From the IMG/VR virus record IMGVR_UViG_3300045988_046971, positions 1 to 39,555 of that record: a stretch of 39,555 nucleotides of DNA, one strand, 5' to 3'. A program made the position numbers and the translations under genes. Shown piece by piece: positions 1 through 39,555 of the stretch. Source of the DNA: a virus. The notes beneath the pieces were generated by a model that saw only the letters and a list, made by a program, of their open reading frames with translations, ran no database searches and was not told the DNA's origin. Position 1 is the first letter of the stretch, and every line of letters begins with the position of its first letter.

Positions 1-55
1 CGGCCTGCTGTTTGCCAGTGTGACACTTGGGTACCCAACAATTTACCTACGTCGC
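1..55. repeat. Terminal direct repeat: bases 1-55 equal 39501-39555 (circular-assembly overlap or terminal redundancy)
   Basis: Read directly: cggcctgctgtttgccagtgtgacacttgggtacccaacaatttacctacgtcgc is present at both ends of the window. Confidence 0.95.
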
Positions 56-184
56 GTTTTGACGCCTACTACCTGTCACACTGGCCCAAAAGCAGTGTGA
101 CAGGTAGTGTGACAGTAACTTGCATAAAATACCGCCACGCACCGATCTACGTCGCATTTTGACGTCTACTACCTGTCAACCACG
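14..184. promoter_or_regulatory. Iteron cluster, left half of non-coding module A (continues from 39285-39500 across the circular junction)
   Basis: TGTCA(C/A)AC or GTGTGACA cores at 18-25, 74-81, 95-102, 107-114 and 174-180. Perfect 15-bp inverted repeat ctacctgtcacactg (69-83) / cagtgtgacaggtag (93-107). A 38-bp direct repeat at 47-84 and 147-184. Confidence 0.6.
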
Positions 185-221
185 CTAATAAATCGGAAAG
201 TGCCATTTTCGGCCAGAAGAT

Positions 222-258
222 ACGAAAAATGCCCCGAGGCAGATATTCGCCTCGGGGC
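222..258 (-). terminator. Rho-independent terminator ending the early/middle operon
   Basis: Perfect 10-bp stem gccccgaggc (231-240) / gcctcggggc (249-258) with an 8-nt loop. On the minus strand it is followed by ATTTTTCGT. It lies 80 bp downstream of the last early gene (stop at 339). Confidence 0.8.
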
Positions 259-338
259 CCTGCAAGCATACGCGCTAAGGCAAAATAGCGCCTTCTACAT
301 ATGCTACAATCGTTCTCTGATATGTTTCTGCGCTGCCT

Positions 339-614
339 TCACTCCTCAAAATCGGCGCAGCAGTTGCCTTCGTTCGTGACTGCGTCCTCGACCGCCGCGA
401 TGATGTACTTCGGCGACCGGCGCTGCGCTCCCTGGAGCTGCGCGATCGCATTGGTCAGGTCCACTTCGCAGATGCAGCAGTCGAGTTCGTCCGATACGAG
501 GCAATGCTTGCATTCGCTGCAATAGCGTCGCTCCCCGCCGAACTCGCGGTCGATGTCTTTATCGAAACACCCAGGAGGCAGGTTATAGCCGCTCGCAGGT
601 TCATATTCAGCCAT
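339..614 (-). CDS. Hypothetical small Cys-rich protein (91 aa)
   Basis: Start taken at internal ATG 614 (GAAAGGGG RBS, 8-nt overlap with the upstream stop). The longer ORF-track extension overlaps the neighbouring gene. Cys clusters CSECKHC, CCIC and CC. Last gene before the terminator. Confidence 0.6.
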   Translation of the reverse strand: MAEYEPASGYNLPPGCFDKDIDREFGGERRYCSECKHCLVSDELDCCICEVDLTNAIAQLQGAQRRSPKYIIAAVEDAVTNEGNCCADFEE

Positions 615-1020
615 GGCAGACCCCTTTCGGTTCGCACTTCTTAAGGAAAATAACGGTCGAGTCGCAGTGCGGGCAGTGATACCTGACCTCGCGCATGAGC
701 GGCTTGCCCTTCTCGCAGACGAACACACGGCCGTTATTGATATGCCCCGCATGGAAATCGATCTGTCCACCGCAGTTGGGGCATTTGATACTTGCATGCA
801 CGTCATTGTCGATACGCCGGCACATGATGCTATCACTATCAGGCGTATACCCAATTGCCGTCGCTTCGCGTTTCACGCCGCGCAATACGGGCACGAGGGA
901 CTCTTTGAAACCAGCCATCACGTTTGCCACGATGGCGTTCGTGGTCTTCGCTGCAGGGCTGTCGGATTTCCACAGCTCGACAGACGGCGATAGTATCGGC
1001 TTCATTTTGCAGTTAGTCAT
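607..1020 (-). CDS. Hypothetical zinc-ribbon protein (137 aa)
   Basis: ATG 1020 preceded by GGAGGTGG. C-terminal CPNCGG...CPHC CxxC pairs. The ORF-track N-terminus (to 1140) overlaps the upstream gene. Confidence 0.6.
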   Translation of the reverse strand: MTNCKMKPILSPSVELWKSDSPAAKTTNAIVANVMAGFKESLVPVLRGVKREATAIGYTPDSDSIMCRRIDNDVHASIKCPNCGGQIDFHAGHINNGRVFVCEKGKPLMREVRYHCPHCDSTVIFLKKCEPKGVCHG

Positions 1021-1360
1021 CTTCAACCACCTCCGCACGGCACTCCGGGCAGTATGTGAAATCTTCCGGGTCGCAGTCTGAATCGCCGTACGTAAACGCC
1101 TTATACCCACATCTGCTGCAATGGAACGATCTCTCGTCATTCGAGAGGTTTCGGCATGTCGGGTTGTCGGGCCAGTCGATCAGGTCGGCGAGCCGCTGGA
1201 ATATGCTGCCGTCGAGGCCGAAGGTGGCATCACGGATCATGTTGAGTACCGATGCCTCATGTGCAATCGTACGGTCGAGGTCCTCATCGTCGACGACGTT
1301 ATCGAGTTGGCGTAAGGTATGCACTACTCGGCGGCGCTTTTCATCACTGATCTCACTCAT
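1013..1360 (-). CDS. Hypothetical protein with C-terminal zinc ribbon (115 aa)
   Basis: ATG 1360 with GGAAGGGAA upstream. CSRCG...CPEC motif and an acidic C-terminus. Confidence 0.6.
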   Translation of the reverse strand: MSEISDEKRRRVVHTLRQLDNVVDDEDLDRTIAHEASVLNMIRDATFGLDGSIFQRLADLIDWPDNPTCRNLSNDERSFHCSRCGYKAFTYGDSDCDPEDFTYCPECRAEVVEDD

Positions 1361-1616
1361 GGTTGAAGATTCCCTTCCAATCGTCGCAATGCTCATTCCA
1401 TCGCTCGATGACCTCGCGCGTCAACTGTACATCACTCGGCCTGCATTCGTTGGCATGCGATCCGGTGAGTACATAGTCTATCTGCGCGAATGTATTACAC
1501 TCCATACATCCGGCTTTGACGGACCGGCTGGCAGTCAAGTTGTCATCGTTTATCTCAATGCGCAAGTGCTCGGTCGAATGGCATTTCGGGCATGGCTTCA
1601 TGGTCGTCATTGACAT
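1353..1616 (-). CDS. Lar-family-like restriction alleviation protein (candidate)
   Basis: 87 aa. N-terminal MKPCPKC, a second Cys pair (CMEC), then EVIERWNE. This matches the recalled Lar-family pattern KPCPFCG...C..C...AI.aWN. Confidence 0.45.
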   Translation of the reverse strand: MSMTTMKPCPKCHSTEHLRIEINDDNLTASRSVKAGCMECNTFAQIDYVLTGSHANECRPSDVQLTREVIERWNEHCDDWKGIFNHE

Positions 1617-2020
1617 TCACCCCTCAGGTTGCGGATGCGCGATGCCACGTCTCGCATGACTGCGTCTGCGCAGGCGTCGTCGCGCGCCGGGCAAGACATG
1701 CAATCATCGCCTAATTCGTGAAAGTAGTGACAGGGGCCGTATGTTTGCCCATCATCGAACGCAGCCAAGTCCTCCTCTAGCTGTTCCCAGCTGTCGGGCC
1801 GGGTGATGTACATGAGCTCGGGGTCGAGCCGTCTAAACGTATCTGTGGTCGCCCACCACTGGCCCGCCACACTGTCGCTCGTGTCGAAGTCAGTCGTGTA
1901 GATCCACTGCGTGATGTTGTAGGCATTGCCGCTGGCGCCGAATAACTTTGTGGTATCCAGTGGAATCTCGCGGCCCTCTACGTCTTTGGGTAACTCGATA
2001 TTAGCCATGTCTTTCTCCAT
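1607..2020 (-). CDS. Hypothetical protein (137 aa; alternative start ATG 2008)
   Basis: Uninterrupted ORF in the operon frame, acidic, with a C-terminal Cys cluster (CHYF..DDCMSC..C). No family recognised. Confidence 0.6.
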   Translation of the reverse strand: MEKDMANIELPKDVEGREIPLDTTKLFGASGNAYNITQWIYTTDFDTSDSVAGQWWATTDTFRRLDPELMYITRPDSWEQLEEDLAAFDDGQTYGPCHYFHELGDDCMSCPARDDACADAVMRDVASRIRNLRGECQ

Positions 2021-2023
2021 TTC

Positions 2024-2323
2024 TCAGAGCCTGCCTCGGTCCCAGTTGCGCTCGTCCATACGCTTGATGGCGGCGTCGACTTCGCCCTGCGTGGCGCCTA
2101 CTGCCGCCAAAAGGTTAGCGACAGCCTGTACTGTGTCCATGCACTCATCGATGAGGTCCTCGCGGAATGCCCAGCGTATTGTCGTCGTGGCATATCGTGT
2201 GTCGTCGCACTTCTGCCACGCGCCGAACACCTCTGCGGCCTTCTCAAGTGGCTTGAGTGCCTGACCTTTGCTGTCCTTTACCTCATTGAACACACGCATG
2301 TTCAACAGATACCCGTCAATCAT
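2024..2323 (-). CDS. MazG-like all-alpha NTP pyrophosphohydrolase (candidate), paralog 1
   Basis: 99 aa; AGGA RBS. LEKAAEVF and DECMDTVQAV acidic helices, ending ERNWDRGRL. Clearly paralogous to the protein at 3341-3625. Confidence 0.4.
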   Translation of the reverse strand: MIDGYLLNMRVFNEVKDSKGQALKPLEKAAEVFGAWQKCDDTRYATTTIRWAFREDLIDECMDTVQAVANLLAAVGATQGEVDAAIKRMDERNWDRGRL

Positions 2324-2335
2324 CGTCTATCCTTT

Positions 2336-3163
2336 CTAAATACATTGGTCGATTACGGCCTTACCTCGCAGCTGGCCGATCCACTTTGGTGGGATGGCCT
2401 CGAAGCCGTAATACGTGCCGGCTAGCGCACCGGCGACTGCCGCAGTGGTGTCTGTATCGTCACCGAGGTTGACGGCTTTGAGCACACAATCTTCGTATGC
2501 GCTCGTATTCAAGAAACACCATAGCGCAGCCTCGAGCGTGTGCTCGCAGTAGCCGTCGCTTTTGACTGCATCGACGGGTCTCGACGCGATGTACCCGTAT
2601 CTATGCCAGAGGTCGCCCTTCGCCGGCGTGCCGACATTGCGGATAGTCCGCAAAATATCGCACAACGCAACGCATGACCACTCGGCCACTGGGTGTGCAT
2701 GGGTAATCGCCGAGACCTCGCGTATATCGTAGGGTTCGATGGGGTCGAGCATAGCGAGCGGTGCCGTCCTCATGAGCGAGCCGTTGCCGCAGCCGTCGTA
2801 TGACTTCGCAGGCACACCCATCGAGATCGCCTTCCGACATGTCATGCCGACGTCGAACGCACGCCCGTCACACGTGAAATCACCACGCTCCAGCCACCGG
2901 CGGAACATGTAGGCGATGTCCGCCACATCGATGTACCCAAGTCGCTTGATGCTCGCACATATGCACAGGGCCATCGACGTGTCGTCAGACCAAGTGCCGG
3001 CATACTGCTTATGTGTGCCGTCGCCGACCATGCCAGTGCATTCGAACGCGCCGCGCTCGCGGAACTCATATGGCACACCGAGGGCATCGCCGACTGCGAG
3101 CCCGTATATACATGAGCGCATGCGGTCCCTGTCATAATGCACACAATTATATGTGGTCGACAT
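2336..3163 (-). CDS. ADP-ribosylglycohydrolase (ARH/DraG family)
   Basis: 275 aa from ATG 3163 (AGGAGG RBS). Family motifs GLAVGDALGVPYEF, WSDDTSM, GNGSLMRTAPLA and LGDDTDTTAAVAGALAGTYYG (metal-binding Asp/Thr clusters). The ORF-track extension to 3271 is Arg/Ser-rich junk. Confidence 0.85.
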   Translation of the reverse strand: MSTTYNCVHYDRDRMRSCIYGLAVGDALGVPYEFRERGAFECTGMVGDGTHKQYAGTWSDDTSMALCICASIKRLGYIDVADIAYMFRRWLERGDFTCDGRAFDVGMTCRKAISMGVPAKSYDGCGNGSLMRTAPLAMLDPIEPYDIREVSAITHAHPVAEWSCVALCDILRTIRNVGTPAKGDLWHRYGYIASRPVDAVKSDGYCEHTLEAALWCFLNTSAYEDCVLKAVNLGDDTDTTAAVAGALAGTYYGFEAIPPKWIGQLRGKAVIDQCI

Positions 3164-3341
3164 AGCGCACCTCCTTCGCCTCATACTCGCCGACGGTGCC
3201 ATCCGCGAACTCGACGAGCCCGACGGGCTTCTGGTTGTTCCCGAGGAAACCGCCTCGCTGGAACCACCCAATCAAGCTGCCGTCGTGTCCATGCACCGTG
3301 ACCGGCCTCCGCTCCATGGCCACGACCACTTCAAGCTGCAT
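3147..3341 (-). CDS. Hypothetical protein (64 aa)
   Basis: ATG 3341 overlaps the upstream TGA by 1 nt. GAGGGG RBS. No family recognised. Confidence 0.55.
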   Translation of the reverse strand: MQLEVVVAMERRPVTVHGHDGSLIGWFQRGGFLGNNQKPVGLVEFADGTVGEYEAKEVRYVDHI

Positions 3342-3625
3342 CAATACCTACCCCTCTTCATGTTTCGTTTCTCGCAACGTGCCATCAGCTCCGACATATC
3401 ATCGATGCCGACCGATGCGACGCAGTTGACGACTGCTTGGATCACATCGGCGGCTTTGTCGAGCATTTTGTCGCGTGCCTTCGCAGAATACCTCTGGTTG
3501 TCGCGGCGCTGAATCCAAAAATGCCACGCGACGAAGAACTCCGCCGCCTCCTCAAGCGGTCTCGTGAATTGCTGCCGATCGTCGGCGTAGACATATTTGA
3601 ACGGCTTCACATCACCGATCCGCAC
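3341..3625 (-). CDS. MazG-like all-alpha NTP pyrophosphohydrolase (candidate), paralog 2
   Basis: 94 aa; GTG start 3625 after GGGAGG. LEEAAEFF and KAADVIQAV motifs, ending KRNMKRGRY. Collinear with the 2024-2323 product. Confidence 0.4.
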   Translation of the reverse strand: MRIGDVKPFKYVYADDRQQFTRPLEEAAEFFVAWHFWIQRRDNQRYSAKARDKMLDKAADVIQAVVNCVASVGIDDMSELMARCEKRNMKRGRY

Positions 3626-3641
3626 TGTGATACCTCCCTCC

Positions 3642-3812
3642 TCATCGGTCTTTGACCATGTACTCGATGCACATGCCGATCAGCGGCAAGAACAGGAACG
3701 CATACTCGCCGCCTACGGCGAAATAGCCCCTGTCTGCGAACGCGTATGCAGCGGCGACGGCCGTGGCCACAATCCCCACGATCGTCAACATTGTGTAGAC
3801 AAAATCACGCAT
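3642..3812 (-). CDS. Small membrane protein (56 aa, two hydrophobic helices)
   Basis: ATG 3812. Hydrophobic stretches MLTIVGIVATAVAAAYAF and YAFLFLPLIGMCI. The ORF-track N-terminal extension is an Arg/His-rich out-of-context sequence. Confidence 0.55.
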   Translation of the reverse strand: MRDFVYTMLTIVGIVATAVAAAYAFADRGYFAVGGEYAFLFLPLIGMCIEYMVKDR

Positions 3813-3814
3813 CG

Positions 3815-4096
3815 TTAGTCCTCTCGTTGGAAATCGTTGCAGTCTGCACTGATCGCACGTGCGCGGATGCACGCCTCGTCGCACGTGCGCGCCATGACGC
3901 GGATGTCTGGGCCGTCTAGGCGCCCAGCGCGCCACGGCACGAACGGCGTGCCGAAGTCGATGACGCATGCTTTCCAACCATGCGCACGATAACGATCCAT
4001 AGTGGCGAGCGCCTCGATATAGCCCCATTCTGGGATATCGAATGGCTCGGCATCCTCGTCTTCCGGTGGCATGACGAAAACGATATACTCAGGCAT
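3815..4096 (-). CDS. Hypothetical protein (93 aa)
   Basis: ATG 4096 preceded by GAGGAGG. Acidic N-terminus. Confidence 0.6.
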   Translation of the reverse strand: MPEYIVFVMPPEDEDAEPFDIPEWGYIEALATMDRYRAHGWKACVIDFGTPFVPWRAGRLDGPDIRVMARTCDEACIRARAISADCNDFQRED

Positions 4097-4280
4097 TTGT
4101 TCCTCCTCGCTTAGATATGTCGTGCCCCATACGGGCAAATGCTGCTTCGATAGACTCATACACACCTACGCGCCAGCTGTCGCAGTGTTCGTCAATCTCG
4201 TGAAGTTCGTAACCACGGGGCACCTTATCAATGATGAACGTGATGTTCTTACCGTGTGTCATGATGTCGATTTCAATCAT
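4089..4280 (-). CDS. Hypothetical protein (63 aa)
   Basis: ATG 4280 preceded by AAGGAG. Confidence 0.55.
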   Translation of the reverse strand: MIEIDIMTHGKNITFIIDKVPRGYELHEIDEHCDSWRVGVYESIEAAFARMGHDISKRGGTNA

Positions 4281-4292
4281 CGTAGCTCCTTG

Positions 4293-4496
4293 CTAGTTGA
4301 TCTCCGCGTAGCACATCGTGCCCTGACGGTTTTCGTAAATCACAATTTCGTCGAGGATCGCACTACCAAATTCATTCGCGACACGCTTGGCGACGATGTC
4401 CTTCGAGAAATACACACGGAGGCCGTTCTTGGGGCAACGGCCGTGGGTGAGGCAATTCGACGCGATGAAATCGTTGACCTCGTCGATATCAAACAT
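4293..4496 (-). CDS. Hypothetical protein (67 aa)
   Basis: ATG 4496 preceded by AAGGAGG inside the conserved 28-bp promoter/leader box. Confidence 0.6.
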   Translation of the reverse strand: MFDIDEVNDFIASNCLTHGRCPKNGLRVYFSKDIVAKRVANEFGSAILDEIVIYENRQGTMCYAEIN

Positions 4497-4501
4497 TTTG
4501 T

Positions 4502-4530
4502 TCCTCCTTCTGGTTGACAAGGTCATTATA
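4502..4530 (-). promoter_or_regulatory. Conserved promoter/leader box copy 1 (TATAAT -10 plus leader plus RBS)
   Basis: The minus strand reads TATAATgaccttgtcaaccagaaggagga followed by the ATG at 4496. The 28-mer tcctccttctggttgacaaggtcattat (4502-4529) is identical to 6486-6513. Confidence 0.6.
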
Positions 4531-4582
4531 CTACTTTCGGCGCATCGATATTTCGATAAATTGAAAGTAATTTCGAAATACT

Positions 4583-4804
4583 TTAACACTGTTGCTGATC
4601 GACGAGATCTGCCAGTTTATCGAACAGCTCGTAGACAGGCATGTCTGCGTATATATCCATGTCGTCCATACCGAAAGCAGTGAGCACACTCTCGGTGAAA
4701 TGGTAGTTCGACATGTTGAAAATCGTGTCGTCCTCATTGTAGTCGCGCCAGTAATCAGCTTCTGTGCGAAGGCGCTTGGCTATCTCTTTAGTGTCGGTGA
4801 TCAT
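4583..4804 (-). CDS. Hypothetical acidic protein (73 aa)
   Basis: ATG 4804 in an ATGA overlap with the upstream stop. Confidence 0.55.
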   Translation of the reverse strand: MITDTKEIAKRLRTEADYWRDYNEDDTIFNMSNYHFTESVLTAFGMDDMDIYADMPVYELFDKLADLVDQQQC

Positions 4805-5076
4805 TTGTCTGTCAAGTCCTCTCCACACCACGGGCAATACCGTGGGATCGTCTCAAACTCGGTCCAACTCGTGATATAGCAATCGTCATGCTCATAATGC
4901 ACGACACCGAAGACGAGGTCGCATCTAGGGCAATGGACGGCGTCGACTGGGTCGACGTCCCCTATCGCGACCATCTCGTCAGCATCGACTATCTTGCGCG
5001 GCTTCCACTTCTGGTGCGATGGGGTCGCACCGCACGTCGGACAATCGACAGGCCTCGCAAACTTAATTCGTCCCAT
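4801..5076 (-). CDS. Hypothetical double zinc-ribbon protein (91 aa)
   Basis: ATG 5076 after GAGGAG. CPTCG...CPRC and C...CPWCG motifs. The remaining 140 aa of the ORF-track entry (to 5496) overlap the 276-aa gene and are low-complexity. Confidence 0.6.
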   Translation of the reverse strand: MGRIKFARPVDCPTCGATPSHQKWKPRKIVDADEMVAIGDVDPVDAVHCPRCDLVFGVVHYEHDDCYITSWTEFETIPRYCPWCGEDLTDK

Positions 5077-5893
5077 CGGTGATCTCCTCAACGTGGTCGA
5101 GGTCGACGACCACCTCGCCGACGACCTCGCCGTCGACCTCGACGTCGGCGCCCTCGTGCTGCAGGCGCTTCTCGACTTCGGCCATGAACTCCGTGGCCTT
5201 CTCGGCATACACGCCGACAGTGGGCTCGCCGGCGAACAGGCGTTCGTCGTAGCAGCGCTGTGCACGGCGGTTGCCGATCTTGAACAGGTACTCAAACGTG
5301 AGCTCAGCCGCACCGGCCATGTACAGGTCGCCGGTGAACACGATCTCACGCTTGTCGACTTCCATGCCGACGCCGAAGTATGCCGACACGGTATCGGCCA
5401 AGTCGTAACGCCAGTGCTTGCGGCTGCCGACAGTCGTATGCTCAGAACGGGTGCCCTCGTCGCCGTTGGCAGCCCTGGCCTCGCGTGCTGCATCATACAC
5501 CTGCACGGCCTTGTCGATCAGTTGGAACTCATCGATACCCTTCGTGCGGCGGTCACGGAGGTTGGCGGCAACTGCCTGGCGGAAGCCGGCGTAGTCCACA
5601 GGCGCGTCCTCGATGATCACGTCGCCGGTCTCGCCGTACTTGAATTTCTTGCCGCTGTCTTCGGGCTCGTCCTCGGCCTTGGTGAGGTCGATGTGCACGA
5701 CCTGGTCGGCGAGGCAGAACATATGGCGGAAGTCCTTCGCGACCGTGAGGTCGTCGCCCTTCTTTGCGATGACGCCCTTGCGGTAGAGCGACGGGAACGG
5801 GTTCGCCGGCATCTCGACCAGCACACCCTTCTTGTCGATTGCGCACTCGTTGATGAAACCGAGCTCTTTCTCAGTGAACGTTACCTCTGCCAT
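5063..5893 (-). CDS. Hypothetical protein (276 aa)
   Basis: ATG 5893 with AAAGGAAA RBS. Acidic Val/Glu-rich C-terminal tail. The central region (HWRYDLADTVSAYFG...ELTFEYLFKIGNRR) vaguely recalls DUF2786/DUF7168-type phage proteins, but I cannot verify this. Confidence 0.6.
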   Translation of the reverse strand: MAEVTFTEKELGFINECAIDKKGVLVEMPANPFPSLYRKGVIAKKGDDLTVAKDFRHMFCLADQVVHIDLTKAEDEPEDSGKKFKYGETGDVIIEDAPVDYAGFRQAVAANLRDRRTKGIDEFQLIDKAVQVYDAAREARAANGDEGTRSEHTTVGSRKHWRYDLADTVSAYFGVGMEVDKREIVFTGDLYMAGAAELTFEYLFKIGNRRAQRCYDERLFAGEPTVGVYAEKATEFMAEVEKRLQHEGADVEVDGEVVGEVVVDLDHVEEITDGTN

Positions 5894-5923
5894 GGTGTTT
5901 CCTTTCTCCTTGTGTTGATGGCA

Positions 5924-6277
5924 TTAAATGGACTGGCTGAGTAGATAGGCCACAGTGACTTCGAAAACTACAGAACCTGCATCATCAAGTTGCCTGAGGA
6001 TGCGGTGGGCGTCGAGTTTATCAAGTCGGCACAAATTGACGATATACGAGATGTCGACGAAATCTGAAACATACGGGTCTCTGAGTACGTCACTGATAAC
6101 GTCTATCTTCTCGATAATGTCAATCGACGGCCATTCTGGGCATATGCGTCGCGCCGTCGATGACTTCTCTTTGCCGCCTTTATCGATACGAACTTCGAAA
6201 GTGGGCACGTAATCGTATTCACCCGTTTCGTTCTCAAGGTGCGGAATGACCTTGACGGTGTAGAACTCTTTAGCCAT
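5924..6277 (-). CDS. Hypothetical protein (117 aa; alternative start 6292)
   Basis: ATG 6277 preceded by AAAGGAAAC. Confidence 0.55.
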   Translation of the reverse strand: MAKEFYTVKVIPHLENETGEYDYVPTFEVRIDKGGKEKSSTARRICPEWPSIDIIEKIDVISDVLRDPYVSDFVDISYIVNLCRLDKLDAHRILRQLDDAGSVVFEVTVAYLLSQSI

Positions 6278-6292
6278 GATGTTTCCTTTCAT

Positions 6293-6481
6293 TTAGTGCA
6301 TGAGCATTTCGATGCGGTCGATCGCCGCTGCCTCGGAGCCGAACACGCCGCGGAACGACTCGCAACCGAAATCAGGGTCGACCTCGGCGAGGAACACCTT
6401 GTTGGTGGATGTGTCGTGGCGTACGACGAACGTATGCTCGTAACCGAGTACGTCCTGCTTGGTGATCTTGATGGGCTTCAT
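6293..6481 (-). CDS. Hypothetical protein (62 aa)
   Basis: ATG 6481 preceded by AAGGAGG inside promoter/leader box copy 2. Confidence 0.55.
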   Translation of the reverse strand: MKPIKITKQDVLGYEHTFVVRHDTSTNKVFLAEVDPDFGCESFRGVFGSEAAAIDRIEMLMH

Positions 6482-6485
6482 TTGC

Positions 6486-6514
6486 TCCTCCTTCTGGTTG
6501 ACAAGGTCATTATC
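6486..6514 (-). promoter_or_regulatory. Conserved promoter/leader box copy 2 (GATAAT -10 with upstream TG)
   Basis: The minus strand reads gtgGGATAATgaccttgtcaaccagaaggaggagcaaATG. The 28-mer at 6486-6513 is identical to 4502-4529. Confidence 0.6.
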
Positions 6515-6615
6515 CCACGGACCAGCACGCGTGTACGTACTTAATTTCAAATAAATCAAAAATAATTTCGATCAATTTAAAATTAAGTATGTACTTTCAG
6601 GTAGTTACCGGGTAA

Positions 6616-6645
6616 TATAATCTTGTCAACCACGAGGAAGGGAAA
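6616..6645 (+). promoter_or_regulatory. Divergent promoter/leader box copy 3 driving the only plus-strand gene
   Basis: The plus strand reads TATAATcttgtcaaccacgaggaagggaaacaccATG. It has the same TATAAT / cttgtcaacca / purine-rich RBS layout as copies 1 and 2. Confidence 0.5.
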
Positions 6646-6649
6646 CACC

Positions 6650-6895
6650 ATGACTAAGACTTTCGACGATGCCGTCAAGCTCGAGCGCGTCCAGTACAAG
6701 CAGCCGTTCAATGAGGCGTACGAAATCACCAACTGTGACCGCCGCGTGAAGATCGTCCTCGACGACAACTGCGTGCATTATGTCCGCTTTAAGGCAGCTA
6801 ACCGCGGTCAGTGGAAGTCAATGGGCCGCAAGGAGTTCGAGACCGCAAACAAGCAACTTTGCATCAAGAACGCCCTCAAGTGGGTCAACGCCTAA
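6650..6895 (+). CDS. Hypothetical protein (81 aa), the only plus-strand gene
   Basis: ATG 6650 after GAGGAAGGG. It has its own TATAAT box and its own downstream hairpin plus T-rich terminator. No family recognised. Confidence 0.6.
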   Translation: MTKTFDDAVKLERVQYKQPFNEAYEITNCDRRVKIVLDDNCVHYVRFKAANRGQWKSMGRKEFETANKQLCIKNALKWVNA

Positions 6896-6907
6896 TAGCA
6901 TTACGTG

Positions 6908-6948
6908 TGATAAAATAGGAGGTGCGGTTTTGGGCCACCGCACCTTCC
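6908..6948 (-). terminator. Terminator for the minus-strand nucleotide-metabolism operon
   Basis: Stem aggtgcggt (6920-6928) / accgcacct (6937-6945). On the minus strand it is followed by CCTATTTTATC. Confidence 0.6.
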
Positions 6949-6960
6949 TCCATTGTGGGG

Positions 6961-7008
6961 AGAACGCCCCAGATGCAATTGAGCGTCTGGGGCGTTCTTC
7001 TATTTCTA
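6961..7008 (+). terminator. Terminator for the plus-strand gene 6650-6895
   Basis: Stem agaacgcccca (6961-6971) / tggggcgttct (6988-6998), followed by TCTATTTCT on the plus strand. It abuts the stop codon of the convergent deaminase gene. Confidence 0.55.
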
Positions 7009-7431
7009 TGCACCTGTGACGACATCGACGCCGGCGTTGCCAATCATGCGCATGCATACTGGGCACGGTGAGATCTCATTAGGCGGGATGCGCTCGCCTG
7101 TCTCGAGGTCGACACCGGCCAAGTACAGTGTCGCGCCGATCATTTCAGAGCGCGAGGCCGACAGCATCGCATTCATCTCGGCGTGCACCGCCGGGCATGT
7201 GCCATAGTCGCCGTCGTTATGCCCGTGCCCGCATCGATGGCATATGCCTGCGTCGATGCAGTTGACGTCCCCGCGGGCGGCGCCGTTGTAGCCGGTCGCG
7301 ATGATCTCGTCGTTGGCCACGACCACGGCGCCGTAGCGGCGGCGCAGACACGTCGACCTGGCCGCCACAGCCAGTGCGATATCGAGGTAATACTCGGCCT
7401 TACTAAGCCTCGCCGGTCGATCCGAAAGCAC
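7006..7431 (-). CDS. dCMP deaminase (CMP/dCMP deaminase zinc-binding family)
   Basis: HAEMNA and PCPVCMRMI zinc motifs, and STCLRRRYGAVVV. Start placed at in-frame GTG 7431 after GGAGAGGGG. The ORF-track start at 7515 (also GTG) would overlap dUTPase by more than 100 nt with junk sequence. Confidence 0.8.
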   Translation of the reverse strand: MLSDRPARLSKAEYYLDIALAVAARSTCLRRRYGAVVVANDEIIATGYNGAARGDVNCIDAGICHRCGHGHNDGDYGTCPAVHAEMNAMLSASRSEMIGATLYLAGVDLETGERIPPNEISPCPVCMRMIGNAGVDVVTGA

Positions 7432-7822
7432 CGTCGCCCCTCTCCTCGCCCAACTGCTCGACGAAGTCGGCCAACACGATGGGCATGACGACGAGTTGGC
7501 CGATGCGAGTGCCACCGGGGACCTTCTTCAACTTATCGGTCAAGTTGGTGACGATCGCATGCACTTCGCCGGTATAGCCGGAATCAATCGGCGGCAGCTC
7601 GCAGACGAGGCCTTCGAGGCTCATGCCCGATCGGGGGAATACGCAGGCCATGACGCCGTCAGGCAGCTCGAGCGAGAAGCCCAGCGGGATGCGGCGGGTC
7701 TCATGTGGCTTCAGGGTCTCGCCGAAAGTGGTGTAGACATCGGCACCGGCGTCGTTATAGTGTGCACGGGCAGGGAGTTTGATATCGGCGCCCTCTGTGA
7801 TACGGTTGATCTTAATTTTCAT
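7403..7822 (-). CDS. dut: Trimeric dUTPase-family dNTP pyrophosphatase
   Basis: 139 aa with five dUTPase motifs in order: AGADVY, PRSG, IDSGYTGEV, RIGQLVV and RGDGAFGSTG. GGAGG RBS. Confidence 0.85.
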   Translation of the reverse strand: MKIKINRITEGADIKLPARAHYNDAGADVYTTFGETLKPHETRRIPLGFSLELPDGVMACVFPRSGMSLEGLVCELPPIDSGYTGEVHAIVTNLTDKLKKVPGGTRIGQLVVMPIVLADFVEQLGEERGDGAFGSTGEA

Positions 7823-8630
7823 CGTTTACCTCCATGACAATAGCGTTATTGAGACAATATTCGGATACGGCAGGCCTCGGCTCATCAGACGACATAACGA
7901 TATGTTCGATTTCCGAGATATTGGCCAAAAACTTCTCGATGTCGAACTTGAGGCGTGGCGCGCCGTTGTCGACGCCCCAGACTTCATGGACCCTGTCGAT
8001 GTCTTTCATATACGCATGGAGCGACACCGCGAAATGCGTGTACTTGCCGTATGCGACACCGAGCACATTCGCGATATGCTTCTGCAGCTCCGTGAAGAAC
8101 ACGACGTCGTAAGGCGTGCCGAGCCAAATGTCGTTGGAGCGCATGATGCCTGTGCAATCGAGCTTGCCGTCGCGGAGCTCGAATACGAGGGCGATCGTGC
8201 AGATCTCGTCTTTCGTCTCGAAACGCCATGGGTTCGGCACGTTGAAATTGATGATCGCGCGGCGTGAACTCGGGTCACGCGTGAGCGTGTCGATGACCTG
8301 TTCGACCTGGTCGAAGCCGTAGCGGTTGAACACGATGGCGCCGTACGCCGACCGGTTCGTCACGCCGTTGTCGCTGATGTGCTTCCAAAACGACGAGAAC
8401 TTCGAGATGAAATCGACATCATCGCGGCCTGTGAAATACCATGCGAGCTCGCCCAGCATGTACGAGAGCGAAAAACTCGTTCGGACCGTCGCGATGTTGT
8501 CGGTGATATCTAGCAGTGTGAAACCACTATTGCACAGTTCTTTAGTGCCTGCAACCTCATGGCCTTGCACCGAGATCTTGCCGCAGAGCTGGCGGTAGAT
8601 GTCGTTCATCGACTTGCCTACAACATGCAT
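7812..8630 (-). CDS. Thymidylate-synthase-family pyrimidine C5-(hydroxy)methylase; candidate dCMP hydroxymethylase (gp42-like)
   Basis: 272 aa. Catalytic-Cys segment DEICTIALVFELRDGKLDCTGIMRSNDIWLGTPYD. The residue 31 positions after the Cys is Asp, as in T4 gp42 (D179), not the Asn of ThyA (N177). MRSND and ELAWYF..FW...NSAYG-type segments resemble my recalled gp42 sequence more than ThyA. Confidence 0.6.
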   Translation of the reverse strand: MHVVGKSMNDIYRQLCGKISVQGHEVAGTKELCNSGFTLLDITDNIATVRTSFSLSYMLGELAWYFTGRDDVDFISKFSSFWKHISDNGVTNRSAYGAIVFNRYGFDQVEQVIDTLTRDPSSRRAIINFNVPNPWRFETKDEICTIALVFELRDGKLDCTGIMRSNDIWLGTPYDVVFFTELQKHIANVLGVAYGKYTHFAVSLHAYMKDIDRVHEVWGVDNGAPRLKFDIEKFLANISEIEHIVMSSDEPRPAVSEYCLNNAIVMEVNDEN

Positions 8631-9094
8631 TTCAAAACCTCCTTAATACACCAATCGACGTCATTGTCGTCCAAAGTGATCACACTACTATTCGCGGCGG
8701 CGAACTCCTCGTAACGACGATAAATGAGCCCGATATTATCGGTGATGACGTCGCCGAACTCGTCGCCGCGTAGCGTGAGGCGCCGTACCACCTCAGCGAG
8801 CGGCGGTAACACGATGACGATCGGGATGCCTAAGACAGAACACATATAAGTCAGTTTCTCACACGCATCGTTGTCGATACGTTGGGTGCGGCCAAATATA
8901 TCGGCGTAAACTTGTTCGCTGATCCAGCAGCGGTCGATCACGACGCCGTCACATGCGAGCTTTTGCATGTACTCGGTGGCCGACTGTCCGCCGTTGCACG
9001 TCATTTTTAAGATGTTCATGTCGAGTTTATCGGCGAGCGCCTTCGCGAGCGTGGACTTGCCGGCGCCGTCAGGGCCTTCGATGATGATAGGCAT
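8618..9094 (-). CDS. Thymidylate-kinase-like dNMP kinase (P-loop)
   Basis: 158 aa from ATG 9094 (AAGGAG RBS). The N-terminal IIIEGPDGAGKSTLAKAL is the TMK-type P-loop. Confidence 0.7.
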   Translation of the reverse strand: MPIIIEGPDGAGKSTLAKALADKLDMNILKMTCNGGQSATEYMQKLACDGVVIDRCWISEQVYADIFGRTQRIDNDACEKLTYMCSVLGIPIVIVLPPLAEVVRRLTLRGDEFGDVITDNIGLIYRRYEEFAAANSSVITLDDNDVDWCIKEVLKCML

Positions 9095-9096
9095 AA

Positions 9097-10980
9097 TTAC
9101 TCCTTCGTAAAAACACGTACACGTTTGCCGTTGATACGGCATGTCTTGCTTGCCAAGCCGTAGTGTTTGTTGGCCTGGCGGGTGAACTCGTTTTGACCGA
9201 GCGGCTTCAGGTTGTTCCTGATCGCCCAGGCCATATAGTAGTCGTACACAAGTGCCGTCGACTCGTTCACCACCTCGTCGACGGGCGTATCCTCGAAGTA
9301 ACCGAGGACGGGGTTGTTGGCGACGTGATAGTCCTCGATCTCCTTGACGACGACTTCGGGCATCGTGAATGAGCGGTTCGCCAAAACACGCTCAAGCCCC
9401 TTGAGGCCGATATTGATCAAGTGGCTCATGACATCAGGCGAATGGAGCTTGTACTTGATATATGGGTCGAAGTCCGGGTCGTCTTTAGAAAACGTCGCCT
9501 TGAACGGCACGAGCACGATGCGGTCGAGTACGGCACCGGTCTTGTCCCTGATGCGTGGCATGGAATTCGCCGAGAACAACAGCTTGGCGTAGCTGGCGAA
9601 GTCGAACGGGTCTTGTCCCTTCCGTTCGGCATTGACGCGGTCGCCGCTGACGAGCTTCTTGAAAATAGCGGGGTTCGCGATGAACTCGTCGCCGATGTCG
9701 TCGCCAATGTTGGCCAGTTTGCCGAATAGCTCCGCCGTCTTGAATCGCTCACCGAGTTCGGCCAGATCGAGGGCTGACGTATTGCTGTCGCCGAGCAGCG
9801 TCTTGAGCATGTCGAGGTAGGTCGACTTGCCGTTCGCCTTGTCGCCGATAAGGATGAAACTCTTGCGGAGCTCATTGCGCCTATAGAACAGGTAGCCGAT
9901 GACCTCCTCCAGCAAGGCGTAGATCCCGTCGTCGTCGCAGGCGAGGCGCCGCAGCGTCTTGTCGGTGAACTCCGACCAAATCGTCGGGTCATACTCCCAT
10001 GGGATACGGTTCGTGATCACGAACTCCGGCGAGAACGGCTCGAGCTCGCCTGTCTTGATGTCGTATACGCCGTTGGCGAATGCGATGTAGTCGGCGTCGG
10101 CCGCAGGGGCGTCGTCTTGGATGAGCACATCGAGGTAGTTGAGCACCTCGGTGCGCTTGGCCTTCGACAACATAGGCAAATGCCGGATCATCGCGTTCTC
10201 GATGAGCAGATTGCCGGACACATAGACGCCGTCGCGGTATATATGGAGCTGCCGGCCGATCTTGACGATACGGTGCTCGTTCTTGAGGTATTCGGCGAAC
10301 TTGTCGAACAGGAACGTGCCTTTGTTGAAAAACACGTCTTCGGCAAAAGCGTCGTCGCGGTAGACGACGCTCAGCTCTTGCTGCTCCATAGGCTTCTCGA
10401 ACATATACCGGTTGATGATGTCCAGGGTCTCACGCGCCTCGTCTTTCGTGAAACCTTCCGATTGCAATGTCAAGATGTAGTTGAATAACGCTTGGTTGCG
10501 GCCGTCGCCTTCTTCCATCTCACCGAACTCAGGTGCGTACTGCACAGGCCTGAGCCAACACGGCAGCTCGTCGTAACTTTCGTCCGGCTCGATGTCATAG
10601 GTCACATCGCGCTCATGGCCATCGACTTTCAGGCTGCCATATGTGGCTTTCGACCCGACTTTGATGTCGGCTTCGATGCCTATCGCCAGGCGTACGTGAG
10701 TCTTGCATTTCATACCGCGGGGGTAGCCGACGAAATAGAAATGCTTGCCACGAGTCGTCGCGATGACCTTGCACGCAATTTGCTCGGCCTCGATGATGTC
10801 CATCAGCTTTTCGCTCTGCGCCATGTCGTCGACATCGACGAAAATCGTCTCAGGTGCCAACACACCGCCGTAACCATCGAGCTTGCGCGCCTGGGCCAAT
10901 GTGAGGTACTGGCCGTCCTTCAGCTTCTGCGCGCACTTCTTGCCGTTGAGTTTCACATAACCGAGAAATAGCCGGTCCAT
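9097..10980 (-). CDS. Primase-polymerase / P4-D5-type helicase fusion (replicative primase-helicase)
   Basis: 627 aa from ATG 10980. N-terminal prim-pol motifs (FVDVDD, TTRGKHFYF). C-terminal Walker A GDKANGKST and the layout of phage/plasmid primase P4-family C-terminal domains. Confidence 0.8.
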   Translation of the reverse strand: MDRLFLGYVKLNGKKCAQKLKDGQYLTLAQARKLDGYGGVLAPETIFVDVDDMAQSEKLMDIIEAEQIACKVIATTRGKHFYFVGYPRGMKCKTHVRLAIGIEADIKVGSKATYGSLKVDGHERDVTYDIEPDESYDELPCWLRPVQYAPEFGEMEEGDGRNQALFNYILTLQSEGFTKDEARETLDIINRYMFEKPMEQQELSVVYRDDAFAEDVFFNKGTFLFDKFAEYLKNEHRIVKIGRQLHIYRDGVYVSGNLLIENAMIRHLPMLSKAKRTEVLNYLDVLIQDDAPAADADYIAFANGVYDIKTGELEPFSPEFVITNRIPWEYDPTIWSEFTDKTLRRLACDDDGIYALLEEVIGYLFYRRNELRKSFILIGDKANGKSTYLDMLKTLLGDSNTSALDLAELGERFKTAELFGKLANIGDDIGDEFIANPAIFKKLVSGDRVNAERKGQDPFDFASYAKLLFSANSMPRIRDKTGAVLDRIVLVPFKATFSKDDPDFDPYIKYKLHSPDVMSHLINIGLKGLERVLANRSFTMPEVVVKEIEDYHVANNPVLGYFEDTPVDEVVNESTALVYDYYMAWAIRNNLKPLGQNEFTRQANKHYGLASKTCRINGKRVRVFTKE

Positions 10981-12704
10981 CACATCACCCCAAACTGTGC
11001 CAATCGTGTTTTCGCCAACTGTATATACCAACTCTTATCCAGATAGCTCGGGCACTTCTTGCCATGCACGTCGCCGTTGTCGATAAACGAGTGCTCGCTT
11101 GTGTTGCCGAACTTCTCGGGCTTGGCCTTACCGGCTTTGATCCGCCCGATCATGCCGTCTGACTCACGTGTGGATGCGAATACGCGGAAACACTTGTCTG
11201 TGAGCCGCTCGTGCCCGTGTACACCGTACTTGTATTTGCCAGACACCTTCACGACTCGCTGGTAATCGATCAGATCATCGTCAGCCATGATCGTGTCTTC
11301 GACAGGTACGCCGTGCACCATGTATTCGACAAGCGCCTTGTTGACGACGGCGAGGTCGTAATCGAGCGGACCCAACTTCTTGACATAGGCACCCTTCGTC
11401 TTCATCGACCCGTCTGCCGCCACGAGGACGTAGTTATTGACGTCCTTTTGGTAGACACGCGTGAACTCATCGAATTCCAGACTCATACCAGTACGGCGTT
11501 CCCACTCATAGGCCACGTCGTCGACGCGGTCATAAAATACATCAGGCCCGCCATCGAAATCGTCAGGCATGCGGATGAGCACGCCATCGGTATTGCTTTG
11601 GATGATCTCAGCACCGACGCCACACTTGAGCTTATGCATGAGGTCGATAAGCATGAGCTGGCCGTTGACGCAAACCATGTTGGCCTGCCGCGGGTCATAG
11701 AGTGCGTTGAACTTGTCTTTGCTGGCGCCGTAAGTGCCGTTAACGACGAGCTTCAATGCCTTCTGGCGAGGGTCCTTCGCATGCTTCAATTCGATTCGAT
11801 GGTCTCGAATGCCCTTGAACTTCGACGGGTCCTGCACATTGCGCGACAGCAGCTCGTGCGCAATCATCTCAGCCGGGTAATAACTTTCGACATCGACGTT
11901 GATGAAATAACCTTCGCCGGCGTATTGTGCTATCGCGCCATGCAGGCCTCCCCACGCACACTTGTGTGGACAGCCGGCAATATCGAAATCGAGCGTCGCC
12001 GAGTAATCTTGGTTCGCAGGGTCGAGATACCATGATCGGATAAAATCATACGGGCCGAGATCGAGGCACGGCAACGGCACGATGTCGAATTCGTCGTCAC
12101 GCGGGTGTACAGGCCGCTCGGCACCCAAGATGATAGCCGTGAGCTGTGCATCGGTCTTGCCGAGGTACACCAATGGCAAATTGAACATCTTGAGCAGGTC
12201 CATGCGTGCATCGAATTCACTTTTGCGTTGCATGAATACCTCGATGGTCTGCTCGACATCGTGGCGGCAATATTTAACGGTCTCGGCAATCTCGGCTTCG
12301 GTCAGCTTACGGTCGATATCGAACGGCACCGTCGTCTCGCAGATGTCGTTGCCGAGATACGCCTCGTGTGTCTTGAGGCCCCTGTCAGTGCGCGGGTGGA
12401 ATACATCGTAGTTGACCATGTAAACCTTGCGCAACAAACTCGAATACTGCCAGCCCTTGTGGCCTTCGGCGATGATGAAATCGTTGATAGCCTTCGGGTC
12501 GAAGCCGCACAAGATGCCTTTAAAAATGAACTGGTCGTAATGGAGGTTGTTGTAACCCACCCAGATCTCACGCTTGTGCTCTTCGTAGAGCGCGGTGAGC
12601 GCGTCGGCATCGTTGATGATGACGCGCTCATCGTGTGCAACAGGGTTGATGACTACGACCATCCAGTCGTGTTTGAAAACTTCGAAGTCGTAGAAATTGA
12701 GCAT
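10980..12704 (-). CDS. DNA polymerase with 3'-5' exonuclease domain (family-B-like motifs)
   Basis: 574 aa. Exo I YDFEVF, Exo II YNNLHYDQ, Exo III YCRHDV. Motif A VDVESYYPAEM, motif B KLVVNGTYGASK, motif C SNTDGV. Confidence 0.8.
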   Translation of the reverse strand: MLNFYDFEVFKHDWMVVVINPVAHDERVIINDADALTALYEEHKREIWVGYNNLHYDQFIFKGILCGFDPKAINDFIIAEGHKGWQYSSLLRKVYMVNYDVFHPRTDRGLKTHEAYLGNDICETTVPFDIDRKLTEAEIAETVKYCRHDVEQTIEVFMQRKSEFDARMDLLKMFNLPLVYLGKTDAQLTAIILGAERPVHPRDDEFDIVPLPCLDLGPYDFIRSWYLDPANQDYSATLDFDIAGCPHKCAWGGLHGAIAQYAGEGYFINVDVESYYPAEMIAHELLSRNVQDPSKFKGIRDHRIELKHAKDPRQKALKLVVNGTYGASKDKFNALYDPRQANMVCVNGQLMLIDLMHKLKCGVGAEIIQSNTDGVLIRMPDDFDGGPDVFYDRVDDVAYEWERRTGMSLEFDEFTRVYQKDVNNYVLVAADGSMKTKGAYVKKLGPLDYDLAVVNKALVEYMVHGVPVEDTIMADDDLIDYQRVVKVSGKYKYGVHGHERLTDKCFRVFASTRESDGMIGRIKAGKAKPEKFGNTSEHSFIDNGDVHGKKCPSYLDKSWYIQLAKTRLAQFGVM

Positions 12705-12712
12705 CGCCGCAC

Positions 12713-13180
12713 CTAGTCAAGCTCGAAAATGTCAGTAATCTGGAAAGTATTGAAACCCTTGTTGTTCTCGCCATACTCCAAACCGTACTCGAATTTACCA
12801 TCGATATACTCGGCAATATCGAGCAGCAGATCGTTGTACTCTGCGTAACCCGTAAACTCGACGTCGATGTCAGAACCCTCAGGCAGCAGCGAACGGAGGA
12901 AAGCGTTCATAATGTGGATCTGGAAACCCTGCGTGATGACCTGATTCATGAAAATACGCTGGCCCTTGAACTCGCCGTCACTCACAATCTTCATCCAGCA
13001 CGACGCCATCGGCTTGCCGGTCTTCTTGGTCTCGGTGAGCTCGAGCTTGTCGATCGCGACCTCATAACTACCGTGGGGTACGTCCTTAAAATCGCCACCG
13101 TCGCCATTTGCCTCGGCGTCGGCGATGTCCTTCTTGAGGCCGTCGATGTCGACCATCTTGTCAAACTTGCTGAAGTCCAT
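12713..13180 (-). CDS. DUF669-like phage protein (SSB-like partner of Sak4-type recombinases)
   Basis: 155 aa. VPHGSYEVAIDKLELTETKKTGKPM...GEFKGQ pattern, and position immediately downstream of the AAA_24/Sak4-like domain. Confidence 0.55.
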   Translation of the reverse strand: MDFSKFDKMVDIDGLKKDIADAEANGDGGDFKDVPHGSYEVAIDKLELTETKKTGKPMASCWMKIVSDGEFKGQRIFMNQVITQGFQIHIMNAFLRSLLPEGSDIDVEFTGYAEYNDLLLDIAEYIDGKFEYGLEYGENNKGFNTFQITDIFELD

Positions 13181-13210
13181 GATATATCCTTTCAGATGTC
13201 AAAATACTAT

Positions 13211-14944
13211 TTACTCTTCGACGACGCGACGCTTGCGGGTGCGGCGCTTCGGCTTTTCCTCGACAGCCTCGGGCTCTGCGGTTTCCTCGGCATCGAACGG
13301 CGGTTCCTCCTCGGTAGCAGGCTTGGCCTTACGTACACGACGCTTCGGCTTCTCCTCCGCGGCGTCAGGCTCCTCGACGACCTCGGTCTCAGTCTCAGTC
13401 TCAGCCTCAACCTCAGGCTTAGGCTCTGCCTTCTTGCGTGCCTTCGGCTTCTCTGCCTCGGCCTCGACCTTCGTGCCCTGTGCCTCGAGCAACGCCGTGT
13501 TGAATGCATCGACAGTGAGGTCGCAGCGGTCACGTTTGAAATCGATACGGCCGCCACCAAAGACGTTCTCGTTCTTACGGAGCTGGAGGAAATGGCCGCG
13601 CTCGTCCATATAGGCGCGGAGTGTCATGGTGACGGTACCTGCGAGCACGTTCGCGACCTTGTCCGGCAGGTTCGGCTTGAACGTCGAGACCTTCATGCCG
13701 TTGGCGTACGTGATCTCAGTGACGAGCTCCTTGGAGATATAGATGATACGGTAGCCGAGGGACTTCAGGCGCTTCATCTGGCTGAGGAACTCAGTGCGCA
13801 CCATGTCCCAGCCCTTACCGTAGCCGCCATCACTCTCATGCTTGATACCGAGCTGGTCGAACACATAGAATCGGCAGTGCTCGTACAGGTCTTCGACCAA
13901 GTCGAGCGCGATGACGTGGAAGCTGTTGTCATGCTTCTCCAGCTCGTCGATGACCTCGCGGAACTTCGACCATGCGAGCACCTTGCGGCTCATACGGCCT
14001 TCGGTCACGAGCTCGTCGGCAATCTGGATAAACGGGCTCGTGATATTCTGGGTGTTGCCATCTGTATTGATGAACAGCACGTCGTCGAAATGGTCGACAA
14101 ACGTCGACTTGCCGACATAACTATCGGCGTAGATCCACATATCGGGTTCGGTGATGACAGCCTCAGGGCGGCGTTCGTTCTTGGGCAGGATAAGCATATC
14201 ATTTCCTCCTATGCAAAAATCTTTGTAATCGCACCAGTCGCATAGGCGCGACTCATGCTTTGGGAATTCGGTGGCATTCGCCATCGTACAAGTGCCGACC
14301 GCGAAGTCGGCGACTTTTTGAGAGTCATATTGGACACGGTAGAGAGCCGGCCACATGTCTTCCAATGTCGCAGCGAGGCGCTCGCGGAATTGGTAGAGGT
14401 CTTCGGTCTTCTTCTGCCTGATCATCGTCTTGGGCACAATCAGGAATGCCATGTCTTGGATGATCTCACCGGGGTGCGTCTTTTCGTAAAAATACTTATA
14501 GACGCTGAGCTGTCCACTTTCGAGGTACCTGTCGACATTGTTCGAATACTTAAAATCAAGCATCGTCCACAGGCCCTTGCCGCGCGGGATGAGCATATCG
14601 ATAAACCCGACAAAACCGCTGTCGTCCTCGACCTTTACCTCAAACACTGGGTCGGTGTCGTCGTCCAACATGCCCCATGCGAGTTCGCGGGCACGTTGGC
14701 CGAGTACGCGGATCTTCATGATCTCGTTGGCCATAAGGTCGGTCATGACGGGGTATGCGGCTTTGTAGTTCGCGATGGCCTCGTCGACACCGACTTCGAT
14801 GCATTCGTGGAGCATCGTGCCGATAACGAGCGGGTTTGCCGCGTCACAGTTGAACGGCACTTCAAGGCCGTCGACATAGTTGAGCTCAAACTTACGCGGG
14901 CACTGGGTGAAGGTACCGACCCTCGAATATGAGGTCTTGAACAT
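13211..14944 (-). CDS. Fusion protein: Cas4/RecB-like PD-(D/E)XK nuclease + Sak4/AAA_24-like ATPase + charged repeat tail
   Basis: 577 aa in a single ORF. N-terminal half has C15 plus CDWCDYKDFC (Cas4-type 4-Cys), GFIDML...MLDFKYS (D...DxK) and QLSVYKY (QxxxY). C-terminal half has the Walker A YADSYVGKST. The tail carries two EEKPKRR(V/T)RK repeats, ETETETE and EEEPPFD. Confidence 0.7.
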   Translation of the reverse strand: MFKTSYSRVGTFTQCPRKFELNYVDGLEVPFNCDAANPLVIGTMLHECIEVGVDEAIANYKAAYPVMTDLMANEIMKIRVLGQRARELAWGMLDDDTDPVFEVKVEDDSGFVGFIDMLIPRGKGLWTMLDFKYSNNVDRYLESGQLSVYKYFYEKTHPGEIIQDMAFLIVPKTMIRQKKTEDLYQFRERLAATLEDMWPALYRVQYDSQKVADFAVGTCTMANATEFPKHESRLCDWCDYKDFCIGGNDMLILPKNERRPEAVITEPDMWIYADSYVGKSTFVDHFDDVLFINTDGNTQNITSPFIQIADELVTEGRMSRKVLAWSKFREVIDELEKHDNSFHVIALDLVEDLYEHCRFYVFDQLGIKHESDGGYGKGWDMVRTEFLSQMKRLKSLGYRIIYISKELVTEITYANGMKVSTFKPNLPDKVANVLAGTVTMTLRAYMDERGHFLQLRKNENVFGGGRIDFKRDRCDLTVDAFNTALLEAQGTKVEAEAEKPKARKKAEPKPEVEAETETETEVVEEPDAAEEKPKRRVRKAKPATEEEPPFDAEETAEPEAVEEKPKRRTRKRRVVEE

Positions 14945-15248
14945 CGCAGTTTCCTCCTTTCTCCTTAAGGCGTTGTACTAGCCGTTTGAATTGGGCGAAA
15001 TCATCCGGCCAGACGATAACGGCTATGCCTCCGCTTTCCGTGATCTTCCCACAGTGGTAGACTTGTAATGGCGACGGCTTTCCATTTGGGCCTTTGAGCT
15101 CGATGCCGACGAAACGGCCGTTGACACATGCCAAGATGTCTGGTACACCGGCCCGCGTGTTGCGGTTGGCGAAAAACTTGACGTGCCATATGCCTTGCGA
15201 ATCGAGCCACCGCTTCAGACGGTTTTCGAAGTTCTTTTCGCCTGCCAA
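14892..15248 (-). CDS. VRR-NUC domain nuclease
   Basis: 118 aa; TTG start 15248 after GGAGGTGA. GVPDILAC...GIELKGPNGKPSPLQ (PD...ExK core). Confidence 0.7.
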   Translation of the reverse strand: MAGEKNFENRLKRWLDSQGIWHVKFFANRNTRAGVPDILACVNGRFVGIELKGPNGKPSPLQVYHCGKITESGGIAVIVWPDDFAQFKRLVQRLKEKGGNCDVQDLIFEGRYLHPVPA

Positions 15249-16523
15249 CTAATCACCTCCCATCTCAAATAGCTTCTCTGTGTAGTCGCGCCGCATCGCC
15301 AGCGTATCGTAGATCTTCTCTTCGACAGTACCTTTCGATACCAGCTCGTAATACGTGCACGGCTTGTCTTGGCCGACACGGTGGATACGCTTCTTCGACT
15401 GCTCGAAGAGCGATGACGCGAGCGGCGGCGAGAAATAGACGCAAGTGTCGGCTTGCTGCAAGTTCACGCCCATGGCACCAGACTGGTATTGGATGAGCGC
15501 GACACCGTCGTCAGTATCGAAAAACGGTGACAAGTCATGCGCCTTGCCATTGAGCACGCCATACAACCTGTATCGCTTCTCCAACTCAGCCGTGAGCCCT
15601 TCGAGCTCGACATCGAAATTGTAGAACACGACGAGCCGTTTACTCGTGCCGTCCAGCAAATCGCCGAACGCCTCGAGCTTGGCACGCGAATACGCGGCAG
15701 CCAGTTGGCGTTTTGCCGTGAGGTCGCCGAACACTGTGTCGCCGACGAAATCGCGGCCGAACGCGGTGATTACGTTCACCTTGGCGAACTTACGGTAATA
15801 CTCGCTCATCGGTACGTCGATGCGGATAAAACGCTGATCAGGCAGGTCGATGACGTCGTCGGTCTTGAGGAAATCGCAACCGAGTTCCTTCATCTTACGC
15901 ACCAGCCTCTCCTCGTTCTTGTAACCCGTCACCTTCGTGATCGGAAAACCCTCACGCATCGTCGTCTCAGATTCGACATATTGCCGCCAAAACAGTTTCT
16001 CGTCGATACACCAACCGAGCATGTTCAGCTGCGTCCACAGACGTTCGTATTTGCCGTCGACGGGCGTACCAGACAGCAAGATAAGCTCATTTGCCCTTGC
16101 AGCCAGTTTCATCGCGGCCTTGGTACGTTTCGACGACTTATTCTGCAGCAGCGACGACTCGTCGAACATCAATGCGAAGCACTTCAACGCCTGAAGTTCC
16201 GGGCGTCTCCACAACAGGTCATAATTGATCACGGCGACTGCATCCCGTGCATGTGGGTCACGGATACGCCGTTCGAAACCTTCCATGGCATGTGGCTTGG
16301 TCAAATTGACGACGTCGATGTCATAGTAGTTCGCGAAATGGCCAACCCAATCGGCGACTTTCGACTTTTGGCATACGACCAAGGCCAAATGCCAACACTT
16401 GTCCGACATCAACTTTTCTGCACCTGTGAACGTCTTGCCCAGGCCCATGTCGTGGTAGAACGCGCACTTGCGTTTACCGTCGACACGGTCAAGTGCTGCC
16501 TGCTGGTAAGCGAACAGACCCAT
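15249..16523 (-). CDS. SNF2-family DEAD/H helicase
   Basis: 424 aa. Motif I DMGLGKT, motif II FDESSLLQN, C-terminal helicase motifs (QSGAMGVNLQ, QSKKRIHRVGQ). Confidence 0.85.
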   Translation of the reverse strand: MGLFAYQQAALDRVDGKRKCAFYHDMGLGKTFTGAEKLMSDKCWHLALVVCQKSKVADWVGHFANYYDIDVVNLTKPHAMEGFERRIRDPHARDAVAVINYDLLWRRPELQALKCFALMFDESSLLQNKSSKRTKAAMKLAARANELILLSGTPVDGKYERLWTQLNMLGWCIDEKLFWRQYVESETTMREGFPITKVTGYKNEERLVRKMKELGCDFLKTDDVIDLPDQRFIRIDVPMSEYYRKFAKVNVITAFGRDFVGDTVFGDLTAKRQLAAAYSRAKLEAFGDLLDGTSKRLVVFYNFDVELEGLTAELEKRYRLYGVLNGKAHDLSPFFDTDDGVALIQYQSGAMGVNLQQADTCVYFSPPLASSLFEQSKKRIHRVGQDKPCTYYELVSKGTVEEKIYDTLAMRRDYTEKLFEMGGD

Positions 16524-16717
16524 TACGCGAAGAACATCGACTTGATTTCCTCGCCCGTCAAGTCGTACCGGTCTGCGATAGCCTTTATCTCAGACTGCTT
16601 GAACTCGGCTTTGCCGTTGATCTTCCACGATAATGTGGACTCGGTGATGCCGAGCATTCGTGCGAGCCCGCTTTGGGTATCGCCGAACTCGCGGATCGTT
16701 TCATATAGGCTTTTCAT
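16523..16717 (-). CDS. XRE/Cro-type helix-turn-helix transcriptional regulator
   Basis: 64 aa. TQSGLARMLGITESTLSWKINGK is a classical HTH_3 segment. First gene downstream of iteron module B. AGGAGGTGA RBS. Confidence 0.8.
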   Translation of the reverse strand: MKSLYETIREFGDTQSGLARMLGITESTLSWKINGKAEFKQSEIKAIADRYDLTGEEIKSMFFA

Positions 16718-16796
16718 CTTTCACCTCCTTCGATCGGCGGACCTTATTATACAACGTTTTCTTTCGATTTATTCGAGTATTTATAACTTTTTCGAA
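16718..16796 (-). promoter_or_regulatory. Candidate early promoter upstream of the HTH gene
   Basis: The minus strand reads ...ataaatcgaaagaaaacgtTGTATAATaaggtccgccgatcgaAGGAGGtgaaagATG, an extended -10 of TGnTATAAT type. The -35 is weak. Confidence 0.45.
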
Positions 16797-17107
16797 ACAC
16801 CTGTCACACTGTCAAACACCTGTCAAACGGCTGATTTCAGGCCTGTTTGACAGTAAGTCGCATCACTACGTCGCATTTCTCGCCTCCTGTCACACTGTCA
16901 CACAGTTTTCTCCCCTATCCTTAGATAATTTGACTTTTATATCTATATAAGGTCTATTAGATATATAGATAAAAAATATCTAATATAGGGGCCCCTTGTT
17001 GTTTGACAGCTTGACAGGTGATGAGAAACGCGAGATAGAAATGCAAACACCTGTCACACTGGCCCTTTTAGGAGTGTGACAGGTGGTTGACACTGTTTGA
17101 CAGGTGA
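16797..17107. promoter_or_regulatory. Iteron + AT-rich module B (origin-like or operator array)
   Basis: 12 TGTCA(C/A)AC or G(T/G)TTGACA cores at 16802, 16810, 16821, 16845, 16888, 16896, 17001, 17011, 17052, 17074, 17085 and 17095. AT-rich core at 16906-16991 ending aaaatatctaatatagggg. 13-bp inverted repeat cacctgtcacact (17048-17060) / agtgtgacaggtg (17073-17085). Collinear with 39285-39500 plus 1-115. Confidence 0.65.
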
Positions 17108-17110
17108 TAA

Positions 17111-17416
17111 CTACCGTAATGCGTAGATCTGGGACATGACGACGCCATACTCTTTAGGGCACACGGCTTTTATACATTCCATGTGTTTGTCGAGTATTCC
17201 CATGAGTGCCGCGTAGTCCACACTTGACGCGGCTTCTAAGAAATCAGACCCCGTGAGCGCATCGGTCTTCTGTGTCGACATTGCCATGGGCTGCATATTG
17301 CTTTTGAGGTGGTCGCGAACGATGTACAACCATGCCAGACGCTCGCATACGGCATAAGACGTATCGCGCTTCTCCAGGTTGAGGATCTCCTCTTCGATGG
17401 TCTCAATTGATACCAT
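17111..17416 (-). CDS. Hypothetical protein (101 aa), last gene of the late block
   Basis: ATG 17416 after GGGGTGA. No family recognised. Confidence 0.6.
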   Translation of the reverse strand: MVSIETIEEEILNLEKRDTSYAVCERLAWLYIVRDHLKSNMQPMAMSTQKTDALTGSDFLEAASSVDYAALMGILDKHMECIKAVCPKEYGVVMSQIYALR

Positions 17417-17428
17417 TTCAATTCACCC

Positions 17429-17998
17429 CTAACTGAGTTTCTTCCCGACGTCATGTAGCTTCTTCCTATATTTCTCGTGCAGCTCATGCTGCATAGGCAC
17501 GATTACCTGCATGTCGTAATCGACAGCACTCAGCTTGAGTGCCAAGCGGTCGGCATACTTGCATTCATCGTCGACATCTCGCATGAGCTTGTAGATCACG
17601 TCTGCAGCGGCGACTTCACCTGCGTCATAGAGGTCTTTGGCCGACTTCGCATAGAGCTCTTTCGTTTTGTGTTCCCACTCGCACCACTCGTGCATACCCG
17701 TCTCGACGGCCTTGGACTTCGTCTCAGATTCGACCGCTTGCCGTGTGAAGTTCGACCACGCGACGGGGATGACGTCGAGGTGTTTCGTATTAGCCGCTGG
17801 CAAAAGCTGGTTGCAGTGGTCGATGAAATAGCGGTGGATACGACGCATCGAAATCGTCTCACACAAGAAATGGTACTCATGCAGTCGCTTGAAACCGTCC
17901 AAACCGAGGAAGTTGTAGTAATCTGCCATCTGCTCGTGCATCATCATGCCGTCGATTAGGTGGTCAGATACCTTTGCGAACACGTCAATTACCGGCAT
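17429..17998 (-). CDS. Hypothetical helical protein (189 aa); weak ferritin-like four-helix-bundle pattern
   Basis: His/Glu-rich helices (MMMHEQMADYY, LHEYHFLCE, HEWCEWEH, DDECKYADR). The assignment is a pattern impression only. Confidence 0.55.
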   Translation of the reverse strand: MPVIDVFAKVSDHLIDGMMMHEQMADYYNFLGLDGFKRLHEYHFLCETISMRRIHRYFIDHCNQLLPAANTKHLDVIPVAWSNFTRQAVESETKSKAVETGMHEWCEWEHKTKELYAKSAKDLYDAGEVAAADVIYKLMRDVDDECKYADRLALKLSAVDYDMQVIVPMQHELHEKYRKKLHDVGKKLS

Positions 17999-18170
17999 CT
18001 TTACCTTCTCTCAATTCGTCCAATATACTTTGCAAAAGGGATGCCTCGACGGCATCCCTTTCTTTAGCCCTGGCCAATATCTCGCGGTTAACTGCAAGGT
18101 TCTCCATGTTGACCATGAAGTTTGCCATGTTGATCGCCAAGATACTGTGCCAGAACTCCTGTTCTGTCAT
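17985..18170 (-). CDS. Hypothetical small helical protein (61 aa)
   Basis: ATG 18170 overlaps the upstream TAA by 1 nt. The ORF-track extension to 18272 lies inside the 141-aa gene. Confidence 0.5.
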   Translation of the reverse strand: MTEQEFWHSILAINMANFMVNMENLAVNREILARAKERDAVEASLLQSILDELREGKDAGN

Positions 18171-18595
18171 TAGAGTTTCGTGACGACGACCGCGGTGTTG
18201 TCGATCGTGACGGTCGCCGGAACAGTCGCGCTGGTGATCACGAGTGTAAGCGTCGAGGTGCTGTCGCAGCACTGGTTACGCACGATTGCCGGGATATTGA
18301 CCGACACAGTGCCCGCAGCTGCCGCAGTGATGGTCTGCATGGCGCCGGGCACGGCGACGCCGTCTTTGAATAGTGTGACGGTATATGCACCGGCAGCAGT
18401 AGGCGTGAACGTGACACTGGCATCGACATCGAAATAACCCTGACCCTTGAGCAGGACGCCGTTACCAGACAGGACGGCATTGCAGCCGAAACGACGGACA
18501 GTCGTACCGAGCGGGATAGCCGTACCGGCAGCCGTAGACAGCGTGAGCACGGTACTAGACGGGTCGGCAGTGTAGATTGCAGATTTGCACGACAT
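18170..18595 (-). CDS. Stand-alone BclA-C-terminal-like (TNF/C1q-like beta-sandwich) protein, candidate
   Basis: 141 aa; AAAGGAT RBS. The GYFDVDASVTFTPTAAGAYTVTLFKDGVAVPGA...NIPAIVRN...LTLVITS...VVVTKL pattern parallels my recalled BclA C-terminal domain (GFYKITV...LTIQVNGVPVPGT...IIIEKV). Confidence 0.45.
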   Translation of the reverse strand: MSCKSAIYTADPSSTVLTLSTAAGTAIPLGTTVRRFGCNAVLSGNGVLLKGQGYFDVDASVTFTPTAAGAYTVTLFKDGVAVPGAMQTITAAAAGTVSVNIPAIVRNQCCDSTSTLTLVITSATVPATVTIDNTAVVVTKL

Positions 18596-18615
18596 GGTTT
18601 ATCCTTTCTATTGAA

Positions 18616-18645
18616 ATAGGGGCATGGCCTGAGCCATGCCCCTAT
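18616..18645 (-). terminator. Strong GC-rich hairpin between the 210-aa and 141-aa genes (terminator/attenuator or RNA-stability element)
   Basis: Perfect 13-bp stem ataggggcatggc (18616-18628) / gccatgcccctat (18633-18645) with a 4-nt loop. The minus-strand downstream tract is only TTCAAT, a weak U-tract. Confidence 0.5.
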
Positions 18646-18684
18646 CTTGCCCAGGCGGAAATGCCTTATCGATCGAATGTTTGT

Positions 18685-19317
18685 TTAGATGTTTGCCGCA
18701 CCGCAGCAACCGTTATCGCAGAACGGCGACGGGCCAGCGTTATAGGCGAAGGTGTTGGGGTAGCGTACCACGCCACACATCGCCTGGGACAGCTGGAGCT
18801 GGTTGATCTGGTTCTGCATGTCGGCCATGCGGTTGCCGGTGATGGTGTCAAGGACCTTCTGTGTCTGCTCTGCCACAGTCTGCTGGATGGCAGCGGTGTT
18901 GATCGCGCCGTTGTAATTGACGGAGTCAATACCACGCTGGGTGGTGCAGCAGCAATTTGCGAGCTGGGACGACAGCGAGTAGTTGCCGTCTTTAATAGTG
19001 TCCTGCGTCTGCGCGAAGTTGCGGAGGTTCTCGTAGCCGACAGACGCGAGGCCCTGACTGGTCTGCATGAACTGCGTCTGCATCATGTCGTTCACTCGCC
19101 CGACCTGGTTCGCCAAGTCGTTGAAGTTCATGGCATTACACAGGCCGGCTTCAGTCACGGGCTGCTCGCCGGCGTTACGGTTGCCACCGAAGCCGTTGCC
19201 ACCCCAACCGAAGATCATCGCGAAGAGGATGATCACCCACCATGCATTGTTGCCGCCAAAACCGGACTCACCGGAAGCGGCCGCGATGTCGGAAAGTGAA
19301 TACTCAGACATAGACAT
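18685..19317 (-). CDS. Hypothetical membrane-anchored Gly/Gln/Cys-rich protein (210 aa)
   Basis: N-terminal GFGGNNAWWVIILFAMIFGWGGNGFGGN (Gly-rich flanks around one TM helix, YjcZ-like in style). Gln/Asn-rich helical middle. Cys clusters CCC and C..GCC. Confidence 0.6.
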   Translation of the reverse strand: MSMSEYSLSDIAAASGESGFGGNNAWWVIILFAMIFGWGGNGFGGNRNAGEQPVTEAGLCNAMNFNDLANQVGRVNDMMQTQFMQTSQGLASVGYENLRNFAQTQDTIKDGNYSLSSQLANCCCTTQRGIDSVNYNGAINTAAIQQTVAEQTQKVLDTITGNRMADMQNQINQLQLSQAMCGVVRYPNTFAYNAGPSPFCDNGCCGAANI

Positions 19318-19329
19318 CTCAATTCTTTT

Positions 19330-19358
19330 CTAATACTAGACATCTTATATATGCTCAA
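19330..19358 (-). promoter_or_regulatory. Candidate sigma-70-like promoter for the 210-aa gene
   Basis: The minus strand reads TTGAGC (19358-19353), a 17-nt spacer, then TATTAG (19335-19330). It sits only 12 nt upstream of the ATG, so the mRNA would be nearly leaderless. Confidence 0.3.
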
Positions 19359-19387
19359 GTAGGTCGACGGCCGTACGCTCCGCTTCA

Positions 19388-19615
19388 CTACCCAAACATC
19401 TGCTTGATTGCATTTATATCGATACCGTGCTCACTCGCGATCTGCTCGGGGCTCTTGCCCTTATTCGCATTGATGAACTCTGCGAACTGCGGGTTGTCGC
19501 GCATCATAGCTTGCATGACTTGCTCTGGATTTGTGTGGCGCATCATGTTGACAGCCTGCATTGCAGATTGCAAGGGGTTTGGTTTCTGTGCGCCACCGAA
19601 CAGGCTACTCGCCAT
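19388..19615 (-). CDS. Hypothetical protein (75 aa)
   Basis: ATG 19615 after GGGAGG. Met/Gln-rich and helical. Confidence 0.6.
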   Translation of the reverse strand: MASSLFGGAQKPNPLQSAMQAVNMMRHTNPEQVMQAMMRDNPQFAEFINANKGKSPEQIASEHGIDINAIKQMFG

Positions 19616-19967
19616 TGTCGATCGCCTCCCTCAAGTGCTTCATCGCTGCATCGAATTCGTCACGTGTCACGTATTGCTGCGCCGGTTCGGGCTTGTCTTC
19701 AACCGGTTGAAATGCAAAAGCACGGATGGTCGGAAAACCGGCACCATCCGTGCTTTTAACATACATGATGTCGTTGTCTGCGTCGAACAGGGGCACGACG
19801 GAGTTGGGAGGCATTTGGTATGCCTTGGCCCCGTCCATACCAGTGACACGGATTAGCTGCATGCTCTGCTGCATTTGAGCGCGTTGCTGAAACTGCTGCA
19901 TCTGGTCCATGGCGAATTGTTGCGGTGCGCCGATAGGTTGATATGCGTTGTAGTTACCGAACATCAT
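19605..19967 (-). CDS. Hypothetical protein (120 aa) with Gln/Met-rich N-terminus
   Basis: ATG 19967 (GGAGAA RBS) just after the endolysin stop. Q/M-rich low-complexity head, then a beta-rich core (IRVTGMDGAKAYQMPPNSVVPLFDADNDIMYVKSTDGAGFP). Confidence 0.6.
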   Translation of the reverse strand: MMFGNYNAYQPIGAPQQFAMDQMQQFQQRAQMQQSMQLIRVTGMDGAKAYQMPPNSVVPLFDADNDIMYVKSTDGAGFPTIRAFAFQPVEDKPEPAQQYVTRDEFDAAMKHLREAIDNGE

Positions 19968-19981
19968 GCTTTCTCCAATCA

Positions 19982-21160
19982 TTAACGACGAGTGCCGTCC
20001 GAAACATAACACTGGAGACGGTCGAGTGCGTAACCATATATACCGGCATAATCATCGCCACCATAGGTGGAGCCGTCGTCACAAACCTCGTCCCAGTAGC
20101 CAGCGTGGGCAACATCCTGAGAACGATAGTAGACCTGTTTATAGTCACCATTCGGCGTGATGTAATACATCTGCACACCGTCAATCGTCTGACCCCAGAT
20201 ACCAGCCATGCCATTTACAGAATCATTGTAATTAGCGGCCTGCACCCAGTCAAGCCAGCCGCTTTCCTTGGTGTGGACGCGGTAGCGCAGGGTGCCGCTA
20301 TCGACCCAAGCGATGAGCATGTCGTGAGAGCCGTAAGGCATACCAGCGAAACCATCGGAGTTACTGTCATTAAAATTAGTGACGGCGCTGTTCCATGCAG
20401 CGTGACGGTTATGCAGTGCATAATGAATATTGACCGACTTGCCCGTGGACTTCGGAAAACTCGTACGCGTGGCAGATGTGGAAGGCTGGTACGTGCCTCC
20501 GTTGCCGTCCGTCGGTGCTATCGGCGCGATATAGCCGCTACCCATATAGGTGGCGACATCGTGCTTGAAATCGCCCCAAGTCTTACCGTACTGACGGAAA
20601 TAACCGATCGGGTCAGTGTGGTCAGACCCGCCCCAGGTACGTGCGGCTTCATAATGGCTGAGCAGGCGGCTAGTGTCCCAACCATGAGCGCGGAGCGTGT
20701 CGCCTGCCCACTTCACAGCCTCGGTCCATTGCTTGGCGAAATCAGTGGCATTTGTGGCATGTGCCAGCTCGATGCCGATCGTACACCAATTGCCATTGCC
20801 GACGTGCCAGCACAAGCGGTTCTGCGGTACGGTATCGTACACTTTAGAGCCGTCTAGCTCCATGACATCATGCACTGCGTAGGTATCGTCACGTGACCAC
20901 AAAAGCACGTGATTCCACGCACTCGCGCCTGGGTTAGCCGTCTCGTGGATCACGAGGTACTGCGGTGACAGCGACCCGTGTCCATTGCTGACGTAATTAG
21001 TGATACGCTCGTAGGCATAACTCGTCGTCGGTACTGTGAGTACAAGTGCGATAGCAACCGTACTTGCACATAATGCCAATCGTCGAGCAAGGTGAGGCTT
21101 AGATAGATATCCAGCAACGCGCATATTTGCCTTGATACCCAAATTACTCACCCTTTCCAA
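19982..21160 (-). CDS. Endolysin: N-acetylmuramoyl-L-alanine amidase (Amidase_2/PGRP type) with N-terminal signal sequence and ChW-like wall-binding repeats
   Basis: Amidase_2 pattern (LVIHETANPGASAWNH...CWHVGNGNWCTIGIELAH...SHYEAARTWGGSDHTDP). N-terminal RRLALCASTVAIALVLTVPTTSYAYE. Three C-terminal Y..H...W..WV...AG-type repeats. Start uncertain: TTG 21160, TTG 21142 or ATG 21124. Confidence 0.85.
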   Translation of the reverse strand: MERVSNLGIKANMRVAGYLSKPHLARRLALCASTVAIALVLTVPTTSYAYERITNYVSNGHGSLSPQYLVIHETANPGASAWNHVLLWSRDDTYAVHDVMELDGSKVYDTVPQNRLCWHVGNGNWCTIGIELAHATNATDFAKQWTEAVKWAGDTLRAHGWDTSRLLSHYEAARTWGGSDHTDPIGYFRQYGKTWGDFKHDVATYMGSGYIAPIAPTDGNGGTYQPSTSATRTSFPKSTGKSVNIHYALHNRHAAWNSAVTNFNDSNSDGFAGMPYGSHDMLIAWVDSGTLRYRVHTKESGWLDWVQAANYNDSVNGMAGIWGQTIDGVQMYYITPNGDYKQVYYRSQDVAHAGYWDEVCDDGSTYGGDDYAGIYGYALDRLQCYVSDGTRR

Positions 21161-21174
21161 TAGTATTACCGTTG

Positions 21175-21387
21175 TTACTCATTCGAAGCCTTCGCAGTGG
21201 CATGAGACACACCGAGGAGTGCGCCGACGAGCGTACCCGCGGCGGTGATCACAGTCACTGCGATAGTAGTCGGCTCCCAATTGACAGCGGTACCGACGGT
21301 ACCGACAAAAGTACCTACTGCGGGGAGGGCAACGAGGCCGACCCACTTAAGGATATTATATGCCTTGTCAGGCAGAAGGTATTGCAT
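21175..21387 (-). CDS. Holin (Dp-1/LL-H-like family)
   Basis: 70 aa; AAGGAG RBS. KAYNILKWVGLVALPAVGTFVGTVG resembles the Dp-1 holin family N-terminus. Two hydrophobic helices. Immediately upstream of the endolysin. Confidence 0.75.
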   Translation of the reverse strand: MQYLLPDKAYNILKWVGLVALPAVGTFVGTVGTAVNWEPTTIAVTVITAAGTLVGALLGVSHATAKASNE

Positions 21388-21396
21388 AATTACTCC

Positions 21397-21729
21397 TTAT
21401 TCTTGATGTGCTTCCATGATCTCATTATACATATGTGTACCGGGTCCGTTGAGCCCCAATTCATCATGGTAATGATGATAAATGTCGTCAACCTGCTGTT
21501 TATCAGCCGCAGAACACGGATGGCCTTCGATGACAAAACGCCGGTGTAGATCTTCGAGCCGGTAAAACAGTAACTCACCGAGCATAGCGCGATTTTGTAC
21601 GCGTTCTTCGTGTTCACGACGTGACAAGTTATATAGCTGCCCGGTGTTGGTTTTAATCGCATTCAGCAACCAGCCGATTATCGTACCCATAATAGTGGTT
21701 ACGATGGTCATTGTCATATATTTAACCAC
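21397..21729 (-). CDS. Membrane-anchored protein upstream of the holin (possible lysis accessory)
   Basis: 110 aa; GTG start 21729 (GAAAGG 9 nt upstream). One N-terminal TM helix (MTIVTTIMGTIIGWLLNAI) followed by a charged soluble domain. Confidence 0.5.
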   Translation of the reverse strand: MVKYMTMTIVTTIMGTIIGWLLNAIKTNTGQLYNLSRREHEERVQNRAMLGELLFYRLEDLHRRFVIEGHPCSAADKQQVDDIYHHYHDELGLNGPGTHMYNEIMEAHQE

Positions 21730-21806
21730 GAATCAATACCTTTCAAATAACAAATGTTCTCAGTGCTGATCCCAGTTTGCAACACGATCGTGCCGGGTAC
21801 GGAATG

Positions 21807-22622
21807 CTACAGGGGGATAAAGCCTTTGGCTGATGGCCAACCATAAGCGCTCATCGGTCTCGACGATGTCACATCGCCCATCACGTCACCGTTCGTTTGG
21901 ACTCTTAGCATCACACTAAATTCTATTTGCGCGTTTGTATAAAGGCACACGATCCGCTCATTAGATGGCCAATAATCTGACGGCAGTGTGAGTATTTTTG
22001 CAGAATAACCGGTCTGAGTACCGGTGACCATGGTGCCGTTGCCTTTCGTGTCAAAAACAAGTGATTGTATAGCTGGAATATAGTAAACACGCACAGTCAC
22101 GTTACACCCGAAAATGTTCACTGCGCCGTCGGCGATTTTCGTTTGGGATAAGGAATCTCTAAGGGTCGCGAGCGAGGCTACGGTGTCAAAAAGTTTGACT
22201 GGTGTGCCGACGCTGATACCGTTCAACGGGATGCGCCAGAGCTTCAAGTCGTTCGAGGTCGTCGCGGGGTCCGCCGCCGTCCCCGTACTGGGCGTGCCCT
22301 TGATGACGACGGGTGTGATGCTCTCGATGCCCGCGCTGGTCTTCGCGTAGCGGGCCACGACCAGGTCGTTGCGCTTTTGACCCTGCGTGCCGGACTGGAC
22401 CGTCAGCGAGGTCGCAGCCTGGTTCCAGAAGCGCTTGCCGCCGACCATGCCGACGCCGGTGCCGAGCGTCGCGTTGTTCGCGCTAGCCATCGTGAGCTTA
22501 AAATCGTCACCATACTTGAGCACGCAATCGGCCTTGCCGATGGTCGCGATGTTCAATGCCGACAGGTCGTCCGAGCTGATGTGCTTGGTCCCCGTCATGC
22601 CATCTACGATTTCAAATGCCAT
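21807..22622 (-). CDS. Putative tail fibre / receptor-binding accessory protein (271 aa)
   Basis: AAGGAG RBS. Beta-rich and Thr/Gly/Ser-rich, located distal to the collagen-like fibre genes. Function inferred from position only. Confidence 0.4.
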   Translation of the reverse strand: MAFEIVDGMTGTKHISSDDLSALNIATIGKADCVLKYGDDFKLTMASANNATLGTGVGMVGGKRFWNQAATSLTVQSGTQGQKRNDLVVARYAKTSAGIESITPVVIKGTPSTGTAADPATTSNDLKLWRIPLNGISVGTPVKLFDTVASLATLRDSLSQTKIADGAVNIFGCNVTVRVYYIPAIQSLVFDTKGNGTMVTGTQTGYSAKILTLPSDYWPSNERIVCLYTNAQIEFSVMLRVQTNGDVMGDVTSSRPMSAYGWPSAKGFIPL

Positions 22623-22626
22623 GGTA

Positions 22627-22857
22627 CTACTCCTTCGCGTTGCTCATGAACTGCTGGAACTCGCCGTCCTGCTTGGCGGCCAGCTTCTTGTATTCGTCCG
22701 TGCAGGACTTGCACAGAAGTCGGCTCGCCTTGCTGCCGTACTGGTCGAAGCGCTCGACCTCGCGCCAGTCCCCAGCTGCAGCTGCGCCTTGCTGGAGGTA
22801 TGCATCCGCGCCGCATCGGTCGCAGGTATAGTGTGTGAAATTTTCTGTCTTTGCCAT
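22627..22857 (-). CDS. Small zinc-ribbon protein within the tail-fibre module (76 aa)
   Basis: ATG 22857 after AAAGGAG. CDRCG...CKSC motif. Confidence 0.55.
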   Translation of the reverse strand: MAKTENFTHYTCDRCGADAYLQQGAAAAGDWREVERFDQYGSKASRLLCKSCTDEYKKLAAKQDGEFQQFMSNAKE

Positions 22858-22868
22858 ATTTGTCTCCT

Positions 22869-23555
22869 TTAACTCGTCCTGAGCCACGTGTAAGGCCCGA
22901 GGCTAGGTACACGTACCCACGTGCCACTGATGTCGTTAGGATTGAACGAGCCATCTGTCTCGACATATTCGCCGACGCGGTGGGCCATGATCCACGTCGT
23001 GTTCGGATCGTACGTATCGATGATGTGCTGCCACGGTGTCCACGAAGAGTCTGACCCGCCGCGCCGCCACCATATGTCAGAGGCGCTCATGGCGACCTGC
23101 TTCGGGTACCCGCCGGTATTATCGTTCCATTGCACGAAAGTGACGAGTGTCGCGAAGGTTTCACCGCTTGAAATCCCAATGGCGTTCGCAGCCTTGAATT
23201 CGACCACCGTCTCATGCGGGTGATTCTTCATGTACCACGCCGGGGTCCGGTTGTCGTTTCGGGTGTCCTTGATCTCGCCGCCGCTCGGCCCCTGCGGGCC
23301 TGTCGGTCCCTGCGGGCCGGTATCACCCTTGGGCCCCTGGATACCTTGAGGCCCCTGTGTGCCGACTGGGCCAGTCGGGCCTGTCGGCCCCTGCGGGCCT
23401 GTCGGTCCCTGCGGGCCGGTATCACCCTTCTCGCCTTTCGGCCCTTGCGGCCCTGTCGCGCCGGTGGCACCCCGTGCTCCGGTTGCGCCTTGCGGGCCTG
23501 TGGCGCCGGTGTCGCCTTTCGGACCCTTGATGTTGCCTACAAGGTACTTAGCCAT
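22869..23555 (-). CDS. Collagen-like tail fibre protein
   Basis: 228 aa. Uninterrupted Gly-X-Y repeats from about aa 10 to 92 (nt ~23280-23528), followed by a globular Trp-rich C-terminal domain. Confidence 0.75.
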
Positions 23556-23557
23556 CG

Positions 23558-25693
23558 TTACTCACCTATCTCGTAGTAAAGCTCACCCGTGGTCTGATTA
23601 TACGAGAGCGGTGGGGCTGCAGCCCCGTCCGCCACATGCGACCATAGGTTGCCGTCAGAATCGACCGTAAGAGAGAAGAACCCCGACAGCGGTGTAGTGA
23701 CGCCGGAGTCGCCGCGCTCACCCTTCTCGCCCTTCGGTCCTTGGATACCCTGCGGGCCTCGCTCGCCCTGCTCGCCCTTCACGCCTTGCGGGCCAACTGG
23801 ACCGGTCGCGCCCTTCGCGCCGGTCGCGCCTGTGGCACCCGTCGCGCCTTGGATGCCTTGAGGGCCTGTGGCCCCCGTGGCTCCCTTGGGGCCTTGCGGT
23901 CCTGTGGCTCCAGCCACGCCCGTCGCACCGATCGGGCCCTGCGCGCCCGTCGGGCCCTGCGCGCCCTTCACACCTGTCGCGCCGCTCATATCGGCGATGA
24001 GTGAATAGCCGTTTGCCGATTTCACATACAGCTCGGCATTGTGCGGGTCCTCGACGTTCGAGCTGATTACCGCGAAGCCACCGACCTTCACGCCGTCCGT
24101 CTTCCATCCCGCCTGCATCGCCTCGTAGCTGGCGTACACCTTCGAAATGGAGAAACCCTCACCGGTATCACCCTTCGGGCCCTGATCACCCTTGACACCC
24201 TGCGGGCCCCGCGGACCAGTCTCGCCTTGGATACCCTGGGGGCCTTGCTTTCCCTGCACACCCTGCGGGCCTTGCTCACCGGTCTCGCCTTTGGGGCCTT
24301 GTGGTCCGGTAGCACCTTTCGGTCCTTGCGGTCCTGTCTCGCCCTGCGGGCCGGTATCACCAGTATCTCCCTTGATTCCCTGCAGGCCTTGGATACCCTG
24401 CGGGCCTCGCTCGCCCTTCGGGCCTTGGATACCAGTCGCGCCACGCGGGATACCGAGTGATAGCGTCTTAATTAGCCCTTCGCCTGACAGTGACGCGGTG
24501 GCCTTAGAGCCTTCGGTAAGCGTGGACACATCGCCCATCGCGATGTCTGCCTGCGCCCACGTCTGCAAGGAGTTCGAGGCATCTGTCACAGCCTTGTCGG
24601 CCTTGGCCTCCACAGCCTTGAGCGATTCCGCATCGACTTCCGCGCTAAATGTGTAGTTCTCGAGCTTCAGGCCCTTTCCGGCGAGGTAAGCGTGGCCTCC
24701 ACCACCTTCGGCAATCGTGCTGGATGAGTTCTTCGTTGTGGTCTCGCTGCCGACCTCGTACTTATATGTCGCCACGCCATGCGAGACCTGCACGATCTTC
24801 TTCACCACGGTCGCGCTGACGATCTTGCCATGCGCATTATCGCGCGCCGAGATGATGTCACCGACATCGACGTCGATGTCGTCATGCGCATCGACGTCGA
24901 CACTGCCCTTGGTCTGGTACCCCTGGAGCTTCTTGCTGCCTTCCTCCTCGAGCTTCGCCTCATTGGCGTTGCTGTAGTCGTAAAGCGCGCATATCTCGTC
25001 GACACCGAAGAGGCTTTGGGTGTGGCTGACGTTGCCCGCCGCGTCCGCATAGAAATGGACAACGGCGCGATTTTCCAGTTCGCCGGTGCCGGCACAGACC
25101 AGGTGGTTGATGCAACGGTGGACTGTTGTCAACGTAAAATCAAGTAGGTCAGAGTCGACCTTGTTCGCATAGTTAACTACTGGCGGCAGCGAGAGCTCGA
25201 CTTTTCCGCCGATGCGGCGCATCGAGACCTTGCGGCCGTTCGCCTCCGCCAGTGCCTTGAGACCACTGTAGCCGTCAGCAAACCGCTCAAATGTATAACT
25301 TATCGTGCTGTCGTCCGATGCGACCGAGAACAGGCCCGAGAGGCCCATGCGCCCGATGAGTGACGCGAGCACCGTGCCCGCTTTTCCACTTACTGAAAGG
25401 TAGCTGCTACCGGAATCAGGGAGCAGGCGCTTACCTGCTAAGATCCCGTGCCATGTACGACCCTTGCACAGAACTGTGCCGGTCATTTCCCTGCCTGCAT
25501 CATAGGTAACCTCGTCGACGACGCCGCCGTACTCGGTCCCGTCGATGAACACGAGTTGGCCCTCGGCAGGGGCTTCGGCGGCACGTGCCTCAAGCTGCAA
25601 CGCGTTCTCGTCGCTTCCGAAGGCGAGGTCAAGCTCGAATTCCTCGATTTCGCGGATGTCGCCTACGGCTGGATCATGCACCACTAAAACCAT
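23558..25693 (-). CDS. Tail-associated protein (Tal; Gp37-like N-terminal domain) with two collagen-like blocks
   Basis: 711 aa, directly after Dit. Gly-X-Y blocks at aa 414-513 (nt 24155-24454) and aa 571-663 (nt 23705-23983), separated by a ~57-aa globular insert. Confidence 0.75.
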
Positions 25694-26499
25694 GCAGGCT
25701 CACCTTCCTCCTCGTACAGGGTGAGGTCGAAGCCGAAACTGTTGTCCCACGAGATTTCAGACGTGCCGGCCGGCACGCGCTCGAAGATGTACTCGCCAGA
25801 CCCAGCACCGCTGCCTCGGTGCGCCTTGCTGAAAGCGTCCATCGTGGAGCCGTCAGCGGCGACCACGATGACTGTTCGGTGCAGCGGGTCTATGTCCATG
25901 TAACCGCCCTCCGGCACTGTCACATCGACCTGGTACAGGTTACCAGCCAGGCGCACAGAAGGGTTGACCGCAGGCCCATACACGATGAGCTTTGCGGGGC
26001 TATCGGTATATCCGGGATTAATTGCGTATTGCTGTGGCGGCGTCGCGCCGAGATCGTACGGAAGGTCGTGCGGCAGGTCGAGGAATTCGTAATCTGCCGA
26101 ATCCCGCACGGGCACGAATGCCGTCGTCGTCCCTTTATGCCACACACCGTCGAGCAAAACTATAGTCAGCTTCGCAGCGAAGAAATCGCTACCGATGCCG
26201 TCGACCTCGGAAGCCACGACGAAACACTGCTGGAACCAACCATCGACACTGATCGTGCCGGGTGTGCCCTTCTGCATGTCGGAATCGGCGCAGTGGCGGA
26301 ACGTGTCCGCCTGCGCCATATCTGCGAAAAACGCCTTGAATGAGACCTTGCGGGCACCGCGCGAGGCCGTAGCCAAAGCGCGATACCCGATCTTGTAGTC
26401 CCATTCGCGGCTGAATAGGTCGTTTGGTTTGCCGACGTAAATGCCGGAATTGAGCTGAATGACGGCACCGGTGCTAGACTCATATACGATATCAAGCAT
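25684..26499 (-). CDS. Distal tail protein (Dit)
   Basis: 271 aa from ATG 26499 (8-nt overlap with the TMP stop). Canonical position between the tape measure and Tal. Confidence 0.65.
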
Positions 26500-28573
26500 A
26501 CGCGACCGCCTTTCTTGCCTTGCGCCCGAATTCCGATTCGCCCATGACAGGCGTAAACTCTGCAATGATGGCCGGCAGGTTCTCTGCCAGCCAGCTGATA
26601 ACAGCCGATTCGCCGCCAGTCACATTGCCGACGCCGGGCACAGCAATATCTTGTGCCGTTGAAATCATACCGCGCATCGCGTTGTCTGTAGACTGCAACA
26701 GCAAGTTAGCATCATCGTCGACACCGAGTGCCGCACCTTGCATCGTATACTGGCCGATCTTGCGGAACACACGCGATGGTGATTTGATGCCGAGTAAGTT
26801 CTTGGCAGCGCTGATAGCGTCGTCGACAGCGCCTTTGACAGAATCGATCAATTTATCGGCAGCACCGGTAACGCCGTTCACCATACCCTGGATGATCTGC
26901 GAGCCGATCGACGTCACCTGGCCAGGAATAGACGCGAGGCCGTTGATGAGGTTATTCGCGAACTGCGTGGCTGCGTTCGCCGCCTGCTGGCCCATCTGCG
27001 ACACCCACGTCAGTACATTCTGTATGACGCTGTTGAGGAAACCGAGGATGTTACCCGGCAGCTGCGAGAAGAAATTGCCCACGTTCGATACAAACTGCGA
27101 ACCGGCGTTTACAGCATTCGTCACCATGTTGGAGACCCATGAGGCGACGTTCGCGATGACTGTCGACAAGAACGTCGCGATGTTACCTGGCAACTGTGCG
27201 AACCATTGCACCAATGCATTGATCGCGTTCGGCAAGTCGGTCGTGAAGAACTGCACGACACCAGTCACGAAACCACTGATGTCCTCATATAGCTGCTGGA
27301 AACCGGTGATGACGAACGCGATGACCTCGACGATTGCCGAGAACACCTTGATAGCCGTACTGATCGCCGCCGCCAATGCAGTACCGATGAGGTCCGCGAT
27401 GAACGTAAGCAGTGGCTGCGCATACTCGATCGCCCCGAAGAAATCTTCGAAAGCCGGTGACAGCGTGTCGATCGCCGGGAGCACATACTCATTGACCGCA
27501 TCGCTGAAAGTCGTGACGCCCGAGCTGATCGCGCTGAAAACGCTGTCGGCTGCACCTGCTGCTGGTTTCAAATTGTCGTTGAATACGCCTGCGAGTTTAC
27601 CGATGACTTTGTCGACGCCTGCGAATGCGTCACGCATCGGCCCTTGCACGGCTTCAGGCAGGACGCTGATGAGCGCGTTGCGGAGGTAGAGACCGACACC
27701 AGGTGCGTAATCTGCGACCGTCTGACCGAGGGTCGTCATGATCTGGCCGACTCTCGGGATGATGTTCTTGCCTGCGGTGGCGACAGAACCGACGAGCTGA
27801 TCGGTCAAGCCTTCCATGTCAGCATCTTCATTGCCGAGGCCGGCGAGCCAGTTGTCCCATGCGGCCTTCGCCATATTGACGGAACCTTCGATGGTAGTCG
27901 CGGCCTCTTCCGCCGTCGTGCCGGTGATGCCCATCTCGTCTTGCACGATATGGATTGCCTCGACGATGTCGGAATATGAGTCGACCGAGAAATCGCGCAC
28001 TTTGCCTTGTGCCGCAGAGAACTTCTCGGCGTCTGAAAGCAGGCGCTCCAACTCTGATTTAGTACCGCCATAACCAAGTTTCAGGCTGTCGAGCATTTCG
28101 TAGTTACCGCGCGACAGCGACATATACGCTTCCTGGACGGTCTCAAGCGACGTGCCCATCTTGTTGGCATTATCGCTCATGTCCGTGATGGCGGTGTTGG
28201 CCATATCGGCCGCGGCCTCGGTATTGCCGCCGAGTGAACTGATGAGCGCAGCCGCGAAGCTCGTCGAGATCTCCATATAGCGGTTGGCTGAGACACCGGC
28301 CGTCTGGTAGGCGTTAGCCGCGTACTGCTGCATCTTAGCAGACGATGACTTGAACAGGGTATCGATACCGCCGACTAACTGCTCATAGTTCGAATACGCG
28401 TCGAGTGCAGTCTTACCGATAGCGATTGTAGCGGTACCGACTGCCGCCGCGGCCGCAACGCCGGCTTTAGCGGCGGCACCCAGTTTGTTCTTAATGCCGT
28501 CGCTGATCTTGTCGACCTCGCCGGATGCCTGGTCGTCGCATGTGATCTTGACGGCGAGGTCGAGTAGATTCAT
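26492..28573 (-). CDS. Tape measure protein
   Basis: 693 aa, Ala/Gly/helix-rich. Internal ~40-aa repeats (F.QLPGNI..FL..VI.NV..WVS.M...A.NA..QF). Follows the G/GT chaperone genes. The ATG overlaps the GT stop (ATGA). Confidence 0.9.
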   Translation of the reverse strand: MNLLDLAVKITCDDQASGEVDKISDGIKNKLGAAAKAGVAAAAAVGTATIAIGKTALDAYSNYEQLVGGIDTLFKSSSAKMQQYAANAYQTAGVSANRYMEISTSFAAALISSLGGNTEAAADMANTAITDMSDNANKMGTSLETVQEAYMSLSRGNYEMLDSLKLGYGGTKSELERLLSDAEKFSAAQGKVRDFSVDSYSDIVEAIHIVQDEMGITGTTAEEAATTIEGSVNMAKAAWDNWLAGLGNEDADMEGLTDQLVGSVATAGKNIIPRVGQIMTTLGQTVADYAPGVGLYLRNALISVLPEAVQGPMRDAFAGVDKVIGKLAGVFNDNLKPAAGAADSVFSAISSGVTTFSDAVNEYVLPAIDTLSPAFEDFFGAIEYAQPLLTFIADLIGTALAAAISTAIKVFSAIVEVIAFVITGFQQLYEDISGFVTGVVQFFTTDLPNAINALVQWFAQLPGNIATFLSTVIANVASWVSNMVTNAVNAGSQFVSNVGNFFSQLPGNILGFLNSVIQNVLTWVSQMGQQAANAATQFANNLINGLASIPGQVTSIGSQIIQGMVNGVTGAADKLIDSVKGAVDDAISAAKNLLGIKSPSRVFRKIGQYTMQGAALGVDDDANLLLQSTDNAMRGMISTAQDIAVPGVGNVTGGESAVISWLAENLPAIIAEFTPVMGESEFGRKARKAVAYA

Positions 28574-29189
28574 ACGACCACCAATCCCGCCCTTTGCGTG
28601 ACGTCCGCCACGACTGCAGCGGCGTCGATGTCTTCATATACCTTGGGCCGGACTTGGTCGTACCAACGGCGACCGATAAACTTCTGCTGGCCCATAAGGT
28701 ATAGGGAGTCGGTGACGTATACCTTGAACGCCATCTCATCCCGTTCTTTCCTATAGCGGGCCAGCGTGAACTTGACGAATGCGTTGGCCCTTAGAGGACC
28801 TCGAAACTCCCCGAGGCAGAGCCAGGCGCATCTGCGCCCTTCTTTGTCTCCTGCGATGATAAAAAATCGAGGAACGCATTGTCAGTCACGAGCTCCATGA
28901 CATCGGTGAACAGCTTGGGGAAATCGAGCGATGCCGCATACTGCTCAGGGGTCACGCCTTCGATCGCCGCCATGACGGCAATGATATCGGCCTTGTGGTT
29001 CTTGAGCAGAACAGGCAGGCCCTTGCACATGCGCTTCGCGAAGAAATCACGCGCCTCCATGCCGTCGGGCACGGCTTCGCGCTTGAACATCGCGGCGACG
29101 TCTTTGTCCTGCGCCATGTTCGCGATAGGGTCGATGATGTCGGCGATGACGTCGAGAACGCGGTCACCCTTGATGTTACTGAGTTTCAT
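28570..29189 (-). CDS. Tail assembly chaperone frameshift product (gpGT-like, -1 PRF)
   Basis: The -1 frame is open from the slippery site through ...RANAFVKFTLARYRKERDEMAFKVYVTDSLYLMGQQKFIGRRWYDQVRPKVYEDIDAAAVVADVTQRAGLVVV* to the TGA at 28570-28572, which overlaps the TMP ATG. Confidence 0.7.
28791..29189 (-). CDS. Tail assembly chaperone (gpG-like)
   Basis: 132 aa from ATG 29189 (AGGAGG RBS), located between the major tail protein and the tape measure. Confidence 0.75.
   Translation of the reverse strand: MKLSNIKGDRVLDVIADIIDPIANMAQDKDVAAMFKREAVPDGMEARDFFAKRMCKGLPVLLKNHKADIIAVMAAIEGVTPEQYAASLDFPKLFTDVMELVTDNAFLDFLSSQETKKGADAPGSASGSFEVL
28860..28866 (-). other. Slippery heptamer T_TTT_TTA for -1 programmed ribosomal frameshifting
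   Basis: The minus strand reads ga T TTT TTA tca in the gpG frame (…LDFLSS…), which fits X_XXY_YYZ exactly. Confidence 0.7.
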
Positions 29190-29212
29190 TTGTTTCCTCC
29201 TTCTGGCCACGC

Positions 29213-29815
29213 CTAGGCGTCGGCCGAACCTGCCTTGATGTAGATCTCAAACGGTACGGTGTCGATGTTCTCGAGGCTGTAATGGCCCGTGTACTCGAAC
29301 TCAAACGTACCCTTTGCCTTGTCGCCGGACTGGATCTTGAAACCGCCAGTCGACAGCGCATTGATGAGCTTAATCGCGATGAAACCGGCCTTGCCGGCAG
29401 ACGTGCCGTCTTCGTTGACGTCGGAGTAATCGCCGACCCACCAAAGATCTTTGAAATCATTAGCATCGACCGAGTTGCGGGGCACGACTTTGGTCGCGTT
29501 GTCACTGTCAATAGTGGCAGCACCGACGACAGACTTCGCAATATTCGTATCCATGGTGACGAACGAGCCGGACATCTTGGCGTCCCAGTATTCGAGTCGT
29601 TTGAGCTCTTTCGTGTTCTTAGGGCAGTTGTCGATATCATCGCCGAAGTCAGTGAACGATGGCGCAGCCTCGAACGACACACCTCCGCTTGTCGCACCAA
29701 TGATGTTGGTGGCAGCGAACTCTGCTGTTGCCGGGTCGAACTCGGTAGTAAGGATACCTGCACCGAGCTGTAACTTCTTGAAAGTATCCGTGGGGATCTG
29801 TGTGAACTTAGCCAT
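29213..29815 (-). CDS. Major tail protein
   Basis: 200 aa. Position between the neck proteins and the chaperones. Beta-rich sequence typical of siphovirus tail tube proteins. Confidence 0.8.
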   Translation of the reverse strand: MAKFTQIPTDTFKKLQLGAGILTTEFDPATAEFAATNIIGATSGGVSFEAAPSFTDFGDDIDNCPKNTKELKRLEYWDAKMSGSFVTMDTNIAKSVVGAATIDSDNATKVVPRNSVDANDFKDLWWVGDYSDVNEDGTSAGKAGFIAIKLINALSTGGFKIQSGDKAKGTFEFEYTGHYSLENIDTVPFEIYIKAGSADA

Positions 29816-29828
29816 TTAACTTGTCCTC

Positions 29829-30197
29829 TCAAAACGAGGTGATAAACTCTGCCGTCAAATTGATATGGCGGCGCTTGATCTTATCGTCGGCAGTATCGCC
29901 CATGCTCTGGCAGAACGGCGAGCCCTTTTTCAGTATGACACCGCCGCCGTCACATGGGATACACTTGCAGCCGATAAGTGCCTTTGAGACTTCACGCGCT
30001 TTCGCGTTCGGCTCCGCCTCGGAGTCGCCACGATACCAGATGTCCATCGACAACGCGACTTCGCCACCCCAGAAATCATCGGTTGCGAGCTCGTACGTGA
30101 TATATGGGAACTCCGCCTCATCGGGTACGGAAGTCGCCGCATACGCCGGGATACCGAAACCGGCCATGAAACCGTAGACCGCAGCTGCAGGCGTCAT
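29829..30197 (-). CDS. Tail terminator / tail completion protein (gp17-like, DUF3168-like)
   Basis: 122 aa from ATG 30197 (ATGA overlap). Position immediately upstream of the major tail protein. Confidence 0.55.
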   Translation of the reverse strand: MTPAAAVYGFMAGFGIPAYAATSVPDEAEFPYITYELATDDFWGGEVALSMDIWYRGDSEAEPNAKAREVSKALIGCKCIPCDGGGVILKKGSPFCQSMGDTADDKIKRRHINLTAEFITSF

Positions 30198-30541
30198 GAC
30201 AGGCTCCATTCCTCGGCGCTCACCTGTTCGAACTCGAACGACGCGACAGGCGGCGTGCGCTTGTCGTCGCCATTCGACGTGACGCGGAACACCTGCCCGT
30301 CCGACTTGCGTTTGAAAACGTCGTGGAACTCAAGCGAGGCATTCGCCGACGTGGTGACGGTGTATGTGTTAGTGAGGCCGTCTTTCTCGGCGATTCGCGC
30401 CTCGAGGCTCGTGTCCTTCACGATAGCAGCCTCGAATTCGGCGCCTTCCTGCCAGGCAGTCGTGAAACCGCCTTCGCCGTCAGACACCTTAGCCTTGTTC
30501 ATCACGACGCAAGGCTCTTTGAAAGCATCGATCAAACTCAT
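30194..30541 (-). CDS. Head closure / head-tail adaptor protein (gp16-like)
   Basis: 115 aa from ATG 30541 (ATGA overlap). Size and order are typical. Confidence 0.55.
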   Translation of the reverse strand: MSLIDAFKEPCVVMNKAKVSDGEGGFTTAWQEGAEFEAAIVKDTSLEARIAEKDGLTNTYTVTTSANASLEFHDVFKRKSDGQVFRVTSNGDDKRTPPVASFEFEQVSAEEWSLS

Positions 30542-30948
30542 GGCAACTTCCTCCAACGATTGAGGCGTCGGCGAAATACGTCTTGCCATCGCATGGGCAT
30601 ACCGTCGGAAGCAGTGCCCTTCGTGTAAGAATACCCGCCGAACGACTCAGAAGTATATACGGAGTCGGGGTTGGCCTTACGCCACGCCTCGATTTCAATC
30701 GCGATGTCGGTAACTGCCTTCGGCACGGCCAACGCCCACACCTCGCCATCGAATACTTCATCGGTGAGGTCTGATGTCGGGTACTTGTGCAGGCCGTCGT
30801 TGAAAACACTGCCGACGATGCGGTAATACTGGCCAGGCTTGACGAAACCATGCGGGAGGGTGAGCTCGCCGTCCATGACGGTGAGCTCACCTGCGAGGTA
30901 ATCGCATTCGAACCAATTGTGGATCTCGGCGAGCAACTCCTCCAGCAT
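30538..30948 (-). CDS. Head-tail connector protein (gp6/gp15-like)
   Basis: 136 aa; AAGGAG RBS. First gene after the major capsid protein. SESFGGYSY motif. Confidence 0.55.
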   Translation of the reverse strand: MLEELLAEIHNWFECDYLAGELTVMDGELTLPHGFVKPGQYYRIVGSVFNDGLHKYPTSDLTDEVFDGEVWALAVPKAVTDIAIEIEAWRKANPDSVYTSESFGGYSYTKGTASDGMPMRWQDVFRRRLNRWRKLP

Positions 30949-30957
30949 GTCGACTCC

Positions 30958-31956
30958 TTAGGCAGTCTTCGGCGCGGTAATGATGCCCTTCATGTGGCCG
31001 GCCTTCAGCGTGTTCTTGAGGGCGACGCCCGCGACGAGCTCTACCTCGCCCTTCTTGACGGCACCCGGGAGGGTGAGGTCAGGCATGTAGGACGTGATGA
31101 CCTTAGTGCCGGTCGGGGAGATGCCATGGAAGGCGTCGAGGCCGAACTTGACCGCGTAGATATCGGAAGTGCCGAAGGTACCAGAACCGGCAGCAGTATC
31201 GGCGACGATGTCGACGGTCTTGGTGCCGTCGTAGAACTCGCCGGCATCCATGAGCTCGATACCGTTATACGTCTCGACGACGTGGCCGAAATCGTCCTTC
31301 GTGGACTCGTAATAACCGGCGCGGCGAGCGATACCACGGAGCTTGGAGAGCATCTTGCGGTTCATGAGCAGCATATCGGGCATGCCGTCGATACCGGAGA
31401 TGAACTCATCGAGCTCATCGAGGAACTGGTTGTAGTTGGCGTCCACATTCGCGCTGGTAGACAGGTCCGCGGTGGCGGTGTACTCGGTGGAAGAACCGGA
31501 AAGCAACTTGTTGAGGCCGTCGAAAGTACCAGTGGTCTTGCCTGCGCTTGCGGTACCAGCCGTGGTGCCATTAATAACACAATGAGTGAAGAAATTAGCA
31601 GTAGCCTTGATCTTCTCATCGGCCTGGAACACGAGCTCGTCGATGGCGCCGGAAGTGTCCTGGATGACACGGTCGACCTCGAAGGCGCCACCCATGATGA
31701 TAGCCTGCGTGGTCTTCTTCTCACGCTTGGCCTCGTTGGCGGTGTACTCGGAGTTGATCGCACGGACGGCGGCAGTGGAAGGCGTCTTCAGCTGCGTATA
31801 GCCATAGACGAGCGTGGAGCCGCCGGTACCGGGGGAGATGGCGTTGTCGAAAGTGAGGCGGTCGAGGAGCAGGGAGGATCGACGGAACATGTCGACGATC
31901 TGCTGGTCGACCTTGTCGGCCATGCCGACCTTGGCCTCTGCGAGGGTGATAGGCAT
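30958..31956 (-). CDS. Major capsid protein
   Basis: 332 aa; AAGGAGG RBS. Follows the scaffold gene. Composition and length typical of HK97-fold capsid proteins. Confidence 0.85.
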   Translation of the reverse strand: MPITLAEAKVGMADKVDQQIVDMFRRSSLLLDRLTFDNAISPGTGGSTLVYGYTQLKTPSTAAVRAINSEYTANEAKREKKTTQAIIMGGAFEVDRVIQDTSGAIDELVFQADEKIKATANFFTHCVINGTTAGTASAGKTTGTFDGLNKLLSGSSTEYTATADLSTSANVDANYNQFLDELDEFISGIDGMPDMLLMNRKMLSKLRGIARRAGYYESTKDDFGHVVETYNGIELMDAGEFYDGTKTVDIVADTAAGSGTFGTSDIYAVKFGLDAFHGISPTGTKVITSYMPDLTLPGAVKKGEVELVAGVALKNTLKAGHMKGIITAPKTA

Positions 31957-31967
31957 AATTGCCTCCT

Positions 31968-32531
31968 TTAATCAGTGTTCTGCTTGGTGTACTTCTGTCG
32001 CAGGGCTTCACCCAGCGACTTCGGTTCGGCCGCACCGTCGCCTGCGCCAGCAGGGGGCGTATCGACGCCAGCGGGCTTCTTATTCGTGGTCGAAATGAAA
32101 TCGGACCACTCGCCTTTGACCTTCTCCGTGACCTTGTCGGCGTCCTTGATGGCGCCGTCTTCGACCACGATTTCTGATAGGTCGGCGACACGCATCACGG
32201 CATCCATACGCTTGGGGTCGACGCCTGCATCGGCGAGCAGCTTGCGGTACAGCGATTTCTTCTCACGGTCGGCAGCTGCCTTCGCGGTGTCTGCCTTGAA
32301 CGCCTCGAAATCGGCGTGCTCCTTCTCGAACTTCTCTTTGAAACCGTCTGCAGGCTTGGCTTTGAGCTCTTCGAGTTCTGCCTCGGCCTTCTTCAGTCGG
32401 TCCGCGGCATCCTTGAGCCCATCGCGCTCGTCCTTCAGCGCGTTGACGGTCTCAGTGTGTGCGTCGATGATCTGGTCGATCTTCTCGTCTTCGATCCCCA
32501 TGGATCGGAGGAGTTTGCGGGTAAGTGCCAT
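31968..32531 (-). CDS. Scaffolding protein
   Basis: 187 aa from ATG 32531. Highly charged coiled-coil (KDERDGLKDAADRLKKAEAELEELKAK...). Immediately upstream of the capsid gene. Confidence 0.75.
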   Translation of the reverse strand: MALTRKLLRSMGIEDEKIDQIIDAHTETVNALKDERDGLKDAADRLKKAEAELEELKAKPADGFKEKFEKEHADFEAFKADTAKAAADREKKSLYRKLLADAGVDPKRMDAVMRVADLSEIVVEDGAIKDADKVTEKVKGEWSDFISTTNKKPAGVDTPPAGAGDGAAEPKSLGEALRQKYTKQNTD

Positions 32532-32626
32532 GGTGTTCGCTCCATTCCTTCGGACTCTGGGGTACGTGCTTCGACCCCATACTGCGTAGCGCATTGCTTC
32601 GCGCATTTAACATAAATAATACCAGG

Positions 32627-32965
32627 TTAACTGCTGCCACCGAGTGCCTTTTTCAGCACTTGTCGGTATTGTGCGCCGTGCTCGGAAGCCGCAGGCCTCA
32701 GGAACGGCTGCGCCTTCTGGCGCGAAGTACCGAGCTCGACGTATGGCGCGTATTCGACATTGGTACCGATGTACACGGCGTTGTCGGCAGTATCGACCTC
32801 ATGTGTGATCGAGCCGCGTAGGTTGCCGGTGTCGACCGGACATTTCTTGGCCGCATAGTTCTCAGCCAAAAGCCCGATCTTCTCGAGCGCGACACCGATA
32901 GCCGAATCGATGCCGTCGACTGCCTGCTCTGTGTTGTCTTGCTTTACCGTGACGTCGCCGGCCAT
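32627..32965 (-). CDS. HK97 gp10-family protein (neck/tail-completion type)
   Basis: 112 aa from ATG 32965. KKCPVDTGNLRGSITHEV...YIGTNVEYAPYVELGTSRQKAQPFLRPA matches the recalled gp10-family signature (P.dTG.Lr.Si...YA.yvE.GT...qPfl.pA). Confidence 0.65.
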   Translation of the reverse strand: MAGDVTVKQDNTEQAVDGIDSAIGVALEKIGLLAENYAAKKCPVDTGNLRGSITHEVDTADNAVYIGTNVEYAPYVELGTSRQKAQPFLRPAASEHGAQYRQVLKKALGGSS

Positions 32966-32966
32966 G

Positions 32967-33203
32967 TCATGCCTCTTCCTCGATATAAAACGGGCAATCG
33001 GCACCGTCGAAATATACTGCGTCGGGCTTGATGTTGCCGAGGCGGCGCTCGTACGCCATGCAATACGACTTGTCCGGCGAGTCCTCCCACGGCGCCGGGC
33101 CGTGTGCGTTCGCACAGGTCCGGCATTTGCGGGGGTTGTGTTTCAGGCAGCCAAACGAGTCGTCGAGCTCGAGGTTAGATACTTTCTGTTTCTCAATCGC
33201 CAT
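32967..33203 (-). CDS. Small Cys-rich protein immediately downstream of the MuF-ART gene (78 aa)
   Basis: ATG 33203 after AAGGAG. Cys pattern C..H....C..C...H....C....C. Confidence 0.6.
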   Translation of the reverse strand: MAIEKQKVSNLELDDSFGCLKHNPRKCRTCANAHGPAPWEDSPDKSYCMAYERRLGNIKPDAVYFDGADCPFYIEEEA

Positions 33204-33211
33204 GGTACTCC

Positions 33212-35830
33212 TTATTTGTATTTGCTCTTCGAGCCGGTCCACTCTTTGGGATCCTGCTGGAACTTATCGTAACCCTGTTCGGGGTGCAATTCCATCACGA
33301 CATGCATCTTGCCGTCGGTGCCCTTATATACGTCGGTCGCCGTGTAGTAACCGCCGCGCTGTAGAATCATCTCCGACTCGTGACCGAAACTTTTTTGTTC
33401 CTTCTTACCATCCCAGCTATGCCCGCTGTAGTTGGCGCCAGAAAACGCTGAAAATGGCTCCGCGTACATCATCTCAGACCCAGCCGGGCAATAGATTTCC
33501 ATGGCGACAGGCTTGCCGCTGAAACCCTTACCCTTCGCCGTACCGGTTGACACGAACGATTGAATGCGGTTCGACATACCGACGAGCGATTTGAGCTCAT
33601 CAGTATCCATAGAATACAACTCCGATGCATCTATGCCAAAGAACGATTCCATAGCGTTGTAATCGCAACCACGTACGAGCCATGTATCGTGATCATACGA
33701 TGATTTCTCAATGATCTCAGTCATGCGGCGGATCGCGGAGCCCTTGCCCTCAAAATCGATCCACACGTTGCCGACACCCTTGTAGAACTTCTTCTCCCAA
33801 CCGGAACCACCCTGCGACCACGGCTTCTGGAAACCGGACAGCGGGCGGTTCCACGCACCCGAGCTCTGAGTATAGCCGTAAATGCCGTCGCGTTGTGACT
33901 TGGTGGCTTCGCGCCAAACCTTGCCGCTCACGCCACGGAAATGCTCGTCGGCCTCGGCGGGCGAGGTGAACCGCCATGCGTTTGCCTTGCGTTCCTCGCT
34001 GAACGCAGAATCTTCAATGAGTCCGAGGTCGACCATCTGCTTGTGGATCGACTGCCGCTTGAGCTTCAACGTAGCCATGTTGTCGACATGTGCCTTATAT
34101 GCTTGGCCCTGCTTATCGAAATCATCGACATCGTCAATGAGCGTCTGCCACTTCACCAATGCTGCATCGTCGCCGGCATCCATGGCCTTTGACGCCTGCT
34201 CTTCGAAATACTCGAACTTCTTGGGGATCGCCTCTTTCTTCGCATCCCAATCGGCGAGCGTCACGGGGTCTTTCCAGATGCCCGAATATGTCTTATCGGA
34301 ACTCTTCATGAGCTCTTTCAGCACGTCGATCTCGTTGTCGACATCCTTCAGCTGACTATCGAGTGAATTCGCGAGCTTCTGCTCTTTCGTTAGCTTCTCT
34401 GCTTTCCATTCCTCATAACTCATCTTGCCGAGCTTGTTTGCCCGCTCGACCTCGTCATACTCTACGTCGCCGATAACGGGCACGAGCGTGCAGCGGCAAT
34501 TGTAGACCTCAGAGGCAGGCCCATCCGGGTCACCCGGGTACTTCAGCCCGTTGCTGAACTCGGCGTCGAGCTTGACCACTTCGCCGTCGAGGTGGCGATG
34601 GCTGCCGCGCGTACGCGAGTCGAGTGCCGCGAGCCATTGCTTTTCGACGTCGATACCCATACCGGCGGCGCGCTCGTAGCCCTTGAGCTTACCGAGCGAG
34701 TGCGCACTCGTCATGGCAGTGCGTGCCGCCTTCATCGCAGCGCGCTGGTCCATGGCGGCGATGCCTGCGATCGATGCGGCGAGCTGCGGGATCGTCTGCC
34801 CCTGCAGTACTGCCTGCGTCACCGCAGACGTGACGTGGCGGCTGTTCCATGCTGTGTCCTTCGCCTTGTCGAATGCCGCATGCGGGAGCAAATCGGGCTC
34901 GTTCGCGACGAGCTCCATGACGGTGTTCTTGTTGTACAGCGTGAACGACGTGTTCGCCTTGGCGCCGTGTTCGATCTCATACGTCGCGAAGTTCATGCCC
35001 TCTGCATACACGCCTGCAGGCACTTGGTTGACATACGCCATCGCCATCTTGTCGGCGGCAGTGAGGTCCTGCGTCAACGCTTTCTTAAGGGCTTTAAGCT
35101 GGTCATTATGCAACACCTGGTCCTTGCGCCAGGCAGCATATGCCTTAGCGTCCTTCTTGCCCGCGGCGACATCTGCCTGCCATTTAGCATCATCGGCCAC
35201 GAACTCCTTGAGCGAGGACTCAATGCGGGAGGTCATGCCGTCGATCGCATTGGCGTAGGTGAGCTGCAGCTTCCCCTGCAGCTCCTGCGCCTGCTTCTCA
35301 AGCAATTTGGCCTGGGTGCTTTCCTGCGACTTCGCTGCCTTCGCGGCGAGTTTCTTGCCTGCCTTGCCGGCACCGTCCTTCGACTTGTAGCCGTTCTTGA
35401 AAGTGCCGTCGGGCATCAGGTAACCGTAAGTGCCGTCCGTGAATGTGTTAACGGTATAGCCGCCTTTGTCCTCACTCTTCAGGACCTGCGGGCCCTTCGG
35501 CTCTGCGGCGGCGAGCTTGGTGGCTGCCTTCTTGGCGCCGTCTTTCGACTTATAGCCCTCCTTGTGCTTGCCGCCGTCCGTCATGTAGCCGTAAGTGCCG
35601 TCTGAGTACGTATCGATCTGGAAGCCGTCGAAGTATTGCGTCTTGGTGACGGCCGCAGGGCCTGCGGCTTCTTCCGGCACGAGCTCATACCCGCCGAATT
35701 CCAAGGCGAGTTCGATCGCTTTCTCTTTCGTGGGGAATGATGACGGCGTCGTATAGCCTGCGCTCGTCACATACTTCCACCCAGAACCATCCTGGATAAC
35801 GGGGATCTCGTCGATTGAATGGATCTTCAC
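33212..35830 (-). CDS. MuF/SPP1-gp7-like minor head protein fused to a C-terminal ADP-ribosyltransferase (R-S-E type) domain
   Basis: 872 aa; GTG start 35830 after AAGGTGG. MuF core LDSRTRGSHRHLDGEVV...YNCRCTLVPV (aa ~255-455). C-terminal domain has LVRG (R720), VSTG (S761-T762) and HESEM (E818-x-E820), preceded by YGYTQSSGAWNRPL. Confidence 0.8.
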   Translation of the reverse strand: MKIHSIDEIPVIQDGSGWKYVTSAGYTTPSSFPTKEKAIELALEFGGYELVPEEAAGPAAVTKTQYFDGFQIDTYSDGTYGYMTDGGKHKEGYKSKDGAKKAATKLAAAEPKGPQVLKSEDKGGYTVNTFTDGTYGYLMPDGTFKNGYKSKDGAGKAGKKLAAKAAKSQESTQAKLLEKQAQELQGKLQLTYANAIDGMTSRIESSLKEFVADDAKWQADVAAGKKDAKAYAAWRKDQVLHNDQLKALKKALTQDLTAADKMAMAYVNQVPAGVYAEGMNFATYEIEHGAKANTSFTLYNKNTVMELVANEPDLLPHAAFDKAKDTAWNSRHVTSAVTQAVLQGQTIPQLAASIAGIAAMDQRAAMKAARTAMTSAHSLGKLKGYERAAGMGIDVEKQWLAALDSRTRGSHRHLDGEVVKLDAEFSNGLKYPGDPDGPASEVYNCRCTLVPVIGDVEYDEVERANKLGKMSYEEWKAEKLTKEQKLANSLDSQLKDVDNEIDVLKELMKSSDKTYSGIWKDPVTLADWDAKKEAIPKKFEYFEEQASKAMDAGDDAALVKWQTLIDDVDDFDKQGQAYKAHVDNMATLKLKRQSIHKQMVDLGLIEDSAFSEERKANAWRFTSPAEADEHFRGVSGKVWREATKSQRDGIYGYTQSSGAWNRPLSGFQKPWSQGGSGWEKKFYKGVGNVWIDFEGKGSAIRRMTEIIEKSSYDHDTWLVRGCDYNAMESFFGIDASELYSMDTDELKSLVGMSNRIQSFVSTGTAKGKGFSGKPVAMEIYCPAGSEMMYAEPFSAFSGANYSGHSWDGKKEQKSFGHESEMILQRGGYYTATDVYKGTDGKMHVVMELHPEQGYDKFQQDPKEWTGSKSKYK

Positions 35831-35849
35831 GGTAGGACCACCTTAAACG

Positions 35850-37313
35850 TTAAAACATGCCATCGTCGTCATCGTCATCGTCGTCATTCCCGGCAGGTGC
35901 GCCGGTGTTCACCAATGCGCCCATGCGGTCTTCGTCCTCGGCGTCGAGGCGTTCCTTGATCGCCTGCACCTCACTGGGCGAGATGTTCGGCAGCTTACGC
36001 AGGATAGTCTCGCGGTCGAGGTACTGCGCCTCACTCATGACCATGTCGACCTGCTCTTTTTGGTTGCTGATACGCGTGCGCTTGAATACGGGCGCATCCT
36101 CGATACCCATGAGGGTGAGCAGCTGCTGCACGAACTCCGAGACTTGGTATTCGAAATCGCTCGCCTCCTCATCCATAGGCTGGTACGCGGCGTCGATGTG
36201 GTCGTTGGTCGCGCCTGCGGCCACCGTGTGCACGTCGAGCGCACCGAAATCTTCATAGATACCGTCGCGGATCGACTGCAGGTACGCCTGGCGGGCGGCG
36301 TACGGAATCTCCTGGGTATACGCCTGCGCATTGCCGCCGTCGTCAGAGTCGACGAGTGCGACGTGGTTGATCTTCAGCCGGTCGAGGAACTTCTGCAGGT
36401 CCTTGTCGCTCATGCCGCCTGCGTTCGACACGAGCCAGTAGATCTGCGCGCAGTCGGTGAGGTCGTTCGCGAAGCCGCTGCGGATCAGGTCGTAGCTGTC
36501 GATCGCCTGGCGCATGCCAACGAGCGTCGACTGGTGCAGCTTCGAGCCCCACATCGGCACCACTGGCAACGCCGAATAGTTCTCGCCGCCGATGACTTGC
36601 TCAATACCGTCTGCCGGTGTGTAGCTCGTCTTCTCGATATAGGGCCGCTTCTCCTCGACGACGTCGAGGCGTTCGCTCGTGGAGCCGTTCGCGTCTTGGT
36701 AGCTCTGGTAGCGGGTGTAGCCGTCTGCCTCGTAGAGCACGACCTGCATTGGGCGCGACTGGTCGATACGCCAGAAGCGGATACCCGCCTTGAGCGTGCC
36801 GTCGTATTCATCCCAGAGCGGAACGAACTCGGTCAGCGGGAAGACGAACATGCGGTTGAGGTTCCAGAAGCCGAAACAAACACCGTGGATGAGCGCATCG
36901 TATGCGAGCGTGCGCAGGTCATGGTCGAAATGCTTGCCGAGCTTCTCCTTGGTCTCGTCTTTCTTGCCAATCTCGTCGACATCGATGAACGACACGCCCT
37001 GGCCGAGCGAGTACATCGTGCGCTGGGTGTTCAGGCGGTGGAAGAAATTGCTCGCGATCTTGTTGTTGCTCGCGGTGAAATCGACGAGCTTGGACCCGGT
37101 GATGTCGAAGACCTTCTGCACATAGGCGTTGATAGTCGTGTTCTCCTGGCGGTCGTATGCATCGGCCATGCGTGCCGTGCGGTACGCCTTGCCAGCTTTG
37201 TGCCGCTCGATCGCCTCCAATACGAAGCCCTCGCGGTTGGCGTCGCCTGCCTCCACGAAATCTTGGTACGTGAGCATGCGCGACTTGTCGTCGCGTACCT
37301 CGTCCCATCTCAT
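35850..37313 (-). CDS. Portal protein
   Basis: 487 aa; AGGAGG RBS. Located between terL and MuF. Acidic poly-Asp C-terminus (DDDDDDDDGMF). Confidence 0.85.
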   Translation of the reverse strand: MRWDEVRDDKSRMLTYQDFVEAGDANREGFVLEAIERHKAGKAYRTARMADAYDRQENTTINAYVQKVFDITGSKLVDFTASNNKIASNFFHRLNTQRTMYSLGQGVSFIDVDEIGKKDETKEKLGKHFDHDLRTLAYDALIHGVCFGFWNLNRMFVFPLTEFVPLWDEYDGTLKAGIRFWRIDQSRPMQVVLYEADGYTRYQSYQDANGSTSERLDVVEEKRPYIEKTSYTPADGIEQVIGGENYSALPVVPMWGSKLHQSTLVGMRQAIDSYDLIRSGFANDLTDCAQIYWLVSNAGGMSDKDLQKFLDRLKINHVALVDSDDGGNAQAYTQEIPYAARQAYLQSIRDGIYEDFGALDVHTVAAGATNDHIDAAYQPMDEEASDFEYQVSEFVQQLLTLMGIEDAPVFKRTRISNQKEQVDMVMSEAQYLDRETILRKLPNISPSEVQAIKERLDAEDEDRMGALVNTGAPAGNDDDDDDDDGMF

Positions 37314-38587
37314 AATGCGAACCTCCTAGGCCCCTCGTCTGCGCCGCCCATAAACGGCGACTCGTATACCATGTCACGCGGCTTGTACACACGTTTCGTC
37401 CTCACGAAATACCTCAGCGCATCCATGCCGTGGTCGTCGACCTTGACCGGCTTGTCTTGGTCTGCCTTATCATCCCACACATAGCCACAGAACTCACGCG
37501 CCAATTCGGTGAGTGTGTCGCCGATTTTGACCTGCCCCAACTGCATCGCCGATGCGGTGTCGCGCACGCCGTCGTCTACATCGTTGTCAGCCTTCCTCAC
37601 CTTGAAACCGCCGCGCTTTCGCAGCTGCGCGATGAACGACGATGCACTGGGGTCGACGATAACCTCGACGTCTGCGTCCTCGGGTGCGTCATCAGTGAAC
37701 ACGACCAGGTCGTCGACATAGTCGGGGTCTGCCTTCTGCCTGCCTTCCTCGCGGCCTGAGTATCTGTATTCGTCGACCGCATGCCAGGTGCCGGCAGAGT
37801 CAAGCAGCCACTTGATCGCATGGAACGGGTTTTGCGTACCGTAATCGATGCTCACGCAGTAGCCGCGCACGTCTTCAGGCTTCGCAGGCGACCATGTCTG
37901 CTCCTGGGCGTCCTTCCAGTTCGGGTACACGAGGCCCTCGGCCTTCGCCCACAGGCCCAGGATGTATCGGTCGTAGTACACGGTGCCGCGGTACTCCGCC
38001 TTGAGGCCTGCGACATAGGCAGGCGGCAGGAACGGGTTGTCGTCGATCGTGTACCTCTGCACGAACATGTCGATTCCCGGGTCAGCCTCGCCCTTGTCGA
38101 TGAACTGCTTGAGCCAGTGTGTCGGGCCTGCCGGGTTGCATGCGCCGTGGCATTCGCTGTACGGCAGGCTCAGGCGGCTCTTGAGCATCTCGAATACGTC
38201 CGGGTGGATGTCGCAGATCTCGTCGCAATACGCGAACTTGACCTCAGAGCCACGCAGCTTCGAGACCTGACCTGCGTTCTCGGCACCGATGCAGTATACA
38301 CGCTCGCCGAAGATCTCACACCAATTGCGGGCATTGATGTCACCGACGAACTTGTCACCCCACATGTCTCGCATAGGCGTCAAGACGTTTCGCTCGATGT
38401 TCTCCTTCGTGGCACCTAAGATCAGTGCCAGGCCCTTCTTGCCACGCAGTTTGATCAGCCTGTCTGGGATCGTGTACTGCACTGCATGATGGCTCTTACC
38501 AGAGCGCACGGCACCACAGGCGATGTTCCAGCGGTGGTGCGCCTCGCGTGTGTATTCCGCCTGCTTATGCGTCAGGTGTATCTCCAT
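37310..38587 (-). CDS. terL: Terminase large subunit
   Basis: 425 aa from ATG 38587 (GAGGAGG RBS). Walker A GAVRSGKS, followed by nuclease-domain-length C-terminal half. The ORF-track extension to 38683 overlaps terS with Ser/Arg junk. Confidence 0.9.
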   Translation of the reverse strand: MEIHLTHKQAEYTREAHHRWNIACGAVRSGKSHHAVQYTIPDRLIKLRGKKGLALILGATKENIERNVLTPMRDMWGDKFVGDINARNWCEIFGERVYCIGAENAGQVSKLRGSEVKFAYCDEICDIHPDVFEMLKSRLSLPYSECHGACNPAGPTHWLKQFIDKGEADPGIDMFVQRYTIDDNPFLPPAYVAGLKAEYRGTVYYDRYILGLWAKAEGLVYPNWKDAQEQTWSPAKPEDVRGYCVSIDYGTQNPFHAIKWLLDSAGTWHAVDEYRYSGREEGRQKADPDYVDDLVVFTDDAPEDADVEVIVDPSASSFIAQLRKRGGFKVRKADNDVDDGVRDTASAMQLGQVKIGDTLTELAREFCGYVWDDKADQDKPVKVDDHGMDALRYFVRTKRVYKPRDMVYESPFMGGADEGPRRFAL

Positions 38588-39116
38588 CAGCCGCCTCCTC
38601 GATCTGCACGAGCACGTTCTTGACGTCGATGATGTCACCGTCATCAGCCGGGAGCTGGGGCTGCATCGATCTCCAGGCGTCACCGCGTCGGTTGAACAGC
38701 CACATGGCGATGGCCTTCACATCGGCCGGCACATGCTTCTTGACCTTCCTGGTCAACACTTCCCTGCCCGTGTCGGGGTCGAGTGTCCACGTCTCCTCGA
38801 AATAGTCGTACCCCAGTGCACGCTTGAGCAATGCGCCTTCAACCTGGCCGTCTACGAGGTCCTCGGTGATGGTGAGCGCCTTGTCGAGCTCAGGCGACTG
38901 CTGGCGCCATTTCATGAGCGTGGTGTGTGCGACGCCGATCTTGTCCTCGGCGATCGCCTTCACCGACAGCCCTCGGCGCCTCCAGTCGTTGATCAGCTCG
39001 ATGCCGTCCTCGCCGAGCCAATAGCGTTTCCGCTGTATCGCGTTGTTGAATTTGATGTAAGGCAAAATACCCTCCTCGTCTATCGGAATATATTCTACAA
39101 CGCCTGCGGCGGGCAT
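38565..39116 (-). CDS. terS: Terminase small subunit
   Basis: HTH-like N-terminal region (GLSVKAIAEDKIGVAHTTLMKW) and oligomerisation-type middle (ALLKRALGYDY...). Immediately upstream of and overlapping terL. Start ambiguous: ATG 39149/39140/39116 lack an RBS, whereas TTG 39065 follows GAGGAGGG. Confidence 0.75.
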   Translation of the reverse strand: MPAAGVVEYIPIDEEGILPYIKFNNAIQRKRYWLGEDGIELINDWRRRGLSVKAIAEDKIGVAHTTLMKWRQQSPELDKALTITEDLVDGQVEGALLKRALGYDYFEETWTLDPDTGREVLTRKVKKHVPADVKAIAMWLFNRRGDAWRSMQPQLPADDGDIIDVKNVLVQIEEAADGDTPDA

Positions 39117-39132
39117 TCGAATGTACGCTCGG

Positions 39133-39224
39133 CTGTGCATACTGTGCATACTGTGTATATGCGGTATACACAGTCAGGTGTTCTGGGGCCTTTCGGTTCG
39201 CGCGACTGTGTATATCGTATATAC
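39133..39224. repeat. CTGTG(C/T)ATA 9-mer repeats at the 5' edge of terS (pac-site or late-operator candidate)
   Basis: Tandem ctgtgcata (39133-39141), ctgtgcata (39142-39150) and ctgtgtata (39151-39159). Inverted copy tatacacag (39165-39173). Fourth direct copy ctgtgtata (39206-39214) followed by the palindromic gtatat-cgt-atatac. Confidence 0.55.
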
Positions 39225-39284
39225 CTACTCTTCAAAATTGAAACGCTTCAATAAGTTAGTCGAGGTCAACATATACGCCTTCAA

Positions 39285-39500
39285 CTACCTGTCAAACACC
39301 TGTCACACATGTGTCACACCGCTTTTTTCGATTTATCTGCACCGTGTGACAGGTAGTCTCGATAAAACGCGACGTAGACGCATGTTTTTGCAACTACCTG
39401 TCACACTGTCACACTGACATGCTCCCCTATACCCCGATATTTTGAAAATATATACTTATCTAATGATAGATATACCTATAGAAAATATCTAATATAGGGG
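39285..39500. promoter_or_regulatory. Iteron + AT-rich module A, right half (continues into 1-115 after circularisation)
   Basis: Cores at 39290, 39301, 39312, 39344 (inverted), 39399 and 39407. aaaacgcgacgtag (39364-39377) is the inverse of ctacgtcgcgtttt at 47-60. AT-rich core at 39421-39500 ending aaaatatctaatatagggg, as in 16973-16991. Confidence 0.65.
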
Positions 39501-39555
39501 CGGCCTGCTGTTTGCCAGTGTGACACTTGGGTACCCAACAATTTACCTACGTCGC
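39501..39555. repeat. Second copy of the 55-bp terminal repeat
   Basis: Identical to 1-55. Confidence 0.95.

Follow-up and report, generated by a model that had tools for sequence, protein, structure and literature searches.

Does the thymidylate synthase (TS) homologue of this phage serve the supply of dTMP, or is it part of a pathway that modifies cytosine before replication? The gene lies in a cluster of four overlapping genes in the window (the whole stretch of 39,555 nucleotides analysed here), which belongs to a small, uncultured phage (~39.6 kb) of a human-gut lineage described as abundant. As detailed below, the four genes probably constitute a T4-style pre-replicative cytosine-modification module, making 5-hydroxymethyl-dCTP (5hm-dCTP) for DNA.

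Organization of the operon

A sequence-only reading of this DNA had placed the TS homologue in one operon, at 7006-9094, with a TMK-like kinase, a dUTPase-family enzyme and a dCMP deaminase. Both the extent and the composition were confirmed: the coordinates match the ORFs exactly, every one of them is on the minus strand, and the assignments are backed by family matches. All four ORFs are intact, and successive genes (kinase, TS-like enzyme, dUTPase, deaminase) overlap by 13, 11 and 29 nt (Table 1). The kinase start listed is the ATG used by independent gene calls; the longer ORF, 8618-9142, comprises 174 aa. Two hairpins were found, by consensus scan only: the terminator-like structure ~60 nt past the deaminase stop, and one of 19 bp on the plus strand at 6958-7001.

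Table 1. Features of the putative modification locus and the two MazG-like candidates (window coordinates)
Feature	Coordinates	Strand	Description
Kinase	8618..9094	-	P-loop nucleotide kinase, TMK/YorR-like, 158 aa; proposed dedicated 5hm-dCMP kinase
TS-like enzyme	7812..8630	-	Thymidylate-synthase family, 272 aa; predicted dCMP hydroxymethylase (5hm-dCMP synthase)
dUTPase	7403..7822	-	Trimeric dUTPase-family pyrophosphatase, 139 aa
dCMP deaminase	7006..7431	-	141 aa, GTG start; accessory cassette, in most but not all relatives
Terminator-like hairpin	6920..6945	-	Closes the operon; 9-bp stem (6 GC pairs), then T-run
Candidate MazG-like protein	2024..2323	-	99 aa; all-alpha NTP pyrophosphatase type, possible dCTPase; weak
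Paralogue of candidate MazG-like protein	3341..3625	-	94 aa; weak

The phage encodes its own DNA polymerase just upstream of the operon. Its replication module resembles that of Paenibacillus phage LincolnB, which does not carry the cassette. A megablast comparison of a 6.2-kb segment of the region with 50,697 phage records returned zero matches, and there is thus no close cultured relative among them. The host is probably Gram-positive, as suggested by the amidase, the GH25/CW_7/LysM lysins and the Firmicutes-phage relatives.

Diagnostic residues of the TS-like enzyme

The TS-like protein matches PF00303 over residues 40-247 (E 4.2e-25, 88.8 bits, cut-off 24.3). When it was scored against the eight NCBIfam TS models, all were under threshold, with 32-74 bits versus curated cut-offs of 108-576 and a top score of 73.9 bits versus 174.55; as judged by alignment, the conserved TS C-terminus is missing. 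Of the PDB entries, MilA, a CMP hydroxymethylase, scores best (E 6.5e-28), compared to 2.6e-16 for the best true TS.

Residue equivalences were derived both from a MAFFT alignment and from fixed offsets from the Cys, with concordant results; the T4 gp42 and E. coli ThyA reference sequences were 100% identical to PDB chains 1b49 and 1aob, respectively. Cys144 of the window enzyme corresponds to ThyA Cys146 and gp42 Cys148, and Asp175, at Cys144 + 31, corresponds to ThyA Asn177 and gp42 Asp179. Asp, not Asn, therefore occupies the specificity position by both procedures, as the sequence-only reading had stated, and its claim of a gp42-like layout also stood: MRSND, GELAWY, FWKHI and NRSAYG are all present. 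In the large MAFFT alignment the ThyA Leu143 column is shifted (Thr is found there), and for this position the fixed Cys-3 offset was used instead, the same offset as in the published rule.

The signature residues of the enzyme are E61, S94-x-Y96, R123/R124, D141, C144, T145, R164, S165, D167, D175, H205 and Y207, of which E61, Y96, R123/R124, C144, R164, H205 and Y207 align with invariant columns and make up the conserved catalytic core. At three positions the ThyA-type residues Asn177, His147 and Leu143 are replaced by Asp175, Thr145 and Asp141. Asp at the ThyA-177 position selects dCMP (PMC8670742; PMC13326640), and a residue other than His at ThyA-147 is the second one associated with modified contigs (PMC8670742). 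Asp or Glu at Cys-3 together with Ser/Thr-x-Tyr forms a hydroxymethylation signature; the D145N mutant of the T4 dCMP hydroxymethylase is inactive, the acidic Cys-3 residue being required for hydroxymethylation (PMC6400193). The window enzyme has Asp141 at Cys-3 and Ser94-Ala95-Tyr96. It also has the deoxyribose-type pair Arg123 and Ser165, compared to Lys133 and Ala176 in the ribo-specific MilA, through which the latter prefers ribo-CMP. At the ThyA-169 position, where Asn (D169N) marks the 5-hydroxy-dCMP synthase type represented by RB69 gp48 and DLP3 gp80, it has Asp167.

These residue rules are correlative and rest on few characterised enzymes. Among the controls, the residues at Cys-3, ThyA-147 and ThyA-177 are L/H/N in ThyA, N/P/D in the Xp12 5mC enzyme and D/N/N in the enzyme of Serratia phage IME250 (ViI-like, a presumed dUMP hydroxymethylase). 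Asp175 is kept in 117 of the 120 closest homologues, and five diagnostic positions (Asp at Cys-3, the Cys itself, Thr at ThyA-147, Asp at ThyA-169 and Asp at ThyA-177) are identical in 144 of the 150 best family representatives, which argues that Asp175 is not a chance occurrence. A shallow alignment of the close homologues gave an AF2 model with a mean pLDDT of 50.8, too poor for inspection of the active site.

Kinase, dUTPase and deaminase

The family matches of the kinase in Pfam, PHROG and NCBIfam are TMK-like. The 174-aa ORF matches phrog_761 ('thymidylate kinase') over residues 19-159 with E 5.9e-16; in Pfam the P-loop alone matches, and the likeness to known kinases is mainly through this element. 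In the PDB, SPbeta YorR (2axp) ranks first, with a match over the full length at E 1.3e-6, and no T4 deoxynucleotide kinase chain appeared among the 60 PDB matches listed, which extended to E 0.23. The ORF that occupies the corresponding position in VPE25 is a homologue of the kinase (27% over 81 aa). At least 22 natural fusions join this kinase family to the TS-like clade of the window enzyme, and one natural fusion within the clade joins a TAGT domain (a 5hmC-type glycosyltransferase) to a TS domain. The TS-kinase fusions lend independent support to a putative family of kinases dedicated to 5hm-dCMP and not related to T4 gp1, and both kinds of fusion support the pathway proposed below.

The dUTPase matches PF00692 (E 4e-21, 75.6 bits, cut-off 22), and all five motifs are readable (AGADV, PRSG, IDSGYTGE, GTRIGQL and RGDGAFGSTG). 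A PDB search returned 68 dUTPase sequences at E up to 1e-5, the lowest being 3.9e-19, and the protein is 54% identical to the VPE25 dUTPase that adjoins the TS homologue of that phage. A reading of this protein as a dCTPase, from its beta-hairpin, was dropped: the uracil-contacting positions are too poorly conserved among known dUTPases to decide.

The deaminase matches PF00383 (E 3.7e-17, 62.5 bits, cut-off 25), and its translation contains the zinc motifs HAE and PCxxC (VHAEMNA, PCPVCMRM). All of its PDB matches are dCMP deaminases, including 2hvv (E 2.2e-12) and T4 cd (1vq2, E 5.8e-11). An Asp-type TS located together with a dCMP deaminase has been published as a hallmark of phage contigs with modified cytosine (70% versus 6%); TS and deaminase pairs are typical of 5mC phages too (bioRxiv 2024.12.05.627091).

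MazG-like candidates and functions not found in the window

Two MazG-like pyrophosphatase candidates had also been proposed to lie nearby. The likely pair, 3.4-5 kb downstream of the operon, does exist, and its members are paralogues (36% identical, E 5e-15); the MazG assignment itself found little support, with no significant match. Neither protein matched anything in Pfam, PHROG, NCBIfam or PDB sequences, and a profile search of the paralogues against PDB sequences returned noise (best E 0.38). In nr, 'triphosphate pyrophosphohydrolase' is the name given to a protein with 96% identity to the product of 2024-2323. The AF2 model of this product (pLDDT 80.5) has three helices; its Foldseek matches in the PDB, all at E>2 and with TM 0.4-0.6, include many DCTPP1/RS21-C6, HisE, iMazG and DR2231 entries. 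ExxxE and ExxxD motifs are visible in it, and EEAAE in the 3341-3625 product.

Pfam and/or PHROGs scans of essentially all window ORFs revealed no glycosyltransferase, in agreement with the sequence-only reading, and family scans of the same scope revealed no methyltransferase or DHFR. The window contains no arabinosyltransferase or NDP-sugar genes, and no equivalents of the alpha/beta-glucosyltransferases, Alc or DenB were recognised in it. Nor does it contain a recognisable dCTPase, host-DNA nuclease or dC-exclusion function, and replacement of C could therefore be partial.

Selection and loss among relatives

The core catalytic residues are all intact in the window copy and in 64 of 69 related contigs. 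Among the 120 closest protein clusters, 47 are changed at one or more of nine core catalytic residues, 23 of them without the Cys. The dN/dS of the TS-like gene is ~0.12-0.15, indicating purifying selection, and is 3-4 times that of the neighbouring genes; that of the dUTPase among relatives is 0.03. In the catalytic knock-outs found in homologues the Cys is changed to Arg, Tyr or Phe, and the deaminase is lost in every case for which contig context is available. Overall, loss of the active site tracks loss of the deaminase (Fisher p = 8e-5). The deaminase gene is cleanly deleted in some relatives, and several keep an intact TS-like enzyme without it.

In five related lineages, both the enzyme active site and the deaminase gene were lost or damaged.

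Hypermutation or a sequencing artefact as the source of the transition-type catalytic substitutions was rejected: dS is similar across all six genes (0.39-0.59, setting aside the kinase, which has two allele classes), the predominance of transitions is even stronger in the conserved neighbours than in the TS gene, and dN/dS stays far below 1. One tentative explanation, which we would not press, is that the lineage carries unglycosylated 5hmC, with the modification varying between strains in natural populations; the repeated knock-outs would then be the mark of an arms race, as 5hmC would shield the phage from classical restriction and expose it to modification-dependent defences. If so, intact and knocked-out strains would provide natural isogenic controls for measuring what DNA modification costs and what it gains in the gut.

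Proposed pathway and alternative explanations

The earlier proposal that dC is modified in this phage is supported by the cytosine-selecting Asp, the acidic residue at Cys-3, MilA as the best solved relative and modified-DNA phages as the closest cultured ones; 5-hydroxymethyl-dC rather than 5-methyl-dC is supported as the predicted product. In the pathway that we propose, Cys144 would attack C6 of dCMP and a one-carbon unit would be taken from methylene-tetrahydrofolate; Asp141 would then place a water molecule at the exocyclic methylene with no hydride transfer, yielding 5-hydroxymethyl-dCMP (5hm-dCMP) and tetrahydrofolate. As tetrahydrofolate would be released with no hydride transfer, DHFR would not be needed. 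The adjoining TMK-like kinase would turn 5hm-dCMP into the diphosphate, the host NDP kinase would produce 5hm-dCTP, and the phage DNA polymerase would incorporate it. The dUTPase and the dCMP deaminase would hold dUTP low and convert part of the dCMP to dUMP for the host thymidylate synthase, as T4 cd does, and one or both MazG-like proteins may hydrolyse dCTP to dCMP. With no glycosyltransferase encoded, the DNA would carry plain 5hmC, and unglycosylated 5hmC is the most likely product of the phage. Sequence comparisons show the family memberships, the diagnostic residues, the organization of the operon, the synteny with phages whose DNA is experimentally modified, and the fusions; we infer which product the enzyme makes, which substrate the kinase uses, how far C is replaced, and what the dUTPase, deaminase and MazG-like proteins do.

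An unlikely alternative is an Xp12-type dCMP methyltransferase that converts C to 5-methyl-C, with the linked deaminase making dTMP from 5-methyl-dCMP. Asp at ThyA-177 would by itself fit methylation, the TS mutants N177D/N229D methylating dCMP (as cited in PMC8670742); the TS-deaminase adjacency is the same in Xp12, and the deaminases active on modified C in the NEB screen were linked to 5mC-forming TS homologues (bioRxiv 2024.12.05.627091). However, Cys-3 is Asp in the window enzyme but Asn in Xp12 and Leu in ThyA, and T4 D145N abolishes hydroxymethylation (PMC6400193); the residue following its Cys is Thr, not Pro or His; and its identity to the Xp12 enzyme is 26%, versus 36% to MilA and 43-51% to the VPE25 and ATCCB enzymes. 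In addition, Xp12 has a DHFR beside the TS and deaminase genes, which the window does not, and the TAGT fusion exists in the clade. We give equally little weight to the idea that 5hmC is only an intermediate, either modified further by an unrecognised enzyme or, as 5hm-dCMP, partly turned into 5hm-dUMP by the deaminase, resulting in a different or mixed modification. About 20 window ORFs have no family assignment, some phage dCMP deaminases act on 5hm-dC nucleotides (bioRxiv 2024.12.05.627091), and deaminase loss tracks that of the active site; yet no transferase fold or family was detected in the window, the deaminases that yielded 5hmdU in the published screen all had 5mC-type enzymes linked to them (bioRxiv 2024.12.05.627091), and the enzyme is intact in several relatives that have no deaminase.

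Still less probable is a vestigial module in a phage that has ceased to modify its DNA. The changes at core residues in 47 of the 120 closest clusters, 23 without the Cys, and the elevated dN/dS of the TS-like gene would agree with this, but all core residues are intact in the window and in most related contigs, a dN/dS of 0.12-0.15 still reflects strong purifying selection, and the four window genes are intact and overlapping. That the enzyme is an ordinary TS in a standard dTMP-supply operon is highly improbable: TMK, TS, dUTPase and dCMP deaminase are exactly what the dTTP pathway needs, and JGI automatic annotation names the homologues in relatives 'thymidylate synthase', but the replacements of Asn177, His147 and Leu143, the scores far under the curated TS cut-offs, the missing C-terminus and hydroxymethylases as the nearest characterised relatives all argue against it. 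An RB69-type flavin-dependent 5-hydroxy-dCMP synthase, which shares with the window enzyme the superfamily, N177D and an acidic replacement of L143 (PMC13326640), is just as improbable, as the diagnostic D169N is missing (the Asp is kept in 118 of 120 close relatives) and the window has no arabinosyl- or glycosyltransferase or NDP-sugar genes.

Significance

The known chemistry and logic of phage DNA modification are unchanged by these findings. Should the preferred reading, a 5hmC module, be right, a common small human-gut siphovirus replaces cytosine with plain 5hmC, which would change how its DNA responds to restriction enzymes and CRISPR targeting and how it reads in gut viromes, by nanopore base-calling or by methyl-sequencing (bisulfite or enzymatic). 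The T4/VPE25-type pathway would then also occur on a new replication backbone, in the form of a compact four-gene cassette that appears to be mobile. The putative 5hm-dCMP kinase family could serve engineered systems for modified DNA, and the paired loss of enzyme and deaminase may be viewed as a natural experiment on when DNA modification pays.

Comparison with known systems

MilA, from the mildiomycin biosynthesis pathway (PDB 5b6d), has the same Asp/Asp/Thr signature as the window enzyme and is 36% identical to it over ~207 residues; it is of the ribo-CMP type and is encoded in an antibiotic gene cluster, whereas the window enzyme has deoxy-type residues and lies in a phage replication operon. 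The MetaGPA contigs (PMC8670742; bioRxiv 2024.12.05.627091) resemble the window in Asp177, a non-His residue at 147 and a deaminase within 3 kb, and in some of them a MazG/PRA-PH-type protein is nearby. They originate, however, from sewage and seawater and many are of the 5mC type, while the window represents a human-gut lineage in which the signature is of the hydroxymethylase type and a kinase and a dUTPase are linked as well.

By the same logic as in T4, dCMP would be hydroxymethylated before replication and then phosphorylated, with control of the nucleotide pools, and the operon had been described as a functional mirror of the set gp42, gp1, gp56 and cd. This held for two members as homology and for the other two only as analogy. 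T4 gp42 has all catalytic and signature residues in common with the window enzyme (26% identity over 140 residues), and cd is homologous to the deaminase (E 5.8e-11); gp1 is different from the TMK/YorR-like kinase, and gp56 is a MazG-fold, all-alpha dCTPase/dUTPase, whereas the pyrophosphatase of the operon is a trimeric dUTPase (PF00692) and thus outside the gp56-type family.

The closest cultured homologues of the TS-like enzyme are those of Enterococcus phages VPE25/VFW (43%) and Lactobacillus phage ATCCB (51%), Gram-positive-type siphoviruses like the window phage, in which the diagnostic residues are identical. In the VPE25 cassette a beta-glucosyltransferase gene comes after the kinase-like, TS and dUTPase genes, the kinase-TS-dUTPase order being common to the window; in ATCCB a kinase-like ORF and the TS gene are followed directly by the beta-glucosyltransferase gene. 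These phages have genomes of 80-86 kb and a beta-glucosyltransferase, whereas the ~39.6-kb window phage has a dCMP deaminase in that position. VPE25/VFW DNA is resistant to bisulfite, EcoRI and MspI and is cut by PvuRts1I, and by such tests contains glucosylated 5hmC. The window is predicted to represent a new lineage for an anti-restriction strategy known from phage T4 and Enterococcus phage VPE25.

Organization of the nucleotide module

The window represents an almost complete phage genome of ca. 39.6 kb, and the same sequence was found on 39.6-kb contigs from the human gut metagenome ERR636403 (PRJEB7369). Nearly all of its genes are carried on the minus strand. A T4-like cytosine-modification toolkit had been proposed from the sequence alone to span positions 7006-9094, and exactly four overlapping genes are indeed located there, encoding a kinase, a thymidylate synthase (TS)-like protein, a dUTPase and a deaminase; neighboring genes overlap, in this order, by 13, 11 and 29 nt. 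The block directly follows the genes for a DNA polymerase and a D5-type primase-helicase. When the kinase was compared with PHROGs as a 174-aa ORF (8618-9142), residues 19-159 matched PHROG 761, "thymidylate kinase" (E 5.9e-16).

Features of the window discussed in the text
Feature	Coordinates	Strand	Description
P-loop kinase	9094-8618	-	158 aa; Pfam match to the P-loop only
TS-family protein	8630-7812	-	272 aa; PF00303, E 4.2e-25
Trimeric dUTPase	7822-7403	-	PF00692, E 4e-21
dCMP deaminase	7431-7006	-	PF00383, E 3.7e-17
Hairpins	6920-7001		between the stop codons of the deaminase gene and the opposite-strand ORF
Terminator-like hairpin	6945-6920	-	after the deaminase gene
Opposite-strand ORF	6623-6895	+	81-90 aa, conserved; no family match
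MazG-like candidate	3341-3625		paralogue of 2024-2323
ADP-ribosylglycohydrolase	2336-3163	-	early region; PF03747, E 1.5e-58
MazG-like candidate	2024-2323		paralogue of 3341-3625
Zinc-ribbon protein	1353-1610	-	85 aa; weak match to Lar restriction alleviation (PF14354, E 5e-4, below threshold)
Minor head protein	33212-35830	-	872 aa, Mu F/SPP1 gp7-like; C-terminal ADP-ribosyltransferase toxin domain (PF03496, E 2.6e-10; phrog_16625)

The opposite-strand ORF stands alone between the nucleotide operon and the following block of minus-strand genes. Elsewhere in the window, the ADP-ribosyltransferase domain of the minor head protein and the ADP-ribosylglycohydrolase may act as a writer-eraser pair, with the writer delivered by the virion.

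Essentially every window ORF was scanned against Pfam and/or PHROGs. No glycosyltransferase was found, as the sequence-only reading had stated, and neither was a DNA methyltransferase, a carbamoyltransferase, ThyA/ThyX or DHFR. The two MazG-like pyrophosphatase candidates of that reading are most likely the two paralogues listed in the table, the products of which share 36% identity. A protein near-identical to a candidate is labeled "triphosphate pyrophosphohydrolase" in nr, its AF2 model is a three-helix bundle (pLDDT 80.5), and many of the Foldseek neighbors of this model are of the MazG type (DCTPP1/RS21-C6, HisE, iMazG and DR2231), all with E > 2; no family or PDB sequence was matched by either paralogue. 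We regard the assignment as a lead rather than a finding.

Diagnostic residues of the TS-like enzyme

To compare the TS-like enzyme with T4 gp42 and E. coli ThyA, reference sequences identical to PDB chains 1b49 and 1aob, respectively, were used. A MAFFT alignment and fixed offsets from the catalytic Cys agreed in equating Cys144 of the window enzyme with ThyA Cys146 and gp42 Cys148, and Asp175, 31 residues further on, with ThyA Asn177 and gp42 Asp179. The specificity position is therefore occupied by the cytosine-type Asp and not by Asn, as claimed earlier, and the MRSND, GELAWY and NRSAYG motifs had also been described correctly.

At every published diagnostic position compared, the window enzyme displays the dCMP hydroxymethylase pattern. 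In addition to Asp at position 177 (ThyA numbering) it has Thr145, rather than His, at position 147; of all residues, Asp177 and non-His147 show the strongest association with virome contigs that are cytosine-modified (PMC8670742). It also possesses Asp141 three residues before the catalytic Cys (Cys-3) and the Ser94-x-Tyr96 motif; an acidic Cys-3 residue together with Ser-x-Tyr is the signature of water addition instead of hydride transfer, and the T4 D145N mutant makes no 5hm-dCMP (PMC6400193; PMC13326640). Arg123 and Ser165 are deoxyribose-type residues, the ribo-specific MilA having Lys133 and Ala176 at these positions (PMC5175136). Flavin-dependent 5-hydroxy-dCMP synthases are marked by Asn at ThyA position 169, where the window has Asp167.

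The controls displayed the expected residues at the three key positions: Leu/His/Asn in ThyA, Asn/Pro/Asp in the 5mC-forming enzyme of phage Xp12, and Asp/Asn/Asn in the enzyme of the ViI-like Serratia phage IME250, a presumed dUMP hydroxymethylase. The score of the window enzyme was far below every curated NCBIfam thymidylate synthase cut-off, and its best relative of solved structure was the CMP hydroxymethylase MilA (E 6.5e-28; best true TS, E 2.6e-16). A gene of Agathobaculum phage AB434P2 (L004, 3838-4500) is annotated as "deoxyuridylate hydroxymethyltransferase", but its product has Asp both at ThyA-177 and at Cys-3. The published rules would make dCMP its substrate, and the annotation is probably wrong.

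Homologues, synteny and gene fusions

When 1.84 billion representative proteins were scanned in full, 9,244 family members were obtained, 134 of them at E <= 1e-30. Among the best 150 of the 9,244, 144 had the window residues at all of five diagnostic positions: the catalytic Cys, Asp at Cys-3, ThyA-169 and ThyA-177, and Thr at ThyA-147. Among cultured phages, the nearest homologues occur in Enterococcus phages VPE25, VFW and their relatives (43% identity across 96% of the protein length) and in Lactobacillus phage ATCCB (51% identity). In VPE25 a kinase-like ORF, the TS homologue and a dUTPase are followed by a beta-glucosyltransferase; in ATCCB the beta-glucosyltransferase directly follows the kinase-like ORF and the TS homologue. 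The window dUTPase shares 54% identity with the dUTPase of VPE25, and the kinase 27% over 81 residues with the VPE25 kinase-like ORF. The DNA of VPE25 and VFW is resistant to bisulfite conversion and to digestion with EcoRI or MspI, and PvuRts1I cuts it, findings that were interpreted by the authors as glucosylated 5hmC (PMC4999554).

The window replication genes resemble those of Paenibacillus phage LincolnB (polymerase, 51% identity), yet in LincolnB the primase is not followed by such a cassette; the four-gene block thus looks like a mobile module.

In at least 22 of the best 150 representatives, the TS-like domain is naturally fused to a homologue of the window kinase; the kinase domain precedes it in four of them and follows it in the others. 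In one further protein, the TS-like domain is joined to a domain (PF20691) of the TET-associated glycosyltransferases, which are DNA glycosyltransferases of the 5hmC type. P0245, P0246, P0257, P0291, P0302, P0357 and others are among these fusion proteins. These fusions argue that the kinase family works on the product of the TS-like enzyme, and that the product of this clade is a hydroxymethyl acceptor.

Variation and paired loss among relatives

Variation was examined in 69 related contigs from IMG/VR, ENA/JGI and Logan containing a near-full-length TS-like gene, to which two (L088 and L089) were later added. The polymerase, primase, dUTPase and deaminase of these relatives share 91-99% identity with their window counterparts (dN/dS 0.03-0.08); the TS-like gene is 79-93% identical, and its dN/dS of ca. 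0.15 is 3-4 times that of the neighboring genes. The kinase falls into two deeply diverged allele classes, ca. 97% and ca. 65% identical to the window copy, both of which occur in genomes with ca. 95% identical polymerase and primase (loci L010-L082). Kinase allele and TS variant are unlinked, indicating recombination between the two genes.

The window copy of the TS-like gene is fully intact. Among the 120 closest protein clusters, the catalytic Cys is missing in 23 (Arg in 15, Tyr in 5, Phe in 2 and Gly in 1), and 47 have changes at one or more of nine core residues; active-site damage is rarer among the assembled contigs (5 of 69). Such damage (Cys to Tyr/Arg, Tyr207 to Cys/His or His205 to Tyr) was found in five independent lineages, L010, L012, L070, L088 and L089. 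None of the five retains a complete deaminase gene, which is deleted, truncated or marked by an internal deletion; of the 42 deduplicated lineages with an intact enzyme, 38 have kept it (Fisher p = 8e-5). The two genes thus seem to be linked in function, and the module is dispensable in some settings. Pressure from modification-dependent defenses is a plausible reason for its loss.

In L010, which has lost both the enzyme Cys and the deaminase, a remnant of a C5 DNA cytosine methyltransferase is present at 16961-17284; it is C-terminal and contains the motifs RRLTPRECERLQGFP and KAIGNSMAVPV. An unrelated zinc-ribbon ORF occupies this position in the window. Upstream of the small terminase gene of L010, a non-coding, AT-rich stretch of tandem repeats (18082-18543) may function in packaging or as an origin.

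Proposed pathway and comparison with known systems

In the pathway that we consider probable, dCMP would be hydroxymethylated by the TS-like enzyme, the product would be phosphorylated by the adjacent kinase and converted to the triphosphate by the host NDP kinase, and the phage polymerase would then incorporate it; the dUTPase and the deaminase, a homologue of T4 cd (E 5.8e-11), would handle the dUTP/dUMP side of the pool. Since no glycosyltransferase was found, the DNA would contain 5hmC in its plain form. The main rival, a pathway of the Xp12 type leading to 5mC, is unlikely: it is disfavored by the acidic Cys-3 residue, by the phylogenetic neighborhood and by the lack of DHFR, the gene for which adjoins those of the TS and the deaminase in Xp12. 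The same absence fits a hydroxymethylase, since such an enzyme regenerates tetrahydrofolate.

T4 differs from the window phage in its gp1-like rather than TMK-like kinase, in using a gp56-type enzyme instead of a trimeric dUTPase, and in possessing glucosyltransferases; VPE25 differs in genome size and backbone, and has a glucosyltransferase where the window has the deaminase. Asp-type TS homologues and dCMP deaminases are associated on modified virome contigs (bioRxiv 2024.12.05.627091), a pattern into which the window fits. Judged by its predicted functions, the module is an instance of the known T4/VPE25-type strategy.

Follow-up and report, generated by a model that had tools for sequence, protein, structure and literature searches.

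An ADP-ribosyltransferase fused to a MuF-type head protein and carried in an exchangeable cassette of a gut phage genome

The C-terminus of a phage MuF protein is, as judged from profile matches and a structural model, a genuine ADP-ribosyltransferase (ART) of the C3/VIP2 type with an R-S-ExE active site, from which catalysis is predicted. The protein is encoded in IMG/VR virus record IMGVR_UViG_3300045988_046971, the whole of which (39,555 nucleotides, hereafter the window) was analysed. [quoted passage not shown] We consider it likely that the fusion is a virion-delivered enzyme effector, exchanged as a cassette with a small protein that silences it. Fusions of this type are already widespread and described, and the window is a well-supported but ordinary example; what is new lies in the details: the slot is polymorphic, the small ORF is linked to the cassette, and the ADP-ribosylglycohydrolase (ARH) of the same genome does not co-vary with the ART.

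Results

The genome and its setting

The window is a closed circle of 39.5 kb (its 55-bp ends are identical) and represents a complete genome. A DNA polymerase, a primase-helicase and nucleotide enzymes are encoded by the phage itself; Pfam and PHROGs revealed no integrase or recombinase among the scanned ORFs of both strands. The earlier note had described a phage without lysogeny genes, having neither integrase nor repressor. The first part of that description stands; the second needs qualifying: no lysogeny switch is recognisable, yet a Cro/C1-type helix-turn-helix gene of 64 aa is present at 16523-16717. These features – a closed circle, no recombinase, its own replication genes – mark the genome as lytic in type; as this reading draws on missing genes, there is a small chance that the phage is temperate. 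Also encoded are nucleotide-modifying enzymes and a weak Lar-like restriction-alleviation match that falls below the Pfam threshold.

The phage is a gut phage, for which the one hint of a host is binning with Collinsella (Actinobacteria) MAGs. No close cultured relative was found: megablast returned no match to the window among 50,697 phage records, and the best tblastn matches cover the MuF core only, at ∼35% identity. The 39 close relatives used below all reside on contigs of 1.6-39.7 kb, that is, of at most one phage genome.

The gene for the fusion protein has the portal gene (35850-37313) immediately upstream on one side and the scaffold and major capsid genes on the other. No prohead protease gene was seen in the interval between the portal and capsid genes.

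Architecture of the MuF-ART gene

The gene is complete (33212..35830, minus strand; GTG start, TAA stop) and specifies a protein of 872 aa in which Pfam recognises both Phage_Mu_F and ADPrib_exo_Tox. It begins with an extension (aa 1-170; 35321..35830, minus strand) that has three short repeats and weak similarity to DUF2188; an internal direct repeat within this extension (35343-35446 and 35508-35611) differs in copy number among relatives, with one copy in L001 and L002 and more in L003. The MuF/SPP1-gp7-type minor capsid core follows (aa 171-483; 34382..35320, minus strand). Here Phage_Mu_F matches aa 332-449 (34484-34837; E = 8.2e-19), the NCBIfam model TIGR01641 phageSPP1_gp7 scores 41.1 bits against a cutoff of 39.65, and dN/dS is 0.04-0.10. 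PHROG 115, ‘minor head protein’, spans aa 174-847 of the protein.

The core ends at codon Q484 (CAG; 34379..34381, minus strand), the edge of the exchangeable C-terminal cassette as marked by a stop codon, deletions and module swaps in relatives. Beyond this junction lies a conserved helical linker (aa 485-610; 34001..34378, minus strand) with the motif KTYSGIWKDPVTLADWDAKKxxIPxKxxYF and a variable patch at aa 545-568; this linker accompanies the ART in distant homologues. The ART domain itself occupies aa 611-872 (33215..34000, minus strand).

Identity and active site of the ART

Pfam PF03496 (ADPrib_exo_Tox) matches aa 639-845 with E = 2.6e-10 and 40.4 bits, compared with a gathering score of 23.4. 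An AlphaFold2 model of aa 604-872 (pLDDT 84.5, pTM 0.84), which has the ART fold with its N-terminal helical subdomain, was compared by Foldseek with PDB and BFVD: its matches include C3bot1 (E = 6e-14), C3stau2, VIP2, Certhrax, Plx2A, CDTa and Listeria Lmo0066, with E-values from 1e-11 to 6e-14 and a target-normalised TM of 0.70-0.80 for single-domain ART targets. The earlier note had read an R-S-E ART of C3/iota/VIP2 type fused to MuF into positions 33281-33988 (aa 615-850) and had proposed just such a structure search: Pfam, AlphaFold2 and Foldseek agree with that reading, and the motifs, together with an Arg-to-Ser spacing of 41 aa and a Ser-to-Glu spacing of 59 aa, are where it had placed them.

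In order along the domain these motifs are YGYTQSSGAWNRPL (aa 651-664); WLVRG, of which LVRG is aa 718-721 and Arg720 (33671..33673, minus strand) is the conserved R of R-S-E, aligned with the YRG of Lmo0066; VSTG (aa 760-763), an STS-type motif whose Ser761-Thr762 (33545..33550, minus strand) aligns with the STS of C3 and whose third position is Gly763 (STG); and HESEM (aa 817-821), containing the conserved ExE catalytic motif Glu818-Ser-Glu820 (33371..33379, minus strand). Because EMILQRG aligns with EMLLPRH of C3, Glu820 is taken as the counterpart of the C3 catalytic Glu. The loop that leads to the ExE motif (aa 797-817) is unusually long and conserved, contains WDG, and varies between ART alleles.

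Motifs as short as these could be chance matches; the domain assignment, on the sequence evidence taken together, is not. The Ser and both Glu residues are invariant in 64/64 diverse ART homologues, and Arg720, Ser761-Thr762 and Glu820 in all 25 intact close relatives (Glu818 in 24 of the 25). Among intact fusions the dN/dS of the ART is 0.04-0.13, showing purifying selection. The clade is large: 175 cluster representatives were recovered at E≤1e-30, 54 of the 64 nearest carry Phage_Mu_F or Phage_min_cap2, and one deposited protein is 81% identical to the ART region of the window.

A polymorphic slot at the MuF C-terminus

Among relatives the slot holds ART alleles (77-100% identical to each other), a different module with an HExxH motif, clean deletions, an amber stop or frameshifts, with a junction common to all. 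In two relatives (L001 and L002) a TAG lies exactly at the Q484 codon (CAG) of the window; in L003 and L004 a 1-nt deletion 6 nt upstream of this codon shifts the frame. The cassette is deleted in L025 and L028, the L028 deletion starting within a few codons of Q484, which is also where the alternative module (L032-37 and L039) begins. In total, 6 of the 39 close relatives have lost the cassette or carry it in broken form, and another 8 have a different module in its place or none (the HExxH module occupies 7 loci, and 3 loci have a deletion or are without cargo); the cassette is therefore not essential.

The alternative module has an invariant HEFAH motif and a conserved downstream Glu, on the basis of which we assign it as a putative metallopeptidase. 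It has no sequence match in Pfam, PHROG, NCBIfam or PDB, and its AlphaFold2 model is poor (pLDDT 53.5).

We read the amber stop in L001 and L002 as loss of function: beyond the stop the ART has a dN/dS of 0.38, as against the 0.04-0.13 of intact fusions. Programmed read-through or recoding at the TAG was considered and rejected, there being no suppressor tRNA, no other interrupted gene and a relaxed dN/dS. The same two genomes show an A>G/T>C bias. Hypermutation specific to the ART does not account for it, since the bias is genome-wide and affects terL, portal and MuF too; from the distribution of the substitutions it is lineage-wide compositional drift rather than a local process.

A small ORF that travels with the cassette

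A Cys-rich ORF of 78 aa (32967..33203, minus strand) follows the ART. Its ATG lies 8 nt downstream of the ART stop codon, which a Shine-Dalgarno sequence, AAGGAG, overlaps. This translational coupling, and the way in which the ORF tracks the cassette, make it a candidate cognate immunity protein or inhibitor of the ART: every locus with an ART cassette has it, both those with an intact ART and those in which the ART is broken or deleted, and it is missing from 8/8 loci that hold the alternative module or are without cargo. Homologues with five invariant Cys stand directly after the ART in the distant L038 and L044, and the adjacency is kept in phages whose linker-plus-ART is only ∼47% identical.

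Also in favour of the immunity reading, a Megasphaera chromosome contig contains three tandem orphan paralogues with no ART nearby. In L054 the ORF stands behind a MuF gene whose following region differs and contains HExxH. Co-divergence with the ART alleles was looked for and rejected (r = 0.11). Because of this, and of the occurrence in L054, the link between small ORF and ART could in part be physical linkage. The small ORF has no family match in Pfam, PHROG or NCBIfam, and it does not resemble in sequence the small ORFs that adjoin a Bxa-like ART. The earlier reading of the sequence had missed two hallmarks of polymorphic toxin systems: this immunity-like ORF and the variability of the slot.

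An ARH that is not coupled to the ART

The ARH that had been attributed to the phage is indeed encoded (2336..3271, minus strand; Pfam E = 1.5e-58), with a probable start at M37 (3163). It is DraG/Tri1/Lmo0067-like: its best PDB matches are Lmo0067 (8za7_A, 7e-41), 6dre_A (2e-39; deposited as ADP-ribosyl-(dinitrogen reductase) hydrolase) and DraG, and its top NCBIfam match is ‘ADP-ribosylarginine hydrolase Tri1’, below the equivalog cutoff. ARHs of the DraG/Tri1-like class act on arginine-ADP-ribose.

The tie between ARH and ART that had been drawn in addition does not survive comparison. The ARH gene is ∼7 kb from the ART within a block of non-structural genes; it is intact in 6 relatives without the ART and broken in 3 with an intact ART. 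The two-by-two table of ART against ARH among relatives (12/3 and 6/2) reveals no association, which rules out the ARH as an obligate cognate antidote. Its sequence suggests an enzyme functionally compatible with the ART and not genetically coupled to it.

Discussion

A virion-delivered effector and its rivals

In the course of events that we infer, the MuF/SPP1-gp7 module would place the protein, in a few copies, within the head near portal and DNA, with the conserved linker bearing the mono-ADP-ribosyltransferase at the C-terminus. Judged from its MuF domain, the fusion is probably injected along with the phage DNA: on infection it would exit the capsid together with the DNA, and host proteins would be ADP-ribosylated ahead of any phage gene expression, as with T4 Alt. 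By the known ExE rule the ART should modify protein arginines, a specificity to which the DraG/Tri1-like ARH also points; some R-S-E ARTs (pierisin, ScARP) modify DNA, which makes a protein-arginine target less than certain. The toxin would be made anew in bulk late in infection, and the 78-aa protein would most likely bind and silence it until packaging. The ARH, an independent accessory gene, can probably erase the arginine-ADP-ribose marks. In a phage that lacks an integrase, the ART may plausibly serve to take over the host and not to compete.

Competition among bacteria or phages is nonetheless the role that has been proposed for MuF toxins (PMC5576092), and the MuF-ART might serve it in that particles or lysate poison cells without the matching small immunity protein, or in that the injected toxin sabotages cells already occupied by a rival phage. 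A conserved N-terminal trafficking domain, a sharp junction and exchangeable C-terminal modules are all present, and so are alleles that have diversified in their substrate loops, a small ORF in tight linkage, and arrays of orphan small ORFs. These same features, however, are just as expected of a takeover effector that is injected and would poison the cell in which it is made; a closed genome with neither integrase nor lysogeny apparatus leaves no lysogen to benefit; and ART alleles so similar to one another, beside a small ORF that does not co-diverge with them, are unlike the typical toxin-immunity arms race. We thus judge a polymorphic-toxin role to be unlikely. Still less probable, in our estimation, is that the ART acts on the phage itself, marking phage DNA or virion proteins during assembly against restriction or other defences, the mark being removed later by the ARH. 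Base modification by enzymes such as pierisin and ScARP would offer a precedent, the MuF domain is predicted to seat the enzyme beside packaged DNA, and the Lar-like match, weak as it is, would suit such a scheme, as would the nucleotide-modifying enzymes. But an ARH of this class is understood to have arginine-ADP-ribose as its substrate, the ARH is not coupled to the ART, relatives without the ART thrive, and the nearest structural relatives of the ART (C3, VIP2, CDTa, Certhrax and Lmo0066) modify proteins. So does Bxa, a MuF-ART that has been characterised (PMC11699363).

The dispensability of the cassette and its repeated loss – by amber stop with raised dN/dS, by frameshift and by deletion – might suggest that the ART is a decaying or catalytically dead relic, no more than a structural appendage of MuF. 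We give this very little credence: the window and 25 relatives have an intact ORF with invariant catalytic residues and a low dN/dS, and the clade to which the domain belongs is both large and conserved.

Delivery with the virion, the reading that we prefer, would have consequences for the start of infection, since enzymes so delivered act before phage expression and so affect both its first minutes and how host defences fare. The relatives provide a natural experiment, in that dozens of gut phage genomes are nearly isogenic and differ mainly in whether the MuF slot is empty or contains a putative metallopeptidase or one of the ART alleles. With the ART always accompanied by the small candidate inhibitor and the ARH varying independently, the cost and benefit of the ART and the logic of its neutralisation would be testable given a host. 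A more speculative extension, which we doubt will hold, sees in the small ORF a new and probably zinc-binding family of inhibitors for MuF-delivered ARTs; the chromosomal orphans would then be host antidotes against injected toxin (a captured phage immunity gene turned to anti-phage defence), and phages of a strictly lytic lineage would use the MuF C-terminus as a plug-in slot for a takeover effector, be it an ART or a metallopeptidase. The current picture is unchanged, because MuF-ART fusions were already known to be common and had already been interpreted in this way.

Comparison with known systems

According to earlier reports, MuF polymorphic toxins occur only in temperate phages and prophages, chiefly those of Firmicutes (Jamet et al. 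2017, PMC5576092; Zhang et al. 2012, PMC3482391). They share with the window an N-terminal MuF domain encoded in the head-morphogenesis module, a variable C-terminal toxin that is exchanged at a sharp junction, a small ORF directly behind it, and frequent occurrence in the human gut. Of the features by which Jamet et al. define the class, the window has a MuF gene beside the portal gene, polymorphic C-termini and a downstream small ORF; it lacks the temperate or prophage setting, its genome being closed and without an integrase, and bins with Collinsella, an actinobacterium.

Bxa, from the Bacteroides prophage PhiBxa, is a MuF-ART that promiscuously ADP-ribosylates arginines and is neutralised by an ARH (BAH) and a small binding protein (Bsi) (PMC11699363). 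Both are MuF-ARTs of ∼870 aa with an ARH in the same genome, a small non-enzymatic neutraliser is expected in the window, and the PHROG ‘Bxa ADP-ribosyl transferase’ matches aa 598-848. The window ART is, however, only ∼30% identical to that of a Bxa-like phage protein. The two loci also differ in plan: in the Bxa type the ARH and small ORFs are directly beside the toxin on the opposite strand, whereas in the window the ARH is distant from the toxin gene and not associated with it, and the small ORF is co-directional and of unrelated sequence.

With C3, VIP2, iota, CDTa, Certhrax and Lmo0066 the window ART shares fold and R-S-E active site at a sequence identity of just 15-20%. It differs from C3-type toxins in a conserved insertion of ∼20 residues, including WDG, in the pre-ExE loop, and in having ExE where C3 has QxE; the C3/VIP2-type toxins are secreted, whereas delivery by a phage head protein is proposed here. 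The Listeria pair Lmo0066-Lmo0067 (PDB 8za7), for which a literature search found no describing paper, resembles the window in both partners: Lmo0067 is the protein most similar to its ARH, and Lmo0066 is among the best matches to its ART.

T4 Alt is targeted to the capsid by a capsid-targeting sequence and trimmed by a prohead protease. Like the fusion as we envisage it, Alt is a capsid-carried ART that is ejected with the DNA and modifies host proteins at time zero; unlike it, Alt is a separate internal protein, the window enzyme being fused to MuF. Both Alt and MuF-fused Alt/VIP2 ARTs have been interpreted as head-packaged, injected effectors (PMC9503650, PMC5512222), so that neither this reading nor the fusion itself is novel. 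MuF-VIP2 fusions are known from lytic Microbacterium phages of clusters EH and EJ, for example Percival gp4 (PMC7302621). The report on these phages mentions no immunity ORF, ARH or cassette polymorphism, save for one homologue that lacks VIP2 (PMC7302621). The Percival protein ranks eighth among the Foldseek matches to the window ART, with ∼19% identity in the structural alignment, and phages of its type have the same architecture as the window, no temperate features and actinobacterial hosts.

An ADP-ribosyltransferase at the end of the minor head protein

The 872-aa open reading frame MuF-ART (33212..35830, minus strand) encodes, in translation, the motif YGYTQSSGAWNRPL (aa 651-664) followed by LVRG with R720, VSTG with S761/T762 and HESEM with E818/E820, the motif spacings being 41 and 59 aa. 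All four motifs lie at exactly the residues given in an earlier note, which had placed an ADP-ribosyltransferase (ART) at aa 615-850. Since motifs this short may arise by chance, the domain was tested as a whole. Pfam assigns Phage_Mu_F to aa 332-449 (8e-19) and ADPrib_exo_Tox to aa 639-845 (40.4 bits against a gathering score of 23.4); the match to phageSPP1_gp7 exceeds the NCBIfam cutoff; and the PHROGs families 'minor head protein' and 'Bxa ADP-ribosyl transferase' span aa 174-847 and aa 598-848, respectively. An AlphaFold2 model of aa 604-872, with 20 homologues as input, reached a pLDDT of 84.5 and a pTM of 0.84. Foldseek matched it to C3bot1, C3stau2, C3lim, VIP2, Certhrax, Plx2A, CDTa and Listeria Lmo0066 (E 1e-11 to 6e-14; target-normalised TM 0.70-0.80 for single-domain targets): the structural check proposed for this region thus returned C3/VIP2-type matches. 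In HMMER alignments the STG motif of the window falls on the STS motif of C3, EMILQRG on C3 EMLLPRH, which holds the catalytic Glu, and WLVRG on the YRG motif of Lmo0066. The ART domain on the MuF protein is therefore confirmed.

At the opposite end of the protein, aa 1-170 (35321-35830) form an extension of three short repeats with weak similarity to DUF2188. The copy number of these repeats varies among relatives, with one in L001 and L002 and more in L003 (all three close relatives of the window phage).

The C-terminal slot of MuF is polymorphic

We compared 39 close relatives: L001-L004 from metagenome assemblies, 33 from IMG/VR and two on Collinsella MAG contigs. These share a common gene order and ∼90% nucleotide identity in flanking genes. 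Slot states were called by reading in frame onward from the conserved YNCRCT motif; L029, a contig ending before the junction (window codon Q484, where the exchangeable cassette begins), stands outside the tally. An in-frame fusion of MuF, linker and ART is present in 25 relatives and the window. Elsewhere the cargo is interrupted or gone: the CAG codon of Q484 is TAG in L001 (5018-5020) and L002 (1157-1159), with the ART reading frame otherwise intact 3′ of the amber codon; L003 and L004, sampled independently, each lack 1 nt at a position 6 nt upstream of the Q484 codon and carry a second frameshift within ART; linker and ART are cleanly deleted in frame in L028 (KLTKE|WTGSKDKYK); a deletion in L025 joins MuF to the next gene; and L031 stops soon after the junction, without cargo. 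In the amber pair L001-L002 the dN/dS of ART is 0.38, against 0.09 for the MuF core. Because of this value and because no suppressor tRNA was found when one was sought in connection with the amber variants, programmed recoding at the junction was rejected, and the amber and frameshift variants are read as loss of cargo. Several ART proteins of ∼360 aa in the protein database begin at a Met just past the junction, which suggests further split MuF/ART variants.

Seven otherwise near-identical phages (L032-L037 and L039; e.g., L032:11036-11770) carry an unrelated module of ∼240 aa in place of ART. Its invariant HEFAHAYAD (HExxH) and the conserved EAERFAD further along form a zincin signature, which makes the module a putative zincin metallopeptidase; no Pfam, PHROG, NCBIfam or PDB entry matched it, and AF2 modelling was too weak to confirm the fold. 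Zincin metallopeptidases are the commonest partner domain in the 'polyvalent' injected proteins of phages (PMC5512222).

Comparison of L001/L002 with the window (terL, portal, MuF and ART) showed A>G and T>C changes exceeding the reverse changes ∼2-4 to 1. 'Hypermutation' of ART was rejected as an explanation, the excess being genome-wide in this lineage: the composition has drifted from AT to GC, which may be an adaptation to a higher-GC host.

A small ORF linked to the ART

Directly after the ART gene lies a Cys-rich ORF of 78 aa (32967-33203, minus strand). Its AAGGAG Shine-Dalgarno sequence overlaps the ART stop codon, its start follows eight nucleotides on, and its stop overlaps the next gene's start. 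It accompanies the ART cassette wherever this is present or was until recently, and none of the eight loci that carry the HExxH module or lack cargo has it. The distant MuF-ART phages L038 and L044 (the latter a Veillonellaceae MAG contig), in which linker plus ART is ∼47% identical and the head genes differ, possess, directly 3′ of ART, an ORF of 65-71 aa that shares with the 78-aa ORF its five Cys, together with a Tyr and a G..KP motif. A profile search matched 29 clusters. Among these settings, a Megasphaera chromosome contig (L052:1-860) bears three tandem paralogues adjoining ECF-transporter and MreB genes, without an ART nearby, and in L054 a copy (3258-3437) lies behind a MuF gene that is followed by an HExxH-containing region; such copies could be orphan or poly-immunity genes. 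With its toxin linkage and orphan arrays the small ORF behaves like an immunity gene of polymorphic toxin systems, making it a candidate inhibitor or immunity gene of the ART. It showed no family match in Pfam, PHROG or NCBIfam, no co-divergence with ART alleles (r = 0.11) and no similarity to small ORFs beside a Bxa-like ART (Bxa being the MuF-ART of Bacteroides prophage PhiBxa).

Genome context

Bases 1-55 of the window are identical to 39501-39555, marking a circularly closed contig and hence a complete phage genome of ∼39.5 kb. Every credible gene is on the minus strand. The head block runs terminase, portal, MuF-ART, small ORF, gp10-like head-completion gene, scaffold and major capsid; tail genes, lysis genes (Dp-1 holin, Amidase_2) and replication and nucleotide genes follow, the last including SNF2, a PD-(D/E)XK plus AAA_24 protein, DNA polymerase, a D5-like primase-helicase, a kinase, a ThyA-like protein and dCMP deaminase. 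The earlier note had described a phage with neither integrase nor repressor. No integrase or recombinase was found among all minus-strand ORFs and the long plus-strand ORFs, but a 64-aa Cro/C1-type HTH gene does exist, without a divergent repressor arrangement. None of 50,697 phage records is a near-identical cultured phage; the only hint of a host, and a weak one, is the binning of two contigs carrying close relatives with uncultured Collinsella MAGs.

Upstream of gene blocks, repeated intergenic elements (16958-17016 and 39467-39525; 16788-16817, 16874-16903 and 39385-39414; 4497-4534 and 6481-6518) bear TTGACA-like boxes; they probably represent promoter/operator modules used in common. At 7006-9142 the dCMP deaminase, a divergent thymidylate-synthase-like protein and a nucleotide kinase adjoin each other; the phage may make a modified pyrimidine. 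Two tail/fibre genes (22869-25693) have long collagen-like Gly-X-Y repeats, seen as many 9-nt-periodic direct repeats at 23280-24443, and a small ORF at 1353-1616 has a weak, below-threshold match to the Lar restriction-alleviation family.

The ADP-ribosylglycohydrolase (ARH) attributed to this phage is real (2336-3271, minus strand; Pfam 1.5e-58). Its best solved relatives are Lmo0067 (7e-41), 6dre_A (2e-39), deposited as an ADP-ribosyl-(dinitrogen reductase) hydrolase, and DraG; its best NCBIfam match, 'ADP-ribosylarginine hydrolase Tri1', is below the equivalog cutoff. By sequence it belongs to the DraG-like class, which acts on arginine-ADP-ribose, and is plausible as a chemically suited eraser of the marks of an ExE-ART. 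Among genomes with the upstream region covered, both genes are intact in 12, ART alone in 3 (L005 by frameshift of ARH, L011 and L026 by deletions), ARH alone in 6, where ART is lost or replaced, and neither in 2. ARH is thus neither needed by ART nor dependent on it. The frameshifts and internal deletions (L005:2889-3712, L011:5304-5396, L026:4124-4298, L003 and L028) arise independently of ART state, so that ARH is itself an accessory gene, and one often lost.

Selection and likely role

Among intact fusions about five groups of ART alleles can be told apart (77-100% aa identity), whose differences cluster in the post-STG loop, the extended pre-ExE loop, aa 665-676 and a linker patch; the two loops we take to be the counterparts of the PN and ARTT loops with which C3-like ARTs recognise substrate. 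That the domain is a dead relic, as the interrupted copies might invite one to think, is scarcely credible: the intact relatives all keep R720, S761-T762 and E820, 24 of the 25 also have E818, and dN/dS is 0.04-0.13, as low as in the MuF core.

We consider it likely that the ART is a head-packaged effector, co-ejected with the DNA and probably arginine-modifying. Fused to MuF, it would be packaged in the head, leave together with the DNA and modify host proteins, probably at arginine residues, at the onset of infection, while the coupled 78-aa protein would keep it harmless during late expression; the cargo itself is a dispensable, exchangeable cassette on MuF. Packaging, ejection, target and arginine specificity, together with immunity by the small ORF, are what we infer from this arrangement. 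A role in competition, as a polymorphic toxin, would sit well with an immunity-like partner and less well with a genome in which no integrase was found, and we hold it to be unlikely. Action on phage DNA or virion components, to which the position in a head protein would lend itself, is more improbable still, the accompanying ARH being of an arginine-directed class. The head-packaged, host-directed effector is the reading we retain.

Comparison with known systems

A HMMER scan with the ART region over 1.84 billion cluster representatives gave 839 matches at E<=1e-3, of which 175 reach E<=1e-30. Among the best 150, nearly every protein is 550-1100 aa long and carries the ART at its very C-terminus, and the nearest 64 include 47 with Phage_Mu_F and 7 with Phage_min_cap2. 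BFVD matches include an 871-aa 'Minor capsid protein' of Siphoviridae sp. ctFbs2, 81% identical over the ART region, and a protein of Microbacterium phage Percival whose official name is 'ADP-ribosyltransferase domain and MuF-like fusion protein'. Fusion to MuF is frequent among ARTs of the Alt/VIP2 family, and their packaging and injection are considered probable (PMC9503650, PMC5512222). The fusion type is already known and described, and the window protein is another instance. The contrast drawn in the earlier note with MuF-toxin fusions of mainly temperate phages is fair against Jamet et al., who reported MuF toxins only from such phages (PMC5576092), but not against later papers, one of which reports the fusion where 'no features of temperate phages' are seen (PMC7302621).

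Of the new leads, the most useful are the family of candidate inhibitors represented by the small ORF and the natural allelic series of the MuF slot. Bxa modifies arginine promiscuously, and it is neutralised both by an ARH and by a small binding protein (PMC11699363). The small ORF described here parallels that protein, Bsi (PMC11699363), as well as the small ORFs that Jamet et al. record for MuF toxins (PMC5576092); in the Bxa-like Bacteroides phage, however, the ARH lies directly beside the toxin gene, whereas that of the window is uncoupled from the ART.
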